Assembly (NCBI GenBank): GCA_963558965.1
Contig: CAUWIT010000008.1
Coordinates: 11,423 to 75,422 of the forward strand
From: an uncultured Clostridia bacterium
GTDB lineage: Bacteria > Bacillota > Clostridia > Peptostreptococcales > Anaerovoracaceae
Reading direction: 5' to 3'
Length of the DNA stretch: 64,000 nt
Part shown: positions 1 through 64,000 of the stretch, piece by piece
How positions within the stretch are numbered: the stretch's first letter is position 1
Layout: every line of letters begins with the position of its first letter
Position numbers and translations under genes: made by a program
The notes under the pieces: model-generated
Told to the model about the DNA's origin: nothing
Database searches by the model: none
The model's input: only the letters and a program-made list of their open reading frames with translations

Positions 1-827
1 CCAATCTTATCAAATGCAGACTTAACACTGCCTATAATAGATTTTTCCTCGTTGTTGAAATATATTTCCAACAATATTTTTTCCAAAGCTTTTCCATCTA
101 AATATCTAGTTAATTTTCCATCGTTTGCTGATGAAATAATACCTGTTTCCTCAGAAACGATTATGGAAATAGCATCTGAATTTTCTGTAATACCTATACC
201 CGCCCTATGTCTTGTTCCAAGTTCAGTAGGCAAGCTAGAGTTTTGTGTCAACGGCAATACGCAACCTGCGCTGTGTATGCGGTTGCCACGAATTATAATT
301 GCTCCATCGTGAAGAGGTGCTCCCTCGTAAAAAATATTTCCCAAAAGTTCAGTGCTAATTTTAGCATCTACACGAGTACCTGTCTCACATATATCAGATA
401 GAGCTGTCTGTCTTTCTATAACAATAAGAGCACCTGTTTTAGTATCTGCCAAGTACTGTACAGCCTCTACAAATTCCTTTGTTATGGACTGGGCTTGATC
501 CTTATCAAGCTGAGTAAAGGTAGTTTTTAAAAGTTTACTTCTACCCAAAGATTCCAGCCCTCTTCTTAACTCAGGCTGGAAAACTACTACCAGCGCTATG
601 ACACCTACTGCCAAGCTGCTCTTCAATATCCAATTTAACGTATATAAATTAAACAGGTCTGAAAGACCTGCTATAACCAAAAGTATAAGCAGTCCTTTTA
701 CCAATTGTTCGGCTCTGCTTTGTTTTATAAATCCGATAACTTTATAAAAAACAAAAGCGACAACCAGAATATCAATAATATCATTGATACCGATGCCGGA
801 AGTTATGTTGTCAAAAAATTCTTTCAT
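1..827 (-). CDS. cdaA: Diadenylate cyclase CdaA/DacA (3' end runs off the window)
   Basis: Manual translation from ATG at 827: N-terminal TM helices, VFQPELRRGLE, then DAC motifs LHDGAIII and GTRHRAG; absent from the ORF track because it is truncated at the edge. Confidence 0.92.
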   Translation of the reverse strand, partial: MKEFFDNITSGIGINDIIDILVVAFVFYKVIGFIKQSRAEQLVKGLLILLVIAGLSDLFNLYTLNWILKSSLAVGVIALVVVFQPELRRGLESLGRSKLLKTTFTQLDKDQAQSITKEFVEAVQYLADTKTGALIVIERQTALSDICETGTRVDAKISTELLGNIFYEGAPLHDGAIIIRGNRIHSAGCVLPLTQNSSLPTELGTRHRAGIGITENSDAISIIVSEETGIISSANDGKLTRYLDGKALEKILLEIYFNNEEKSIIGSVKSAFDKI

Positions 828-905
828 CTCTTTCCCAATCACTCTAATCATTATATCAACCGGCCCTATTAGGGCCGGTCTTTTAACTATTAATATACTT
901 GAATT

Positions 906-1448
906 TTAGTATGTAGTTTCTAGTAATCCGTAATCTCCATCATCTCTCTTGTAAACTACATTTACAGCATCTGTTTCGCTATTTAGGAATACAAAGAATG
1001 TATGACCTACTAGTTCCATCTGAACTACAGCTTCATCTACACTCATAGGTTCAAGATCAAATTTCTTTTTCTTAACAACCTTAAGTTCTTCTGCTGGCTT
1101 AACATCATTTGCAAGTACTGGTTCTGGCCAGTCTTCAAGTCTAAGTCCTGGCTGACCTTTGTGTTTTTTAATTAATTTGTTCTTAAATCTGGACATCTGG
1201 GCAGCCAACTTATCAACAACTTTGTCAACACAGTTATAAACGCTGTCAGCTTTACCTTCAGCTCTGAAAACCATGTTTTTAACTCTGATAGTTGCTTCCA
1301 TTTTTTCCATTTTGTTTTCTGCAGAGAGCATTACATTTACACTGATATCGTCAGAAAAATACTTGCTTAATTTTTGCATTTTCTTTTCGATAGTTTCTTT
1401 TAAGTGTTCGTTAGCCTTTACATTTTTAGTAGTTATTATAACCTTCAT
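906..1448 (-). CDS. hpf: Ribosome hibernation promoting factor, long form (RaiA/HPF)
   Basis: N-terminal S30AE domain plus C-terminal PMSVDEAVVQMELVGHTFFVF; start moved to 1448 (MKVIITTK) after SD GGAGGG. Confidence 0.93.
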   Translation of the reverse strand: MKVIITTKNVKANEHLKETIEKKMQKLSKYFSDDISVNVMLSAENKMEKMEATIRVKNMVFRAEGKADSVYNCVDKVVDKLAAQMSRFKNKLIKKHKGQPGLRLEDWPEPVLANDVKPAEELKVVKKKKFDLEPMSVDEAVVQMELVGHTFFVFLNSETDAVNVVYKRDDGDYGLLETTY

Positions 1449-1514
1449 ATCTGTGCCCTCCTTTGACATGAATTATCTTATAATTATTATACCACAAAGA
1501 TACATATATACAAT

Positions 1515-1679
1515 AGCTGTTTGGCTGACCTGGTCTTTGCCCCCACACCTGCCTTGACCCGGATTTTCCGGAGGACTTACTTCTAAACTACGCCATGATC
1601 ACTGCCGCCCTGCGTACAGCTTACGTGGGACCTTTTGCCCGTAGCTGGCTTGGCCTTTCAACCACAGACCCAAACAACT
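1515..1679 (-). ncRNA. raiA-motif RNA (compact variant)
   Basis: Minus strand carries the conserved blocks GTGGTTGAAAG, GCCAG, GGCAAAA, CCACGTAAG, TTAGAAGTAAGTCC and GTGTGGGG-CAAAGACCAGGTC; 10-bp terminal stem AGUUGUUUGG/CCAAACAGCU; canonical position between comF and raiA/hpf. Confidence 0.9.
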
Positions 1680-1688
1680 ATTATACCC

Positions 1689-2423
1689 TTATTTTACCAT
1701 AATACTTCCCGCTGCAAAAGTCAGTACATAAACTTTTTTTGCATGATTTTCTTTTAAAATCTTGCTGCACTGATCAACGGTAGCACCAGTGGTATAAATA
1801 TCATCGACAATCAATATATTTTTTCCTTGAATTTCATCGGCCACATCTGGATTAACCTCAAAAGCTCCGCTTAAGTTTATCATACGATCCATAGCTCCAA
1901 GCCTCTTCATAGGAACAGTTTTTTTGTTTCTCAAAAGGAAATCTCCTCTGTAACAAATATCCATGCGCCTAGCTAACTCATAAGCCATTATTTCCGCTTG
2001 ATTATAACCTCTTTGCTTTAGCTTTTTTTTATGTACCGGTACTGAAATTATAACATCTACAGGCAGATTTTCAATTACTATTCTGTCATAGAGTATCTCA
2101 CCTAAAATGCGACCAATATAGCTTTTATCCCCCTTTTTAAAGTCCACAATTAAACTTCTTTCGTACAAGCCATACTTAGCACAAGTATAGCCTTTATCGA
2201 AATAATGTTCCCTTTCAAGACAGTCGGGACACAAGCTTTTCGTATAATTTTCTTCCAGTATCTTGCCACATTTCTCGCAAGTTCTATCCCTTACCCACAT
2301 AAATTTTTCAATGCAATTGTCACAGAGAGAATACCTCCTAGTCTTATCGATTACACTACCGCACATAAGGCAATATATGTTAGGGGGATATACCAAATCT
2401 AAAAATTTTTCAATTATCTTCAC
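1689..2423 (-). CDS. comF: ComF family protein (Zn-ribbon plus phosphoribosyltransferase-like domain)
   Basis: CxxC pairs, RGYNQA, ILIVDDIYTTGAT. Confidence 0.9.
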   Translation of the reverse strand: MKIIEKFLDLVYPPNIYCLMCGSVIDKTRRYSLCDNCIEKFMWVRDRTCEKCGKILEENYTKSLCPDCLEREHYFDKGYTCAKYGLYERSLIVDFKKGDKSYIGRILGEILYDRIVIENLPVDVIISVPVHKKKLKQRGYNQAEIMAYELARRMDICYRGDFLLRNKKTVPMKRLGAMDRMINLSGAFEVNPDVADEIQGKNILIVDDIYTTGATVDQCSKILKENHAKKVYVLTFAAGSIMVK

Positions 2424-4636
2424 ATGAAATTTTTAATGCGAGCTGCTAACCCTGAATTGCGCTTTGTCGTAAAGTCATTATCGACCATAGCATTCATACA
2501 GCTTTCGGAGCCTACTAGCACAACTCCTTTTTTACCTCTTGTAACCCCAGTATACAAAAGGTTTCTATTTCCAAGTACCGGTGGCACCCAAGTCATAGGC
2601 ATAATCACCACAGGAAACTCACTTCCCTGACTTTTGTGGACAGTCATAGCATACGCAAGCTCAAGTTCATCAAGCTGAGAAAACTCGTAATCTACATACC
2701 TACAACCATCAAACACCACAGTCATCTTATTTTCATCTTTATTTATTTTTTTAACAACTCCAATTTCTCCGTTAAACACCCCAGTACCCTCAGAAAAATC
2801 ATCAGTGTTTAGCCATTCTAGAGTGTAATTGTTTTTTATTTGCATAACTTTGTCAAATTCACGAAATACCCTGTCTCCAATAGTTTTTTCATTAAGACTA
2901 TCACTAGGCGGATTTAACACATTTTGCAATTCCTTGTTTAAATTTGCACTTCCAAGGACACCTTTTTTCGTTGGAGTTATTACCTGTATATCTTGAGTTT
3001 TATCGTCAACATCATAAAATCTTGGCAACCTAGTTTCGCAAAGCTCCACAATCGTATTGAGCATTTCTCTTTCACTACTTCTATTTAAAAAGAAAAAATC
3101 TTTATCTTTTTTGTTACAATATGGATACTCTCCATCGTTTATGCGGTGGGCATTTACAACAATCATACTCTCCTGTGCCTGTCTGAAAATCTGAGTCAAT
3201 CGCTCAGAATAAATGTATTCGCTTTCGATTATATCACGCAAAATATTTCCCGCACCAACTGAAGGTAGCTGGTCAGCGTCTCCTACAAGTATAAGTCTAG
3301 TTCCATTAGGAATGGCCTTTAGCAGTGCATCCATCAACATCAAGTCTACCATTGATGATTCGTCAATAATTATTGCATCAAACCCTAGCGAGTTAAGACT
3401 GTTTTTACCAAACCTCATAGTCTTTGATTCTTCATCATAGTAGTATTCCAACAATCTGTGAATAGTATAAGCCTCTTTGCCTGTAGTCTCCATCATACGT
3501 TTAGCCGCTCTACCAGTAGGTGCAGCAATGGCCGTTTCAAATTCACCACAAGATAAAATATTTAAAATCCCGTTGATAATAGTTGTTTTACCAGTACCAG
3601 GTCCCCCTGTAATAACTGAAACTCCATTGTTTAAACAAGTTTTCATAGCACTTTTTTGCTCTGCTGAAAAACTTATCATCATCTCCTGTTCAGTTTGTCT
3701 GATTAAATTATCTATTTCCAAACAAAGAGGTTTTAGGGAACTTTGACAAAGTGATACAAGTCTTTTAGTTACATTTTGCTCAGCCTTGTAGTATGAAAAG
3801 AGATAGACCACCTCTTCATTGTCAACTTTATCCACTTTTACAACCCCATTAAGTCCAATTTCAACTAATCTATCCTCAACATTTTCAATTGGAACATCAA
3901 GTAGTTCTGTGGCTGTTTTTTCTACAAGTTCTTTTCTAGGTGCATAAGTATGACCAGCTGCAACATATCTGTTAAGCATATATAGTATGCCGCTTTCAAT
4001 ACGATATTCATCACACTGATCAATGCCTAATTTACTTGCTATTTTATCCACCTTTTTAAATCCAACCCCAAAAACTTCGTCAATTAAATTATATGGGTTT
4101 TTCTTGATTTCATTTATTGATTCACTGCCGAAAACTTCAAATATTTTTATAGCAAAATCAGCGCCTATATCATACTGCTTTAAAAACATAGTAACTTTTG
4201 CAAGTTCATTGTTTTCCTTGAAAGCTGCAGTAATTGTAGCCGCTTTTTTCTTGCCTATACCGGATACAGTTTCCAATTTTTCAGGATGTTTTTCTATAAT
4301 CTCTAATGTTTTTGTTCCAAACTTATCAACTATAGCTTTGGCCATACTAGGCCCTATACCCTTTAAAATACGCGAAGATAAAAAACTTATTATACCTTCT
4401 TCAGTTGTTGGCAATACTTCCTCATAAGTTGTAAAAGCAAACTGTTCACCGTATTTAGGATGATCTTTAAAATTCCCTGTAATCATATAGGTTTTTCCTT
4501 TTGTAGGACTAATCATATTGCCAACGACAGTAAATTGTTCATCTTCAGTTTCAAAAATTGCTACTGTATATCCGTTTCCTTCGTTATTAAATATTACTTC
4601 GGCTATTTTGCCTGTTAATTCAATCTCTTTATCCAT
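2420..4636 (-). CDS. recD2: ATP-dependent RecD2-like DNA helicase
   Basis: N-terminal OB and HhH regions, Walker A GGPGTGKT, APTGRAAKR, DESSM, GDADQLPSVGAG, YAMTVHKSQGSE. Confidence 0.93.
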   Translation of the reverse strand: MDKEIELTGKIAEVIFNNEGNGYTVAIFETEDEQFTVVGNMISPTKGKTYMITGNFKDHPKYGEQFAFTTYEEVLPTTEEGIISFLSSRILKGIGPSMAKAIVDKFGTKTLEIIEKHPEKLETVSGIGKKKAATITAAFKENNELAKVTMFLKQYDIGADFAIKIFEVFGSESINEIKKNPYNLIDEVFGVGFKKVDKIASKLGIDQCDEYRIESGILYMLNRYVAAGHTYAPRKELVEKTATELLDVPIENVEDRLVEIGLNGVVKVDKVDNEEVVYLFSYYKAEQNVTKRLVSLCQSSLKPLCLEIDNLIRQTEQEMMISFSAEQKSAMKTCLNNGVSVITGGPGTGKTTIINGILNILSCGEFETAIAAPTGRAAKRMMETTGKEAYTIHRLLEYYYDEESKTMRFGKNSLNSLGFDAIIIDESSMVDLMLMDALLKAIPNGTRLILVGDADQLPSVGAGNILRDIIESEYIYSERLTQIFRQAQESMIVVNAHRINDGEYPYCNKKDKDFFFLNRSSEREMLNTIVELCETRLPRFYDVDDKTQDIQVITPTKKGVLGSANLNKELQNVLNPPSDSLNEKTIGDRVFREFDKVMQIKNNYTLEWLNTDDFSEGTGVFNGEIGVVKKINKDENKMTVVFDGCRYVDYEFSQLDELELAYAMTVHKSQGSEFPVVIMPMTWVPPVLGNRNLLYTGVTRGKKGVVLVGSESCMNAMVDNDFTTKRNSGLAARIKNFM

Positions 4637-5919
4637 GTGTTATTTCTTATTTTTGCTTTCATAGGATTCTTTTTGTAACCCTCTGCTAATTCCATCAATG
4701 TCTGTCTGTTATTTCTATGAGGTTTTCTATGTACCTCTGTAACTAGAGCATCGATTACAATTCCTATTTCTTTCCCTTTAAGTCCTATTTCTTTTAAATC
4801 ATTGCCATCGATAACTAAATCTTCAGCAAAAATCGGTTCATTCATCATTTCAAAACGCTTAATTAGTTCTGCTCTCTTGTTTACACGTCTAGGAGAGCCT
4901 TCATAAATTACTACTTTATCCTGTGCTAATTTGTCCATATATGTATATCTGCTAAGGCCGTATTCATACATAAAATCTTTTAGCTCAAAATCTTTTTTAG
5001 CTACTCCAAGCTTATCTATTGAATAGATTGCATCCAAAAGGTAGGTTTTAGTCTTTTTATCGAAGTTTAAACTTTCAATAGCTGCAGCTCCGCGACTACC
5101 TCCTATAAGTGAAAAGAATACACCCATTCTCCTTGTAGCCACTGGATAAGTGCTATCGATATTGCGCATAAACTTATTGAACAAAACTTTCTTTTTACCT
5201 ACAAGTTTTTCTAAACTGCTACCGCCAACAGCTTTTATAGCGCCAGTTTCCATCATATAACCTATGCCGCTGCCAGTAAATCTTGCGCCCATAAGCTTTA
5301 TAAACTCATCTCGTATTTTTTCTACTGATATTTCTGCAAGTCTGTATGAATTTCTCTTCATACTTTCCAGAGTAACTTCTTCTATCTGAAAACCTTTTTC
5401 AGCTGCAAAGCGGATGCCGCGCATAATGCGTATAGGATCTTCCGCAAACCTATCATCGGGATTTCCGATAGCTCTAATTATTTTTTTAGTTACATCTTTT
5501 TTGCCCCCATATGGGTCCACAAATTTTTTCTGCGGATTGTCAGCCATTGCATTTATTGTAAAATCTCTTCGAGATAAATCGTCTTCAATTTTATCTACAA
5601 AAGTTACATCAGATGGTTTGCCATACTTTTCAAAGTTTTTTTCACTTCTAAATGTGGCAATATCCACAATTGGATTTTTATTGTCATCTTCTGAAGTTGT
5701 AAAATCCAATCTAACTACGCTGTAGTCTTCGCTTAAAACTTGTGCTTCAGGAAAAATTTCTTTTAAGTCTTCAAGTCTTGCATTAGTTGTTAAGTCCCAA
5801 TCTAGTGGTTTTAAACCTAGCATCGCATCTCTAACGCAGCCGCCTACAGCATAACAATCAAATCTATTTTCGTTTAATTTTTTAATTATATCGTTAACAT
5901 CTTTTGGCAACTTAATCAT
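4615..5919 (-). CDS. tRNA nucleotidyltransferase / poly(A) polymerase family (CCA-adding type)
   Basis: AVGGCVRD, DWD, RRDFTINAMA and EDPIRIMR class II nucleotidyltransferase motifs; CCA versus CC/A specificity cannot be determined. Confidence 0.85.
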   Translation of the reverse strand: MIKLPKDVNDIIKKLNENRFDCYAVGGCVRDAMLGLKPLDWDLTTNARLEDLKEIFPEAQVLSEDYSVVRLDFTTSEDDNKNPIVDIATFRSEKNFEKYGKPSDVTFVDKIEDDLSRRDFTINAMADNPQKKFVDPYGGKKDVTKKIIRAIGNPDDRFAEDPIRIMRGIRFAAEKGFQIEEVTLESMKRNSYRLAEISVEKIRDEFIKLMGARFTGSGIGYMMETGAIKAVGGSSLEKLVGKKKVLFNKFMRNIDSTYPVATRRMGVFFSLIGGSRGAAAIESLNFDKKTKTYLLDAIYSIDKLGVAKKDFELKDFMYEYGLSRYTYMDKLAQDKVVIYEGSPRRVNKRAELIKRFEMMNEPIFAEDLVIDGNDLKEIGLKGKEIGIVIDALVTEVHRKPHRNNRQTLMELAEGYKKNPMKAKIRNNTWIKRLN

Positions 5920-5920
5920 T

Positions 5921-6880
5921 TTATTTTTCCTTTCGTTTGTATAATTTTCTATTGTCTAGTGTCCAAATTTTATCTGTGAACTTGCCTGGTTCTGTATTTT
6001 TCAACGCATCTTCCATATCGTAAATACGCGCATCTATAATATCTAGGTAATGTAAAATTTCGGCTTCTGGAAACATTGGTCTTTTAGGTGAGCCAAACTC
6101 TGGTTCGTAGTGATGAGACAAAATCATATGCTCTACCATTACTGATTTTTCCTTTGAAAAACCTAGGTCATTCATTTCTTTTTCTAACTCACGCACTCCT
6201 AACACTAGGTGACCTAGCATATTTCCTTCAAATGAATATTCATTTGCTATACCTATTTCATTTGAAACGATTTCATTTAGCTTTTGCATATCGTGTAAAA
6301 TTACACCTGCTAAAACTAAACTTTTATCTAAAATTGTATATACTTCGCAGATATGTTCACCTGTCATAAGCATACGCTTCATATGATATAAAAGTCCGGC
6401 AAACTCAGCATGATGATTTCTAGTTGCCGCTGGATAGTACATTAGTCTTGTCTTTTCTCTTTCAAGAGTGTTTACACAAAGCTGACGTAACTGTTCATCC
6501 TCTAAGTTTTTAGCAACATCGTATATATAGTTAAACATATCTTCTGCTGGTTCTGGTGCTGCTTTGATATAATCGTCTATAATTAAATTATCGTTTGGTA
6601 TGGATTTTCTAATCTTAGTGATTTTCATCTGTTTTGCTCCATTCCACTCGATAATATTAGCTCTCACTTTTATAATATCACCTTCGGAGATATCCTTTAG
6701 AGTTTCAATTTCTTCGGCAACATCCCATTTTTTCCCTGAGATTTCGCCTGATTTATCGCTTAACATAACATCGAAATATTCTTTTTTATTTGCACCAACT
6801 CTTATTGATGCACTTTTTACCATAAAAAAATCCTGAACTACTTCTCTATTTCCTATTTCTGCAACATAGATTTCTTTCAT
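5921..6880 (-). CDS. yhaM: 3'-5' exoribonuclease YhaM (OB fold plus HD domain)
   Basis: YPAATRNHHA, LHDMQK, HHYEPEFGSPKRP; start at 6880 after SD AGGTGG. Confidence 0.88.
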   Translation of the reverse strand: MKEIYVAEIGNREVVQDFFMVKSASIRVGANKKEYFDVMLSDKSGEISGKKWDVAEEIETLKDISEGDIIKVRANIIEWNGAKQMKITKIRKSIPNDNLIIDDYIKAAPEPAEDMFNYIYDVAKNLEDEQLRQLCVNTLEREKTRLMYYPAATRNHHAEFAGLLYHMKRMLMTGEHICEVYTILDKSLVLAGVILHDMQKLNEIVSNEIGIANEYSFEGNMLGHLVLGVRELEKEMNDLGFSKEKSVMVEHMILSHHYEPEFGSPKRPMFPEAEILHYLDIIDARIYDMEDALKNTEPGKFTDKIWTLDNRKLYKRKEK

Positions 6881-6997
6881 AATTACCACCTTTTTCTATT
6901 GTCTTTCATTATAGATTATATACTAATTAGGTAAAATAGTATATAATTAACAGGTAAAATATAACTAAAATAAACCGATAAAATGGAGGACATAATT

Positions 6998-8797
6998 ATG
7001 AATTTTCAAGACTTCGGATTTATAAGGATCGGTTGTGGCACACCTGATGTAAAAAAGGCTAACACAACTGATAACGCAGAAGCTATCATCAAAATTATCA
7101 ACGATGCTAAAATAGAAAACATCAGTCTTTTACTTTTGCCAGAGCTAGTTTTAACTGGTGCAAATCTTGGCAACTTGTTTAATCAAAAGCAACTGCTAAA
7201 AGCGCAGCAAGATGCTCTTTTTGAAATAATACAGGCAACTGAAAATACTGGCATAACTTTAGTTTTAGGCGGATACGAAAAAACTAAGAACAACTTGTAT
7301 AAGACAAATTATATTATTCAAAATGGTGAACTTTTACATACACATGTAGACTCTAATCTTTCAAAAGATGAAATGTCAACTTTTACTTATACTGATGAAA
7401 ATGAGGAAGCAATTTACTTAGATGAGCAAAACGATATTACTATTGATTTCAATGGAAATGCAGATATTCATCTTATCACTTCTTCTGAAGAGGTAACTGT
7501 AGGTCAATTTGATTACATGAAAAACTATGTAAAAATGCTAAGTGGTGCAAATCACAATATCACAGTGCTATCTGCCCTAAACGGCATGGCAATTATAGCT
7601 GAGAATGGCAACATTTTAGTTGCAAAAAGCCCATTCTTAAAGGGAGATCTTATCTGTGCAGACTGCGATGTAGAAATAGTACACAACGAGAAATTGTTGA
7701 CAGCAAAACCACAGTCATTCTACATGGAAGAATTCCCTATAGAACCGTTAAAAATGTGGAATGGCCAGCCTCTAAAAAGAGAAGTGCGCCCAAATCCTTT
7801 TGAGCCTGCTACTGCTGAGGAATTATATAATAACTGCTATGAAATTTTTGAAATCCAGTCAGATGCTCTTGCTAAAAGATTGGCTCACACTCACAGCAAA
7901 GTAAGCGTAGTTGGTATATCAGGTGGTCTTGATAGTACTCTTGCTCTTTTGGTAACAGCTTATGCTCATAAAAAACTTGGCAAACCTGCTAAGGATATTA
8001 TCGCTGTAACTATGCCTGGATTTGGTACAACTGGCAGAACTTACGAAAATGCTCTTGCTATGATGAAAAGCGTAGGTGCAACTGTTAAAGAAATCTCTAT
8101 AGTTGATGCTGTAACTCAGCACTTTAAGGATATTGAGCACGATATGGATGTTCACGATGTAACTTACGAAAATTCTCAGGCGAGAGAAAGAACTCAAATC
8201 CTTATGGATATTGCAAATCAAGAAGGTGGCATAGTTATAGGTACTGGTGACTTAAGTGAAGAGGCACTAGGTTGGTGCACATTTAACGGTGACCATATCT
8301 CTATGTTTGGGGTAAATGCTGGAGTTCCTAAAACTGTTATCAAGTTTATCGTTAGATGGTTTATAGATGTAAAGCTAAAAGAAGATCTTGATTTTTCTAA
8401 AGACAATGTGCTTTTAGCAAGAACTTTGGAAGATATTTTAGATACACCTATTTCACCTGAGCTACTTCCTCCAGATGAAGATGGCAATATTGCACAGAAA
8501 ACAGAAGACAATGTTGGCCCTTATGAGCTACATGACTTCTTTATATTCCACACTGTTAGATATGGTGTTTCACCTGCAAAGCTAGCATTTTTAGCTAAGG
8601 AAGCATTTGGTGATAAGTATGATGAAGATTTTATTGCAAAATGGCTTCAAGTATTTTATAGAAGATTTTTCGCTCAGCAGTTTAAGAGAAGCTGTTCACC
8701 AGATAGTCCAAAGATTGGAACTATCGATTTGTCACCTGCTCACTGGAATATGCCTAGCGATGCATTTGCAAATGAATGGCTAAATGGTCTTAAATAG
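6998..8797 (+). CDS. nadE: NAD+ synthetase of the two-domain (glutamine-dependent-type) architecture, with degenerate glutaminase domain
   Basis: Synthetase motifs SGGLDST, ENSQARER, GTGDLSE, PISPELLP, FKRSCSPD intact; N-terminal CN-hydrolase domain shortened; start at 6998 after SD GGAGG. Confidence 0.9.
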   Translation: MNFQDFGFIRIGCGTPDVKKANTTDNAEAIIKIINDAKIENISLLLLPELVLTGANLGNLFNQKQLLKAQQDALFEIIQATENTGITLVLGGYEKTKNNLYKTNYIIQNGELLHTHVDSNLSKDEMSTFTYTDENEEAIYLDEQNDITIDFNGNADIHLITSSEEVTVGQFDYMKNYVKMLSGANHNITVLSALNGMAIIAENGNILVAKSPFLKGDLICADCDVEIVHNEKLLTAKPQSFYMEEFPIEPLKMWNGQPLKREVRPNPFEPATAEELYNNCYEIFEIQSDALAKRLAHTHSKVSVVGISGGLDSTLALLVTAYAHKKLGKPAKDIIAVTMPGFGTTGRTYENALAMMKSVGATVKEISIVDAVTQHFKDIEHDMDVHDVTYENSQARERTQILMDIANQEGGIVIGTGDLSEEALGWCTFNGDHISMFGVNAGVPKTVIKFIVRWFIDVKLKEDLDFSKDNVLLARTLEDILDTPISPELLPPDEDGNIAQKTEDNVGPYELHDFFIFHTVRYGVSPAKLAFLAKEAFGDKYDEDFIAKWLQVFYRRFFAQQFKRSCSPDSPKIGTIDLSPAHWNMPSDAFANEWLNGLK

Positions 8798-8941
8798 TTG
8801 AAAATAAGCACTTAGTTATAGCAATGTGTTCTGCCTATAGATATTTTCAATAAGAAACGTCTCATTAGTGGTAGAATTTATAGATACAAGGTGGTATAAT
8901 CAACCTATCTTAAGTTTATAAGTAATAAGGAGGTTTTACGT

Positions 8942-9619
8942 ATGAAACTAGTATACACAGGAAAAACAAAAAACGTATATGATATGGAAGATGGTAACTA
9001 TCTTTTAGATTTTAAAGATGATGTTACTGGCGAAGATGGTGTTTTTGACCCAGGTGCTAACACAGTTGGTCTTTCAATTGAAGGAATGGGAAAAATTTGC
9101 GTTAAGCTAACTGATTTCTTCTTCTCAAAGATTGCTGAAGCTGGTGTTCCAACTCACTATGTAAGCGCTGATGTTGAAAAAGCTCAGATGGTTGTTAAAC
9201 CTGCTGAACTATTTGGTAAAGGTCTAGAAGTTATCTGCAGACTAAAATCAGTAGGAAGCTTCTACAGAAGATATGGTGATTACTGCGAAGAAGGTCAGCC
9301 ACTTGACTATTTCGTAGAAGTAACACTAAAAGACAATGATAGAGAAGATCCACCTATCTCAAAAGATGCTTTAGATATGTTAGGAATCCTATCAGCTGAA
9401 GAATACGAAGATATCAAAGTTCTTACAAAGAAACTAACTAAAATTGTTGAAGAAGAACTAAAGAAAAAAGGCCTAGACCTATATGACATTAAATTAGAAT
9501 TTGGTAGAATCGACGGTAAAGTTGCTCTAGTTGACGAAATTTCAGGCGGCAACATGAGAGTTTACAAAGATGGTGAATACGTAGAACCATTAAAATTACC
9601 TGGTCTACTATTTGACTAA
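8942..9619 (+). CDS. purC: Phosphoribosylaminoimidazole-succinocarboxamide synthase
   Basis: YTGKTKNVY, FKDDVTG, DIKLEFG, DEISGGNMRV; strong SD AGGAGG. Confidence 0.9.
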   Translation: MKLVYTGKTKNVYDMEDGNYLLDFKDDVTGEDGVFDPGANTVGLSIEGMGKICVKLTDFFFSKIAEAGVPTHYVSADVEKAQMVVKPAELFGKGLEVICRLKSVGSFYRRYGDYCEEGQPLDYFVEVTLKDNDREDPPISKDALDMLGILSAEEYEDIKVLTKKLTKIVEEELKKKGLDLYDIKLEFGRIDGKVALVDEISGGNMRVYKDGEYVEPLKLPGLLFD

Positions 9620-9652
9620 TTAGATATCACTTATAGATAACTAATTTATAAA

Positions 9653-9719
9653 TATCGAAAACTTCGATACCCAAACAACGGTTTTGACTATTGCAAATAA
9701 TAATAAATAGTATTATACT
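9653..9719 (+). promoter_or_regulatory. LysR-type box plus sigma-A promoter for a short downstream transcript
   Basis: Palindrome TATCGAAAACTTCGATA (9653-9669) centred about -65; -35 TTGCAA 9691-9696, 17 bp, -10 TATACT 9714-9719. Confidence 0.7.
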
Positions 9720-9725
9720 TTAAAC

Positions 9726-9863
9726 ATGAAAATGCCTGTTATATACACCCCTAGATAATCTCCCTATTTTGTTTCGAGGTATATAGTTAAAGGCATTTTC
9801 TTTTCCGACTTAAATCAATTATTATATAAAAAAAAGATGGACTTCGCGGTTCATCTTTTTTTC
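9726..9863 (+). ncRNA. Candidate small RNA A (hairpin with CUCCCU loop)
   Basis: Promoter upstream, long hairpin 9729-9799, intrinsic terminator 9828-9863, no ORF longer than 10 codons; inference only. Confidence 0.45.
9828..9863. terminator. Bidirectional intrinsic terminator
   Basis: AAAAAAAAGATGGAC-TTCGCG-GTTCATCTTTTTTT. Confidence 0.75.
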
Positions 9864-9892
9864 GTTTACATCATGCTACACTGTACACACTG

Positions 9893-10837
9893 CTACCACA
9901 ATTTATCAACATCCTTGTTAGCCCAGTAATCTCTAAAGTGTTTTTCAAGTGTTGATACGTATTCACTGGCAATCTTGCTCATATTTTTACCTTTTTTAAT
10001 TATCCATCCAAATTCGCAATAGACTTTAGGATCAAGTGGAATATAACGTAACCCTTCATACCATTCACTATTAAAATCACGCTCTTTGTAGACATCTAAC
10101 ATAAATGCATCAGTTTTTCTAATAACTTCTTTTAAATGTTCAACGCTGCCTACTGAAATGTTTTCTTTTACTCTCTCATTTTTATTTACAATACGCTCGT
10201 AAATTACATCTGCCTCTTCAGCATAATACCCAGCAAAAGGAAATTGATTTAAGTATTCCAGCTTAATAGTTTTACCTTCCATTTTGTAAAATGGATTGCT
10301 TTCGCCGATTACTACACACATAACTTTTTTATCTATAAAATGGTATTCAACCCCTTGTCTTTTCATAGTTCTTAAATGTATCTCTCGATTGTCCACTGGA
10401 AAACGTACAAGACCTACTTCGGAAACACCGGAAGCTACATTTTCAATAGCTTCACTTACTGAACATTCCTGAATTTTAAATCTACAATGTTTCCCGTTGT
10501 ACTTGTTATATAACTCGATAAAAATATCTTTGCCTATAACACTGTAATTGTTTGATACAGATAAAACCATATCCCCTTCAATTTCTTTGTGTATGCTTTT
10601 TTTCATATTGTAAACTTGTTCACATATAGATCTACCCTGATTGTAAACTTCGATACCCATAGGAGTTAATGATACACCTTTGCTATCTCGCTCAATTAGT
10701 TGGCAACCTAATTCTTCCTCAAAATTTTTAATTGACGCACTTAAAGTTGATTGTGCTACATGTAAGTTAATGGCAGCTTTACTTATTGAGCCACATTCCT
10801 TAATTTTAATTAACTGCTCTAACTGTTCAAATTTCAT
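9893..10837 (-). CDS. LysR-family transcriptional regulator
   Basis: N-terminal HTH GSISKAAINLHVAQSTLSASIKNFEEELG; 314 aa. Confidence 0.92.
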   Translation of the reverse strand: MKFEQLEQLIKIKECGSISKAAINLHVAQSTLSASIKNFEEELGCQLIERDSKGVSLTPMGIEVYNQGRSICEQVYNMKKSIHKEIEGDMVLSVSNNYSVIGKDIFIELYNKYNGKHCRFKIQECSVSEAIENVASGVSEVGLVRFPVDNREIHLRTMKRQGVEYHFIDKKVMCVVIGESNPFYKMEGKTIKLEYLNQFPFAGYYAEEADVIYERIVNKNERVKENISVGSVEHLKEVIRKTDAFMLDVYKERDFNSEWYEGLRYIPLDPKVYCEFGWIIKKGKNMSKIASEYVSTLEKHFRDYWANKDVDKLW

Positions 10838-10880
10838 AATTTTGCCCTCATAATCATCAAATCTTTACCTTTACATCAAG

Positions 10881-10970
10881 ATTATACTACAAAAAAATAG
10901 CAATATCAATAATTCCGATAGTTACATATCAAAAACTTCTATAGCCACTTTTTACTTTTTGTTCTATAAT
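10881..10970. promoter_or_regulatory. Divergent LysR promoter region with two LTTR boxes
   Basis: Minus strand TTGATA(10904-10909)-17-TATAAT(10881-10886) for lysR; boxes TATCAATAATTCCGATA 10904-10920 and TATCAAAAACTTCTATA 10927-10943; plus-strand -10 TATAAT 10965-10970. Confidence 0.7.
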
Positions 10971-10976
10971 AAAGAC

Positions 10977-11123
10977 ATAGATAGTTTTGTTCTACTAAAT
11001 AATCTTGAAGGAGGCTCGAATTCCTCTTTGTGTAGCTTCCTTCTCAATAAGCTCTTTAATATAATAAATATTTTACATAAGCATTTTAAAAGACAGTGGT
11101 TTTACGGGCCACTGTCTTTTAAA
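10977..11123 (+). ncRNA. Candidate small RNA B divergent from lysR (hairpin with UUCCUC loop)
   Basis: Hairpin 11005-11047, strong terminator stem 11085-11123, no ATG-started ORF; inference only. Confidence 0.5.
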
Positions 11124-11177
11124 TTTATCTAAGATTTTTATAGTTGGTTTTAACGTTTTAACAACATAATCCCTAAA

Positions 11178-11221
11178 AAAAGAGATTCGAAACAGCTTTA
11201 ACAGCCAGTCGAATCTCTTTT
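11178..11221 (-). terminator. Terminator downstream of uvrA
   Basis: AAAAGAGATTCG...CGAATCTCTTTT inverted repeat with U tract on the minus strand. Confidence 0.65.
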
Positions 11222-11240
11222 CTAATTTATATATTTACTT

Positions 11241-14081
11241 CTATTTATTTAAAATTTTCTTTAGATACTTGCCTGTATACGATTGATCGTTAGCAGCGAT
11301 ATCCTCTGGTGTACCCTCAGCAATAACCATTCCACCTCGGAAACCTCCCTCAGGCCCTAAGTCTATAATATGGTCTGCTCGTTTTATCACATCTAGGTTG
11401 TGCTCGATTACAACTACTGTGTTTCCAGCATCCACAAGTTTATCTAAAACCTGGTTCAATCTGTCAACATCTGCAAAGTGCAATCCTGTAGTAGGCTCAT
11501 CGAGAATGTATATGTTTTTGCCTGTAGATCTCTTTGAAAGCTCAGAGGCTAGTTTTATACGCTGTGCTTCCCCACCGGATAACTGCGTTGAAGGCTGACC
11601 TAGCTTAATATATCCAAGGCCCACTTCTTCCAAAGTATCAAGCTGTCTTTTAATACTTGGAATATGCTCGAAAAACTTAACAGCTTCCGATATAGTCATA
11701 TCGAGAACTTCAAAGATATTTTTATCTTTGTATTTTACTTCCAAAGTTTCTCTATTGTATCTCTTGCCCTTGCACACTTCACAAGGTACATAGACATCAG
11801 GTAAAAAATGCATTTCTATTTTTATAATACCATCGCCGTTACAAGCTTCACATCTACCACCTTTTACATTGAAACTAAATCTACCCTTGTTGTATCCACG
11901 CATTTTAGCTTCTGGCACTTGTGCAAATAAATCTCTTATATGAGTAAACACTCCCGTGTATGTAGCTGGATTTGATCTAGGAGTTCTGCCTATAGGCTCT
12001 TGGTTTACATCAACTACTTTTTCTAGATTTTCGTAACCCTTTATCTCCTTGTGCTTACCAGGTTTGTGTTTAGCGTTGTTTAACTTGTTAGCCAAAGACT
12101 TGTACAAAATATCATTGATTAAACTTGATTTCCCTGAACCAGAAACACCAGTTACACAAGTCAATTTACCTAGTGGTATTTTTACATCAATGTCTTTTAG
12201 GTTGTTTTCGGCTGCTCCTATAATCTCAATAAATTTGCCGTTTCCCTCTCTTCGAGTTTCAGGCACTTGGATTTTTCTCTTGCCTGATAAATACTGACCA
12301 GTTATTGAATTAGGATTGTTTTTTATATCCTCAACTGTTCCCTGCGCAGTTACTTCTCCGCCGTGGACTCCTGCAGCTGGGCCAATATCTATAATATGAT
12401 CTGCTGCATACATAGTATCTTCATCATGTTCAACAACAATTAGAGTATTGCCTATATCAGTTAAGTTCCTTAAGGCCTCCAACAATTTATCGTTGTCTCT
12501 TTGATGAAGTCCTATGCTTGGTTCATCTAAAATATATAAAACTCCCACTAAACTTGAGCCTATTTGAGTTGCAAGTCTAATTCGCTGTGACTCTCCCCCT
12601 GACAAAGTTGCAGAAGCTCTTGAAAGTGTTAAATAATCAAGACCAACATCTATTAAAAATTGAAGTCTAGATTTGATTTCCTTTATAATCTGTTTAGCAA
12701 TGGCTTCTTCTTTTGGTGTAAATTGCAAGCTTTCTATAAATTCCTTCGCTTCTAGTATAGACATATCAGATAGCTCCGCAATATTTTTGCCACCTACTGT
12801 AACAGCAAGAACTTCCGGTTTCAACCTTTTGCCTTGACATGCTGGACATGGAGCTTCCATCATATATTTTTTAATACGCTCCTTCATAAATTCCGAATCA
12901 GTCTGCATAAATCTTCTTTCAAGATTTGGAATAACCCCTTCAAAAGAATCTTCCCTGTGACTAAGTGCACCTGTAGTCCTGCTTACATAGTCGTATTTTA
13001 CTTTTTTTGTACCAGTACCGTATAAAAGTTCTTTTTGAAGTTTCTTTGGCAAATCACACCATGGAGTGTAAACATCTACATCGTATTGGGCCGCTAGAGC
13101 ATCTATCATCTGTCGATAAAATCTACCATCTTCCATAGAAGCAAAAGCATTTCCAAAAACACCATCGTATATGCTTTTTGTTTCATCCTCGATTAACAAT
13201 TCTGGATCAATACGCTGTAAAAACCCTAAACCGTTACATTCGGGACAAGCCCCAAAAGGACTGTTGAATGAAAACATACGAGGTTCCATTTCTTCTATGC
13301 TTATACCGTGTTCAGGGCAAGCCAAAGAAGTGCTAAAAGTTTTTTCATAAGACTCTCCGTCCTTTGAAATTAAAACTTGTATAAGTCCATCGCCGTGAGC
13401 GATTGCAAGTTCGCAAGCCTCGCTTAAACGACCTTCAACCCCTTCTCTTACAACAATTCTATCCACTACAATTTCAATAGTATGCTTAAAAGTTTTTTCA
13501 AGTTTAATCTCATCTTCTTCTAGCATATAGATTTCTCCATCCACTCTAACCCTTGAAAAACCTTCTTTTCTTATTCTCTCTAGGATTTTTTCATGAGTAC
13601 CTTTTCGCTGTCTAACAACGGGAGCAAGCATTGTAAGTCTAGTTTTTTCACCTAGCTCCATAAGAGTATCCACAATCTGGTCAACCGATTGAGAAGAAAT
13701 CTCCCTGCCGCAAATAGGACAGTGGGGCACGCCTATACGAGCATACATAAGTCTTAAATAGTCGTGGATTTCAGTAACTGTACCTACAGTAGATCTTGGA
13801 TTTTTACTAGTAGTCTTTTGGTCTATAGAAATAGCCGGTGAAAGACCTTCGATGTATTCCACATTTGGTTTTTCCATCTGTCCTAAAAACTGTCTAGCAT
13901 AAGCTGACAAACTTTCTACATATCGTCTCTGTCCCTCTGCATAAATCGTATCAAAAGCCAAAGAGCTTTTGCCAGAACCAGAAAGCCCTGTTAAAACTAC
14001 AAATTTATCTCGAGGAATAACCACATCTATATTTTTTAAATTATTTTCGTTTGCACCTTTTATAATTATGTCTTTTTGCAT
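11241..14081 (-). CDS. uvrA: Excinuclease ABC subunit A
   Basis: Two ABC ATPase sites ([21 protein letters not shown] twice) and Zn fingers; start at 14081 after SD GAGG. Confidence 0.97.
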
Positions 14082-14111
14082 TAGTTTCCTCACATTAGAT
14101 TTTATTGAAAA

Positions 14112-16079
14112 TTACAGCCTTGCCTTGTATTGAAAAACTTGATCTCTAATCATAGCCGCCTTTTCAAATTGCAAGTCCGCCGCTGCTTTTTTCATTTCTT
14201 TTTCCAATTTCTTTACAAATTCTTTTAATTCCTTTTTAGTCATTTCCAAAGGCTTTTTATCAACCACTTCATCTTCAACAGCCTTAGTCGCCTCAATAAC
14301 TTCACGCACAGATTTTTTAATAGTTTGCGGCGTTATGCCGTGTTCCTCATTGTACTTCATCTGTATTTCACGTCTTCTAGCAGTTTCATCTATAGCATAT
14401 TGCATAGCAGGACTTATTTCATCAGCATACATCACAACTCTGCCCTGAGCATTTCTTGCAGCTCGCCCAATAGTTTGCACCAGCGAAGTTTCATTCCTCA
14501 AAAAACCACGCTTGTCAGCGTCTAAAATTGCTACCAAGCTAACTTCAGGTATATCAAGTCCCTCTCTTAAAAGGTTGATGCCCACCAAAACATCGAAAAC
14601 ATCCATTCGCAAGTCGCGTATTACCTCAAGTCGCTCTAAGGTGTCAATTTCGCTGTGGAGATATCTTACTTTTACCCCCGCGGATTTTAGATAATCAGTT
14701 AAAGACTCAGACATTTTTTTAGTCAATGTAGTTACAAGAACCTTGTTGCCCTTTTCAACTTCCTTGTTGATTTCCCCAAGGAGATGGTCTATTTGTCCTT
14801 CAGTAGGAATGACACTTATCTCAGGGTCAAGGAGTCCTGTTGGTCTTATAATTTGTTCTGCGCTTATACCGCCTGATTCCTCTTTTTCATAATCAGCTGG
14901 AGTAGCACTGACATACATAATCTTATCCTTGATTTTTTCGAATTCTTCAAACTTAAGAGGTCTGTTATCTAGTGCTGATGGCAATCTAAAACCGTAATCA
15001 ACTAATGAGCTTTTTCTTGATCTATCCCCTGCGTACATGGCTCTAAGCTGAGGCAACATAACGTGGGATTCGTCAATAATAATCAAGAAATCATCTGGAA
15101 AATAGTCTATTAGGGTATATGGTCTAACTCCCGGCTCTAGTCCGTTTAAATGGCGAGAATAATTTTCAATGCCCTTGCATCTGCCTATTTCTCTTAGCAT
15201 TTCAAGGTCGTACCTAGTTCTCTGCTCTATTCTCTGAGCTTCGAGAAGTTTGCCCTCAGACTTAAACCATTCCACCCTCTCATTTAGCTCCTCCGAAATA
15301 GTGCCCAAGGCCCTTTCCATATTTTCTTCGGTTGTTACATAGTGGGATGCAGGATAAATCGCTACGTGATTTCTAAGTGCAATTATTTCTCCTGTAATTG
15401 GATTTAACTCTTTTATAGTTTCCACTTCATCTCCAAAGAGCTCTATTCTAACTGCATTTTCCTCGCCTACTGGGAAAATATCGATAATATCTCCACGCAC
15501 TCTAAAAGTACCACGCTCAAAAGCTAGATCGTTTCTGTCATATTGTATATCGACAAGTTTTCTCATAAGCTCTTCCCTAGGTTTTTCCATACCTGGTCTA
15601 AGTGATATAACTTGTTTTTCATAGTCGATAGGCGAACCTAAACCGTAAATACATGAAACAGAAGCCACTATAATTACATCGTTTCTCTCACCTAAAGCTG
15701 CTGTTGCACTGTGACGCAACTTTTCTATTTCCGCATTTATATCCGAATCTTTTTCAATATATGTATCCGTTGAAGCAACATAAGCCTCTGGCTGATAATA
15801 ATCGTAATAACTTACAAAGTATTCTACTGCATTTTCAGGAAAAAACTCCTTCATCTCTCCATGAAGCTGGGCAGCCAGTGTCTTATTGTGGGAAATTATA
15901 AGGGTGGGTTTTTGCATTTTTTCTATAACATTTGCCATTGTATAAGTTTTACCCGAACCTGTAACACCCAAAAGAGTCTGTGCTTTTTTCCCCGATTTAA
16001 AGCCATTTACAAGTTTTTCTATAGCTTGAGGTTGATCACCTGTTGGCTCAAATGGAGCATGCAACTTAAACTCAGCCAT
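14112..16079 (-). CDS. uvrB: Excinuclease ABC subunit B
   Basis: [18 protein letters not shown] beta-hairpin, DESH, C-terminal UVR domain. Confidence 0.97.
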
Positions 16080-16152
16080 AAGATTTTCTCCTTTCGTACA
16101 TATTTATCTTACTTTTATCTTAACATTTAGATTATATCACAATATAAAATTA

Positions 16153-17352
16153 TCAATCATGTAAAGTGCTGTATTCTAAACCTAAAGCACTTTTTCTATA
16201 ACAAATTCTTTTCTTATCGCCTATAGATGTGCTTTCGTACTCACTTCTTGACACTGTATAAATTTTTCTTTCTCCGTTGCAATATACATATAGCTCCCTG
16301 TCTCTAGTTTTGCCACTGCTAATATGTTTTTCTATAACAACTACTTCTTGATGTGTTGTGCCATCTACAGTCGTTAAAAAATTCACTGGAAAACAAATTG
16401 TAAATGCAATCAAAAAAGCGGCAAAAGCAACTGAAAGTTTTCGAGCAAACCTTTGATTTTCTTCACATCTTGAGGACTTAATTATAAATGGTATCAAAAG
16501 TATTACTGTAGTAATTGCTGTAAACTTCATATAGCTTCCAAAATCATAATTAAATAACTTAGATACATTTAAACATAAAAGAAATGCAATTGCAGCTCCA
16601 ATAACCGGCATTTGATACACATCTTGCCCTCTTTTAGTTTTCACATCTATAAAAATATACGGATAATATTTAATATACAAAGCGTATTCGATTAATAGAA
16701 CAGCAATAAATATAATCATCATAGACTTGCCGTTTACAAAATATGCAACAACATCACCTAATATAAGCAACCATCCCACAATCTTAATGATTTTTCTATT
16801 TTTTTCGATTTCCTCTTTTTCCTTTACTTTAACCATTTTTTGGGCTATTTTCCCCTCGTTAAAAACAGACTTATAGTAATTTCGCTCAATCCAGTTTAGG
16901 GCACAAACAAACTTTGACACGTCTTTGCCTTGCTCTACTAAAACGCCAAAATCTACAAACTCTATGCCATTCCTGTCTAACGCATCAAACAAAACTTCTT
17001 CATTTTTTAACATTGTATCCAAAGTGATTATTCTGTTGTATTTTTTGTCTATAAGTGCAAATTGCACCCTATCACTTAAAGGAACTGCTAAGATGCAGCG
17101 AATGTCCCCATACTTCACATGCTGCTCCTTTTTAATTAGATAGCTAAAAACAATTTCATCTTCATTTACCACAATCAACTGCTTTTTGTAAGCTAAAATC
17201 AAAACTATTCCCAAGATAACAAAAGGCATAAAGCAAATCCCAGCTCCAATGTGACCCGTAATAAATGTTGCAATCACAATTACACCAAACACCGCCGTTG
17301 TTACTAACCCTATATTTTTAACTAATTTACTCAATCTAACTACATTGTCCAT
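16153..17352 (-). CDS. Hypothetical multi-pass membrane protein (possible bacterial PH-like domain near the N-terminus)
   Basis: Several hydrophobic segments; start at 17352 after SD GGAG; no family recognised with confidence. Confidence 0.6.
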   Translation of the reverse strand: MDNVVRLSKLVKNIGLVTTAVFGVIVIATFITGHIGAGICFMPFVILGIVLILAYKKQLIVVNEDEIVFSYLIKKEQHVKYGDIRCILAVPLSDRVQFALIDKKYNRIITLDTMLKNEEVLFDALDRNGIEFVDFGVLVEQGKDVSKFVCALNWIERNYYKSVFNEGKIAQKMVKVKEKEEIEKNRKIIKIVGWLLILGDVVAYFVNGKSMMIIFIAVLLIEYALYIKYYPYIFIDVKTKRGQDVYQMPVIGAAIAFLLCLNVSKLFNYDFGSYMKFTAITTVILLIPFIIKSSRCEENQRFARKLSVAFAAFLIAFTICFPVNFLTTVDGTTHQEVVVIEKHISSGKTRDRELYVYCNGERKIYTVSRSEYESTSIGDKKRICYRKSALGLEYSTLHD

Positions 17353-17377
17353 AACCTTTTCTCCTTTATTTCCCTCA

Positions 17378-18268
17378 TTATAAATTGGATTTATCCGCAA
17401 GCTCCACCAATTTTAAAACATCTTCATCGGCATCTAAGCTATATAAAAGTCCATACGGGATACTGTAATCCCAACGAACAGGTATAGATACAAGACCTGG
17501 ATGAACTTCCTGCCAACACTCAATCGTTAGCAAAACATTTTCCGTTTCGGCACACCTGTTAAACACAGATAAATCGTAAAATTGTGGTGTATCCTCAATA
17601 TGTATCTTTGGATGGTTTTTTTCTAAATCATTTCGTATAAAATCATTTACCCCCGAATCTCCTTTACTAACCATCATCAATGTATACCCGTATAAATCCT
17701 CAACATCGATACAAGATTTATTTGCTAGGGGATGATCACGAGCAACTGCAATCATCTTTTTGTACCTGCCAAGAGGCAAAAAATTACATAGAGATAGCCA
17801 CGCCTTGGAATCGCAAACACCAATTAAAAAATCAAATTTTTCACCGAGTTTCTTTATTTCAGATAAAATCCCCTCATGGTCATCCTCAAAAGGCACAAGG
17901 TGCAATTTGTAATCTGGAAAATGATTGTTAATCTTGTACCACAGATCTATGAATGGCTTTGCTGGGTTTAGCATAGAAGTGCCTACGCAAAAGGTTGTAT
18001 CGCATCTCCCTGACATTTCAACCGCTTCCGAAATAGACTTGTTGGAATAGTCAATCATAAACTTAGCATTGCGATAAATCACCTCACCCGCTGCTGTCAA
18101 CCTAACACCAGCCGATGTTCTATCTATTAATTTTAAGTTCAGATGTTCCTCTAAACTGTTCATCTGTTTCATCACAGCAGTTGGAGATATAAAAAGCTCA
18201 TCAGCTGCTTTTGTAAAACTTCCACAGTTTACAACCGTTATAAAAGTATTGAGTAATGGATTGTACAT
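17378..18268 (-). CDS. LysR-family regulator divergent from the redox cassette
   Basis: GSFTKAADELFISPTAVMKQMNSLE HTH; start 18268 after SD AGGAGG; T-N11-A palindrome TATAAACTTTTAGTTTATA at 18280-18298. Confidence 0.9.
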   Translation of the reverse strand: MYNPLLNTFITVVNCGSFTKAADELFISPTAVMKQMNSLEEHLNLKLIDRTSAGVRLTAAGEVIYRNAKFMIDYSNKSISEAVEMSGRCDTTFCVGTSMLNPAKPFIDLWYKINNHFPDYKLHLVPFEDDHEGILSEIKKLGEKFDFLIGVCDSKAWLSLCNFLPLGRYKKMIAVARDHPLANKSCIDVEDLYGYTLMMVSKGDSGVNDFIRNDLEKNHPKIHIEDTPQFYDLSVFNRCAETENVLLTIECWQEVHPGLVSIPVRWDYSIPYGLLYSLDADEDVLKLVELADKSNL

Positions 18269-18387
18269 TTTACACCTCCTATAAACTTTTAGTTTATACG
18301 ATAGTAACATATGGGAGATTCCATGTCAACGCACACTTGTGTTATCCTAAACTCGATAAAAGAAATGTGAGAAAGGTGGTATAGATT

Positions 18388-18894
18388 ATGGCAAAAAAAC
18401 TCATTGCATTTTATTCTAGAGCTGATGAAAACTATGTCAATGGCACATTAAAAATGCTAACTGTTGGAAATACAGAAATTGCAGCTGGCATAATAAAAGA
18501 CCTAACGGGAGGAGATTTTCTGCATATAGAACAAGTCATTCCTTACTCAAAAGGATACAACGATTGCACAGCTGAGGCAAAAAAAGATCAACAGCAAAAT
18601 GCTAGACCTAAGTTAAAATACTATCCTAAATCTATTGACGACTACGATGTTATCTACTTAGGTTATCCAAATTACTGGAGCACCATGCCAATGGCAGTAT
18701 TTACATTTTTGGAACACTATGATTTTTCCGGAAAAACTATAAAGCCATTTTGCACTCACGAAGGCAGCGGTTTAGGCAGCAGTATTTCGGATATAAAAAA
18801 ACTTTGCCCTGAAGCAACAGTTGAAAAAGGAATTGCTATCTACGGTAGCAATGTTGAAAAATCAAGAAAAGATATAGAAAGTTGGGTGAGATAA
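18388..18894 (+). CDS. Flavodoxin-like protein
   Basis: YSRADENY...GNTE, GYPNYWSTMP, PFCTHEGSG. Confidence 0.85.
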   Translation: MAKKLIAFYSRADENYVNGTLKMLTVGNTEIAAGIIKDLTGGDFLHIEQVIPYSKGYNDCTAEAKKDQQQNARPKLKYYPKSIDDYDVIYLGYPNYWSTMPMAVFTFLEHYDFSGKTIKPFCTHEGSGLGSSISDIKKLCPEATVEKGIAIYGSNVEKSRKDIESWVR

Positions 18895-18895
18895 T

Positions 18896-19660
18896 ATGAA
18901 AAAAGTAACAGCAGGTAGAGATGCATTAGGTAAATTTGCACCTAAATTTGCACAGTTAAATGACGATGTTCTTTTCGGTGAAGTATGGTCAAGAGAAGAC
19001 AAAATGTCACCTCACGATCGCTCAATGGCTACAGTTACAGCTTTGGTCGCTCAAGGCATTTGCGACAGCTCCCTAGAACATCACCTAATTACAGCAAAAG
19101 AAAATGGCATTACAAAAACTGAAATCTCAGAGTTATTAACTCATATAGCCTTTTACGTTGGCTGGCCAAAAGCCTGGGCTGCATTTAGACTAGCAACAGA
19201 AGTTTGGAAAGAACCCACTGACCAAAATTCAAATAAACAGGATTTAAAAGCTACCCATCAAGGTTCAATGATATTTCCTATTGGAGAACCAAATGACGGT
19301 TTTGCGAAATATTTTGTTGGACAAAGTTATCTAGCACCCCTATCAACAGAACAAGTAGGTATCTTCAATGTTACCTTTGAACCAGCTTGCCGCAATAACT
19401 GGCATATCCACAAAGCCTCAAAAGGCGGCGGCCAAATACTTATCTGTATAGCTGGCAAAGGATATTATCAAGAATGGGGCAAGGATGCTCAGTTGCTTGT
19501 GCCTGGCGATGTAGTAAATATCCCACCAGGAGTTAAGCATTGGCACGGCGCTGTAAAAGATAGCTGGTTTTCACATATTGCTATTGAAGTGCCTGGAGAA
19601 GATACACAAACACAATGGTGTGAACCAGTTTGTGATGAAGAATACGGAAAACTTAAATAA
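18896..19660 (+). CDS. Carboxymuconolactone decarboxylase-like plus cupin fusion protein
   Basis: CMD-like helices with FYVGWPKAW; cupin motifs NNWHIH and GVKHWHGA. Confidence 0.85.
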   Translation: MKKVTAGRDALGKFAPKFAQLNDDVLFGEVWSREDKMSPHDRSMATVTALVAQGICDSSLEHHLITAKENGITKTEISELLTHIAFYVGWPKAWAAFRLATEVWKEPTDQNSNKQDLKATHQGSMIFPIGEPNDGFAKYFVGQSYLAPLSTEQVGIFNVTFEPACRNNWHIHKASKGGGQILICIAGKGYYQEWGKDAQLLVPGDVVNIPPGVKHWHGAVKDSWFSHIAIEVPGEDTQTQWCEPVCDEEYGKLK

Positions 19661-19684
19661 ATAAAATGGGAGGAGAAGAATTCT

Positions 19685-20542
19685 ATGAATTACATTACAT
19701 TATCAAATGGTGTAAAAATGCCACAACTTGGATACGGTGTATATCAAGTAACAAAAGACGAATGTGAACGTTGCGTATCAGATGCACTAAAAGTAGGATA
19801 TCGCTCTATCGATACAGCACAATCTTATTTCAATGAAGAAGAAGTTGGAAATGCAATTGCAAAATCCGGTATCCCAAGAGAAGAAATTTTCTTAACATCA
19901 AAAGTTTGGATTGAACACTATGGATACGAAGAATGCAAAAAAAGTGTACTTGAATCTCTAGAAAAACTAAAGACTGACTATATAGATTTGATGCTACTTC
20001 ATCAGCCCTTTGGCGATTATTACGGTGCTTGGAGAGCACTAGAAGAACTTTACGAAAAGGGTAAACTTCGAGCTATTGGTATCTCTAACTTTTATCCAGA
20101 CCGTATGATTGATATCGCATCTTTTTCAAAAATCAAACCTATGGTAAATCAAATTGAAATTCATCCTCACAATCAGCAAGAAACTGCGAAACAATGGAAC
20201 GAAAAATATGGTTTACAATTGGAAGCATGGGCACCATTTGGAGAAGGTAGAAGCGGAATGTTTGACCTGCCCGAATTAAAAGCTATCGGAAGCAAATATG
20301 GTAAAACACCAGCACAAGTTATGCTTCGCTGGCATCTACAAAGAGGAATCGTTGTCATTCCTAAGTCAACACATATAGAGCGAATGGAAGAAAATCTAGA
20401 TGTTTTTGATTTTGAACTAAATGCTGACGAAATGGCTCAAATTGCACTTTTGGATAAAAAAGAAAGTTCATTCTTTTCACATTGTGATCCGAATACAGTA
20501 GAATTTTTTGTCGATTTAGTTGAAAAGCGTAAAAATAATTAA
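19685..20542 (+). CDS. Aldo/keto reductase (2,5-diketo-D-gluconate reductase-like)
   Basis: GYRSIDTAQSY, TSKVW, LLHQP, IPKS. Confidence 0.92.
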   Translation: MNYITLSNGVKMPQLGYGVYQVTKDECERCVSDALKVGYRSIDTAQSYFNEEEVGNAIAKSGIPREEIFLTSKVWIEHYGYEECKKSVLESLEKLKTDYIDLMLLHQPFGDYYGAWRALEELYEKGKLRAIGISNFYPDRMIDIASFSKIKPMVNQIEIHPHNQQETAKQWNEKYGLQLEAWAPFGEGRSGMFDLPELKAIGSKYGKTPAQVMLRWHLQRGIVVIPKSTHIERMEENLDVFDFELNADEMAQIALLDKKESSFFSHCDPNTVEFFVDLVEKRKNN

Positions 20543-20553
20543 GGAGGATTTAG

Positions 20554-21093
20554 ATGAGTAAAAATGTTTTAATTTTATCAGGAAGCCCAAGGAAAAATGG
20601 CAACTCCGATTTGTTGTGTGATGAATTTATGCGTGGCGCCATAGAGAGCGGCAATAAAGTTGAAAAAATAAGGGTGGCCGACAAAAAAATTGCTCCGTGT
20701 TCCGGTTGCTATTACTGCAACTCTCACAATGGCCAATGTGCCCATAAGGATGATATGGCCGATATTTTGCAGAAGATTATCGATGCTGATGTGATCGTCC
20801 TTAGCTCCCCTGTTTATTTTTATTCAATTAGCGCTCAGCTAAAGGCTGTAATCGACCGCACAGTTGCCAGATGGCTTGAGGTGAAAAACAAGGAATTTTA
20901 TTATATTGTGACAATGGCCGATGAAGATCTTGCATCTGCTGATACGACTCTCGCTTGTTTCCGCGGCTATGCCGATTGCGTTGAATGCGCTGTTGAAAAA
21001 GGCGTTGTAATCGGGAATGGCGTTTACGATATTGGTGAAGTAAGAGAGACTGCTGTTCCAATGCAGGCATACGAAATGGGAAAAAGCGTTTGA
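20554..21093 (+). CDS. Iron-sulfur flavoprotein / NADPH-dependent FMN reductase family
   Basis: GSPRKNGNS, CSGCYYC...C, SSPVYF. Confidence 0.87.
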   Translation: MSKNVLILSGSPRKNGNSDLLCDEFMRGAIESGNKVEKIRVADKKIAPCSGCYYCNSHNGQCAHKDDMADILQKIIDADVIVLSSPVYFYSISAQLKAVIDRTVARWLEVKNKEFYYIVTMADEDLASADTTLACFRGYADCVECAVEKGVVIGNGVYDIGEVRETAVPMQAYEMGKSV

Positions 21094-21318
21094 TTTGATT
21101 GAATTCGATTCAATTAAGTACAAGGTGCAGACGACCGAAGGTTGCGACCTGCGTACCTCGGTGGAATCAATGGTAAATGTAAAAGGACTCCAAGTCAAAA
21201 ATGACATGGAGTCCTTTGGTTTGCTAACTTTAATTTTTGATATTACGGCTAGCAAAGAACAATTTAAAAAGTTCCATATTAGTTAATACTAGACCATAAA
21301 AGATTAATTACTTTTAAC

Positions 21319-21446
21319 AATCATTAGTCCGGCTGCCTTCACCGTCTTTATTCGTTGGCATTTTTCAGCTGCCTTCACTGTCTTTATTCGTTGGCATTTA
21401 TACAGCTGCCTTCACTGTCTTTATTCGTTGGCACTTACTAATGATT
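21319..21446 (-). repeat. Three 29-bp direct repeats (period 36/37 bp) enclosed by a 10-bp inverted repeat; candidate structured ncRNA
   Basis: Copies at 21332-21360, 21368-21396 and 21405-21433; AATCATTAGT 21319-21328 / ACTAATGATT 21437-21446. Confidence 0.9.
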
Positions 21447-21452
21447 TACACC

Positions 21453-21481
21453 AGTTTAACATATATTTTATGGAATATCAA
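21453..21481 (-). promoter_or_regulatory. Sigma-A promoter pointing into the triple repeat
   Basis: TTGATA (21476-21481), 17 bp, extended -10 TGT-TAAACT (21453-21461); predicted start about 21446-21447, at the closing stem. Confidence 0.6.
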
Positions 21482-21512
21482 GTCCAGCTAATTTAATGAT
21501 TTTAATAATTAT

Positions 21513-22064
21513 TTAAATATAGCAAAACATATCTTTCGCCATTTGCCATAGCTCGTGTAGTAGGTTGTTGTATAGCCCGACCCATTTTTTTGGTTCTTCT
21601 ACTTGCATTTGTGGTGTCATCCCCCAAGATTTTTTCATTTTCGGTTCTTGCTCCATAACCCATTCCTTACAATCTTCTTGGACCTGTAATAGGTGATTTA
21701 TTAATGTTCCCTCTATATAGCCTCTATACAGAAAGTCCCAATCTTATTCCGTATACGCGCAGGATAGATAGCTTAATCTTGCCTTGCCAAATTGGTCCAA
21801 TTTTCCTTCAAATTCCTCTAGTATTATTTCTTCCATTCTGGCTGCTATTTCTTCTGTACTCGCACAATCGTGGAACTCTGACCCTATACAATACATCTCT
21901 TGTTTTTGGTCTTGTTCTATTAGCTGATTTATCAACTCTTCTTCCGTTAAAGCTAGGGGCAATTGATTTAATATCTCTTTTGCCATTTTCTCTACTGATA
22001 AATTCGCTGCTTCGTTGTCTTCTATTCTGTATTTCAATGCTGCCGAGTAAGTTATCATCTTCAT
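21513..22064 (-). pseudogene. TnpV-like protein with N-terminal extension, interrupted by an in-frame TAA at 21744-21746
   Basis: Read-through of the stop continues in frame: FGKARLSYL...E*DWDFLYRGYIEGTLINHLLQVQEDC...WVGLYNNL, resembling TnpV-family GKYGRMR..YL / WV..MNNI motifs. Confidence 0.65.
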
Positions 22065-22149
22065 ATCTATTCTCCTGTCTGTCGCTTTTTTAGTTTGTTA
22101 TATTTTGTATTTTCTTTTGTTGCTAAAACTTTACAGATAATTTATTACA

Positions 22150-23375
22150 GTTTTAGAATAACGAAAAACTTGAAGGTACTAAAACCAATCTACAATAGTA
22201 GAAATTGCTTATATTAGTTTTACAGTAACGGAAAACTTAAGGGTACTAAAACTTATTTGCCATTTTGTTTCTCCTTCTATTCGTTTTACAGTAACGGAAA
22301 ACTTAAGGGTACTAAAACCTATGACTATAGGAGAAATAATAAAAAACTAGTTTTACAGTAACGGAAAACTTAAGGGTACTAAAACAAATCGATTCCATGT
22401 TTATCAGATGAAATAGTTTTACAGTAACGGAAAACTTAAGGGTACTAAAACCCATCAACTTCTACCTGGTTAAATCTAAACGTTTTACAGTAACGGAAAA
22501 CTTAAGGGTACTAAAACACTTGTTCTAACAATTCTTCAAGCGATATCGTTTTACAGTAACGGAAAACTTAAGGGTACTAAAACTATACCTCCCACTATAC
22601 AATAACATAAAATGTTTTACAGTAACGGAAAACTTAAGGGTACTAAAACTATAATGGAGTTGAACTTAAGGAAAGGAGGGTTTTACAGTAACGGAAAACT
22701 TAAGGGTACTAAAACAATTTTATGCTGTGCGCTCCGTCCCAACTAGTTTTACAGTAACGGAAAACTTAAGGGTACTAAAACGAATAGCAATAAAAGAACT
22801 ATATAATAACAGTTTTACAGTAACGGAAAACTTAAGGGTACTAAAACTGAAATTATAAAAGGTACTGAAGCACTAGAGTTTTACAGTAACGGAAAACTTA
22901 AGGGTACTAAAACTCACAAACATTTGATATTACATTCAATGGTGTTTTACAGTAACGGAAAACTTAAGGGTACTAAAACACTTGTATTAGTGTATCGTCA
23001 ATACTTTTAGTTTTACAGTAACGGAAAACTTAAGGGTACTAAAACTGTGAGAAATGTCTACAGCTGCTTTGACAAGTTTTACAGTAACGGAAAACTTAAG
23101 GGTACTAAAACATGTTTGCCTCTGTAAGTGCTACACTTGCAGTTTTACAGTAACGGAAAACTTAAGGGTACTAAAACCAAATAGAAAGAGAAAGAATCGA
23201 CTATATTGTTTTACAGTAACGGAAAACTTAAGGGTACTAAAACGGGCTATTATCAATTAATTTGTTTATATTTGTTTTACAGTAACGGAAAACTTAAGGG
23301 TACTAAAACATGATGACTTTTGACGATCTTAAGACTTTAGTTTTACAGTAACGGAAAACTTAAGGGTACTAAAAC
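22150..23375 (-). CRISPR. Type II-A CRISPR array, 19 repeats and 18 spacers (30-31 bp)
   Basis: 36-bp repeat GTTTTAGTACCCTTAAGTTTTCCGTTACTGTAAAAC (minus strand); degenerate terminal repeat at 22150-22185 marks the trailer. Confidence 0.98.
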
Positions 23376-23403
23376 CTCAAATCGTCATTTGAAGTTTTAG
23401 TTA
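23376..23403 (-). promoter_or_regulatory. CRISPR leader with leader-anchoring sequence ATTTGAG
   Basis: ATTTGAG abuts the first repeat, matching the known S. thermophilus CRISPR1-type anchoring motif; the leader is only 28 bp. Confidence 0.75.
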
Positions 23404-24351
23404 TTATATAATTATTGTCGAATCCATGGTTATATTATCATCCATTTCGCTGTTTTTTTCAATATCAATTATAGCATTGAACATCTTTTGATCATCCTTT
23501 TTATTAATAAATTCTTCTGTTATCAGTTCAAATGAATGTCGTTCTAAAAATCCATACATTTCATATGTAGAAATATTTCCATTAATATTTTCCAAATGTT
23601 TTGATGCTTTACTACATAACAAATCAATATCCGGAATATTAACAATTCTTTTGTTCACTAAAAAATTAATTCTATCTAAATACTTATAATTTAAATACCT
23701 ACTATCAGATGTAGCAATAATCATAAATATATTATTTGATTTTTCTACCATATATGACAATTCTTGTAATTGAGATTTGTTTAAATACGTTTCAACATGA
23801 TTTAAATATAATAAGTACTTTTCACTTAAATCCGCTCCTAATTGATTTAGCAGATAAACTATTAGTTTCATCTTATCAAAAGTGTCGCCTTCAAAATCTA
23901 GTTCAAAAGTTATGTTTTTCATAGAAAAAATATCTTTTGATAAATTCTTATATTTTAATTTAAAAGCCTTATTTAATTTATATCGTTTTTCAATTAAATT
24001 AACAATAGCATAATATTGTTTTTCTAAACCTAACAGTTCATTTTTAATATCTATAGTATCTAAAAATCTATCATTGAAAATGCCTATTAATGAATCTTTT
24101 TTTAGTTCTATAAATTTCTCTACGTCTTGAAAACTATTTAGTCCAATAAAATTAAATCTTGATCTACTTAATGTTTTCCCCTCTATAAATATATTTACCT
24201 CTTCATCATTATACTTACTATTTTTCTTTGTGAAATAGTTTTCAAAAAAAGTATAAATTTGATTTGACAACTCTACATCTATAATTCCTATTTGCATATG
24301 CTTATCTGTTTCCATTAGCATAATTTTATTTTCCATTTCAAAACTAATCAT
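23404..24351 (-). CDS. csn2: Csn2, long (S. thermophilus CRISPR1-like) form
   Basis: Position after cas2 and before the array; 315 aa; LLYLNHVETYL resembles the degenerate ATPase-like segment of long Csn2. Confidence 0.75.
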   Translation of the reverse strand: MISFEMENKIMLMETDKHMQIGIIDVELSNQIYTFFENYFTKKNSKYNDEEVNIFIEGKTLSRSRFNFIGLNSFQDVEKFIELKKDSLIGIFNDRFLDTIDIKNELLGLEKQYYAIVNLIEKRYKLNKAFKLKYKNLSKDIFSMKNITFELDFEGDTFDKMKLIVYLLNQLGADLSEKYLLYLNHVETYLNKSQLQELSYMVEKSNNIFMIIATSDSRYLNYKYLDRINFLVNKRIVNIPDIDLLCSKASKHLENINGNISTYEMYGFLERHSFELITEEFINKKDDQKMFNAIIDIEKNSEMDDNITMDSTIII

Positions 24352-24674
24352 ATCACTATTATTCTTTCTGCAGTAACAACTTCTTCTATTTCACTTTTCA
24401 TTCCTAAAATTAATACCATATCATCATATTGCTTTTCAGTTATACACAACAATCTAATATTACCATTCTTAGGAGTCTCTTGACGTAATTTGCCTTCAAA
24501 TTTTTTTGCAAAGTCACGATTAGGGCATGTTCTTACATACACTGAATATTGCATCATAAAAAAACCATTTTCTATTAAAGCTTTTCTAAAATTTCTATAT
24601 TCCTTTTTTTCCTCATTAGTATCTGTAGGCAAATCAAAACAACATAATAATTTCACTCTTTCATACCTATTCAT
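24348..24674 (-). CDS. cas2: CRISPR-associated endonuclease Cas2
   Basis: FDLPT, FRKALIENGFFMMQYSVYVR, ITEKQY. Confidence 0.95.
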   Translation of the reverse strand: MNRYERVKLLCCFDLPTDTNEEKKEYRNFRKALIENGFFMMQYSVYVRTCPNRDFAKKFEGKLRQETPKNGNIRLLCITEKQYDDMVLILGMKSEIEEVVTAERIIVI

Positions 24675-25569
24675 CTATCTCTATCCTTGGAGGTAAAAAC
24701 TCTTCAATTTCACCACTTCTACAATATTTTAAAAATGAAGCAATGTATCTTTCAATAGCTACACACATCATTACACTTTGATTATTGTATTTTATTCTAC
24801 TATTTAATATATCTACTAATTTAATACGAACTTCAAGATTAAAAGACTCAATATCTTCTAAAATATTTATTACATATAAATCACAATACGGACGAAATGG
24901 TTCCATCAAATCATCTACCAAATTAAAATTATTATATTCATTTTTATGATGAACACCTATCATTCCTGATAATCCATATGCTACTACTAATCTCGCAAAA
25001 TATGCTCTTACGATAGTATAAATATAATTTAGACAAGCATTTCTAATATCCACATCATCATTTCTTACAAAATCACTTCCAAATAATGTGTTGAAATATA
25101 CTTTAGCAGCATGTCCTTCTCTATTAGTAATATCTCCAGGTTCTATTTGATTCAAATATTCCTTAAAAAGACTTATTTGTTCTGTTACACTGTCGTCCAT
25201 TATTTTTTCCATAACCGCTTTCTGATTATAAATTTTATAATAGATAATTTTACTCCAAGTTTCATCTTTAAAATTTTCAGTCCAACTAATTTGATTTTTA
25301 AAAATTTTTGTTGCTCTTGAATTAGTATTTAATCCAGTAAATATTCCATTAGGCTGATGTTTATAATCACATGTAACTAATGATATATTATATTGTGTAA
25401 ATGCATCTAACAATCTAGTAGTTATTATTGCATCTTGATTCGATACAAGAACCATACTTATATCAGATAAAGGAATCGTATATTCACTTTTTCCTTTCTT
25501 AATATATAAATTATCCATTTTAAGTCTAAGGTATTCACCTTGTTCAACCATAACTATACGCCAGCTCAT
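24667..25569 (-). CDS. cas1: CRISPR-associated integrase Cas1 (type II)
   Basis: NREGHAAKVYF, GVHHKNEYNNFNLVDDLMEPFRP. Confidence 0.96.
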   Translation of the reverse strand: MSWRIVMVEQGEYLRLKMDNLYIKKGKSEYTIPLSDISMVLVSNQDAIITTRLLDAFTQYNISLVTCDYKHQPNGIFTGLNTNSRATKIFKNQISWTENFKDETWSKIIYYKIYNQKAVMEKIMDDSVTEQISLFKEYLNQIEPGDITNREGHAAKVYFNTLFGSDFVRNDDVDIRNACLNYIYTIVRAYFARLVVAYGLSGMIGVHHKNEYNNFNLVDDLMEPFRPYCDLYVINILEDIESFNLEVRIKLVDILNSRIKYNNQSVMMCVAIERYIASFLKYCRSGEIEEFLPPRIEIDE

Positions 25570-25585
25570 ATCAATTACTCCTAAA

Positions 25586-25683
25586 GAAAAAAGGAGAGGA
25601 AATCCTCTCCTTTTGAATTCGGCATTAAGCCTTATTTTAGTAGGCCCTCAAGCCTTTCGTTACTGTACAAGGCGTCCCTTGTA
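25586..25683 (-). ncRNA. tracrRNA
   Basis: Anti-repeat 25634-25668 complementary to the crRNA repeat; nexus AAGGCUUAAUGCCG; terminator AAAAGGAGAGG-AUUU-CCUCUCCUUUUUU; promoter TTGATA(25712-25717)-17-TATAAT(25689-25694). Confidence 0.9.
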
Positions 25684-25697
25684 CTTACATTATACAA

Positions 25698-28600
25698 TTA
25701 AATCATTTTATTATCAAGAGAAAATTCTAATTTTAATTCTTCACTTTTTACTTTATACATATTTCCCAAAATATCTACATTATATTTTTCAAATACGCTT
25801 ATATCCTTTCTCAAACTTCTAAATATCTGTTTACTATTTTTTTTATCCAAATATTTAACTTCAAAAGTATTTTTATTTGCGTGATTTTTTGACAAAAATC
25901 TGAAAAATTCAGTTTCTTCTTCTGTACCATATTTAACAACATTATTTTTGTATAAACTAAATTTAAATTCATGGCCATTTTTTACCAAATCAGAAATATG
26001 TTGACCTTCTGATAACAGTTTTTCACTAATTAATAGTTCTTCATATCTTTTAATTGGTAAAACATATTTACCATTTTCAAATTTAAAATCATTATATCTT
26101 ATTGGAACTATATTAAATCTATTATTCACTTTATCATAATAAACATCACTTCTATATGGTTTTAAACTTAATAAAACCACTTTATTCTTTGTGTTTTTAT
26201 AATTATTAGAAATATCTATATGTTTACCTAATTTATTATCTAAATATTTTAAGGTCTTAATTTCAGGGCCGTTATTTTTCTTAGAATATTTCTTAATCGG
26301 TCCAAAATTATCTCTGTACTTAACAAATGGATTTACAGGCTTGCCCTTTTCATCTTTTTCACCATCATACATATCAATTATAGATAATAATTGACTCCAA
26401 GTTTGTGAATCATGTTTACTCATCAAAAATTTATCTGGATTTTTTTTGATTTTTTCAACCAATTTATCATCATACAAATCAATAGTAGCTACAATATATA
26501 TTTCTCCATCAACTTCTCTAGTACTATATATTGTTTGATTTGATACACTTCTATTGATTTTTTTATCTAATTTGTGTGATATTTTTATATCATCATAAAT
26601 TCGTTCTATCTTTTTTCGAGCATTATATCCACCTTCACTTAAATAATTCGCTTGTTCATCATTATCTAATTCTGATAATTTATCTTTATTTAAGATTTCT
26701 CCTGTTTCTAAATTAATAAAATCGTTTGAGTATTTACCTAAAGATAGTTCTGTAAAGCAACATATCATAGCATCAACAGCATGATGTTTATAATCTAAAT
26801 CTCTATCCTTTTCAAAACCCAAAGTCTTTTTTCTCAGCTGAGATGTTATCAATCCATTTATCACCTTAACTTTAACATCTTTATCTTTGAAAAAATTTTG
26901 AAATTCATTTAAAACAACTCTAGAAGCATATCTAGTATCATTTAAATTTCTACTAATAAACCCTTGTACGACCTTTTCCTTTGTAATGTCTTCCTCAAAT
27001 AGCATCAATTCCTTTTGTTTTTTCTGTATAAGATTTTTAGATTTCAAATCTAAAACATATTTTTTATAATTCTCATAGTCCCAATTGTCCTGTTTTTGTA
27101 ATTTTAAATACACAAAAGGAGTCATATTTGATTTATATCTATTGCAAGAATTGTGAACTACAACTTTGTTTGATTGTGAGTCGTCAAAAGATATAGAAAT
27201 AGGAATTATATGATCTATTTCATAAGCAAATGGATTATTTATCATATCATCTATCGCAATAGGCTTGCCACAATATGGACAAATACCCTGTTGTTTATAG
27301 TAACTTTTTATTTTCAATCCTAAATTTTTATCTTTTTTATAATCTACTTTTTCTTCATCAAGTCCAGCATATTGTATGGATTTTTTATATAGCTGCTCAT
27401 TATTTTTTTGTCTTTCTTTCTCTTTTTTTCTTTTGTCTTCATCATTTTTTTTTCTAGCCATTTCAATTACAATAGATTCAAAATCATATATTTTTAGTAA
27501 CTTATTTACAATAGAAACACACTCTCTTATTGCTCTTGTAACAACTGGATTATATATTTCATCTGTAATCAAATTGCTGTCAAGTTTATCACTATTATTA
27601 TTGCTATATTTTTTCAATCCCATCCTTGTAATACATGTATGCTGTTCATCACCTGTTGCAAGCATTTCTGGAACAATTTCTTTTATTAAACGGTATGAGA
27701 AACTAGACCACTTGTCAAATAATTTACCCTTTTTTCTTCTAAAGTCAATAAACACATTTATTTCTTCATCTGTTAAACTTTTAACTTTATCATACTCTTT
27801 AGATTCTTCATCGTTAAAATAATCTAGTATTCCTTTAGTTTCAGTATTTAATGTCAATATATCTGCAATGGCATCCAAAGTTTCTTCAGAATATTTATTA
27901 ATATCTAAATTTCTCTCATTCAAAAATTTTCTCATTGCTCTATATACTTCAAAAGAATGATTTTCTTCTTTACCATCTCTATCAATTCTATATCCAGACA
28001 CTAATAGAGGATCTATTTTATAAAGTTTTTTGATTACTGCGGAAATTTTTACAGCTTTTGATGATTTTTTTATTTCATCAATTATCTCTAATTTTTCTTC
28101 TCTTGTTAATTTCCTTCCATCTATTTTAATGTTACATAAATCATTTAATAAATTATAATATTGCACTGTATAAGAAGCACCACTTGCCCTTAATTCTTCG
28201 TCCATACCATTTTTACCATTATAGATAGAACACTTTCCTCTTAATTCGTCAAACAAATTTAATTTTGTCTCTCCTGATGTTTTATATACTCCATAATTAG
28301 TTCTACTTTTATCGTTACCAGGACCTATATAATATTCTCTTTTTGTTTTTAATAAAGATATGTATTTTTCAATGAATTCATCTGTTATTTTATTGTGAAA
28401 ATTTTTTTGTGTTTCTAATATCTTTCTAGCTTCTTTTTCATACATACTAATAGTAAATGTATTCATAATAAACTCATCTTCAATATTATGAGTCCCTCTG
28501 AAAAAACCATATTTTTTATACCTATCCATTTGAATTTCACATGGAAATTCAAATTCGTTATTGTTAGTTAAGCTATTTAAAACATTATCATTTTCTTTCA

Positions 28601-28970
28601 CTTCTTCTAAATCCTCAAGATAATATACTCCTCTGTGTTTCATTATATTATACAAAGCAACATATAGTTCAGAAGTGGTTAGTTCTTCAGTTAATCCTTT
28701 TTGCCTTAATGCAACAGGCATATCCGTAACAAACTCTGGCTTACTTAAACCTATTGAATTTAATAAATCATCCGCTCTTTGTAACCTATGCTTTCTTCGT
28801 CTTATATTTCTTCTAATTCCTCTAAAACTTCTTCTTTCTTGATTTTTACTGGCATCTGCACTTTCAAATAATCTTACTCCTGATTCAATAATGTTTTCAC
28901 TTTCAGCTCCAACAACTGCCCAACCAACACTGGCAATACCTATATCCAAACCTAGTATCATTTTTTCCAT
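25698..28970 (-). CDS. cas9: Cas9, compact type II-A (~1090 aa)
   Basis: RuvC-I GLDIG, Arg-rich bridge helix, RuvC-II IVIEMAR, HNH EIDHIIP...N, RuvC-III HHAVDA; start 28970 after SD GAGGAG. Confidence 0.97.
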   Translation of the reverse strand: MEKMILGLDIGIASVGWAVVGAESENIIESGVRLFESADASKNQERRSFRGIRRNIRRRKHRLQRADDLLNSIGLSKPEFVTDMPVALRQKGLTEELTTSELYVALYNIMKHRGVYYLEDLEEVKENDNVLNSLTNNNEFEFPCEIQMDRYKKYGFFRGTHNIEDEFIMNTFTISMYEKEARKILETQKNFHNKITDEFIEKYISLLKTKREYYIGPGNDKSRTNYGVYKTSGETKLNLFDELRGKCSIYNGKNGMDEELRASGASYTVQYYNLLNDLCNIKIDGRKLTREEKLEIIDEIKKSSKAVKISAVIKKLYKIDPLLVSGYRIDRDGKEENHSFEVYRAMRKFLNERNLDINKYSEETLDAIADILTLNTETKGILDYFNDEESKEYDKVKSLTDEEINVFIDFRRKKGKLFDKWSSFSYRLIKEIVPEMLATGDEQHTCITRMGLKKYSNNNSDKLDSNLITDEIYNPVVTRAIRECVSIVNKLLKIYDFESIVIEMARKKNDEDKRKKEKERQKNNEQLYKKSIQYAGLDEEKVDYKKDKNLGLKIKSYYKQQGICPYCGKPIAIDDMINNPFAYEIDHIIPISISFDDSQSNKVVVHNSCNRYKSNMTPFVYLKLQKQDNWDYENYKKYVLDLKSKNLIQKKQKELMLFEEDITKEKVVQGFISRNLNDTRYASRVVLNEFQNFFKDKDVKVKVINGLITSQLRKKTLGFEKDRDLDYKHHAVDAMICCFTELSLGKYSNDFINLETGEILNKDKLSELDNDEQANYLSEGGYNARKKIERIYDDIKISHKLDKKINRSVSNQTIYSTREVDGEIYIVATIDLYDDKLVEKIKKNPDKFLMSKHDSQTWSQLLSIIDMYDGEKDEKGKPVNPFVKYRDNFGPIKKYSKKNNGPEIKTLKYLDNKLGKHIDISNNYKNTKNKVVLLSLKPYRSDVYYDKVNNRFNIVPIRYNDFKFENGKYVLPIKRYEELLISEKLLSEGQHISDLVKNGHEFKFSLYKNNVVKYGTEEETEFFRFLSKNHANKNTFEVKYLDKKNSKQIFRSLRKDISVFEKYNVDILGNMYKVKSEELKLEFSLDNKMI

Positions 28971-29345
28971 AATAATTCTCCTCATACAATAAAATAGAAA
29001 TAAATCCATAAACAATTAATTAATTTATTTGATTTATCACATGTCTCTACATCAGATATACTACCATATCTATCTACTCAATACAATTTCTTCACCACTA
29101 TTATACACTATCACCTATCCCAAAAACCGGACTTACAAAAAATATTTCAAAAAATTCTCAAAAATTTTTTCTCAAATTTTAATCTTAATAAAAACTCTAT
29201 GCCAACTAACGCCAAAAAAGCCAAATATAGCACACATCAACACAAACAATCAAAGCTTGCAATCCAAGTAAAATCAACGGATTACAAACTTTTTTTCATA
29301 GACAAGTGTCAAAGATAGGATTCACAAATCTGCCATTACAGATAA

Positions 29346-29456
29346 TTATTTACAAATCAAATAAATCACATATACAATCCAAAGTATTGCCAAAATTTTA
29401 CTAGAAACATCTATAAAACTCTTAAAATTACTTTTTATCTTTTCTTTAACCATCAT
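29346..29456 (-). CDS. Putative 36-aa small membrane protein
   Basis: MMVKEKIKSNFKSFIDVSSKILAILWIVYVIYLICK after SD-like AAAGGG; own promoter TTGACT(29561-29566)-17-TTTAAT(29538-29543). Confidence 0.45.
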   Translation of the reverse strand: MMVKEKIKSNFKSFIDVSSKILAILWIVYVIYLICK

Positions 29457-29709
29457 ATTTACGCCCTTTCGTATATACAGTAATTGGTTGCTACAACACA
29501 ACAAACACACTACAACACAAACAAGTAACTTTATCACATTAAAGCATAAAACAATACTACAGTCAACCGATTTTTAAAATCTTAATAATTCTTAAGATTT
29601 ACTTTAATACAGTAAAGTACATTGACTCAAATTAGACAAAAGTCAAACTAACCATACCGCCTTTGTGTGTTATAATACTAACTGTATATAACACAAAGGA
29701 GAAAAATTT

Positions 29710-30861
29710 ATGAACTTAAATGAAATAAAAGAAATACGCAAACGTTTTCGCCCAGATGACGACAATGTCCACCGAGTTTACGGATGTTATGTCAACGCCG
29801 CAAAAGAAATAGTAACAAAAATAGACATGTCTCTTGGCCTTATGGAGCAAGACGAAAGAGAACTTTACTACAATCTTTTGAAGAAAACCGTTTCGGGCAC
29901 TATAGATAAAAACCTTATCGACCTTGAATTTACAACAGCGCAGGTGGAACACAGCCCAGAACACAAATTGCTGCAGGACTTGAGAAAATGCCATTTGCAA
30001 GATGAAAATCTTAGAGACAACTTGTATCAAAAAATCATCGACAGTCTAGCATTCGAGGAGCAAAGCTACGTTATACTTTTGGCTGCTGACACTTACGATG
30101 TACCGTTTAAAGGCAGTGATGATGAGCTTTTCGACGACGGCTCAAGCGAAGTTTTCGACTATTTCGTCTGCTGCGTATGTCCTGTTAAAGATGCCAAGTC
30201 AGCCCTACGATACGAGTCTGCTGAAAAGGCTTTTCGCAGTTCATCAACTGGCCATATTCTAAGCGCTCCACAGCTTGGATTTATGTTCCCAACTTTTGAT
30301 GATAGAAGTACAAACCTTTATAATCTTTTGTATTATAGTCGCAGTGCGTCAGATCTTCATTACGAATTTATACAAGGCGTTTTCGACATTGAAAATCTAC
30401 CTATGTCAGCTCCAGCCCAAAAGGAAGCCTTTGGCGATTGTCTATCACTTTCATTGCAAGATGCTTGCAGCCTTGAAATCGTACAGGCAGTACACAGTGA
30501 CATTTGCGAAAAAATCGCCATTCACAAAGAGAGCAAGGAGCCTGAAGCGCCAGAAATCTACATCGACGACGTTAACGATATTTTGTACAAGAATGGCATT
30601 CCTGATGATGTCATAGACACTTTCAATGAAAACTGCAAGGCGTCTTTGGGAGATACTGAAACATTTAATCCTAACAATATTATGGAAGCAAAGAAATTTG
30701 AAATGGTTACTTCTGAGGTGAAAATCACCGCAGATCCCCAGTACGCTTACAGGATTAAGACAGAAGTTATCGACGGTCGCAAGTATATTATGATTCCTGC
30801 TGACACTGATGTAACCGTCAATGGTATTACAATTAATATCGCTGACATACCTGACGATTAA
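29710..30861 (+). CDS. DUF4317-like conserved clostridial protein
   Basis: N-terminal ..GCYVN..K.I and GFMFPTFDDRSTNLY motifs recalled for this family; acidic, 383 aa. Confidence 0.7.
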   Translation: MNLNEIKEIRKRFRPDDDNVHRVYGCYVNAAKEIVTKIDMSLGLMEQDERELYYNLLKKTVSGTIDKNLIDLEFTTAQVEHSPEHKLLQDLRKCHLQDENLRDNLYQKIIDSLAFEEQSYVILLAADTYDVPFKGSDDELFDDGSSEVFDYFVCCVCPVKDAKSALRYESAEKAFRSSSTGHILSAPQLGFMFPTFDDRSTNLYNLLYYSRSASDLHYEFIQGVFDIENLPMSAPAQKEAFGDCLSLSLQDACSLEIVQAVHSDICEKIAIHKESKEPEAPEIYIDDVNDILYKNGIPDDVIDTFNENCKASLGDTETFNPNNIMEAKKFEMVTSEVKITADPQYAYRIKTEVIDGRKYIMIPADTDVTVNGITINIADIPDD

Positions 30862-30967
30862 AATTTATCTTAATTTTCTAAATTTATTGACAACTGTAAA
30901 CATAATTTAGTATAGTAAAAAAAAGAGAAGGATTTAGTTGTTTATCTTTTTATGAGGTGAGGGAATT

Positions 30968-32155
30968 ATGAAAAAGATTATGAAACGTGTTCTTTCATTT
31001 ATGCTAGTTGCAACTCTAGTTGTATCTTATTCTGGTGTTGCATCTGCTAGCGGTATTGAAAAAGCACCAAAATCAATTAAGACTAGCGCTACAGCTGTCG
31101 CTACTAAGGCGGCTATATTAGAAAACAAGGTTAGCATCCCAACTATTACGCCTTCTTCAGGTCCTGCGGATGTTCCTAGTTCTGTAATTACATATAGCAG
31201 ATCTAATGCAGCTAGTTTTGCTAATGATAAAAAAGGTTTTGTACAGAGAGTCTATCTATCCAAAGGCGTACTAGTTATGGCAGCTCGTGCGTACTCAAAT
31301 GATGGTAATGGATCTGTTGCTTTTGGCTTGTACAAGGATGCAAATCTTACTACTTCTGTAGGTAATCCTGGATTTAACTATCCAAAAGACGAAAATACTA
31401 CATCTAGGATGGTTCAAGTGCCTAAGGCTGGCTATTACTATGTAGGTATTACTTCACGTATTAGTGAGTACTCTACTAGCCATACTTACAGTGTAGCTTT
31501 TGCTGCTACATTTGCAAATGGTAGCGATAGAACTATAACAAGTGGTAAGAGTATAGCTGTTGGACAGTACAGTTCTCAGACTAACTACTTTAAGTTTAAG
31601 GCTAAAAGCACTGGATATATCAAGGTATCAAAAGATGGATACAATGCAAAAATTGCTTTAACTAACAGCAAGAAAAAAGCTCTTACAAAATATATTACTG
31701 GCAAATCTGTATATTATGGAGTTAAAAAAGGTACAACTTACTATATTAAAATAAATGCTTATAGTAATCCTGATGGCGGATATGTTCTTAAGGTTACTAA
31801 TTCTGCTATAAAAGAAAAGAGTGGTTCAAAGAAATCTAAAGCTGCTACTATGGCCTACAAGAAGTACAAAAATGGTACTATAATTGCAGGTAGCAGTCAG
31901 TCAGATTACTACAAGTTTAAGGTTCCTAAAAAGAAGAAAGTTAAAATTGTTTTAAAGGGCCGTACAAATGAAAGAATAAATGTTAAGGTTTACAAGGGTA
32001 AGAAGGTTATCGGTTCTTCAAACTTGTACAGCAGCAATAGCGGCTTAACTTTAAAATCAAGTGGCAAACTAACTCCTGGAACTTACTATGTTAAGGTTTC
32101 AAGAGGTACTAAGTACTCTTCAGGTTATTACAAGATGTACTGGAAATACTATTAA
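30968..32155 (+). CDS. Secreted Lys-rich protein with repeated PPC-like beta-sandwich domains
   Basis: Signal peptide MKKIMKRVLSFMLVATL...ASA; repeated DYYKFK / GTYYIKI / GGYVLKV motifs. Confidence 0.65.
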   Translation: MKKIMKRVLSFMLVATLVVSYSGVASASGIEKAPKSIKTSATAVATKAAILENKVSIPTITPSSGPADVPSSVITYSRSNAASFANDKKGFVQRVYLSKGVLVMAARAYSNDGNGSVAFGLYKDANLTTSVGNPGFNYPKDENTTSRMVQVPKAGYYYVGITSRISEYSTSHTYSVAFAATFANGSDRTITSGKSIAVGQYSSQTNYFKFKAKSTGYIKVSKDGYNAKIALTNSKKKALTKYITGKSVYYGVKKGTTYYIKINAYSNPDGGYVLKVTNSAIKEKSGSKKSKAATMAYKKYKNGTIIAGSSQSDYYKFKVPKKKKVKIVLKGRTNERINVKVYKGKKVIGSSNLYSSNSGLTLKSSGKLTPGTYYVKVSRGTKYSSGYYKMYWKYY

Positions 32156-32185
32156 ACAAATAATCCAACTCAAATTATCCTATAA

Positions 32186-32224
32186 AAAAACTAGGTTACA
32201 CTTAATTGTGTGACCTAGTTTTTA
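32186..32224. terminator. Bidirectional terminator
   Basis: AAAAAACTAGGTTACAC-TTAATT-GTGTGACCTAGTTTTT between convergent genes. Confidence 0.75.
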
Positions 32225-32229
32225 GTTAA

Positions 32230-32688
32230 TTAATAATAGATTGTACTATCGCCAAATAATTTTCCGTTTATTTCATATATATGATCAATATGGACAACTG
32301 TCCCATCTTTCATAATTACTTGGTTTTTATAGGTGTCTATTTTTTTGACTTCTCCTACAATATTGAGATATTTGCCTCCTGATTTTCTTTCGTCTGGGAT
32401 AAAGTACTTTATATCTACTTTCACTTTTTGTTTTGCTAGATTTGCTTGGATTAGATTTAATCTGTGATTTATTATTGCTCCAATTTCTTCGGTTATTTGG
32501 TGTTCTTGTTCTGTTAGTCTAGCTGTTTCTGCTATTGCTGCATCGTGTCCTACCATAGCTGCAAATGGAGCGAATTGTGCTGCTCTAGCTTCTCTTGCCA
32601 TTGGAGGATGTTTTTTTGATATTGGTCGTTTCATATTTAGCATATCTTTATACTTATCTGCACATTTTTCTTCGTCGTATTTACTCAT
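32230..32688 (-). CDS. YolD-like protein (Y-family polymerase partner)
   Basis: HPPMAREARAAQFAPFAAMVG, YFIPDERKSGGKY; overlaps the polymerase stop codon. Confidence 0.85.
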   Translation of the reverse strand: MSKYDEEKCADKYKDMLNMKRPISKKHPPMAREARAAQFAPFAAMVGHDAAIAETARLTEQEHQITEEIGAIINHRLNLIQANLAKQKVKVDIKYFIPDERKSGGKYLNIVGEVKKIDTYKNQVIMKDGTVVHIDHIYEINGKLFGDSTIYY

Positions 32689-33777
32689 GCTTTGTGTCCT
32701 CCAATTTGGTTATTTCTGTCTTTGCCGGTTGCTCCCTTTTGCAAGTTTGTTCCCTTTAGTATCATATTTTTTCCAAATTTCTTTTTTATATCTATCAATG
32801 TTTTTTGTATATTTTTTTCGTTTTCTTGATTTTTATCTTCTGCGCTGCTATTCTCAGACAATGGAGACATTTCAGCTAATTCAAACATTGATATTTGTTT
32901 TTCGCCTTTTGAAATTTCTTTATATGCCTCTTCAGTTATCACTTTACACGCTGCAATAGATATTCGGCGCACCAATAAATTTGGATCTACTATTTTTTCA
33001 TACAGCTCCATTACTTTTTTAACTATTGTTGAAGTAGATGAAGTTGGATTGTCGAAGTTTACTGTGCCGTGAGCGTGATATGGCACTTTTCGCCCATAAT
33101 GATCTGTTTTTATCGGCCCTTTGTAATTTGATTTCCTTCCATCTTTTAAATTTGCTATATCATATCCCACAGTCAAAACTACTTGCTCACACAATAAGCC
33201 TTTGTCTACTAAGTCAAGTACAAGGGCATCTGTCATTTCTCTAGTAACTATTTTGACTTTTTCGTATTGGTATGGGCAATGCAAAACTTGACCAGAGCCT
33301 ATGCTTTTGTTATCTGGCTTATATTTTTTTATATCGTCCATGGTGCAAGGCTCATATCCCCATGCGTGATCAATTAAAAGCTCTGCATTTATTCCAAACA
33401 TTTTATATAGCAATTCTTCATTGTAGTACTCATCTGGTTTTCCTATGGAACATCTGGCAATATCCCCCATTGTATATAGTCCTTTTTTCTCCAATTTTTT
33501 TGAGTACCCTTTTCCTACTCTCCAAAAATCAGTTAAAGGTCTATGATCCCATAATTTTTTTCGATATGATATTTCATCTAATTGAGCTATACGAACTCCA
33601 TCTTCATCTGGCTCAATATGTTTTGCTACAACGTCCATAGCTATTTTACTTAAATATAGATTTGTTCCTATGCCAGCTGTTGCAGTGATCCCAGTTGTAT
33701 TTAGCACATCTCTTATTATGGTAATGGCAAGTTCATGTGCTGTCATTTTATATGCCGCTAGATAGTTTGTTACATCC
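32685..33777 (-). CDS. Y-family (ImpB/MucB/UmuC-like) DNA polymerase, exon 2
   Basis: After splicing it continues ...M-DVTNYLAAYKMTAHEL; TAGIGTNLYLSKIAMD and LIDHAWG motifs; joined ORF 34720-34281 + 33777-32685 = 1533 nt, 510 aa. Confidence 0.88.
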
Positions 33778-34280
33778 CTGATTTTTCATTGTCCAATCCT
33801 TTTAAATCTATAAATCCTAACAGATTAGACTTTATGAATTTTGTTGTTCATATAAGTTCGCTACTCCTTATACAGTTCTCTTATGAACTTCTTATGTTTT
33901 CACATAAGCACAGACTATATCTTTTCCCTCATCCTTATCTATTAAGATTAACTGTTAGGGCGAAACCGCTTCCATCACCTATAGCTTGTGATGTACTTCC
34001 CTTACGAGGAATAGTCGTTGAAGTTTCTCCTATTTGGAGCTTACCTGCTGATTGCCGATTAGTAAGTACTTAGGATTTAACCATATACCATCTAATTAAT
34101 TTTTTCTACTTTCGCAACTTTCGCACTTGAGCTTATTTCATCTCTATGCTGTAGTCTAATTAGCTTTACGGGTTTCCAGCAATTCAGTTTCTTTGTTACT
34201 ACATACAGGTTTCCCTATACGCTTACTATTTTTAGCTAATTTTTTTACGACTTAAGTCATAAGTTTCCTTAGCTAGTCTA
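33778..34280 (-). mobile_element. ORF-less mini-IStron: 503-nt group I intron with IS200/IS605-type ends
   Basis: P GAATTGCTGGAAA 34173-34185, Q AATCAGCAGG 34044-34053, R TTCAACGACTA 34012-34022, S AAGATATAGTC 33913-33923; inserted after TTTAT; ends in TCAG; exact removal restores SIDEVFMDVT. Confidence 0.88.
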
Positions 34281-34720
34281 ATAAAAACCTCATCTATAGA
34301 ATAGATATGCATATCTTCTGGGGCAATATATTTTAAATAGATATCGTAAATCCGAGTGCTGTAATCCATATAATATGACATCCTCGGTGTTGCCACTATA
34401 AAATCTATAGCCAAAGACGGATTTGCTTTTAGTTCTAAGTCATTGTCCGATTTACCTAATAATTTATTTCCAGGGGCCTTTGATTGCCTTAAAGCATTGA
34501 CTTCTTTTATTTTTTGTTTTACCTCAAAAAGCCTTGGCCTGCCAGGTATACCGTAAGATTTTAAAGATGGTGATACAGCCAAACAAATTGTTTTATCTGT
34601 TCTGCTGTTATCAGCTACAACTAAATTGGTTGTCAATGGATCTCTGCCTCTCTCTTGACACTCTACAGAAGCATAAAAAGATTTTAAATCAATGGCTATA
34701 TATTTTCGTTCCTTCTCCAT
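34281..34720 (-). CDS. Y-family DNA polymerase, exon 1
   Basis: YIAIDLKSFYASVEC, PRMSYY, catalytic YSIDE just before the intron. Confidence 0.9.
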
Positions 34721-34784
34721 ATCTCACCTCACCTTTTTTCCTTTTCTAGTTAATCCAAGTATATCACATCGCAAGCCTTGTTGC

Positions 34785-34796
34785 AAACATATGTTC
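34785..34796. promoter_or_regulatory. LexA/SOS box overlapping the polymerase promoter
   Basis: AAAC-ATAT-GTTC (one mismatch to Gram-positive GAAC-N4-GTTC), overlapping the -35 of minus-strand TTGCAA-17-TATACT. Confidence 0.7.
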
Positions 34797-34896
34797 TTTT
34801 TTCTGTTTTAAATTAATTTATACTATATATTTGATTAGACTTTTGTGATATACTAAAGTACGATTAAAGATTGAAATGAAGAAAGGAAAATTACCT

Positions 34897-36399
34897 ATGG
34901 AAAAATATATTTTAAAGGATTATTTGCAGCTTTTACAGGATTTAGATCTTGTTTCTGATTTTGATTTAAAAGGACAAGATGATGTTGTAATCCAGTATTT
35001 AACATACAATTCAAAGGCTGCAGTTGATAATACATTTTTTATTTGCAAAGGTGCAACTTTTAAGGAAGATTATTTGCTAGATGCTGTAAATCGAGGTGCA
35101 TGTGCCTACGTTAGCGAAAAACTTTACAACAACACACCTGACATTCCTTATATAATTGTAAAGGATATACGTCTTGCTATGCCAGCTCTAGCTGATAAAT
35201 ACAACAACAGTCCTTGGAAACAGTTGAAACTTACAGGGTTTGGCGGCACTAAGGGCAAGTCTACTTCCGCTTACTACATGAAGTCAGTTGTGGACGATTT
35301 TATGGCAGCCACAGATGGCAAGGAAAGCGCAATTATTTCTTCTGTTAACACTTATGATGGAGTCGTTAACAAGGTATCTCATATAACTACACCTGAAATT
35401 GTCGAGTTAGAGGAACATTTTTCAAACGCAGTAAAAAGCGGCATAACTTTTGCCGAAATGGAAGTGTCTTCTCAGGCTTTGAAATACAACAGAATTGACG
35501 GCATCACTTTGGATGTTGGAGTATTTTTAAATATTTCAGAGGACCATATCAGCCCTGTTGAGCATCCTGATTTCGAAGATTATTTTGCTTCTAAACTTAA
35601 GATTTTCAACCATTGCAAAAATGCTGTAGTAAATCTTGATGCTGATTTTTCTCAAAGAATTGTTGATGCGGCTCAGGTTTGCGAAAAGGTTTATACTATA
35701 AGTACGAAAAATCCAGAAGCAGATATCTACGCTTACGATATTTCAAAAAATGGAAACGAAACTGTATTTATGGTAAAAGGCCCAGATTTTGATGAACAGT
35801 TTGCTTTGACTATGCCTGGATTATTTAATATTGAAAATGCCCTTGCAGTTATAGGTGCATCTTTGTTCCACCAAATACCGTTGGAATTTATTAAAAGTGG
35901 TCTTTACAAGGCTCGCACTAGTGGCAGAATGGAATTATATGCTAGTCACGACAAAAATATCATTGCAGTAGTTGATTATGCTCACAACAAGTTGAGTTTT
36001 GAAAAACTGTATGCTTCAACAAAGGAAGAATACCCTGATTACAATATTGTTGCAATTTTCGGATGCCCTGGTGGCAAGGCTTTTAACAGACGTGAAGATT
36101 TAGGTTTGATAGCTGGTAAAAATTCTAAGTTTGTTTATATTGTAGCTGACGATCCTGGCAGCGAACCTTTTGAAAATATTTCTAATGATATTGCAAAATT
36201 CGTTGAATCTACTGGATGTCCTTATAAAATTATAGAGGATCGCGGCGAGGCTATAAAGGATGCTATAGATACTGCAACTGGCAAAACTATACTTTTAATT
36301 ACTGGCAAAGGCAATGAAACTTGCCAAAAATACGGTGCCGAATATTTAGATTGTATTTCAGATGTTGAATACGTTAAGAAATTTTTGGATTTAGACTAG
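34897..36399 (+). CDS. murE: Mur ligase, MurE-like
   Basis: GTKGKST P-loop, TTPE, EVSSQA, NISEDH, DYAHN; DDPG in place of DNPR; start 34897. Confidence 0.75.
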   Translation: MEKYILKDYLQLLQDLDLVSDFDLKGQDDVVIQYLTYNSKAAVDNTFFICKGATFKEDYLLDAVNRGACAYVSEKLYNNTPDIPYIIVKDIRLAMPALADKYNNSPWKQLKLTGFGGTKGKSTSAYYMKSVVDDFMAATDGKESAIISSVNTYDGVVNKVSHITTPEIVELEEHFSNAVKSGITFAEMEVSSQALKYNRIDGITLDVGVFLNISEDHISPVEHPDFEDYFASKLKIFNHCKNAVVNLDADFSQRIVDAAQVCEKVYTISTKNPEADIYAYDISKNGNETVFMVKGPDFDEQFALTMPGLFNIENALAVIGASLFHQIPLEFIKSGLYKARTSGRMELYASHDKNIIAVVDYAHNKLSFEKLYASTKEEYPDYNIVAIFGCPGGKAFNRREDLGLIAGKNSKFVYIVADDPGSEPFENISNDIAKFVESTGCPYKIIEDRGEAIKDAIDTATGKTILLITGKGNETCQKYGAEYLDCISDVEYVKKFLDLD

Positions 36400-36454
36400 A
36401 AGGGGATTATATCTCTTGACTTACATATATGTAATATAGTAGCATTTAGTTAGG

Positions 36455-36847
36455 ATGATGCAAAGGAGGGTGATTAAAATTAAGATTTTAGAATCATCAG
36501 AAAACTATCTTGAAGCTATCTTGATGATACAGAGAGAAAAAGGGGAAGTTCGTTCTATCGATATCGCCAATAAACTTAATTTTTCTAAAGCTAGCGTTAG
36601 TGTGGCTATGAAAAATCTTAGAAACAACGGATTTATTTCTACAGATGAAAAAGGTTTTATATCTTTGGAACCAAAGGGCAAAGAGATAGCTGAAAAAATT
36701 TTAGAGAAACACGAAGTTATTTCAGGTTTGTTGATTACTCTAGGTGTTGACCCTGAAATCGCTTCTGAAGATGCTTGCCGCATGGAGCATGCTATGAGTG
36801 ATGAGAGTTTTGAAGCTATTAAAAAATTTCATAATATAAACAAATAA
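36455..36847 (+). CDS. DtxR/MntR-family metal-dependent regulator
   Basis: ENYLEAI, RSIDIA...SKASVS, EDACRMEHAMS; exact start uncertain. Confidence 0.9.
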   Translation: MMQRRVIKIKILESSENYLEAILMIQREKGEVRSIDIANKLNFSKASVSVAMKNLRNNGFISTDEKGFISLEPKGKEIAEKILEKHEVISGLLITLGVDPEIASEDACRMEHAMSDESFEAIKKFHNINK

Positions 36848-36926
36848 CTAATACAAAATTAAAAGAGATTCTAGTCTAGGCACAAGGCGTGCTTTATACT
36901 ATGAATCTCTTTTTTCTTAATAATTT

Positions 36927-38579
36927 TTATGAGTATCTTCCGTTTTCTACTTTATATACTTTATCTGCTATAGCCATTGTTGAGGCCCTATGGGATACTA
37001 AAATTACAGTCTTATCTTCTGCAGCATTTTCAAGAGAATTCATCAAGTAACTTTCATTTAGTGAGTCTAGATTACTTGTAGGTTCATCTAAAATAATCAT
37101 AGGACTCTCATGTAAAAATGCTCTGGCAACTCCAATTCTCTGCTTTTCACCACCAGACAGACTATCTCCAAGTTCTCCTATATTAGTATCATAACCCTTA
37201 GGCAGTTTTTCAATAAAATCAGCAATATTAGCTTTTTTAGCTGCTGCTTTTACTTCTTCTAAAGTAGCATCAGGTTTTGCAATTTTAATATTGTTGCCTA
37301 TAGTGTCGTTAAATAGCCATGTTTCCTGAGTTACATAGCTTTGGGCATCTCTTAAATCATCAGTATTTATATGATTTACATCTGTACCACCTATTGAGAT
37401 TTCTCCTTTATCCGTTTCCCAAAATCTCATAATAAGCTTTAACAATGTAGATTTACCAGATTCACTTTTCCCTAAAATACCTGTGATTTTTCCTTTTTCC
37501 ATCTTCATATTTATGTCATTTAAAATCACTTCTTTTTCGTATCCAAATGTAACATCACTAACTTTTACATCGGTTGAAGTCACTGATTTTTCACCAGTTA
37601 CATCGTATACTGTAGGTTCTTCCTCAAGTATATCTAGTACACGTTCTCCACTAGCAAGAGTCTGTGAAAGATTATTTGATAAGTTAGACAAAGCTACTAA
37701 TGGCCCAAATGAACTTGTCATAATAATAGTGCAAATCAACACGCCATTAAAATCTATAACTAATCCATTGTATAACCAAATTGATACCATAAGCATCAAT
37801 ACAGTAAACAGCAAAATAGCTCCGCCTGTAATACCCTTTTGTATACCTTCAAGTTTTCTTAGCTGAGCAGCTGCATTATTTAACTGATTTTCTGCCTCTT
37901 CAACTTTTTTGTATCTTTCACTGCCATATCCATACTGTATAATTTCATCGATACCTCTTAGGTTATCGTAAACTATAGAATTAAGCTCAGCAAAATCATT
38001 TCTGTATTTCATGCCGTACTGGCCACCTTTTTTCCCCATAACTAAAGGGATAACAAGACCTACTGTTACATATCCTAACAATGCAACAAGCATCAATCCC
38101 AAATTAAAAGATCCAATAATACACAGCACTATAATCGAAGTAATTACTGCAATTGCAATAGGGGAAATAGTGTGAGCATAAAAAACTTCAAGTAGCTCAA
38201 TATCCGAAGTAAGCACTGCAATTAGCTCGCCTTTTTTACGACCTTCCATTTTAGCAGGTGCCAATCTTCTAAGAGCGTTGAAAACCTTTGATCTAATAAG
38301 TGCCAACAATTTAAATGCGATATAGTGGTTACACGCTTGCTCTCCATAGTGAAGTATACCTCTTAAAACTGCTGCTACTACGATTAAAACAATTATGCTT
38401 TTAACACCGATTGTTGTATATCCCAAAATATCGGCAATAGCAAAACCAGTCCCAACAGTTACTGCCATGGCGCATAAAAATCCTACTACACCAAGTAAAA
38501 CCGCTGTACACATTACATGAAGCAATGGTTTTACCAGCCCTATCAATTGTCTCATAATTTTAAATCCACTACGCCTCAT
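36927..38579 (-). CDS. ABC exporter permease/ATPase (CydC-like half of a heterodimer)
   Basis: TMD plus NBD (SGKST, LSGGEKQR, LDEPT); start 38579 coupled to the upstream stop. Confidence 0.88.
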   Translation of the reverse strand: MRRSGFKIMRQLIGLVKPLLHVMCTAVLLGVVGFLCAMAVTVGTGFAIADILGYTTIGVKSIIVLIVVAAVLRGILHYGEQACNHYIAFKLLALIRSKVFNALRRLAPAKMEGRKKGELIAVLTSDIELLEVFYAHTISPIAIAVITSIIVLCIIGSFNLGLMLVALLGYVTVGLVIPLVMGKKGGQYGMKYRNDFAELNSIVYDNLRGIDEIIQYGYGSERYKKVEEAENQLNNAAAQLRKLEGIQKGITGGAILLFTVLMLMVSIWLYNGLVIDFNGVLICTIIMTSSFGPLVALSNLSNNLSQTLASGERVLDILEEEPTVYDVTGEKSVTSTDVKVSDVTFGYEKEVILNDINMKMEKGKITGILGKSESGKSTLLKLIMRFWETDKGEISIGGTDVNHINTDDLRDAQSYVTQETWLFNDTIGNNIKIAKPDATLEEVKAAAKKANIADFIEKLPKGYDTNIGELGDSLSGGEKQRIGVARAFLHESPMIILDEPTSNLDSLNESYLMNSLENAAEDKTVILVSHRASTMAIADKVYKVENGRYS

Positions 38580-40308
38580 GTCTGTCACCCCACTTATTAC
38601 ACAATTTTTCTTGCTCCGTATAAATATGGAAATACATACCTTTGTTTTCCATCAGCTCCTCATGGACACCTTGCTCTGCAATGCCACCGTCCTTAAGCAC
38701 ATAAATATTGTCCGAATCAACCACATTTGCCATTCTGTGAGAAATAAACAATATAGTTTTTTCCTTTGCAAGTTCTTTAATAATCTCCATAATCAGGCTC
38801 TCGCTCTCCACATCTATGTTTGAAGTTGCCTCGTCGAAAATATACATAGGTGCATCTTTAAGAATGGCTCTTGCTAGTGCCATTCTCTGTTTTTGTCCTC
38901 CAGATAAGTTGCTGCCCTGCTCTATTAATTTTGTATCCAAACCTCTTTGCTGCTGTAAAAATTCCCAAAGATTTACTTTTTTCAATATGTTTATAAACTC
39001 TTCGTCTGTCCCATTTTCTTTAGCCATTTTCAAGTTTTCTCTTACTGTTCCACCGAAAATATAGCTGTTGTATCTAACTGTTACAATAGAGTTCATAAGT
39101 TGTTTTTCATCTATGTTTTCTATTGGGTTGCCGTTGATTTTTACAGTGCCGTCAAAGTTGCTGTAATTACCTGTAATTAGAGAGGCGATTGTACTTTTAC
39201 CGCTACCTGAAACTCCAACTACGGAAACAAATTGGCCTGATTTTATTTCAAGTGAAACATCATTTAAAACCTTTGTGTTTTCATCATATCCAAAAGTTAG
39301 ATTTTCTACTTCAATATTTATATCTTCATTTTCCAATTTTTCTGTGCCACCTTGACCTGACTCTGTCTTTAAAAAGGCGAAAATCTTGTCGCTAGCCGCC
39401 ATGCCATTCATGGCTATATGGAAAAATGATCCCAACAGTCTCAACGGTATGAAAAATTCGGCTGCTAACAGTGCTATAGTTATTGCTTCCCAAAGCTGTA
39501 GGTTGCCACTTTGAAACTGGAAGATTGCCATTACCATACCAATAGCTGCTCCTCCATATGCCACTAAATCCATAACGCTAATTGAGTTAAGCTGCATAAT
39601 TAAAACTCTCATAGTTATCTTTCTAAATTTCTCAGCTTCCTCTTCCATCTGTTTAGCTTTAAATTCGTCGCTTTTATATATTTTTAAAGTTGTAAGTCCC
39701 TGTAAATTTTCAAGGAAGCTATCTCCTAGTTCTGTGTAAACTCCCCAGTAATTATTTAAAAGTCTTTTGGCGATTTTCTGGACTAATACGATTGAAATAG
39801 GTATTAGCGGTACGCAAATCAGCAATACCAATGCCACTTTAAAACTTATAAATGACAAAAATGCAAACAAAGTTACTGGTGCTATAACGCTGTAAAACAG
39901 CTGAGGCAAGTATTTGCCATAATATATTTCAAGCTGCTCGATGCCTTCTACTGTTAGCTGGATCACTTCTGATGTAGAAGTTTTTTCTCTGTATCCAGCG
40001 CCTAGGCTTAAAACTTTGTCGTAAATTGATTTTCTCAATTTTTTCTTTACATCATAACCAGCTTTGTAATTTGCTTTTGAATTTTGTTTATCGCAAAAAA
40101 ACTTTACCAATATCATTGCGGCTGTTACGCCTACGCACATCCAAACATCTTTGGCTACTAGATTGTCGTCCCAGCTTTTATTTATTGTTACTGCTAAAAT
40201 AACAACGGCAACGATTTGACACACCAGTGCTAACCATTGCCACAAAACGCTGTACGCAATATACTTTTCCGAGCCTTTCATCTCGGTTATAAGTTCTTTT
40301 TTTATCAT
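38569..40308 (-). CDS. ABC exporter permease/ATPase (CydD-like half of a heterodimer)
   Basis: [38 protein letters not shown]. Confidence 0.88.
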   Translation of the reverse strand: MIKKELITEMKGSEKYIAYSVLWQWLALVCQIVAVVILAVTINKSWDDNLVAKDVWMCVGVTAAMILVKFFCDKQNSKANYKAGYDVKKKLRKSIYDKVLSLGAGYREKTSTSEVIQLTVEGIEQLEIYYGKYLPQLFYSVIAPVTLFAFLSFISFKVALVLLICVPLIPISIVLVQKIAKRLLNNYWGVYTELGDSFLENLQGLTTLKIYKSDEFKAKQMEEEAEKFRKITMRVLIMQLNSISVMDLVAYGGAAIGMVMAIFQFQSGNLQLWEAITIALLAAEFFIPLRLLGSFFHIAMNGMAASDKIFAFLKTESGQGGTEKLENEDINIEVENLTFGYDENTKVLNDVSLEIKSGQFVSVVGVSGSGKSTIASLITGNYSNFDGTVKINGNPIENIDEKQLMNSIVTVRYNSYIFGGTVRENLKMAKENGTDEEFINILKKVNLWEFLQQQRGLDTKLIEQGSNLSGGQKQRMALARAILKDAPMYIFDEATSNIDVESESLIMEIIKELAKEKTILFISHRMANVVDSDNIYVLKDGGIAEQGVHEELMENKGMYFHIYTEQEKLCNKWGDRHEA

Positions 40309-40346
40309 CACTACCACCCTTCCTTTTTGACTCTATATGACTCTAT

Positions 40347-40718
40347 TTAACTTATAGTCTCTACTCTCGTGAAAAAATAGATGTATTTAAATATCACCAA
40401 CAGCAAAATACATACTCTGCCGTAAATATTTGACATCATTAAAAACGCAGCTAATAACATTATTGAAACTGGTATCAATATGCAAAATTTAGTTTTAAGT
40501 GTCATGCTTCTGTCAGATACAAATGACTCCAAATGTTTTTTGTACAATTTCGTGCTTACAAACCAACTGTGAAATTTATCCGAGCCTTTTGCAAATGCAA
40601 ATGAGGCTACAAGCAGGAATGGCGTTGTTGGCAATACAGGCAGTACTACACCTATACACCCTATCCCGCAGCATAAAAATCCTATAATTATCCAAATCGT
40701 TTTAATTGTTTTTTTCAT
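40347..40718 (-). CDS. YbaN/DUF454 family inner-membrane protein
   Basis: GVVLPVLPTTPFLL...AKGS motif. Confidence 0.85.
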   Translation of the reverse strand: MKKTIKTIWIIIGFLCCGIGCIGVVLPVLPTTPFLLVASFAFAKGSDKFHSWFVSTKLYKKHLESFVSDRSMTLKTKFCILIPVSIMLLAAFLMMSNIYGRVCILLLVIFKYIYFFTRVETIS

Positions 40719-40865
40719 CTCTAGTCTCTTTTATCTTCCTTACATACATGAAATAACTTTTATTGATACAGCCAATATGTGTATACAAACAAATGGTAAC
40801 TAACTGGTCCTTTGTTGTTGACCTTATGTAGTTCTCAGTTAGTCGATAGTTAGCTTGTGGTTTAT

Positions 40866-40887
40866 AGTTAGTTATCGTTAACTAACT
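40866..40887. promoter_or_regulatory. Palindromic operator at the ybaN-ABC promoter (DtxR-type candidate)
   Basis: AGTTAGTTA-TCGT-TAACTAACT just downstream of minus-strand TTGACA-17-TACATT; extra half-sites 40797-40853. Confidence 0.6.
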
Positions 40888-40992
40888 ACCGTATTAATGT
40901 ATCATCTCACAAGGTTTTTGTCAATGATTAGAATCAAAAAAACAAAATGGACTACCTAAATCGGTAGTCCACCTTGTTACTTAGAATAGAGC

Positions 40993-43900
40993 CTAGTGTG
41001 TTTTTCTGCGATAAAGTGCGCTTACTCCTAATGCCGCCAATGCCATTAGTGATGCATATAGTGCCCTAGGTGTTTCATCACCAGTCTGTGCAGATTTTTC
41101 TTCTTTTTCAGGTTTCTGTGTATTTACAGGTTTCTGCTGGTCTGCTGGTTTCTGTGTATCAACAGGTTTCTGTGTATCTGCTGGCTTCTGAGGATTTACA
41201 GGTTTTTCTGTATCTCCAGGTTGCTGCGGATCTACAGGTTGCTGTGGGTCTACTGGTTTAGAATCCTCAACTAGTTTTGCATAAGTTTTTTCAGCTTCAG
41301 TTAATACACTGATATTATTTACTAAAGCTTTTTGATCATCTGTTAACGCATCGTATGCCGCTCTTGCTTCTTCTAAAGCTTCCTTGCTTTCTAGTGTTAT
41401 TGTTCCTAGTGCATTGATTTTTTCGATTACTACTTTTGCAGCTTCTTTATTAGCTTTGTCTTGTTCAACTAGCTCTGCATATTTAATTTCACCTTCAAGT
41501 AATTTGTCCAAAGAAGTTACTAAAGCCTTTTGCTCATCTGTTAATGCATCATATGCTTTTCTTGCTTCTTCTAAAGCTTCTTTGCTTTCTAATGTTATTG
41601 TTCCTAGTGCATTGATTTTTTCTGTTACTTTATTTGCAGCTTCTTTATTAGCTTTGTCTTGTTCAACTAGCTCTGCATATTTTGTTTCTGCTTTTGTTAG
41701 AGTTTCATAATTTGTTACACCATCTTTTAACTCTTTTTCTAAAGCATCGTAAGCTGTTCTTGCCTTGTTGATAGCCGCTTCACTATCTAAAGAAACTTCG
41801 CCTATTTCATCGATTAAACCAATAACATTTGCTACTGCTTTTTTATCTGCTTCAGCTTTATCATATATTTCTTTATATTTTGCTTCTGCTGCTACTAATG
41901 AATCGTAGTTTGTAACTCCAGCTTTATCATCTGCTGCTAACTTATCGTATGCTTCTCTAGCTGCATCGATTTTACCTTTGCTCTCTAAAGTAACTGTACC
42001 AATTGCATCTATTTTAGCTACAACATCTGCAATATTTTCTTCTTTAGTTAATTGAGCATCAGTTTTAATTTTATCCATTTCAGCCTTTTGATCTGCATAG
42101 AATTTATCAAGTGATTTTAAATCCTTACACTTGCTTGCTCCTTGTGTGAAAGATGATACGATTTTTGAAATTTCTTCTTTTTGTTCAGGACGATAATCAT
42201 CAAGATTTTTGTATTCCTTGATTTCAGTATAATAAGCTTTTACTTGTAATGAAAATATGTTGTTTTTAGCACTTTTAAGTTTGCTTTCATATTTTCTTCC
42301 TACGATTCTTTTTTCTGATTGTGTTAAACTGTCAAATGCTTCCTGTGCTTTTTCATAATCTGCTCTCTTGTCAAGTCCTGGTTTATTTCCTAAGCCATCT
42401 ATCAAATCTTTAGTAATCTGAGTTTTTTCTTTTACTTTATCAAGTTCTGATTTTGCATTGACAACACATTCATCTATGCCATTATCGGAAGTTAAATCGT
42501 TTATTTGCTTTTTGTACTTTTCAACAATAGTTTTAATTTCTTCTTGCTGCTCTGCAAAGTATTTATCGATTTTTTTGTATCCTTCGATTTCAGCTATAGC
42601 ATTTTCTTTGCAAACTTCTAATAATCTTGTTTCAGCATCTGTTAAAATCTTTAATGTTTCTTCAGAAATCTGTTTCTTTTGATCTGCTGTTAGTGAATCG
42701 TATTTAAGTCTAATAGAATTTATAAGACCTTTTTTAGTAATATCTACTTCACCTATGCTATTGATTTCATCTATTATAGTTTTTACTTTTTCTTCATCTG
42801 TTTTAGATGCAAATGTTTTTGCTTCTTCAAATGCTGTCAAATTGTTATCGATTGTTGTCTGATTAATGCTATTATCAGTACCATTTGCTAACATTTCATC
42901 GTAAACTTTTTTAACCAAAGGATCTTTTATTAGTTCATCATAATTAGAACTTGCTTTAAAATCTGCAATTTCTTTTACTAATTTATCTTTGTTTAAAGTA
43001 TTTGGTACTATTGGATTTCCCCATCCTGTATCCCAACAATCGCTACCATAGCCACAAACTGTAAATGACCATCTAATAACCATATTATTTTCGCAAGGTA
43101 CACCAGATGCTCCAACAGGAGAGTGTAAATCGTTATATTTAAATACCCATCCAGATAAATTAGTGTAATCAAATTCACCTAACCACTGGCTATCTCTAGG
43201 ATTAGCTAAATCGATATTATTTTCTTTTATATAATCCTCCAAAAATTTAGGAAGAGTTGCTGTTGTACTGCCTTTAGTGTCGTTTATTGAAGAAAGATAA
43301 AATGAATCTTCTGGGGATCCTGTCATATCTACTTCATATCCATTATCTTGTAAATTTCTTACAAGTACTTGTGCTACATTTTCACCTTCATAATATGGAA
43401 TTTTTTCAGGCTCCAACATATATCCCTGTCCTATATTTCCTTTTTCTACACATAGATATACATATCCTGCAGGAGTAATTTCTTCTTTTTCTTCTACTTC
43501 AACCTGAGCAGTGGGCACAAAATAATACTCATGGTTAGCTTCTGTTACTATCGCCTTATACTTACCAACTGGTATATTTGTAAATTTAACTTTACCATTT
43601 TCATCTGACACAGCCTCTGCAACTGTCTTATCAGATTGGTCGATTAGAGCAACTTTAGCATTTGGCTCAGCTAACAAATTGCCGCCCATCATAGGCTGGT
43701 AGCTCTTTAGATTTAACTCTATGTCATCGCCAAACTGGCACTTAGTTGATAATTCCTCAAAGTAAAGAACAACGTCATTCCACCCTGGATCACAATAAAC
43801 AAATAGTTCAACAATATCATTATCCTTTAATACAGCTTGATTAATTAATGACATACCAGGTTGTAGATGATTTACTGTAAATCCTACATTCATTGTTTCC

Positions 43901-46311
43901 TGGCCAAACATTTTAGTAATCCAACCAGTTGGTCCAACGCCTAAGTATTCAGTAGGATTTTTTTCAAAATCTTCGCCGTACATGTACTTATGCATTGCTA
44001 CTGCTGCATCTAATACAGTTACTTCACCTGCGTATTCATCTGCTTTTTTGTATCCATATTTTTCAGCTAAATCTGAAGTGACTTCTAAATCCTTATAAAC
44101 CCCTTCAAACAAGCTTACTTCGTTAGCTCTAACTGTAACTTTTACAACCTTGCTAATTCTATTAGCTTTGGCATCTTTTACAGCTTTATCTAGAGCTTTT
44201 ATTGCATTATTTATTTCATCTGTTGTCGCATCTTCGTTTAAAAGTACTTTTTCAGCTTCTGTTATTGCTGCATTTAAAGTAGCCTTAGTTCCTTCTTTGT
44301 ACTGGCCGCCTTCTGTACCTTCAACGATACTATCGCAAAATGTTTTTGCGCTGTCTATGCTCTTTTTAAGACCTGCTTTTTCATCTACAGTGCCCTTAAC
44401 TTTTACAGTAACGCTTACTTCTTGCTTATATAGCTTTTGCAATTTTTCATTTTCTGGATGTTTCACTGCAAATTTTCCATATTTAGCACTGCTTAGAAGT
44501 GATGAAATAGTTACTTCCTGTGTATTATCTTGTCTTGTTACTAATAAGTTGTCATGTTTTACAACTGCGTTGTTGCTTGACTTAAACTTGTTGTAGCCAG
44601 CTGACTCCATTTCTACTGAATCTTCGAAAAAGTCGTCTGGCACTATGCCTGTACCTTTTACATCTTTAACATTGTACGCCCATACGATATTTCCTGCTTC
44701 ATCTAGACGCATCTCTGCAAAAGCGTGTAAGTTTCCAGTTATATTGTTTTTATCCTTGTACTGATTGTCGTTGATGCCTGCAAAACAGTTTGCCTTTGCT
44801 TTTTCCATCAATGCGATTTCAGCATCTAGTCTTTCATCTGTTATAGCTATAACTTTTACAGGAATGACTTTTTCTACTGTCACACCTTCTCTTGTGAATA
44901 AGACTGTTAAGTTTACAACCTTGTCTTCTTTTTGGAAAACGTCTACATTTGCTCTGTAGCCTGTAATTTTTATAACGCTTTCATCTGAGCTTTTTACTTC
45001 GATTTCTTTGTTTTTAAATACAAAATTATTGTTTTCGTCTTTTATTCTAGTGTATCTAGGTAACTGGATATCACATTGACAGTTATTAGTATCTAACTTC
45101 TCTTTTGTATCAATATCTGTTAATAAATCTGCTGTATAGTATTTATCTAAAATAGCTTTTAGTTCTGCCTCTGTTGGCTTAGCCTGTCCGTTTCCTTTTA
45201 CAGTTACTTTAAATGTTTTAGTTTGTGTTTCAAAATCTCCTACTTTTTCAACATTGCTGTTAAGTACTGAATCATTAGCCTTAAATGTTGCTGTTAGAGT
45301 TACTTCTGTATCTTGTTCCTGAGGCGTAACTACTCCTGTTAAAGGATATAGTTTGCTATCTATACTTCCAGCTTTTAGATTGATTACATCTGTATTTGAA
45401 CTTGTCCAGTCTACTACTGACCAAGCTTTATTTAATCCAGATTTCATACATTGTGGCAATGTTAAGTCTTTTGTTACACTTGTAAGATCAGCATTTTCAC
45501 CTTTAATTTTATCTGCTGTAAGCAAGTCGCTTTCTTCTTTTATCTTGCTATTGAAATGAGCAACATCCCAGCCGATTGTTACAGTTCTTGAAGATGTAAC
45601 TGCTTCTGCATTGCCTTTTGAAAATACAAATGTGCAACTTACATTTTTTACATTTGTGTAACCGCCAAGTTCACCTTTGTTGTAATTTATTTTTCCATCT
45701 AGACCTACATATGATGTATCATTTGAAGTCTTAACAGATACGCTTACACCTTGTACTCCTTCGTAGTTATTTACTTTATTCGCTACGAAATCATTGATAT
45801 TTGTAACATTATCCTTGCAACTAGGTCTAAGTGCACCATATTCCTTGTCGAAAGCTTTTTTTGCAGCATCAACTGCTGATTGGTCTGCTGGGCTGATAGC
45901 ATCTTGATTGATCATTTTAATATTTTCAACTAGATTAGCTTCATCCCCTTTAGGTGTTATTGTTCTTTGAATTTTTACATATTTATCTTTTGTAATTGTA
46001 TATGTATATTCAGTTCCTGGATATATGGCATAAGTTCCATCTGAACTTGGTGTTACTTCTTCTTCGTATTCATAACCAAGATCCCAGTCTTCTTCCATAT
46101 ATGTAACTTTTATAGTTGGATTTTCAATATTATCACCTGTTAATTTATCAGTAATATTGAACTTCAAATTGTATTTTGTAACAGCTTTTGTAACTTTAGT
46201 TGTTGGATTTTTTTCAGCTGCAAAAGTTGCCACTGGACTACTTACTCCAGATACTATTAACATAAGTGATAGCACCCATGCTAACAGCCTTTTATACTTT
46301 TTAGATTCCAT
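40993..46311 (-). CDS. Large sortase-anchored surface protein with two DUF4430 (transcobalamin-C-like) domains, Ig-like domains and helical repeats
   Basis: Signal peptide; WLGEFDYTNLSGW motif; 66-aa helical repeats; PVDPQQ repeats; AQTGD followed by a hydrophobic stretch and RRK tail. Confidence 0.75.
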   Translation of the reverse strand: MESKKYKRLLAWVLSLMLIVSGVSSPVATFAAEKNPTTKVTKAVTKYNLKFNITDKLTGDNIENPTIKVTYMEEDWDLGYEYEEEVTPSSDGTYAIYPGTEYTYTITKDKYVKIQRTITPKGDEANLVENIKMINQDAISPADQSAVDAAKKAFDKEYGALRPSCKDNVTNINDFVANKVNNYEGVQGVSVSVKTSNDTSYVGLDGKINYNKGELGGYTNVKNVSCTFVFSKGNAEAVTSSRTVTIGWDVAHFNSKIKEESDLLTADKIKGENADLTSVTKDLTLPQCMKSGLNKAWSVVDWTSSNTDVINLKAGSIDSKLYPLTGVVTPQEQDTEVTLTATFKANDSVLNSNVEKVGDFETQTKTFKVTVKGNGQAKPTEAELKAILDKYYTADLLTDIDTKEKLDTNNCQCDIQLPRYTRIKDENNNFVFKNKEIEVKSSDESVIKITGYRANVDVFQKEDKVVNLTVLFTREGVTVEKVIPVKVIAITDERLDAEIALMEKAKANCFAGINDNQYKDKNNITGNLHAFAEMRLDEAGNIVWAYNVKDVKGTGIVPDDFFEDSVEMESAGYNKFKSSNNAVVKHDNLLVTRQDNTQEVTISSLLSSAKYGKFAVKHPENEKLQKLYKQEVSVTVKVKGTVDEKAGLKKSIDSAKTFCDSIVEGTEGGQYKEGTKATLNAAITEAEKVLLNEDATTDEINNAIKALDKAVKDAKANRISKVVKVTVRANEVSLFEGVYKDLEVTSDLAEKYGYKKADEYAGEVTVLDAAVAMHKYMYGEDFEKNPTEYLGVGPTGWITKMFGQETMNVGFTVNHLQPGMSLINQAVLKDNDIVELFVYCDPGWNDVVLYFEELSTKCQFGDDIELNLKSYQPMMGGNLLAEPNAKVALIDQSDKTVAEAVSDENGKVKFTNIPVGKYKAIVTEANHEYYFVPTAQVEVEEKEEITPAGYVYLCVEKGNIGQGYMLEPEKIPYYEGENVAQVLVRNLQDNGYEVDMTGSPEDSFYLSSINDTKGSTTATLPKFLEDYIKENNIDLANPRDSQWLGEFDYTNLSGWVFKYNDLHSPVGASGVPCENNMVIRWSFTVCGYGSDCWDTGWGNPIVPNTLNKDKLVKEIADFKASSNYDELIKDPLVKKVYDEMLANGTDNSINQTTIDNNLTAFEEAKTFASKTDEEKVKTIIDEINSIGEVDITKKGLINSIRLKYDSLTADQKKQISEETLKILTDAETRLLEVCKENAIAEIEGYKKIDKYFAEQQEEIKTIVEKYKKQINDLTSDNGIDECVVNAKSELDKVKEKTQITKDLIDGLGNKPGLDKRADYEKAQEAFDSLTQSEKRIVGRKYESKLKSAKNNIFSLQVKAYYTEIKEYKNLDDYRPEQKEEISKIVSSFTQGASKCKDLKSLDKFYADQKAEMDKIKTDAQLTKEENIADVVAKIDAIGTVTLESKGKIDAAREAYDKLAADDKAGVTNYDSLVAAEAKYKEIYDKAEADKKAVANVIGLIDEIGEVSLDSEAAINKARTAYDALEKELKDGVTNYETLTKAETKYAELVEQDKANKEAANKVTEKINALGTITLESKEALEEARKAYDALTDEQKALVTSLDKLLEGEIKYAELVEQDKANKEAAKVVIEKINALGTITLESKEALEEARAAYDALTDDQKALVNNISVLTEAEKTYAKLVEDSKPVDPQQPVDPQQPGDTEKPVNPQKPADTQKPVDTQKPADQQKPVNTQKPEKEEKSAQTGDETPRALYASLMALAALGVSALYRRKTH

Positions 46312-46392
46312 GATGATAACTCCTCATAATTTATAGAAGGCTCAGTTAATATTTCTTATATAAATGAGCCTTCTATTAACTCATTTTAATTT

Positions 46393-49300
46393 TTATTTTT
46401 TACTTTTAATTTTTACTACTGAGCTAAATGAGCTCTTTCTACCATCTTTTGATATGGCTCTTACTTTATAGTAGTAAGTTTTTCCCTTTTTAGCAGAAGT
46501 GTTTTTATATGAAATATTTTTAGTTGTGTACTGTTTTTTAAATGTACCTGTTTTATTTACTGTTGATCTATATACTTCATATTTATATGCCTTGCTTACT
46601 TTTGTCCACTTAATATATGGCTTAGTTGATTTTATGATTTTAATTGTAGGCTTTATAACTTTTGTCTTATATCTAATCTGTCCACTAGTGCCGACAAGTT
46701 TATCATTTTTGTTGTAAGCTCTAACTTTATAATAGTAAGTCTTACCTGGTGTTGCACCTTTATAAGTGTAGCTATTTCCTTTAGTTGTACAAATTCTAGA
46801 GTATTGACCTTTTTCGGATGTTGCTCTATAAACTTTATATGTTGTTGCTGTTTTTACGTCTTTCCAATTTAATATCGGTTTTCCATCAACTGAACGATAT
46901 AACATTTTGACAGATATATCGTAAGGACTTCTCGCTTTACTTACTATATTACTATATTCACTATTATTGCCATTTTTAGCAATTGCAACTACCTTATAGT
47001 AATAAGTGTATCCTGCTACAGCTCCTGTATTTGTATAACTTGTACCTGATGTTGTATATGTTTTTGAGTATTTTCCATTTTTACTAGTTGCTCTATATAC
47101 CTCATAACTGCTAGCATATTTAATCTTAAACCAAGTAATTCTAGGTGCTCCTTTATTTAAACTTACTGAAATTTTTGGAGCATCAACAGTTAATTTGCTA
47201 AAACTGTCTTCTGCTGCTAACAACACATCATAATTTGTAACAAACTTTTGTTCCTCGCTAGTTAAACTATTATATGCTTTTCTTGCATCAGCAATAGCTG
47301 TTTCTTTTTCAAAAGTTACTGTTCCGATTCCATTGATTTTAGCAATTACAGCGTCTACTTTTTCCTTTGAAATTTCTTCTGCTGTCTTGATTTTGTCTAA
47401 CTTAGCTTTTGCTTCGTTTACGATATCCATCATTTCAGTTTCTGTAGTTGCACTAAACAATGCTGTTTTCGCTTCTAAAATAACATTATCTATTTCATCT
47501 TGCTGTGCCTTGTTATACTTTGATTTATCTTTGTAAGTTTCTATTATACTTAAATATTTATTTACTAATGAATCTTTTGATATAACTTTTACTGTTGATT
47601 TTCCTATAACAACTCCGTTTTCTGCTGTTGCAGCAATAGTTGTTTCACCAGCTTTAACTGCTGTAACATTTCCTTCTTGGTCAACTGTTGCAACTTCTTC
47701 ATCTAGAGAGCTCCAACTTAAATCCTGATAAGTCGCATCTATAGGATTTACTTTAGCCTTTATTTTAATCTTGCTATTTTCTAAGATAACAACTTCTTTT
47801 GGATTTAGTTCAATAGAAGCCACTGGTATTTTTTCTACAAGTCTTAGCTCGTAATTTTGTTTCGCCTTACCGTTTTCTGCTGTTACTTCAATAGTTACAC
47901 TTGCAGATTTAGTTTTATCGACTCTATATACTGCTGCATATTTATTTGAAGTTCCATTCAATTTTAATTCTGTACCTTTTTCAACTGCTTCTCCATTTCT
48001 CTTGCTTGCAACATTTTCATTTGCTAAAACCTTTACAGTTGCATTTGGATCTGTTGATTTTGCCCAAATCCTATAAAACTCATCTTCTTTTTGATCAGTT
48101 ATATCACAATCATAATTATAGACTTCACTTGAAAATTCATTTTTTAAAGGTATTAAATTGCTGTTGTAACTATTTGATGTGCTTACCTTTAGTTCGCTTA
48201 AAGTTGTAATAGCCGCAGTTTGAGAAATTTTCAAATTATATGTTCTTGCATATTCGCCATTAGATACTTTAATTGCTACATCTTTTGGTTTATCGCTTAT
48301 TTCTATTTTTTGCTTACCTTTGTATTCACTGCCATTAACAGTTACTTTTGAACCAGCAGATGCTTTTACTTCTAAATTAACGTATTTATCTTCACCTTTA
48401 ACTTTTACAATATAATTTCCATTTCGTGAATCAAAAGTTTGATCCCATGATACTGCGCTTTCACTATCTGTAGTAACTTTAATATCTTCAAGATATGCTG
48501 GGTTTGACTCTACTGCCATTAAATAGCAAGAGTCATTCTTGTAGTAGATAGTTCCCTTTTTATCTGCGCAAAGTGAGCTAATACAGTACTGCTGTTGTTC
48601 TTTAGGTGGTATAAATAACTCTGCACTGATTTTTGCTGCTTCACTTTGATCAGGAGTATCATAAGTGTAATAAATTCCTCCTGGATTTGCATTGTATGTA
48701 AAGTAGATATATACTCTTCCATCTGCTTTGCCATCATTGTTAAAATCGTCATTTACGTGAGCCGTAGACACTAAAGCTCCTGTTTGTGGGTAGCCTTTAA
48801 TAGGTATTCTATAAAGTTCTGAGTTGCTACTTAATTTTTCTTTGCTGTTATCGACTACTGCAAATCCATGGCCTCCGTCAGGGTTAAACTGACCACCTTT
48901 GCCACAAACTCCAATATATATTTTGTTTTTGTAGACTACTGGTGAAGCAGTTGTCATGCCCCCTAAATCAATGTAGCTATCTTCTCCTAAATTACCATTT
49001 TCATCTACTTTTATCTTATGTAACTGACCACCTTTTGTGCTGAAATACAAGTATCCATTGTCATACACTGTAGTAGTTCTAATATCACCTTTGATACCAT
49101 CTACTCTGCTAATAACTTCTCCTGTTTCAGTATCTAGTGTATAAAATACTGCATTTGTAGTGTATTCCCCTTCACTAGTTCCATCATCTGAACCTACTGC
49201 TATATACTTAGGTGTAGCATATGCACCAGCCCAATAAAAACCTCTAGGTGATGGGTTCGCTGAATTTTTAAGTTCCTTATCAAATGTTAGATTCCAATCA

Positions 49301-49983
49301 GGATTTTCTTTATCGCTTTTATTTCCAGAAGGTCTAAAAATCCACTTGAAATCCTTTATATCGCCATTTACATTTTCATCGTCAGTAGATACGCAAATGT
49401 ATTCACCATCTTTACTTTCGCCATTCCATGTACCTGTAACAATATATCCTTTGCCATCACTGCCTTTTGTATAGCTGATTGGAGAAACTGTCTGTCCTCC
49501 AATTTCTTCAGTGTGCCAAAGGGGCTCAAGAGTTTCATAATCGACAGCCTGTATCATGCCATTTCCAACTTGAGCAAATATTTTACCGTCTGCATAGATT
49601 AGTGGATTCATAGCATATCCCACATTTGCTACCATTTCATACGGGCTTCGCATAACCTCCTTTCCGGTTTCCTTATCCACTTTTACTATTTCTTTTCCCA
49701 CACCGATGTACAAATATCCGTCTAAAATAAGTGGCGGTGTTGGTGCTGCTCCCCAGCCAATTCCAAATTTACTTGCCCACTTTAGGTTTGTCGATTTGGC
49801 ACTAGTCGGGGTATTTACATCAGTAATACCATTGTTTTCCTGATTGTTTCTGAAGTTGTACCATTCTGCATTTGTAACTTCTTTAGCGTATCCAAATGAA
49901 GTAGGAACTATAACTGTTCCAAGCATCATAACTACGATAAAGAGCGACAAAAGCTTAGTAAACTTCTTCCCTCTAATACTCAT
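46393..49983 (-). CDS. Secreted protein: PQQ-like beta-propeller, cadherin-like sandwiches, Big_2 domain, helical repeat, three FnIII-like repeats
   Basis: Signal peptide from ATG 49983 (SD AAGGAGG); WYNFRNN..NNG and repeated W-blade motifs; YEVYRATSK / YYYKVRA repeats. Confidence 0.75.
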   Translation of the reverse strand: MSIRGKKFTKLLSLFIVVMMLGTVIVPTSFGYAKEVTNAEWYNFRNNQENNGITDVNTPTSAKSTNLKWASKFGIGWGAAPTPPLILDGYLYIGVGKEIVKVDKETGKEVMRSPYEMVANVGYAMNPLIYADGKIFAQVGNGMIQAVDYETLEPLWHTEEIGGQTVSPISYTKGSDGKGYIVTGTWNGESKDGEYICVSTDDENVNGDIKDFKWIFRPSGNKSDKENPDWNLTFDKELKNSANPSPRGFYWAGAYATPKYIAVGSDDGTSEGEYTTNAVFYTLDTETGEVISRVDGIKGDIRTTTVYDNGYLYFSTKGGQLHKIKVDENGNLGEDSYIDLGGMTTASPVVYKNKIYIGVCGKGGQFNPDGGHGFAVVDNSKEKLSSNSELYRIPIKGYPQTGALVSTAHVNDDFNNDGKADGRVYIYFTYNANPGGIYYTYDTPDQSEAAKISAELFIPPKEQQQYCISSLCADKKGTIYYKNDSCYLMAVESNPAYLEDIKVTTDSESAVSWDQTFDSRNGNYIVKVKGEDKYVNLEVKASAGSKVTVNGSEYKGKQKIEISDKPKDVAIKVSNGEYARTYNLKISQTAAITTLSELKVSTSNSYNSNLIPLKNEFSSEVYNYDCDITDQKEDEFYRIWAKSTDPNATVKVLANENVASKRNGEAVEKGTELKLNGTSNKYAAVYRVDKTKSASVTIEVTAENGKAKQNYELRLVEKIPVASIELNPKEVVILENSKIKIKAKVNPIDATYQDLSWSSLDEEVATVDQEGNVTAVKAGETTIAATAENGVVIGKSTVKVISKDSLVNKYLSIIETYKDKSKYNKAQQDEIDNVILEAKTALFSATTETEMMDIVNEAKAKLDKIKTAEEISKEKVDAVIAKINGIGTVTFEKETAIADARKAYNSLTSEEQKFVTNYDVLLAAEDSFSKLTVDAPKISVSLNKGAPRITWFKIKYASSYEVYRATSKNGKYSKTYTTSGTSYTNTGAVAGYTYYYKVVAIAKNGNNSEYSNIVSKARSPYDISVKMLYRSVDGKPILNWKDVKTATTYKVYRATSEKGQYSRICTTKGNSYTYKGATPGKTYYYKVRAYNKNDKLVGTSGQIRYKTKVIKPTIKIIKSTKPYIKWTKVSKAYKYEVYRSTVNKTGTFKKQYTTKNISYKNTSAKKGKTYYYKVRAISKDGRKSSFSSVVKIKSKK

Positions 49984-50014
49984 ACTTACCTCCTTTTTTA
50001 TAAAATATTTTTTA

Positions 50015-51289
50015 TTACCAAATATCAACTTCTTCACGCCATCCACCAGCGTTTACACTTATATATTCACGACCTAAAGAAGTTGTGAATCCCCATCGGA
50101 TTTCGTCCCCATCATTTAAATCTATATTGGAAGTTCCTGTTTCTAAGTATTCCCCATTTAAAATACATATCCAGCCAGAATCCTTATAAAAGTCAAACTC
50201 TCCTAAGCTGTCTTCTTTGTGTTTCATGATAGTGGCACCCTCAGCATCGAGTTTATCTTTTAATTTTTTAGGAATGGCATATCCGTTAGTTATACCGTTT
50301 TTGTAAATCCTGCTTAAGTATGCTCCTGTATATCCTGAAGATTTCATAGTATATGAAATGCCCTTGCTATCAAGCACTCTCTTAGTTACTTCCGCTATAC
50401 TTTCATCTTTATAAATATCTACAGTCATACCTGTTTCAACTATAGTTCCCTTACCTATAGTTTTAGCTTCAATAGTCACTCTAACTTGACCTATAACTTC
50501 TTTTTCTCCATTTGGATCTGCATAAATGGTGTAATTTTTAGTAATTGTATTATCTTCACTATCTTTTACAGTTATTGTTACTTTGTTTTCGCCTTCATTG
50601 ACGTCCCACTTGTATTTGCGTTCGTAGTTATTTGAACCAGAACTGCTAATTTTTTCGCCATTTACCCTAACTGTAAAATTAAATGCTTCTATTTTATATC
50701 CTTTGTAATCCTTAGCAGATAATTCAAATGACAATTTTAAACCTGCTATTGTCTCACCATCTTTTAGATTTGTTACAATAGTTGGCAATTTAGAGTTTTG
50801 GTCATCATCTCCTGGATTTTCTGGAACAACTGGATCGGTTGGTTTTTCTGGTTCTACCGGATCAGTTGGCTCAGTTGGTCCATCTGGACCATCTGGGCTA
50901 ATTTGCCCATCTGGATTTGTCGGTTTACCTGGACTTGTTGGGCCATCTTTACCATCGCTTGGTTTATTTTGTTTGCTCGGTTTTTCTTTTTCAATCTCCT
51001 GCTCTATACGATTTTCAAATTGATTTCTCTTTTCTTTTTCCTTTTTTTCAATTTGTTTTTGCTGTTGCTTCTGTTGTTTTTTGTATTCTTTTTCTTGATC
51101 CTTATTTAAAGAATACTTCTCCCCGCTAACTAGCACTTGCGAGCGATTTTTATTGATACTAGATATTGGATTTTCTCCTCTAGCCTCTGGTGTATTTTTC
51201 ACAACACCGTACAAAGCTCCAATTGAAATGGCCAAAATCACCAGTATTGCCACTGTAATTTTCTTTTTATTTGAAATGTTTTTTAACAT
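50015..51289 (-). CDS. Membrane-anchored DUF4430 protein with Pro-rich linker and Ig-like domain
   Basis: N-terminal TM helix, PT/PD-rich stalk, C-terminal SLGEFDFYKDSGW. Confidence 0.72.
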   Translation of the reverse strand: MLKNISNKKKITVAILVILAISIGALYGVVKNTPEARGENPISSINKNRSQVLVSGEKYSLNKDQEKEYKKQQKQQQKQIEKKEKEKRNQFENRIEQEIEKEKPSKQNKPSDGKDGPTSPGKPTNPDGQISPDGPDGPTEPTDPVEPEKPTDPVVPENPGDDDQNSKLPTIVTNLKDGETIAGLKLSFELSAKDYKGYKIEAFNFTVRVNGEKISSSGSNNYERKYKWDVNEGENKVTITVKDSEDNTITKNYTIYADPNGEKEVIGQVRVTIEAKTIGKGTIVETGMTVDIYKDESIAEVTKRVLDSKGISYTMKSSGYTGAYLSRIYKNGITNGYAIPKKLKDKLDAEGATIMKHKEDSLGEFDFYKDSGWICILNGEYLETGTSNIDLNDGDEIRWGFTTSLGREYISVNAGGWREEVDIW

Positions 51290-51294
51290 AACTC

Positions 51295-52230
51295 TTACCT
51301 TTTTTCTTGGTACAGTTTTTCATTTTTTTCTAATAGTTTAATGCTATCTAATGCTAAAAGTGCTTTTTCTGTTGCCATCACATTTGGATCATCACTGTCT
51401 TCATCAACTGTGTGTTTAAAACCGCCATCTGTTTTATATCTCATAAGTCCATCGTATAAGCTGTTGCCATCCTTTATAAATCTTTTATCATTTACAGGAT
51501 CAACTCCCACAGATGTTAGACCTATAATCACTTCTACTGTTGATTCGCAGTTTCCATAACTTCCGTCTTTTTGTTGCTTATCTGATAGCCCATCTACACA
51601 CTGGTCTATTGCACTTTTTACTTTTTTATCTTCCTTGTAGTAGCTTAGTCCTTGCAAATACATAGCCCCATAATCCACTATATTTTCAGTTTTATATGCT
51701 TTATTTTTTACTATCTCATCTGTCAATATATCTATGTACTTCTGTTCATTTTCAAGTTTTACACCTGCTACATTTGAAGCGATAAGGGCAAATGCCACTG
51801 CATTATTTCCTTGGTCTGTTACTTTTTTATAATTATCCAAAGGTTTGACTATATTGTATCCTTCTATATTTTCAGGATTTTCCCCTACGGCACAAACTCC
51901 AATAGTTACCCTTGCGTATTCCGTATAATACTTTTCGTCCAACACACCTTTTTCAGATTTTACAGTTGCCCTAACATCATCAAAATATGTGGTGAAGTAA
52001 CTTTGTTCATCATCTAACGAAATACCACTAGCTTTGACACCTTTAACCGCCCATTCTCCACCGACAGAACCTACACTTGCCGTTGGATTTAGCTCTTTGA
52101 CATCTGAAACTGTATCTTCAATTTGCTTGTTTATATCACCTTTGCCACAGCCGGTAAAAAACAATGCCATACACATGGTCAATACAACCAAAATAGATAT
52201 GCTACTTTTTCTTTTTTTGATTTTTTCCAT
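51295..52230 (-). CDS. Lipoprotein with alpha/alpha-barrel (prenyltransferase/squalene-oxidase repeat-like) fold
   Basis: Lipobox FFTG-C; QQKDGSYGNCESTVEVIIGL and DGGFKH QW-like repeats; MATEKALLAL. Confidence 0.72.
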   Translation of the reverse strand: MEKIKKRKSSISILVVLTMCMALFFTGCGKGDINKQIEDTVSDVKELNPTASVGSVGGEWAVKGVKASGISLDDEQSYFTTYFDDVRATVKSEKGVLDEKYYTEYARVTIGVCAVGENPENIEGYNIVKPLDNYKKVTDQGNNAVAFALIASNVAGVKLENEQKYIDILTDEIVKNKAYKTENIVDYGAMYLQGLSYYKEDKKVKSAIDQCVDGLSDKQQKDGSYGNCESTVEVIIGLTSVGVDPVNDKRFIKDGNSLYDGLMRYKTDGGFKHTVDEDSDDPNVMATEKALLALDSIKLLEKNEKLYQEKR

Positions 52231-54229
52231 GAGATTTCTTCTCCTTTTTAAGCCTCTTCAAACTTGCCGCCATGTTTTCCCTATCTTCTTCACTTATCTC
52301 ATCTTGACTGTAAGCAGCCTTGTTACCTAAGATTTTTTCTTCTTCGCCTATATCCAATTTCAGTTCTTCCATATAGCCATACATAGCAGCTACAGCGACT
52401 TTGGCCTCGCCTTTTTTAAACAACTTGTTTCGTCTGTAAATAACTATCCATTTTTTAACACATCTATAGAGGAAATAAATTAACAATAGTAGTAACAATC
52501 CTAAAATTGCAATAGTTACAATCACTCCAATTTTAAAATCTATATCTTTGTTAGTCTTGTTTTCCTTTGTTTGTTGCTTGCTTTTAACACTGTTGTTATT
52601 TTGTTCAAACTTCTTTTTAACAGCATTATTTGACAATCCTATTGTCATATCTGCTTCTTCCATGCGACCTTCGTACTCTGGGCAAACTTCAATAGGTACA
52701 AAACCTACACCATCTACATATATTTCTGTCCATGCATGAATGTCTTTTGGGGTTATTTCTACTTTTTCTCCCGCCTTAGCTTTTTTCACAGCATCAGGTG
52801 TTAAAAGATACCCTTCTACATACCTAGCTGGTATGCCATAATATCTAAACATTAGAGTAGCCGCTGTTGCATAATGTATATCATAGCCTTTATTTTTTTC
52901 GAAAATAGCTGAGGTTACATCTGTATTTTTATCTGTGATTAGTCCTGGATTTTCAGTATACAAAATGTTTTCATCAAGATATTTTTTTACCTTGTTTATA
53001 GCTGTTTTGTATTCTATATGTCCTTTTGATTGATCACCTTTATTGCCGATATAGTTTTTCATCAATCTTATATCGCTAATAGATAAATATGTGTATTTTT
53101 CATAGACAAACTGATTGTAATAGCTTTCGTTTACTAAATATTTTTTCATATCTTTTGTTTTTTCTTTAGTAAACATTTTGGCTGCTATTTCAGTCCAGTT
53201 TTTTACGCTGTTTTGTTTTGTCTTATATTGATAGCTTTTCATCTTACTTCTATTGTTTTTTGTAAGATAATTGTTGTACCAATTTACTTCGTCTCCACCT
53301 AGCTCGCTTATTTCATAAGGAATATATCCATATTTTTTATTTGCCTTTTTTACATTTATCTCTACGTCTATATCCTTGTCTTTTGTTCCAGTTAATATGC
53401 CCGCCTGTCCTATTTGACCCATGCCATTGAAATTTTCTTTTTCTAGCCAATACATTAGATTTTTTGATTGGTCATAATCTTCGTAAGGAAGTGTTTCCCA
53501 TGTATTTCCGTTATGTACTTCGCCAACAAATCCTCTTAAATACATGGATTGTGGTTTTGACATAGTTACTTCCAACGCTACTTGGTCTTCGTCTACATCT
53601 CGTTTTGTTTGGTACAAATCACCTCCACCTAGGGGAGATTTGCCATATTTAAATTGGTCTATTTTCTTTTCTATTTTTTTATCAATTAGTCCAATTTTGT
53701 ATGGTCTTGTCATATATTTGCTAGTTGCCGGCAAAAAAACTAATGTTAAAACCAGCGAAACCATCAAAGCAACCAATATGACATTCCACCTTGATAAGCT
53801 CTTTTGGTTTATGTATATAAAATCAAGTGCCAATGCGCCTACAAGGACAATGGCCCACAATACTGCTGGGGCTAGGCTTGTCACTAATGTGGGGATCAGA
53901 GGTATTGCCACAAAAATTAAAAGTAGCCACTTGTTTTCACTTTTAAAAATCAACCAGCTTACCAATGCAAATGCGATTATTGTAATGGGGATAAATAAGC
54001 TAAAGCTGTCGCTTGCTCCTGATAATTCTTTTAAAACTATCCCGTCATCATTTAAAACTGTTGTTGCTATAGTGTTCCACAACTTTTTGAAGCCTATTGT
54101 AAAGTTAGTTATGTTGAAAACACTACAAAAACATCCGACTTCTGCAACAGCTGTAAATACACATAGCAAAAGCGTTACGAATTTATTATTTTTTAAATTG
54201 TTCTGGTCTATATAAATTAACTTTTCCAT
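52202..54229 (-). CDS. Membrane protein with transglutaminase-like domain (catalytic Cys replaced)
   Basis: Multi-TM N-terminus; GYDIHYATA...GIPARYVEGY...HAWTEIY. Confidence 0.8.
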   Translation of the reverse strand: MEKLIYIDQNNLKNNKFVTLLLCVFTAVAEVGCFCSVFNITNFTIGFKKLWNTIATTVLNDDGIVLKELSGASDSFSLFIPITIIAFALVSWLIFKSENKWLLLIFVAIPLIPTLVTSLAPAVLWAIVLVGALALDFIYINQKSLSRWNVILVALMVSLVLTLVFLPATSKYMTRPYKIGLIDKKIEKKIDQFKYGKSPLGGGDLYQTKRDVDEDQVALEVTMSKPQSMYLRGFVGEVHNGNTWETLPYEDYDQSKNLMYWLEKENFNGMGQIGQAGILTGTKDKDIDVEINVKKANKKYGYIPYEISELGGDEVNWYNNYLTKNNRSKMKSYQYKTKQNSVKNWTEIAAKMFTKEKTKDMKKYLVNESYYNQFVYEKYTYLSISDIRLMKNYIGNKGDQSKGHIEYKTAINKVKKYLDENILYTENPGLITDKNTDVTSAIFEKNKGYDIHYATAATLMFRYYGIPARYVEGYLLTPDAVKKAKAGEKVEITPKDIHAWTEIYVDGVGFVPIEVCPEYEGRMEEADMTIGLSNNAVKKKFEQNNNSVKSKQQTKENKTNKDIDFKIGVIVTIAILGLLLLLLIYFLYRCVKKWIVIYRRNKLFKKGEAKVAVAAMYGYMEELKLDIGEEEKILGNKAAYSQDEISEEDRENMAASLKRLKKEKKSHGKNQKKKK

Positions 54230-55268
54230 ATTCCAAAAATCTTTCTAATGCTACATCTCTGTTTGATACTACTGCAAAATTCGAATAATTTTTATCGCAC
54301 TGTGCTTCTATAAACTGTTCGCTTACAGGTCTTAACTTATCTGTAAAAGGACTTGTTAAAAACTCTGGCAAAATAGACCACAGGTCTTCTTCGTCTTCTA
54401 TTTTAAAAGTTACAAATTTTTGTTTTGTCCAGTTATACCAACCTATATTGTGTGGTATATTTTTTCGTAAAAATGTATATGACAGGGATACTGCAAATTC
54501 TGTTGCTTGGCTTTTCTCGATTTTTCCAAATGTTTCATCTTGCAATATGCCTTTGTCTACGATTATCATCAGTTTGTTATCAACGGGTAACCCTAGCTCT
54601 CTTATAACTATGTCATCCATTTTTCCTGATAGTTTCCAATGTATTGATTTAATGTTGTTTCCCGGCTGATATGTGTTAATACCAAAAGTTTCACTGCTGT
54701 CATTACCTTTTTTATTTGGTGAAAATTTGTAGCTTTCCATATCGTAATGGCTCTGTTCTTCTTTTGTAATATCAAGCTCTCTTACTTGGGGCAATACATA
54801 TACATAGTCATATAAGTCTTCTTCTATTTTTTCTGACATTTTGCCAAAGGTGTCCTTCACTTCCACTTCTTTTAGTTCAACTAAAATACCGCCGCAAAGT
54901 GAATCTTTTATTTGAAATTTTATTTCTTTTTTTCCTTTTGGTCCTATGTTTACAATCCAATTTTCACTGTCTTTTTGTCCAGTAATTATATTTTTTATAT
55001 GGACTTTTACAGATATATTTAAAATTGGCATCTGACCTTGGTTTTTCAATTTTACTGTGATTTGGTTTTGCTTATCTGCTGAAACTGTTTCCATAGATAC
55101 TTGCAAATTTTTCTTGCCTTTTTCAACCATGATTTTTGAAAATACAAGATACAAAACTGTCAATAGTACAAGGCTTGAAACTATCATTCCTTCTTTTGAT
55201 ATATATGCAAATATTGTTACAGCCAAAATAGCTAAAACCAAAATCAATTTCTTTATCTTATTTTTCAT
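54186..55268 (-). CDS. DUF58 domain protein (MoxR partner)
   Basis: GNDSSETFGINTYQPG..IHWKLSGK motif; N-terminal TM helices. Confidence 0.82.
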   Translation of the reverse strand: MKNKIKKLILVLAILAVTIFAYISKEGMIVSSLVLLTVLYLVFSKIMVEKGKKNLQVSMETVSADKQNQITVKLKNQGQMPILNISVKVHIKNIITGQKDSENWIVNIGPKGKKEIKFQIKDSLCGGILVELKEVEVKDTFGKMSEKIEEDLYDYVYVLPQVRELDITKEEQSHYDMESYKFSPNKKGNDSSETFGINTYQPGNNIKSIHWKLSGKMDDIVIRELGLPVDNKLMIIVDKGILQDETFGKIEKSQATEFAVSLSYTFLRKNIPHNIGWYNWTKQKFVTFKIEDEEDLWSILPEFLTSPFTDKLRPVSEQFIEAQCDKNYSNFAVVSNRDVALERFLEYGKVNLYRPEQFKK

Positions 55269-55270
55269 AG

Positions 55271-56203
55271 TTAATCAAGTTTCGGTGCTACTACTTCTTT
55301 TAAAATATCTTCTAAAACTGCTGTGCTATCTTTATCTGCAAGCTGAGCTTTTGGATGAAGGATAATTCTGTGTTTATTAACATCTACGTACAATTTGTCT
55401 ACGTCTTCTGGTGTTACAAAATTTCTACCTTGTACATAGGCCTCAGCTTTAGCAATAGATGCAAGAGCCAATGCTCCACGAGGGCTTACGCCAAGTTTTA
55501 CCAAAGGATGATTTCTTGTCCCTTCTGTTAAAGCAGTTATATATTTATATATTTTTACATCTACAAAAGTATCCCTTGCTTCTTTTATCATATTTTCCAG
55601 TTGCTCTACAGTTAGAACTTGTTCTATTTTATATAAGGGATCTTCTTTATCTCTGTTTTGCAATATAGCAACTTGGTCTTCAAAGCTAGGATATCCCATG
55701 GAAAGCTGTATCATAAATCTATCCAGCTGAGCTTCTGGCAACATCTGTGTGCCGATAGTGCCTATAGGGTTTTGTGTTGCCATTACTATAAATGGATGTG
55801 GCACATCATGTGTAACTCCATCAACTGTTACTTTGCCTTCTTGCATTACTTCTAGCAAAGCTGACTGAGTCTTACTTGAAGTTCTGTTTATTTCATCTGC
55901 CAAGAAAAAGTTGCACATAGCTGCACCTGGATTGTATTTAAATGATCCTTTTTCCTTATCATACATAGTGAAACCTGTTATATCTGAAGGAACCACATCA
56001 GGTGTAAACTGTACTCTGTTAAATTTAAGTCCCATAGCTTTTGTACAGGCCAATGCCAATGTAGTTTTTCCAACTCCTGGTATATCTTCTAACAAAATAT
56101 GGCCTCCAGCTAAAATAGCTACTAAAACTTTTTCAATAACTTCGTCTTTACCTGTTACAGCTTTTCCTATTTCCTCTTTGATTTTTAAGATTTCTGTATT
56201 CAT
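55271..56203 (-). CDS. MoxR-family AAA+ ATPase
   Basis: EDIPGVGKT, RVQFTPDVVPSDITG, DEINR, ATQNP, LPEAQLDRF. Confidence 0.93.
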   Translation of the reverse strand: MNTEILKIKEEIGKAVTGKDEVIEKVLVAILAGGHILLEDIPGVGKTTLALACTKAMGLKFNRVQFTPDVVPSDITGFTMYDKEKGSFKYNPGAAMCNFFLADEINRTSSKTQSALLEVMQEGKVTVDGVTHDVPHPFIVMATQNPIGTIGTQMLPEAQLDRFMIQLSMGYPSFEDQVAILQNRDKEDPLYKIEQVLTVEQLENMIKEARDTFVDVKIYKYITALTEGTRNHPLVKLGVSPRGALALASIAKAEAYVQGRNFVTPEDVDKLYVDVNKHRIILHPKAQLADKDSTAVLEDILKEVVAPKLD

Positions 56204-56251
56204 CTCATCTCTCCATCTGTTTAAAATTGTTTTCTAAATTATTTTTGGGCA

Positions 56252-56283
56252 TAAAAAAAAGACTATTTGCATTACAAATAGCC
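56252..56283 (-). terminator. Attenuator terminator of cobalamin riboswitch 1
   Basis: GGCTATTTG-TAATG-CAAATAGTC followed by a U tract on the minus strand. Confidence 0.8.
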
Positions 56284-56320
56284 CGTATATCTATCTATTA
56301 CAAATGATACTCGTCATTGA

Positions 56321-56485
56321 TATTTTCAAGCAAGTCTCCTGACTTGTGCATCATCACAGACCTTTGCCATCCCAAAAAAACTCTTATTTCAGTGGCTTAT
56401 TAAAGGGCTGCTCCTCACTTACAGTGGCGGTACCGTACAGGACTTTAACCTGTTTCCTTTATTAAGTATATTAACACTTGAAAAT
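56321..56485 (-). promoter_or_regulatory. Cobalamin riboswitch, long class-I type
   Basis: AAGGAAACAGGTTAAAGTCCTGT...CCGCCACTGTAA...GCCACTG...GGGATGGC...AAGTCAGGAGACTTGC; own promoter TTGACA(56527-56532)-17-TAAAAT(56504-56509). Confidence 0.93.
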
Positions 56486-56523
56486 CTATTCCCCTGTCCT
56501 AATATTTTATATCTTTAGCATTA

Positions 56524-57273
56524 TCATGTCAACAATGCTTTTACAGTTGATTCGCACTGTCTACTCTCTACAGTCATTGAAAACTGTGGATTTTTAGCCT
56601 GTCTAACAATTTCGACAATTTTCTTTATATCCATATTTCCCTTATCTATTGGATTGTGCTCATCTTCGCTTCCAAAGTTGTTATGTATATGCATATGAGT
56701 CACATAAGGAGCTAAAACTTTTGCCCATGTTTCCACATTTATTTCCTTGTCGGTCATAGCATTTGCATGGCCCACATCTAGACATATGGTCGCTCTTTTA
56801 TCGTCTATTGCTTCTATTAGATCTCGCATTACATATGGCTCATCTTCGAAAACGTTTTCTATCATTATATTAAAATCCGCCGGTTTATCACGTAAAAATG
56901 TTCTCCAAAACTTTACGGATTTTTCTATGTGCCACTGTTTATAATACAAAAGAGGTATGTAACCTGTGTGTACAACCATTCTTTTAACTCCTAATTCTTT
57001 ACAGATATCGTATGCCTCGTTTAACCTATCTAAGCCTAACTGAACAGCTCTTGGATCTATGGACGCCGGTATGATTTCAGTAAAAGGCCCATGAACTATA
57101 GCTTTTTGAGCATTTGATGCAGCGAAATCCTTTTTCATTTGTCTCAATGTTCTTTCTCGTCTATCTAAATTTTCAGAGATGCAAAGATGGTTAAATTCCA
57201 TGTTTACTCCATATTTATTTATCACTTCTATGGCATTTTCTGAAAAAGTAGCCACATATATATTAGTATTCAT
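56524..57273 (-). CDS. Xylose-isomerase-like / AP endonuclease 2 TIM-barrel metalloenzyme
   Basis: VHGPF, VVHTG, IENVFE, LDVGHA, HMHIHNN, HNP, TVES metal-ligand pattern. Confidence 0.82.
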   Translation of the reverse strand: MNTNIYVATFSENAIEVINKYGVNMEFNHLCISENLDRRERTLRQMKKDFAASNAQKAIVHGPFTEIIPASIDPRAVQLGLDRLNEAYDICKELGVKRMVVHTGYIPLLYYKQWHIEKSVKFWRTFLRDKPADFNIMIENVFEDEPYVMRDLIEAIDDKRATICLDVGHANAMTDKEINVETWAKVLAPYVTHMHIHNNFGSEDEHNPIDKGNMDIKKIVEIVRQAKNPQFSMTVESRQCESTVKALLT

Positions 57274-57838
57274 CTATGTTTACATCCTTACCGTTGTCAC
57301 ATGTATATACCCATACGACTTTATCATTGTTTTTTAACTTGTATTGAGAACATCCGTAATTAGGATATTTTTTATTTACATAATACTGCCATCCACTTAA
57401 CTTGCCACCATCAAATTCGTAAATGTGATTGATACCTTCTACATAATATGAATCGTAGGATTTTGTATAGCTGTACTCAGTCTGTATGTTTTCCTTGTTT
57501 GTAGCTTTTTTTAACAAATCAAAAGCAGTTGCATCTTTTTCAAGAGTATACTGAGTTTCCTTTAATATAACTCCATCTTTTGGAACCCATTTTGCTTTTT
57601 CCTGTTTTTTTAGTTTGTCCATATTGTTAGATAAATTGTCGCACCTTATTTCCATAGTAACTTTTATAGTATTTTTACCATCTACATCTTTTTGTGCGTC
57701 CTTCATAGCCTTGTCTTTCGTTTCAATATTCATCGTCCCAAAGACAACTATTGCAACAACAACTAAAATACATATAATCCCTATATTTCTCTTCTTTTTA
57801 TTTTTTATTTTTTTCTCAAACTCACTCATAAAACTCAC
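57263..57838 (-). CDS. Membrane-anchored DUF4430 protein (likely cobalamin-binding partner of the ECF transporter)
   Basis: YYVEGINHIYEFDGGKLSGWQYYVN..YPNYGCSQY. Confidence 0.85.
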   Translation of the reverse strand: MSFMSEFEKKIKNKKKRNIGIICILVVVAIVVFGTMNIETKDKAMKDAQKDVDGKNTIKVTMEIRCDNLSNNMDKLKKQEKAKWVPKDGVILKETQYTLEKDATAFDLLKKATNKENIQTEYSYTKSYDSYYVEGINHIYEFDGGKLSGWQYYVNKKYPNYGCSQYKLKNNDKVVWVYTCDNGKDVNIDEY

Positions 57839-58770
57839 CTGTAAATACCGTACTTGATTTTAATCCTTTCAAGTTTTTTTATAAAACTATCTCCAAATAA
57901 AAATACGCAAATAGATGCTGTCAAAGCATGTACAAAATCATATGGAACTCCAGCTATATACAAAAGCTTTATTCCCTCCAAAGTGATTTTGCCTCCTCCT
58001 GGCATATTGGCATTGTTTACTACACTGCTTATATTCATAATGCCTCCATAGATAATAAAGGTCATAAGAAATGTCATAACCCCCATAGTTATCCCATCTA
58101 TAGGAAACTGCTTTCGCTGTAGAAGCAATCCGATCACAAGGCCTACACCTCCAAAAAGATAAAGTCTCCATCCTAAAAATCCATCTTTATCAGGCCAAAT
58201 TAAATAAACTATATACGCAACTAATATTGCAAAAACTATAGATAAAATAGGTCCTGCAACAACCTTAAAAGTTCGAGATTTCAGCTCTTCGTTTCTATCT
58301 TTGTTAAAAATAAGGCCTTCTAAAAATCCAAGAAGTCCCCAGCAAAACATCTGCCACGGAGTCCACGGCCCTTGACCCATATAAAAATTACATATCAGTC
58401 TGGACAAAGCCCCTATTAAAAATCCCGCTTCCGGCCCTAGAGCGATACCTGAAATAACCACCATAGCCGTACCTATTTGTATAGGCATAATAATATGAAA
58501 AAATGTATGCACAGTAACTGTTATAGCGCTCATCATAGCAATCAGCATTATCTCTCTAGCTTTTGGTTTTCGCTTTTCAAATACCATAAAAAATGGAGCC
58601 ATCGTTGCCGCCAAAATTATAAAGCTAACTAGCATATACATATTTTCCCCAAGCAATTTGTAACATAAAAATGAAGCTAAGGGAATCACAACTAAAATCA
58701 TGGCGCACATAACTTTCACACGTTTTTTGCTAGCCGCTTCGTACTGAGTTAAAGCACCTTCCTTAGCCAT
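57835..58770 (-). CDS. ECF transporter S component (CbrT-like, extended)
   Basis: GPEAGFLIGALS, GQGPWTPWQM..WG; lies in a B12-riboswitch operon. Confidence 0.85.
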   Translation of the reverse strand: MAKEGALTQYEAASKKRVKVMCAMILVVIPLASFLCYKLLGENMYMLVSFIILAATMAPFFMVFEKRKPKAREIMLIAMMSAITVTVHTFFHIIMPIQIGTAMVVISGIALGPEAGFLIGALSRLICNFYMGQGPWTPWQMFCWGLLGFLEGLIFNKDRNEELKSRTFKVVAGPILSIVFAILVAYIVYLIWPDKDGFLGWRLYLFGGVGLVIGLLLQRKQFPIDGITMGVMTFLMTFIIYGGIMNISSVVNNANMPGGGKITLEGIKLLYIAGVPYDFVHALTASICVFLFGDSFIKKLERIKIKYGIYR

Positions 58771-60398
58771 TGCTCCGCCTCCTCACAAGTCACTATATTT
58801 TCATTGTAGTTTCTAAACAACTTATTTGCAGAAGTCGTATAAAAATTATTACCTGCAAAAAAGCTTTTACTTTGGTCGTATGAAACGATTTCACCATCAA
58901 AAAACATAGCGCATATTTCGCCGTACTGAGCACAAAATTCAATATCGTGGCTTACCATAAAAATCGTTTTGCCCTTATCAAGTAAATCAAAGAAAATCCT
59001 AGCCAAAGTTATTTTGAAAAAAGGATCAAGCCCCTTTGTCGGCTCATCTAACAAAATCACATCAGGCTCCGTTAACAAAACCTTACCAATAGCAAGTCTC
59101 TGTTTTTCACCACCTGATAAATCATAGGGATTTGCTTTGCGCAAATGGCCAATTTCCATAGTTTCAAGCATCTCCTCTACTTTTTTAATTTTATAATCAT
59201 CATCAAAAGCCATATGACTTATGCCTTCATACATCTCCTCTTCAACAGTTATTTCCGTAAAAAGGGCCTCTGGATTTTGTGGAACCATTGAAATTTTAGT
59301 ATCTTCCATATATTTGACTTTGCCCCTAAGAGGCTTAATATAGCCTGACACGGTTTTCAAAAGAGTGCTTTTCCCCGCTCCGTTTCCCCCTAACATGCAG
59401 TAAAAGCTTCCCTTAGGCACTTTTAAATCCACACCTTTTAAAATAAAATCCTGACCTTTGCCGTATTTAAACCACACATCCTTTAGCTCGATAATTCCCT
59501 GTTTATCGTCAAACTCAAAAGGTTTTTCCTCTCTTTTTACAGGAATAACATTTCGCGCTGCCAACTTTTCTTCTAACAAAAGTCTACCATCCCTTACAGT
59601 AAGCGGCGAATTACCTTGCCATTTCTCACCTTGAAAAATTTTCATAACAGTAGGAAATCCATAAAACATAGGATGTCTTTTTTCCACCGACGGTCCGTCT
59701 AATAACTTAACAACCTTTTTAGGACTTTCATTGGCAATAATTTTCCCTTCATCCATAACGATTATTTTATCCGCCATAGGTATAACTTCCTCTAGTCTGT
59801 GTTCAGATATAACAATCGTAGTCCCAAGCTCTTTATTTATCTTTTGCAAGGTATTTAAAAACTCAGAAGTCGCAATTGGATCAAGCTGAGAAGTAGGTTC
59901 ATCAAGTATTAGTATTTCAGGCTGCATAACCATTACAGATGCCAAATTTAACAGTTGTTTTTGTCCACCAGACAATTGAGTCACATCTTTTTGGAACCAT
60001 GTTTGTATGCCAAAATAGTTTGCCATCTCAGCAACACGCCTTTTGATAACCTGATTTGCCATTCCTAAATTTTCTAAACCAAAAGCCAGCTCGTGCCACA
60101 CTTTATCTGTAACGATTTGCGCTTCTGGATTTTGCTGGATAAAACCAATTTGACTTACGCTTTTGCGCTCATCTATCTCCTCTATTTCTGTGTTTTCTAT
60201 AAAAACCTGACCTGTTTTCTCTCCATATGGTATCATCTGCTTTTTCAAATGACGAAGCAACGTACTTTTACCACATCCAGATTTGCCACATACCACTGCA
60301 AATTGCGATTTTTCAATTGTGAGATTTATATCCTCAATAGCATTTTTTTTGGCTAGGGGATATTTAAAAGTTAAATTTTGGACTCTAATTTTTTCCAT
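58749..60398 (-). CDS. ECF transporter duplicated ATPase
   Basis: Two NBDs: GKSGCGKST/LSGGQKQ/LDEPT and GGNGAGKST/LSGGEKQR/LDEPT. Confidence 0.92.
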   Translation of the reverse strand: MEKIRVQNLTFKYPLAKKNAIEDINLTIEKSQFAVVCGKSGCGKSTLLRHLKKQMIPYGEKTGQVFIENTEIEEIDERKSVSQIGFIQQNPEAQIVTDKVWHELAFGLENLGMANQVIKRRVAEMANYFGIQTWFQKDVTQLSGGQKQLLNLASVMVMQPEILILDEPTSQLDPIATSEFLNTLQKINKELGTTIVISEHRLEEVIPMADKIIVMDEGKIIANESPKKVVKLLDGPSVEKRHPMFYGFPTVMKIFQGEKWQGNSPLTVRDGRLLLEEKLAARNVIPVKREEKPFEFDDKQGIIELKDVWFKYGKGQDFILKGVDLKVPKGSFYCMLGGNGAGKSTLLKTVSGYIKPLRGKVKYMEDTKISMVPQNPEALFTEITVEEEMYEGISHMAFDDDYKIKKVEEMLETMEIGHLRKANPYDLSGGEKQRLAIGKVLLTEPDVILLDEPTKGLDPFFKITLARIFFDLLDKGKTIFMVSHDIEFCAQYGEICAMFFDGEIVSYDQSKSFFAGNNFYTTSANKLFRNYNENIVTCEEAEQWLRKVL

Positions 60399-61258
60399 CT
60401 ATACTCTCCTGCTATATCTATAACTGGCGGGATTAGGCTTATTAAAAGAAACAATCCCATATTTAAAACAAATATCCAACTTATTTTTGGCAGTACCAAC
60501 ACTGGATAAAAATATATTTTAGTATTGACTAAATTTGCTAGCACTATTATGGCCATTATTGAAATTGCAAAAACTCCTATTAAAATTTTATCTCTCAAAG
60601 ACCATTTATACAGGTAAAAACTCGTCCTGCCTTTTAGTCCGTATCCTCTTGACGCCATGGAATCAGCGCTTTCAATAGATGACTCCAGCGACCAAGCTAT
60701 AAGTATTGAAACTTTTTTTACAAGTCCACCTTTTTTGCCTAAGCACTTTTGTCCCATATCTATTTCTTCATATCTGTTTTTTAACAATGGTATATATCTT
60801 AAAATCATGGAAATAAGCAGTCCAAATAGAGATGAAATCCTTGAAAAAAGGTACATTATCATCTCCCCATTCACTAAAATATTGAAGCAAGAAAACCATA
60901 TGATAACAGTTGAAATCATCACGCCAGAAAAAAGTCCAAATATGGCTGCTTCCAAAGTTATACGATTGGAGTTTATAAAAAACAGCACCGTTTCTCCATC
61001 GTGAGTAAACAATGTATTAAACACAGTGGTAAATACTATAGTCGACAAACATATAATCAGATTGAATTTTATCGCCTTACGTCCCTTTAATAAAATCGAA
61101 TAAAAAATAGCGACAATCATGGATAAAACCATAATACCTGGTGAAGCCATGGACATGGTAATCCCTATAACTATGGCAAAATATGCAAATATAACTAATG
61201 GGTGATAAGTTTTAAATTCGCATTCCTGTCCTATTCCATCTCTAACTAACTCCTTCAT
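60371..61258 (-). CDS. ECF transporter T component
   Basis: YHPL N-terminus, multi-TM, WSLESSIESADSMASRGYG. Confidence 0.9.
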   Translation of the reverse strand: MKELVRDGIGQECEFKTYHPLVIFAYFAIVIGITMSMASPGIMVLSMIVAIFYSILLKGRKAIKFNLIICLSTIVFTTVFNTLFTHDGETVLFFINSNRITLEAAIFGLFSGVMISTVIIWFSCFNILVNGEMIMYLFSRISSLFGLLISMILRYIPLLKNRYEEIDMGQKCLGKKGGLVKKVSILIAWSLESSIESADSMASRGYGLKGRTSFYLYKWSLRDKILIGVFAISIMAIIVLANLVNTKIYFYPVLVLPKISWIFVLNMGLFLLISLIPPVIDIAGEYRWKKLESKI

Positions 61259-61259
61259 T

Positions 61260-62261
61260 TTATATCCTTTTTTTACTAGATTTTGCAGCGTTGTTGCTGT
61301 CGATACCTATTTGCCAAAGGGCATTTGTCCAAGTCCCACAACTTGCAACCAATCTTTTTTTCAATTCTTTTGGCACGTCTTTTTTCTCAACCATGCCGCC
61401 CCTAGCATCAGCTAAATTTTTTAATTCTGCCAAGTCCATTTTGTCCTGATCAGTTAAATTTAAAACTCTGTATAGACAATTTGTTAAAGCCGGATTGTGT
61501 TTCCCTAGTTCCGTCTTTTTTCTGTAATCTATAAATGTGTTTGCAAATGGCTTAATTCGCTTTACCGGCTCTAAATCGATTTGAAATAAAACATTTCGCC
61601 ATGATCCAAAAGCCTTTAAAAGTTTATCTTTTTTATCCGTCGCAATTTCACTTTTTAAAGGCGCTCTGCCTACTTTGTACGCCTGCTCCTTTATATCCAA
61701 AAGCAAATTTTTTGTTTCCCTATCTAAATCCCTTTCTTTTTCCAGCTTTTTATTTTTCACTACCAAAGTATCAAGGCCTGCTTCTTTTACAATATCTCCC
61801 CAAGAAGTAGCATATTTTTTCAATTTTTCACTTATTTCTGGTACTTGATGAGGATGAGGAATGTATCCTTGGTTCTCTGTAATTTTTTGTAGTTCCTCTA
61901 TCAGTTTCTTTTTTTCGGCATTTTCTTCTTTTATCTTGTCTAAAGTTTTGCCACCACTGCCAGCAGCCTTACTTAAACCTGCTTCTTTCAAAGCATAAGG
62001 CCATTTTTCAAATCTAGTTTTTATATACTCTTTAAAAACTTTTGGAACTTCCTTTTGTGATGGCGTATGATTTAACAACTGAGCCTTTTTCCTCAGTATT
62101 TCCAATAGTTCTTTATCTGTGAAACTCTTATAAATCTGATACCCTATTTCATTTGCAATAGAATATCTCTCTATAAGTTTTTCATCTGCTCCTTCTGTAA
62201 GCACTAGTTTTCTAAATTGTTTTTTATATATTTCTATCTCTTTACTAGCTATATTTTTCAT
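61260..62261 (-). CDS. Protein with four homing-endonuclease-associated-like helical repeats
   Basis: Four ~45-aa repeats of the pattern L..L......G..P...E........F.SW...L..AGL; start 62261 after SD GAGGG. Confidence 0.65.
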   Translation of the reverse strand: MKNIASKEIEIYKKQFRKLVLTEGADEKLIERYSIANEIGYQIYKSFTDKELLEILRKKAQLLNHTPSQKEVPKVFKEYIKTRFEKWPYALKEAGLSKAAGSGGKTLDKIKEENAEKKKLIEELQKITENQGYIPHPHQVPEISEKLKKYATSWGDIVKEAGLDTLVVKNKKLEKERDLDRETKNLLLDIKEQAYKVGRAPLKSEIATDKKDKLLKAFGSWRNVLFQIDLEPVKRIKPFANTFIDYRKKTELGKHNPALTNCLYRVLNLTDQDKMDLAELKNLADARGGMVEKKDVPKELKKRLVASCGTWTNALWQIGIDSNNAAKSSKKRI

Positions 62262-62287
62262 ATGTCCCTCATCTAACTCATATATAC

Positions 62288-62314
62288 AAAAAAACTGCAA
62301 CTATTGTCGCAGTC
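62288..62314 (-). terminator. Attenuator terminator of cobalamin riboswitch 2
   Basis: GACTGCGAC-AATA-GTTGCAGT followed by a U tract on the minus strand. Confidence 0.8.
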
Positions 62315-62366
62315 CCTTATTTTTTACAACACAAAAACAACTTATCTGATCCTCCGTCAGTAAGTT

Positions 62367-62494
62367 AAAATATATATGCAGGTCTCTGGCTTAGGTTTTT
62401 AAATATCCTTCACAGTGGCGGGACCGCGCAGGACTTACACCTGCTTCCCTATTTACCAATTACATTTGCTTATGCAATTCGTACATATATTTTA
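62367..62494 (-). promoter_or_regulatory. Cobalamin riboswitch, short class-II type
   Basis: AATAGGGAAGCAGGTGTAAGTCCTGCGCGGTCCCGCCACTGTGAAGG...CCTAAGCCAGAGACCTGC; lacks the P8-P12 extension. Confidence 0.92.
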
Positions 62495-62738
62495 TTATTT
62501 TGCTATTTAGTATAATTTTATCCTTAAGTCAATTTAATGTAAATAGGTTTAAACAAATTTAGTCTTTAAACTCACCTAAAATTTACGACGTGTAGCAAAA
62601 GTCATTCCTGAATAATAAATATTATTTTTTGTAATGTCAATATATTTATATTAATACATTTTTCTGTGAATCTATTTACCTTTACGCTTTAGTATGGTAT
62701 AATTAAAAGGCTATTTATAATTGAAAGGAGGCGGTTTA

Positions 62739-64000
62739 GTGTTTAGACTAAGACGTAACAAAATAATTGCTGGTGAACAGACTCCATCTAATATACCAAA
62801 AATTTATCTAGCAGCTATGACAAAAAAGATAGAGTATACTAACCAGATTGATTCTTCCTTATACAAAAAATACAATGTGAAACGTGGATTAAGAAATGCC
62901 AACGGCACTGGTGTTGTTGTAGGATTGACTAACATTGGTGATATTCAGGGTTATGATGTTGATGAGAACGGAAACAAAGTTCCTGCTGAAGGAAGATTAT
63001 ACTATCGTGGCTACAATGTCCAGGATTTAGTAAACAGCTATATCCAAGAGGATCGTTTTGGATTTGAAGAGGTTACTTACCTACTTATGTTCGGTGAGCT
63101 TCCAACCAAAAGACAATTGGATGATTTCAAGGAGTATATTTCTAAAAAGAGAGAGCTTCCTGATGGATTTGCTCGCAATATGATTTTAACTACTCCTTCT
63201 AGAAGTATTATGAACAAACTGGCTCGTTCAGTGCTTGCTATGTACTGTTACGATGAAAATCCAGATGATACTTCTGTTGTAAATGTTTTAAGACAGTCTA
63301 TCGATTTAATCGGATATTTCCCTGCTTTACTTGCTTATGCATACCAGGCTAAATGTTCATTTTTCGATAATAAGACTTTGCACTTAAGATATCCTTTACC
63401 TGAGTTAAGCACAGCTGAAAATATCCTTCGCATGTCTAGACCTCATGCAAAATACACAGATTTTGAAGCAAAATGTTTGGATATTTGCTTGATTTTACAT
63501 GCTGAACACGGTGGTGGTAACAACTCTGCTTTTACTACTCACTTGGTTTCTTCTTCTGGTACTGATACTTATGCAGCTATTTCTGCGGCTATCGGTTCAT
63601 TAAAAGGACCTAAACACGGTGGAGCGAATATCAAAGTTATCCATATGATTGATGATTTAAAGGCTCATGTAAAAGATATTAACAACCACAAGGAAGTTGA
63701 CAACTACTTGATTAAAGTTTTAAAGAAACAGGCTAACGATAAGTCAGGTTTAGTTTATGGTATGGGACATGCTATTTATACAAAGTCTGATCCTCGTGCT
63801 GTTATACTTAAGGATATGGCTAAAAAGCTTGCTATGTCTACAGATAGAATGGATGATTATCTTCTTTGCAACTATATTGAAGAGCGTACACCAGAGCTTT
63901 ACGAAGAAGTACATGGACAGAAAAAAATGATGTGTGCCAATGTTGACCTTTACTCTGGATTTGTTTACTCAGCTCTTAATATTCCACATGATATTGCAAC
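62739..64000 (+). CDS. gltA: Citrate synthase (3' end truncated by the window)
   Basis: GTG start after SD AAGGAGG; EHGGGNNS, GPKHGGAN, GMGHAIY, ANVDLYSG. Confidence 0.92.
   Translation, partial: MFRLRRNKIIAGEQTPSNIPKIYLAAMTKKIEYTNQIDSSLYKKYNVKRGLRNANGTGVVVGLTNIGDIQGYDVDENGNKVPAEGRLYYRGYNVQDLVNSYIQEDRFGFEEVTYLLMFGELPTKRQLDDFKEYISKKRELPDGFARNMILTTPSRSIMNKLARSVLAMYCYDENPDDTSVVNVLRQSIDLIGYFPALLAYAYQAKCSFFDNKTLHLRYPLPELSTAENILRMSRPHAKYTDFEAKCLDICLILHAEHGGGNNSAFTTHLVSSSGTDTYAAISAAIGSLKGPKHGGANIKVIHMIDDLKAHVKDINNHKEVDNYLIKVLKKQANDKSGLVYGMGHAIYTKSDPRAVILKDMAKKLAMSTDRMDDYLLCNYIEERTPELYEEVHGQKKMMCANVDLYSGFVYSALNIPHDIA

Follow-up and report, generated by a model that had tools for sequence, protein, structure and literature searches.

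A transcobalamin-like toroid lipoprotein and an adjacent DUF4430 protein as candidate parts of a corrinoid-capture apparatus in an uncultured Clostridia bacterium

Background

The idea of a split toroid/DUF4430 pair is not new, having been put forward as a prediction in 2007 (PMC1796856) and in 2019 (bioRxiv 10.1101/864751). In the earlier study, Burroughs, Balaji, Iyer and Aravind predicted that toroid and SLBB domains cooperate in B12 scavenging, and proposed that animals obtained the fused form from Gram-positive bacteria (PMC1796856). The window analysed here, a stretch of DNA of 64,000 nucleotides from an uncultured Clostridia bacterium, encodes the same two domain types, and the likeness extends to their nature as proteins of low-GC Gram-positives that are exported or surface-located, their linkage to CbiO/CbiQ (ECF) operons and their company of paralogous SLBB proteins with beta-propeller and Ig-domain partners. 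With regard to export and operon linkage, the window was found to possess an N-terminal anchor on the 424-aa DUF4430 protein and ECF T, A-A' and S genes directly upstream. Differences were also identified. Single-chain toroid-SLBB fusions are stressed in the 2007 study, whereas the window has separate genes, and its toroid gene lies in a MoxR/DUF58/TgpA-like operon rather than in an ECF operon. Furthermore, the bacteria described in 2007 are usually without B12 synthesis, whereas the window genome encodes CbiJ and CobS, and dependence on scavenging may therefore be absent in this organism.

Verplaetse et al. (2019) described Lsa1839 (beta-like) and Lsa1840 (alpha-like), encoded within lsa1836-1840 of Lactobacillus sakei, as a modelled heterodimer scavenging a tetrapyrrole for an ECF S component (bioRxiv 10.1101/864751). 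By its description this is the same split alpha/beta idea as that advanced in a preliminary description of the window. The L. sakei genes are situated in an ECF operon and the ligand is argued to be haem, whereas the window toroid is encoded in a second riboswitch operon, adjoins a long-type DUF4430 domain carried on an Ig-like domain and Pro-rich stalk, and is subject to regulation that points to corrinoids.

The mammalian carriers transcobalamin, intrinsic factor and haptocorrin (2BB5, 2PMV, 4KKI) combine an alpha6/alpha6 barrel with a beta-grasp domain bearing a hairpin insert, both of which are shared by the window pair. These carriers are one soluble polypeptide with the alpha domain first, whereas the window has two genes 5 nt apart; the alpha-first fused order was found in the relative P0235. 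Cleaved intrinsic factor provides a case in which two separate halves hold B12 in trans, as IF30.Cbl.IF20 (PMC6257451). The only PDB match of the window S component, ECF-CbrT of Lactobacillus delbrueckii (6FNP; PMC5997447), works without an extracellular binder and has an S component of 182 aa, compared to 311 aa in the window. In Bacteroides, BtuG, BtuH and BtuJ (PMC6143338, PMC8941943, PMC13616437) are likewise several surface lipoproteins of B12-riboswitch loci that capture corrinoids for a transporter, and BtuG is a beta-propeller, a fold that is also present in a protein of the window operon. However, the main binder folds of the Bacteroides relay are unrelated to those of the window, and the relay works with an outer membrane and BtuB.

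The gene pair and its operons

All features described here lie on the (-) strand. The gene of an alpha/alpha-toroid lipoprotein (T) of 311 aa (51295..52230; identified from its ORF, lipobox, AF2 model and Foldseek matches) is followed by that of a membrane-anchored long-type DUF4430/SLBB protein of 424 aa (50015..51289; identified from its ORF, Pfam, AF2 model and orthologue profile). At their junction the TAA stop codon (51297-51295) is followed by GAGTT and then by the ATG at 51289 of the downstream 424-aa gene, in agreement with the 5-bp spacing given in the preliminary description; as the length of this spacer cannot be divided by 3, the two ORFs are in different frames. The ATG of the lipoprotein gene is preceded by the ribosome binding site AAGGAG at 8 nt.

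Both genes form part of a seven-gene, 15.6-kb operon headed by a cobalamin riboswitch aptamer (56312..56496; Rfam RF00174, 98.1 bits, E 2.9e-23), and their co-transcription behind this riboswitch is predicted from sequence. A sigma-70-like promoter, TTGACA-17-TAAAAT (56504..56532), was identified before the riboswitch by consensus match only (11/12 positions), with a terminator-like hairpin and T-run (56260..56284), a putative attenuator, between the aptamer and the first gene. This gene encodes a MoxR-type AAA+ ATPase (55271..56203; PF07726, E 1.5e-54) and is followed by that of a DUF58-like protein (54186..55268), for which PF01882 was matched below cut-off (E 4e-4) and the position is kept in related loci. 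The next gene, for a TgpA-like membrane protein with a transglutaminase-core domain (52202..54229; PF01841, E 4.4e-18), overlaps the start of the lipoprotein gene by 29 nt, and its product reads GYDIHYAT at the position of the Cys of the family. Downstream of the pair are genes for an exported PQQ-like beta-propeller/Big_2/fn3 protein of 1217 aa (46393..50046) and a surface protein of 1772 aa (40993..46311), which has one long-type DUF4430 domain (residues 946-1096) and a C-terminal tail resembling a sorting signal. The operon ends at a strong terminator-like hairpin with a 16-bp stem and T-run (40941..40978).

Directly upstream of this operon is an ECF operon headed by a second cobalamin riboswitch (62360..62503; RF00174, 73.9 bits). 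It encodes an ECF T component (60371..61258), identified by position and its polytopic membrane sequence, with PF02361 (CbiQ) standing in its place in the related locus L007; a fused ECF A-A' ATPase (58749..60398) with two ABC cassettes, the orthologues of which have PF00005 twice; and a CbrT-like ECF S component of 311 aa (57835..58770; PF07155), whose sole PDB sequence match was 6FNP chain A (CbrT; E 5e-4). These are followed by a membrane-anchored short-type DUF4430 protein of 191 aa beside the S component (57263..57838; PF14478, E 1.1e-19, 71 bits) and, as the last gene, an AP_endonuc_2 TIM-barrel protein (56524..57273; PF01261, E 2.4e-23). The latter is a CbiR-like candidate, and its gene recurs in related loci beside those of CobT, CobU and CobS.

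The lipoprotein and its toroid fold

The lipoprotein has a signal peptide terminating in the lipobox FFTG|C, and a lipobox-like site was identified in 40/50 members of the toroid family. Modelling with AF2 (50-sequence alignment) gave a single barrel of 12 helices at a pLDDT of 92.2 and a pTM of 0.88, consistent with the alpha/alpha-barrel lipoprotein proposed from the sequence earlier. Comparison of this model to the PDB using Foldseek, a check suggested in the preliminary description, returned transcobalamin at ranks 1-11 (TMq 0.54-0.60), the best match being 2bb5_A (E 2.4e-4, TMq 0.59). The next ranks were taken by drimenyl-diphosphate synthase, haptocorrin and intrinsic factor; the lead of transcobalamin over the terpene cyclases in E-value was approximately one order of magnitude. 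Structural alignments of the window proteins with the mammalian carriers were at 11-16% identity.

Sequence searches did not recover this relationship. The lipoprotein was found to match no Pfam family at E<=0.01 using hmmscan, PF01122 (Cobalamin_bind) included, and its sequence gave no match when searched directly against the PDB, while a PDB search with the toroid family profile at E<=10 returned none of the transcobalamin chains. NCBIfam holds no model for either the lipoprotein or the 424-aa protein. The lipoprotein is predicted to be an alpha/alpha toroid that adopts the transcobalamin alpha-domain fold and to be non-enzymatic. An alpha-2-macroglobulin/complement thioester domain (PF07678) was considered for this protein, its motif reading GNCES and not CGEQ. 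The Cys of this motif is unconserved, being replaced by Ser in the distant toroid members P0066 and P0069, and the thioester reading was rejected for this reason; complement chains were present at low ranks of the Foldseek list.

The long-type DUF4430 protein

The 424-aa protein was found to consist of an N-terminal hydrophobic anchor, a Lys/Glu/Gln-rich segment, a Pro-rich stretch of approximately 60 aa, an Ig-like domain (~170-262) and a DUF4430 domain of approximately 150 aa (264-413), and the membrane-tethered DUF4430 on a Pro-rich stalk that had been read from the sequence can be recognized in this arrangement. PF14478 scored 22.0 bits on the protein in hmmscan (cut-off 23.8) and 24.6 bits in the genome search. 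Among its orthologues, P0122 carries a precomputed PF14478 assignment and P0123 is named a DUF4430 protein by NCBI. Only 5 proteins were recovered when homologues of the C-terminal 255 aa were sought by word-based search, and the alignment used for this protein was assembled from orthologues in related loci. The resulting orthologue profile matches the isolated transcobalamin beta domain 5no0 (E 0.023), while direct comparison of the sequence of the protein to the PDB gave low-complexity matches only.

The AF2 model of the C-terminal part (pLDDT 83) displays two strands (95-104 and 112-123, in model numbering), a helix (128-138) and a hairpin (142-148/152-159), with one extra helix and three strands beyond the latter, and has a beta-grasp core into which a beta-hairpin is inserted following the helix. 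Using Foldseek with the two-domain model of Ig and DUF4430, Ig/FN3 matches were found to dominate and transcobalamin appeared first only at rank 15, although as the best non-Ig match (152 columns, E 2.9e-3). Together with the 5no0 profile match, the Foldseek results for both models are in line with the earlier suggestion that the two folds correspond to the two halves of transcobalamin, and the 424-aa protein is predicted to bear, on a stalk, an SLBB/DUF4430 domain resembling the transcobalamin beta domain, which it matches weakly.

Association of toroid and DUF4430 domains among relatives

Related loci were collected with a 13-sequence toroid alignment, giving 88 loci from many Bacillota genera, and the toroid family was represented by 8,344 sequences at 50% clustering. 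The toroid gene was found to be followed directly by a solo DUF4430 gene in 76/88 of these loci, a recurrence which demonstrates that the adjacency in the window is not due to chance. The gene order of the window was identical in Emergencia, Gallibacter, Brotonthovivens, Faecalimonas and Oscillibacter, and the position of the propeller gene downstream of the long-DUF4430 gene was conserved in 18 loci. Toroid and DUF4430 were furthermore present in a single chain in 117/150 family representatives, an assignment that curated Pfam models confirmed for three representatives. Most of the top-scoring representatives are multidomain surface proteins. Simple two-domain fusions were identified in both orders, namely toroid-DUF4430 in P0235 and DUF4430-toroid in P0061. 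The conserved adjacency and the many fusions indicate, at the level of sequence comparison, that the two domains are tightly coupled in evolution.

Alternative explanations

A genome search identified one gene copy of the toroid and three DUF4430 proteins, leaving the partner of the toroid ambiguous. It is possible, if somewhat doubtful, that its real partner is the short-type protein at 57263-57838, with the long-type adjacency being a secondary rearrangement and the long types serving as outer capture domains independent of the toroid. The DUF4430 gene of the toroid-adjacent pairs is of the short type in 57/76 cases, 49 of which are directly followed by an ECF T gene; the DUF4430 part of both P0061 and P0235 is of the short type, and that of P0061 is 39% identical to the window 191-aa protein, compared to a 45-residue match only between P0061 and the 424-aa protein. 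In multidomain proteins, a toroid was found within <=40 aa of a short DUF4430 domain in 66/160 cases and of a long one in 6/33. Against this, 19 loci keep the order of toroid then long type, with the two genes tightly spaced (5 nt in the window), and giant proteins often begin with a long type followed by a toroid (LTST architecture). As there is only one toroid in the genome, short- and long-type partners are not mutually exclusive. The split clamp of the preliminary description retains the support of the folds, the riboswitch, the neighbouring CbrT-like ECF importer and the toroid/DUF4430 coupling, while its choice of partner does not stand as firmly, the short type being equally or better favoured by comparison of loci and fusions.

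An unlikely explanation is that there is no clamp, DUF4430 binding the corrinoid alone and the toroid acting separately as an independent binder, an anchor to wall or polysaccharide, or a scaffold for the MoxR/DUF58/TgpA-like proteins. The imbalance in gene number between the two domains would agree with this, as would the translational coupling of the toroid gene to the TgpA-like gene through their overlap, and the PDB holds the transcobalamin beta domain in isolated form (108 aa; 5no0 and related entries). In its isolated form this domain is reported to bind cobalamin. However, the very strong recurrent pairing of toroid and DUF4430, by fusion as well as adjacency, is hard to explain without a joint function, and the ligand of transcobalamin is contacted by both domains (PMC1796856). 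That the captured tetrapyrrole is not a corrinoid but, for example, haem, the ligand proposed for Lsa1839/Lsa1840, is regarded as very unlikely. The putatively homologous ECF operon of L. sakei has been linked experimentally to haem uptake, and haem was docked in the modelled alpha/beta heterodimer (bioRxiv 10.1101/864751), but in the window cobalamin riboswitches head both operons, the S component matches CbrT and a CbiR-like gene is present, with CobT, CobU and CobS in related operons. Among the findings that the preliminary description had set against its own reading is terpene cyclase or prenyltransferase activity of the lipoprotein. Such an enzyme, with no connection to B12, was rejected as extremely improbable. 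The sole relatives of the toroid family profile in the PDB are indeed squalene-hopene-cyclase-like, drimenyl-diphosphate synthases matching over approximately 115 residues at E 1e-4, and homologues of the lipoprotein at 30-36% identity bear PF13243, PF00432 and PF13249. The DxDD motif is nevertheless unconserved, occurring in 2/50 toroid members at non-homologous positions, with the DSDD of the window protein (278-281) in unconserved columns. The protein is an exported lipoprotein with a signal peptide and lipobox, unlike the cytoplasmic or membrane-embedded class II enzymes, and is a single 12-helix barrel under riboswitch control that is paired with DUF4430.

Proposed mechanism of corrinoid capture

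The preferred reading, to which a probability of roughly 0.55 is given, is that the lipoprotein and the 424-aa protein are parts of a corrinoid-capture apparatus, repressed through a B12 riboswitch, at a Clostridia-type cell surface. The corrinoid would initially be bound by a DUF4430 domain, and its other face would then be capped by the membrane-proximal toroid, giving a ligand-dependent heterodimer similar to that of cleaved intrinsic factor. With no covalent bond between the halves, the complex could dissociate and the corrinoid be passed to the CbrT-like S component, the hand-over by clamp opening being pure conjecture. At least two of the three DUF4430 proteins would probably share the single toroid, and the short-type protein encoded next to the ECF genes would be among them.

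In a more speculative extension, which is considered rather improbable, the single membrane-proximal toroid would be shared as a cap by three beta-domain proteins that stand at different heights: the 191-aa one at the membrane by the S component, the 424-aa one on a stalk of approximately 100 residues and the wall-anchored one of 1772 aa. These would form an Isd-like inward corrinoid relay through the Gram-positive wall together with the propeller protein, with the MoxR, DUF58 and Cys-less TgpA-like proteins assembling or unloading the complex.

Significance

On its own the locus opens no new question, as the split arrangement was proposed in both earlier studies and recurs in most related loci. 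The toroid and DUF4430 proteins are very common, and are likely to be the bacterial relatives of animal transcobalamin. The BtuG/BtuH/BtuJ relay of Bacteroides is well studied whereas the extracellular competition for B12 of Gram-positive gut bacteria is not, and the Gram-positive counterpart of this relay was called entirely uncharacterised in a 2026 review. Encoding a single toroid and three beta-domain proteins within a 1.6-Mb genome, the locus is a compact and well-delimited example that suits a first biochemical test.

Gene pair for a toroid lipoprotein and a DUF4430 protein

Two adjacent genes on the minus strand were found to encode a toroid lipoprotein of 311 aa (51295-52230) and a protein of 424 aa (50015-51289), with a 5-nt spacer (GAGTT) between the TAA of the former and the ATG of the latter. 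The 311-aa gene possesses a strong ribosome binding site and a 29-nt overlap with the 3' end of the upstream gene, and the signal peptide of its product is closed by an FFTG|C lipobox, a lipobox-like site being present in 40 of 50 members of the family. The 424-aa protein consists of a hydrophobic anchor, a Lys/Glu/Gln-rich segment and approximately 60 Pro-rich residues, followed by an Ig-like domain and a C-terminal domain of approximately 150 residues. These ORFs, the spacer and the folds described below confirm the preliminary description of genes 5 bp apart for a barrel lipoprotein and an anchored DUF4430 protein with a Pro-rich stalk. Directly after the anchor, the motif G-x-N-P-I-x-x-I-N-x-x-R-S-Q-x-L-V-x-G-E-x-Y-x-L (51130-51200, minus strand, residues ~31-62) was identified; it is common to all same-order orthologues (consensus of alignment A2) and may serve in docking to a partner in the membrane.

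The toroid lipoprotein had no match in Pfam, NCBIfam or a direct PDB sequence search. Squalene-hopene-cyclase and prenyltransferase toroid models match its homologues (30-36% identity), and cyclase-like proteins were its only PDB relatives by sequence profile (E 1e-4). Its AF2 model (50-sequence alignment; pLDDT 92.2, pTM 0.88) contains 12 helices. The Foldseek comparison with the transcobalamin alpha domain proposed earlier placed human, rat and bovine transcobalamin at ranks 1-11 against the PDB (best match 2bb5_A, E 2.4e-4, TMq 0.59), followed by drimenyl-diphosphate synthase, haptocorrin and intrinsic factor. The protein is therefore a member of the toroid superfamily; its sequence is closest to cyclase repeats, its shape to the alpha domain of transcobalamin. 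An enzyme of the cyclase or prenyltransferase type was rejected, as the DxDD motif occurs in only two of 50 family members, at differing positions, and the protein is exported.

The PF14478 score of the 424-aa protein lay around the cut-off (22.0 bits in one search, 24.6 bits in the genome search). A profile of eight orthologues matched 5no0, the beta domain of transcobalamin in isolation (E 0.023, two segments aligned). In the AF2 model (residues 170-424, pLDDT 83), an Ig-like domain precedes a beta-grasp with an extra helix and a hairpin after the helix, the latter feature being diagnostic of transcobalamin-like SLBB domains as a clade. Transcobalamin was the first non-Ig Foldseek match of this model (rank 15, 152 columns, E 2.9e-3).

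Coupling of toroid and DUF4430 among relatives

Searched with a profile, 1.8 billion representatives yielded 8,344 toroid-family proteins. DUF4430 lies in the same chain in 117 of the best 150, a share that overstates fusion in the whole family since the ranking favours multi-toroid proteins. Typical architectures are toroid-DUF4430-toroid or long-DUF4430/toroid/short-DUF4430/toroid, and curated Pfam models bore out the same-chain arrangement on three examples. Two simple fusions were identified, P0235 in the order of transcobalamin (toroid, then DUF4430) and P0061 in reverse, both with the short type. With the 191-aa protein of the window, P0061 shares 39% identity over 163 residues, while its match to the 424-aa protein spans only 45 residues.

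The comparison covered 88 loci of metagenomes or named genomes (a few being the same contig counted twice); in 76, the gene immediately after a solo toroid gene is a solo DUF4430 gene. The short type occurs in 57 of these pairs, including those of Desulfotomaculum, Paenibacillus, Sporobacter, Flavonifractor, Cohnella and [Eubacterium] saphenum, with an ECF T gene next in 49. The remaining 19 carry the long type, with a propeller gene next in 18; these loci, in Emergencia, Gallibacter, Brotonthovivens, Faecalimonas and Oscillibacter, keep the gene order of the window. In evolutionary terms, the pairing of toroid and DUF4430 is genuine and functional.

Operons headed by cobalamin riboswitches

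Two cobalamin riboswitches were identified in the window (Rfam). The first (56312-56496, minus strand), with a near-consensus promoter ahead and a terminator-like attenuator behind, heads seven genes up to the next strong terminator, a hairpin at 40978-40941 (minus strand). These encode a MoxR ATPase, a DUF58 protein, a TgpA-like transglutaminase-core membrane protein, the toroid lipoprotein, the 424-aa protein, a 1217-aa propeller/Big_2/fn3 protein and a 1772-aa protein with one long DUF4430 domain. The MoxR/DUF58/TgpA-like triad (52202-56203, minus strand) is conserved alongside toroid, DUF4430 and propeller genes (also in loci L006, L009 and L030), and in some genomes (L009) shares a single operon with ECF genes, the CbiR-like gene, CobT, CobU and CobS. 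The TgpA-like protein of the window has GYDIHYAT at the catalytic Cys site of its family. The 1217-aa protein (46393-50046, minus strand) is exported and combines a PQQ-like beta-propeller with Big_2 and fn3-like domains; it may be a functional counterpart of BtuG, a propeller protein of Bacteroides.

The second riboswitch (62360-62503, minus strand; Rfam) heads an ECF operon for an HNH-repeat protein, ECF T, a fused ECF A-A', an S component, the short DUF4430 protein (191 aa) and an AP_endonuc_2 protein. The HNH_repeat (PF18780) protein (61260-62300, minus strand), product of the first gene after this riboswitch, lacks a nuclease domain, and its gene position is kept in L002 and L003. CbrT of the B12 ECF transporter (6FNP, E 5e-4) was the sole PDB match of the S component (57835-58770, minus strand), which at 311 aa has N- and C-terminal extensions compared to CbrT (182 aa); S component and A-A' ATPase form one fusion protein in many related loci. 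The last gene, for an AP_endonuc_2 TIM barrel (56524-57273, minus strand), is a candidate for a CbiR-like cobamide-remodelling enzyme, given that its family adjoins CobT, CobU and CobS in L006 and L009. A group I intron (33891-34226) and a raiA RNA (1516-1678) also lie on the minus strand of the window (Rfam).

Interpretation

The pair belongs to an already known, predicted kind. Burroughs et al. 2007 (PMC1796856) reported transcobalamin-like SLBB domains of bacteria that are joined to toroids, with either domain first, and operons of paralogous SLBB proteins with CbiO/CbiQ genes, predicting B12 scavenging. Verplaetse et al. 2019 (bioRxiv 10.1101/864751) described exported beta-like and alpha-like proteins from separate genes of an L. 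sakei ECF operon, modelled as a heterodimer feeding the S component, and argued for haem. A literature search found no paper testing B12 binding by a bacterial DUF4430, and a review from 2026 describes extracellular capture in Gram-positives as uncharacterised. Particular to the window are the move of the toroid into the MoxR/DUF58/TgpA-like operon, its place beside a stalked, Ig-bearing protein with a long-type DUF4430, and a ratio of one toroid to three DUF4430 proteins.

The preliminary description had proposed a split transcobalamin-like clamp, formed in trans, that could release B12 to the ECF S component on opening. This was supported in part, namely by the evolutionary pairing and by the regulation and the transporter, which point to corrinoids. 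A clamp in trans is plausible by analogy with cleaved intrinsic factor, whose two fragments continue to hold B12 between them and to be recognised by the receptor (PMC6257451); we infer that corrinoid would then be handed over to the S component. The single toroid may pair with the long-type protein encoded next to it, with the short one of the ECF operon, or with both.

In the genome (1.63 Mb, 99.9% complete), precisely one gene for a toroid and three for DUF4430 proteins are present, each of them within the window; the genome also has B12-binding enzymes, four cobalamin riboswitches, CbiJ and CobS. CbiJ lies downstream of another cobalamin riboswitch, with CobS also present (genome G000, C3:89934-90671, C3:98939-99129; C11:51746-52483). 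In contrast to the auxotrophs stressed by Burroughs et al. 2007, the organism has both CbiJ and CobS, and so may make or finish corrinoids in addition to scavenging them.

Follow-up and report, generated by a model that had tools for sequence, protein, structure and literature searches.

As described by Mok et al. (2020, PMC7733943), the cobamide remodeling phosphodiesterase CbiR of Akkermansia muciniphila (Amuc_1679; NCBIfam NF041277) is a member of the AP endonuclease 2 superfamily. It converts cobamides to cobinamide-phosphate and an alpha-riboside, is O2 sensitive, requires DTT, and is inhibited by EDTA; 25% of cbiR genes adjoin transporter genes (PMC7733943). Genes for the adenosylcobinamide amidohydrolase CbiZ are likewise often linked to transporters (PMC7733943). 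The protein described here, referred to as the target, would share with CbiZ the role of opening imported cobamides for lower-ligand exchange; CbiZ differs from it in having an unrelated fold and in the bond that it cuts, which is an amide. Endonuclease IV (Nfo; TIGR00587; PDB 1QTW) resembles the target in its TIM barrel and in the nine ligands of its trinuclear zinc site, and 1qtw is found in profile search with an E value of 8e-9, but the target has none of the Nfo loop insertions and its genes are found in the context of cobamide metabolism, not DNA repair.

The target gene is located in a window of 64,000 nucleotides, the whole stretch of DNA that was analyzed, from an uncultured member of the Clostridia. 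The open reading frame (56524-57273, minus strand) is complete, encoding 249 amino acids from an ATG start codon, with an AAGGA Shine-Dalgarno-like site approximately 13 nt 5' of the ATG. It is the final gene of an ECF operon under a cobalamin riboswitch, in which all genes lie on the minus strand. The preliminary description had the gene translationally coupled to the DUF4430/ECF genes under a B12 riboswitch, and the locus bears this out: the target and the upstream DUF4430 gene (57263-57838) share 11 nt, from the ATG of the former to the TAA stop codon of the latter, at ATGAATACTAA, and the riboswitch scores 73.9 bits. The elements of the operon are given below in order of transcription, followed by a second riboswitch.

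62612-62640, minus strand: promoter-like site TTGACA-17-TATTAT (11/12) ahead of riboswitch 1; a consensus match only.
62360-62503, minus strand: cobalamin riboswitch 1, which leads the ECF operon (Rfam RF00174; 73.9 bits, gathering score 31.5).
61260-62300, minus strand: HNH_repeat (PF18780) protein, the first gene of the operon; soluble and highly charged (Pfam E 1.5e-30).
60371-61258, minus strand: CbiQ-like transmembrane coupling (T) component of the ECF transporter (Pfam CbiQ, E 3e-4, under the threshold; assigned from position and synteny).
58749-60398, minus strand: fused ECF ATPase A-A' with two ABC domains (TIGR04520, 353 bits, and TIGR04521, 332 bits, on two stretches).
57835-58770, minus strand: ECF S (substrate-capture) component, 311 aa (Pfam ECF-ribofla_trS E 2.4e-18, ECF_trnsprt E 3.4e-11).
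57263-57838, minus strand: membrane-anchored extracytoplasmic DUF4430 protein (Pfam DUF4430 E 1.1e-19; N-terminal hydrophobic anchor).
56524-57273, minus strand: the target, an Endo-IV-type trinuclear-metal TIM barrel of 249 aa (Pfam, ligand alignment, AF2 model, tree, and AU test).
56312-56496, minus strand: cobalamin riboswitch 2 (Rfam, 98.1 bits).

Assignment of the T component agrees in position and synteny with the ECF operons of three related loci (L016, L063, and L064). A search of curated family models gave no match of the S component to a known B12-specific family, so that import of complete cobamides is itself a prediction. The DUF4430 protein is a putative corrinoid-binding helper. 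Sequence analysis of the target revealed no signal peptide, so the protein is expected to be cytoplasmic. The HNH_repeat protein is rich in lysine and glutamate, soluble, and without a nuclease domain; in a metagenomic relative (P0187, 444 aa) an HNH_repeat region is fused to a TIM barrel of the target family that has lost the ligands H61 and E139.

Riboswitch 2, which begins 27 nt past the target stop codon, delimits the operon at its 3' end. A separate promoter-like site (56504-56532) and a terminator-type platform (56260-56284) belong to this riboswitch. The operon that it leads (40993-56496, minus strand) encodes a MoxR AAA ATPase, a DUF58 protein, a transglutaminase, two proteins without assigned function, and three large surface proteins of 424, 1217, and 1772 aa carrying DUF4430, PQQ_2, Big_2, and fn3 domains. 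It looks like a cell-surface apparatus for corrinoid capture, and it is syntenic in four relatives (L016-L019), in one of which (L018) the target gene follows it directly. Two further features of the window were noted. A group I intron (Rfam RF00028, 33891-34226, 66 bits) interrupts a Y-family DNA polymerase gene (impB/mucB/samB; 32685-34720, minus strand), leaving an upstream ORF (34232-34720) that covers IMS positions 1-105 and a downstream ORF (32685-33746) that covers IMS positions 114-148, HHH, and IMS_C. A raiA RNA motif (RF03072, 132 bits) is found at 1516-1678 on the minus strand.

The target matches the Pfam family AP_endonuc_2 (PF01261) with 83.6 bits (E 2.4e-23), above the cut-off of 31.1. 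AF2 folds it with confidence (pLDDT 97.5) as a TIM barrel of alternating strand-helix elements, and all Foldseek matches of the model fall within the AP_endonuc_2/xylose isomerase-like TIM-barrel superfamily. The nine ligand positions of endonuclease IV are occupied in the target by H61, H102, E139, D166, H169, H195, D204, H206, and E236, and the same residues align in the host genome's own Nfo and in the CbiR proteins named as such by NCBI; the full endonuclease-IV-like ligand set claimed in the preliminary description is thus present at 9 of 9 positions. We assembled a family alignment of 123 representatives from an exhaustive HMMER search, in which H102, E139, and N140 are invariant and conservation is 90% or higher at H61, D166, H169, H195, D204, H206, and E236. 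Being common to Nfo, CbiR, and the target family, the ligand set is not specific to CbiR, and we rejected it as a pointer to that enzyme.

Other parts of the alignment do separate the three groups. The target and the named CbiRs share the motifs C-x-D-x-G-H and H-x-H, where Nfo has D-x-C-H and H-x-N, and insertions that in Nfo follow H102, the second His, and E139, the bridging Glu (for example, "GKGSEVG"), are missing from both the target clade and CbiR. In structures of endonuclease IV, these Nfo-specific insertions are the loops that recognize DNA. Their absence is one of the points against the idea that the target is a paralog of endonuclease IV that repairs abasic or 3'-blocked DNA or RNA and is found in B12 operons by chance. 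Such a role would account for the complete trinuclear ligand set, and the target matches an Nfo model (43.9 bits) on a level with the CbiR model (44.1 bits). The score against TIGR00587, however, is 29.3 bits, far under the cut-off of 129.65, and the host already possesses a bona fide Nfo, scoring 292 bits and encoded on another contig, which rules out the target as the cell's own Nfo.

Among solved structures, MJ1311 (PDB 3WQO) and TTHB071 (PDB 3AYT/3AYV) are closest to the target in both sequence and fold, with E values of 4.6e-16 and 1e-6 to the target protein and of 3.7e-41 and 9e-24 to the family profile, respectively, and with Foldseek TM scores to the target of 0.79 and 0.78. Both are structural-genomics proteins without an assigned function, approximately 22% identical to the target; MJ1311, deposited as a "D-tagatose 3-epimerase-like protein," aligns with the target's Endo-IV-type ligands, and the TTHB071 structure came from a crystal soaked with ZnCl2. 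The nine Endo IV residues of MJ1311 have reportedly been noted before, in a protein with no DNA groove. On the Thermus thermophilus plasmid pTT27 (L131 27973-28737, TTH_RS10345), a gene that is probably TTHB071, as judged by protein length and by its "sugar phosphate isomerase/epimerase" annotation, is paired with the 5'/3'-nucleotidase gene surE, about 5 kb past the end of the cobalamin cluster.

All public names of target homologs likewise read "sugar phosphate isomerase/epimerase" (named sources: Anaerovoracaceae, Emergencia, Family XIII, and Peptostreptococcaceae). If these names were taken at face value, the target would be a sugar-phosphate isomerase or epimerase, and its Foldseek matches do include tagatose/psicose 3-epimerases and UlaE at TM scores of 0.7 to 0.75; the Foldseek search against the PDB did not tell phosphodiesterase relatives from epimerase relatives. 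A weak match to the fructoselysine 3-epimerase model was also found for 16 of the 123 family representatives. The names, however, are generic labels derived from Pfam, no epimerase or isomerase model matches the target itself at an E value of 0.01 or lower, and sugar-utilization genes were absent from the surroundings in every examined locus. Sugar epimerases of the same fold bind a single metal through four ligands (Glu-Asp-His-Glu), beyond which the target family conserves five further ligands of the Endo IV type. The preliminary description had named clustering with sugar epimerases as an outcome contrary to its proposal, and no such clustering was seen. We regard an epimerase role for the target as very unlikely.

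A check of the target against a CbiR model, suggested in the preliminary description, returned 44.1 bits (E 1.7e-11) on the NCBIfam equivalog NF041277, below its cut-off of 105 bits. Among NCBIfam models, CbiR nevertheless gave the best match for 113 of the 123 family representatives, apparently none of which reached the cut-off (best E value, 5.4e-24). In profile-profile comparison, the target family scored 72 with CbiR and 51 with Nfo (117 and 102, respectively, for the wider family), slightly closer to CbiR, at approximately 18% identity to the named CbiRs. Trees were calculated as quick IQ-TREE maximum-likelihood runs with SH-aLRT support only, using as CbiR references four NCBI-named proteins (P0287, P0374, P0385, and P0394), reached via Anoxybacter BBF96_01705, in place of the A. 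muciniphila enzyme. The target fell within a separate superclade of 43 rows on a long stem (SH-aLRT 99), and the named CbiRs (99) and Nfo (100) each formed a clade of their own; the deep branching order of the three groups was weakly supported (39). An AU test rejected uniting the B12-linked subclade of the target with the named CbiRs (dlnL 65.4, p 0.0036), for a group that was defined after the tree had been seen.

The score of 44 against 105 bits, the separate clade, and the AU test together rule out the target as a member of the CbiR family, and because the cut-off was failed, identity is only about 18%, and the clades are different, the function of CbiR is not transferable to the target by orthology. 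Of the earlier designation as CbiR-like, an Endo-IV-type metal barrel in a cobamide-linked family stands, and membership in CbiR proper, by HMM, tree, and AU test, does not. The likenesses extend from the superfamily, the metal ligands, the two shared motifs, and the missing Nfo insertions to the genomic setting, since the genes for both proteins adjoin cobT/U/S or corrinoid transporter genes; the target family differs in its separate clade and in co-occurring with CobC in operons. Among the 178 sequences in Table S1 of the CbiR paper (PMC7733943) there are four weak rows from Firmicutes and no names from Clostridiales or beginning with Anaerovor-, Peptostreptococc-, or Eubacteri-.

Some Firmicutes proteins lie near or over the CbiR cut-off, and within 9 kb of their genes (L020-L026 and L091-L097) neither a B12 riboswitch nor cob genes were found. 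Four of them (L093, L095, L096, and L097, in genomes G239, G058, G007, and G100, respectively), with 95 to 107 bits on the CbiR model, adjoin an RNase P RNA gene. The equivalog cut-off may therefore admit paralogs unrelated to cobamides, and both sets of loci served as tree references only.

We surveyed the gene context of the target family over approximately 18 kb around homologs in 29 genomes, identifying riboswitches with Rfam and neighboring genes by tblastn with host proteins. Orthologs 40 to 57% identical to the target occur in four arrangements, each of which is related to cobamides. In the first, the gene ends an ECF T-AA'-S operon and is followed by a B12 riboswitch (the window, L016, L063, L064, and L076); in the second, it directly precedes cobT-cobU-cobS(-cobC) in the same orientation (L065, L066, and L067); in the third, it is solitary and directly downstream of its own B12 riboswitch (L062, L070, L071, L073, and L074); and in the fourth, it stands behind the MoxR/transglutaminase/DUF4430 surface-protein operon (L018).

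Co-occurrence was assessed in 121 genomes of the host's family, one per genus. The gene is present in 23 of these, and CobS is encoded in all 23 carriers but in only 28 of the 98 noncarriers (Fisher p 6e-11, for related genomes that are not independent). Twelve of the 23 carriers, each the one genome of its genus, have the gene on the strand of cobS and no more than 3 kb upstream of it. The neighborhood of CbiR genes is matched by the gene's last place in a B12-riboswitch ECF operon in the window and, in 12 of 23 genera, by its position directly ahead of cobT-cobU-cobS. In the set of 50%-identity representatives, P0173 is a fusion of AP_endonuc_2 with a full CobT, followed by cobU-cobS, and P0161 has the same build. 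Within the host genus, the gene is accessory, being carried by 2 of 5 sister genomes. The link of the target family to cobamides is thus strong and independent of the operon in the window; what had been described as a B12-linked gene belongs to a family tied to nucleotide-loop genes well past that single operon, through riboswitches, cobTUS, and CobT fusions.

This link is limited to the subclade that contains the window's gene, and more distant family members (23 to 35% identity) were found without a B12 context. In one branch (L077-L081; for example, L078 6303-9705 of genome G608), TIM-barrel members 33 to 35% identical to the target occupy the first position of an operon that also encodes CinA, a Cof-type HAD phosphatase, and DJ-1/PfpI. 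The CinA of L078 consists of a MoCF_biosynth domain and a CinA domain, the latter of which we take to be the NMN deamidase domain, and this company hints at a small ribose-phosphate molecule as the substrate of the branch. In another representative, P0144 (L130 1853-4513, 886 aa), a target-family barrel with all ligands kept is fused to a full RecQ helicase (DEAD, Helicase_C, RecQ_Zn_bind, RQC, and HRDC domains), and a divergent RNase_T exonuclease gene adjoins it. The existence of the non-B12 members and of the RecQ fusion indicates that the TIM-barrel fold serves more than one substrate.

The RecQ fusion also bears on a role in DNA repair, which it would favor. It is known from one family representative on a single 4.6-kb metagenome contig, however, and the ties to B12 riboswitches, to cobTUS, and to CobT through fusions recur over many genera and in several arrangements, for which chance is no explanation. 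A DNA repair function for the target is very unlikely.

The preliminary description had noted the absence of cobS, cobT, and cbiB from the window, correctly; these genes are located elsewhere in the host genome (1.63 Mb, 99.9% complete). Contig 11 carries cobT-cobU-cobS-cobC, and contig 3 carries a riboswitch-led anaerobic cbi operon, cbiMNQO-K-D-L-F-hemA-cbiH-J-hemC-cobA/hemD-cbiB-cobD-cbiP-cbiC. The genome contains four cobalamin riboswitches in total, and no CbiZ was found in it. The host makes cobamides de novo and owns the rebuilding machinery of CobU, CobS, CobT, CobC, and CbiB.

From the operon, the family's gene contexts, and the metal site, we propose that the target is a CbiR-like phosphodiesterase that acts on the nucleotide loop of cobamides, is coupled to their import, and belongs to a clade separate from CbiR, a reading to which we assign a probability of roughly 0.55. 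Hydrolysis of cobamides by the target is predicted here from gene context. Riboswitch 1 would permit expression of the operon during a shortage of usable cobamide, and the DUF4430 protein together with the ECF S/T/AA' transporter would capture and import complete cobamides. The target would then cut the phosphodiester bond that joins the aminopropanol phosphate to the lower-ligand riboside, giving cobinamide-phosphate and an alpha-riboside, and CobU, CobT, CobS, and CobC would add the organism's own lower ligand. Cobinamide-phosphate, the product of CbiR, would enter this rebuilding directly at CobU. Against cleavage of the loop, a host that produces cobamides de novo has a less obvious need for remodeling.

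The contexts across the family also allow for a role in nucleotide-loop metabolism in which complete cobamides are not cleaved. The target might act on lower-ligand ribotides or ribosides (molecules like alpha-ribazole-phosphate, or salvaged fragments) or on misassembled loop intermediates (cobamide-5'-phosphate or Cbi-GDP), and would thereby feed or proofread the steps of CobT and CobS. The dominant context of the gene is the first position in a cobT-cobU-cobS operon, relatives are fused to CobT, the maker of the alpha-ribotide, and the gene is confined to CobS-positive genomes (all 23 carriers among the 121), each of which would suit such a role; the neighbors of the non-B12 relatives, a HAD phosphatase and CinA, which acts in pyridine-nucleotide recycling, suggest small ribose-phosphate substrates for the wider family. 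The known loop pathway, however, has no missing step that calls for a phosphodiesterase, and coupling to an importer and stand-alone riboswitches better fit action on an imported, complete corrinoid. Simple replacement of CobC is unlikely, because canonical CobC is encoded in the same operons (L066 and L067) and in the host genome. We consider a loop-metabolic role of this kind the chief alternative, though a doubtful one, and cleavage of the nucleotide loop of imported cobamides remains our preferred reading.

Whether the AP endonuclease 2 superfamily has been recruited a second time, in a clade separate from CbiR, to cut the cobamide nucleotide loop is, on the sequence evidence, a proposal with even odds. 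The use and release of cobamides by gut bacteria are now predicted from CbiZ and CbiR, the known dedicated remodeling enzymes; certain CobS homologs are also capable of remodeling. The clade is common in Anaerovoracaceae-like gut Clostridia, in importer operons, at the head of cobTUS operons, and in CobT fusions. If the proposal is correct, the fusions would point to a physically coupled machine for loop exchange. Genome-based predictions of remodeling would then overlook a group of Clostridia whose enzymes are labeled "sugar phosphate isomerase/epimerase," and a cut-and-replace treatment of lower ligands in Firmicutes, de novo producers included, would be far wider than predictions based on CbiR and CbiZ suggest.
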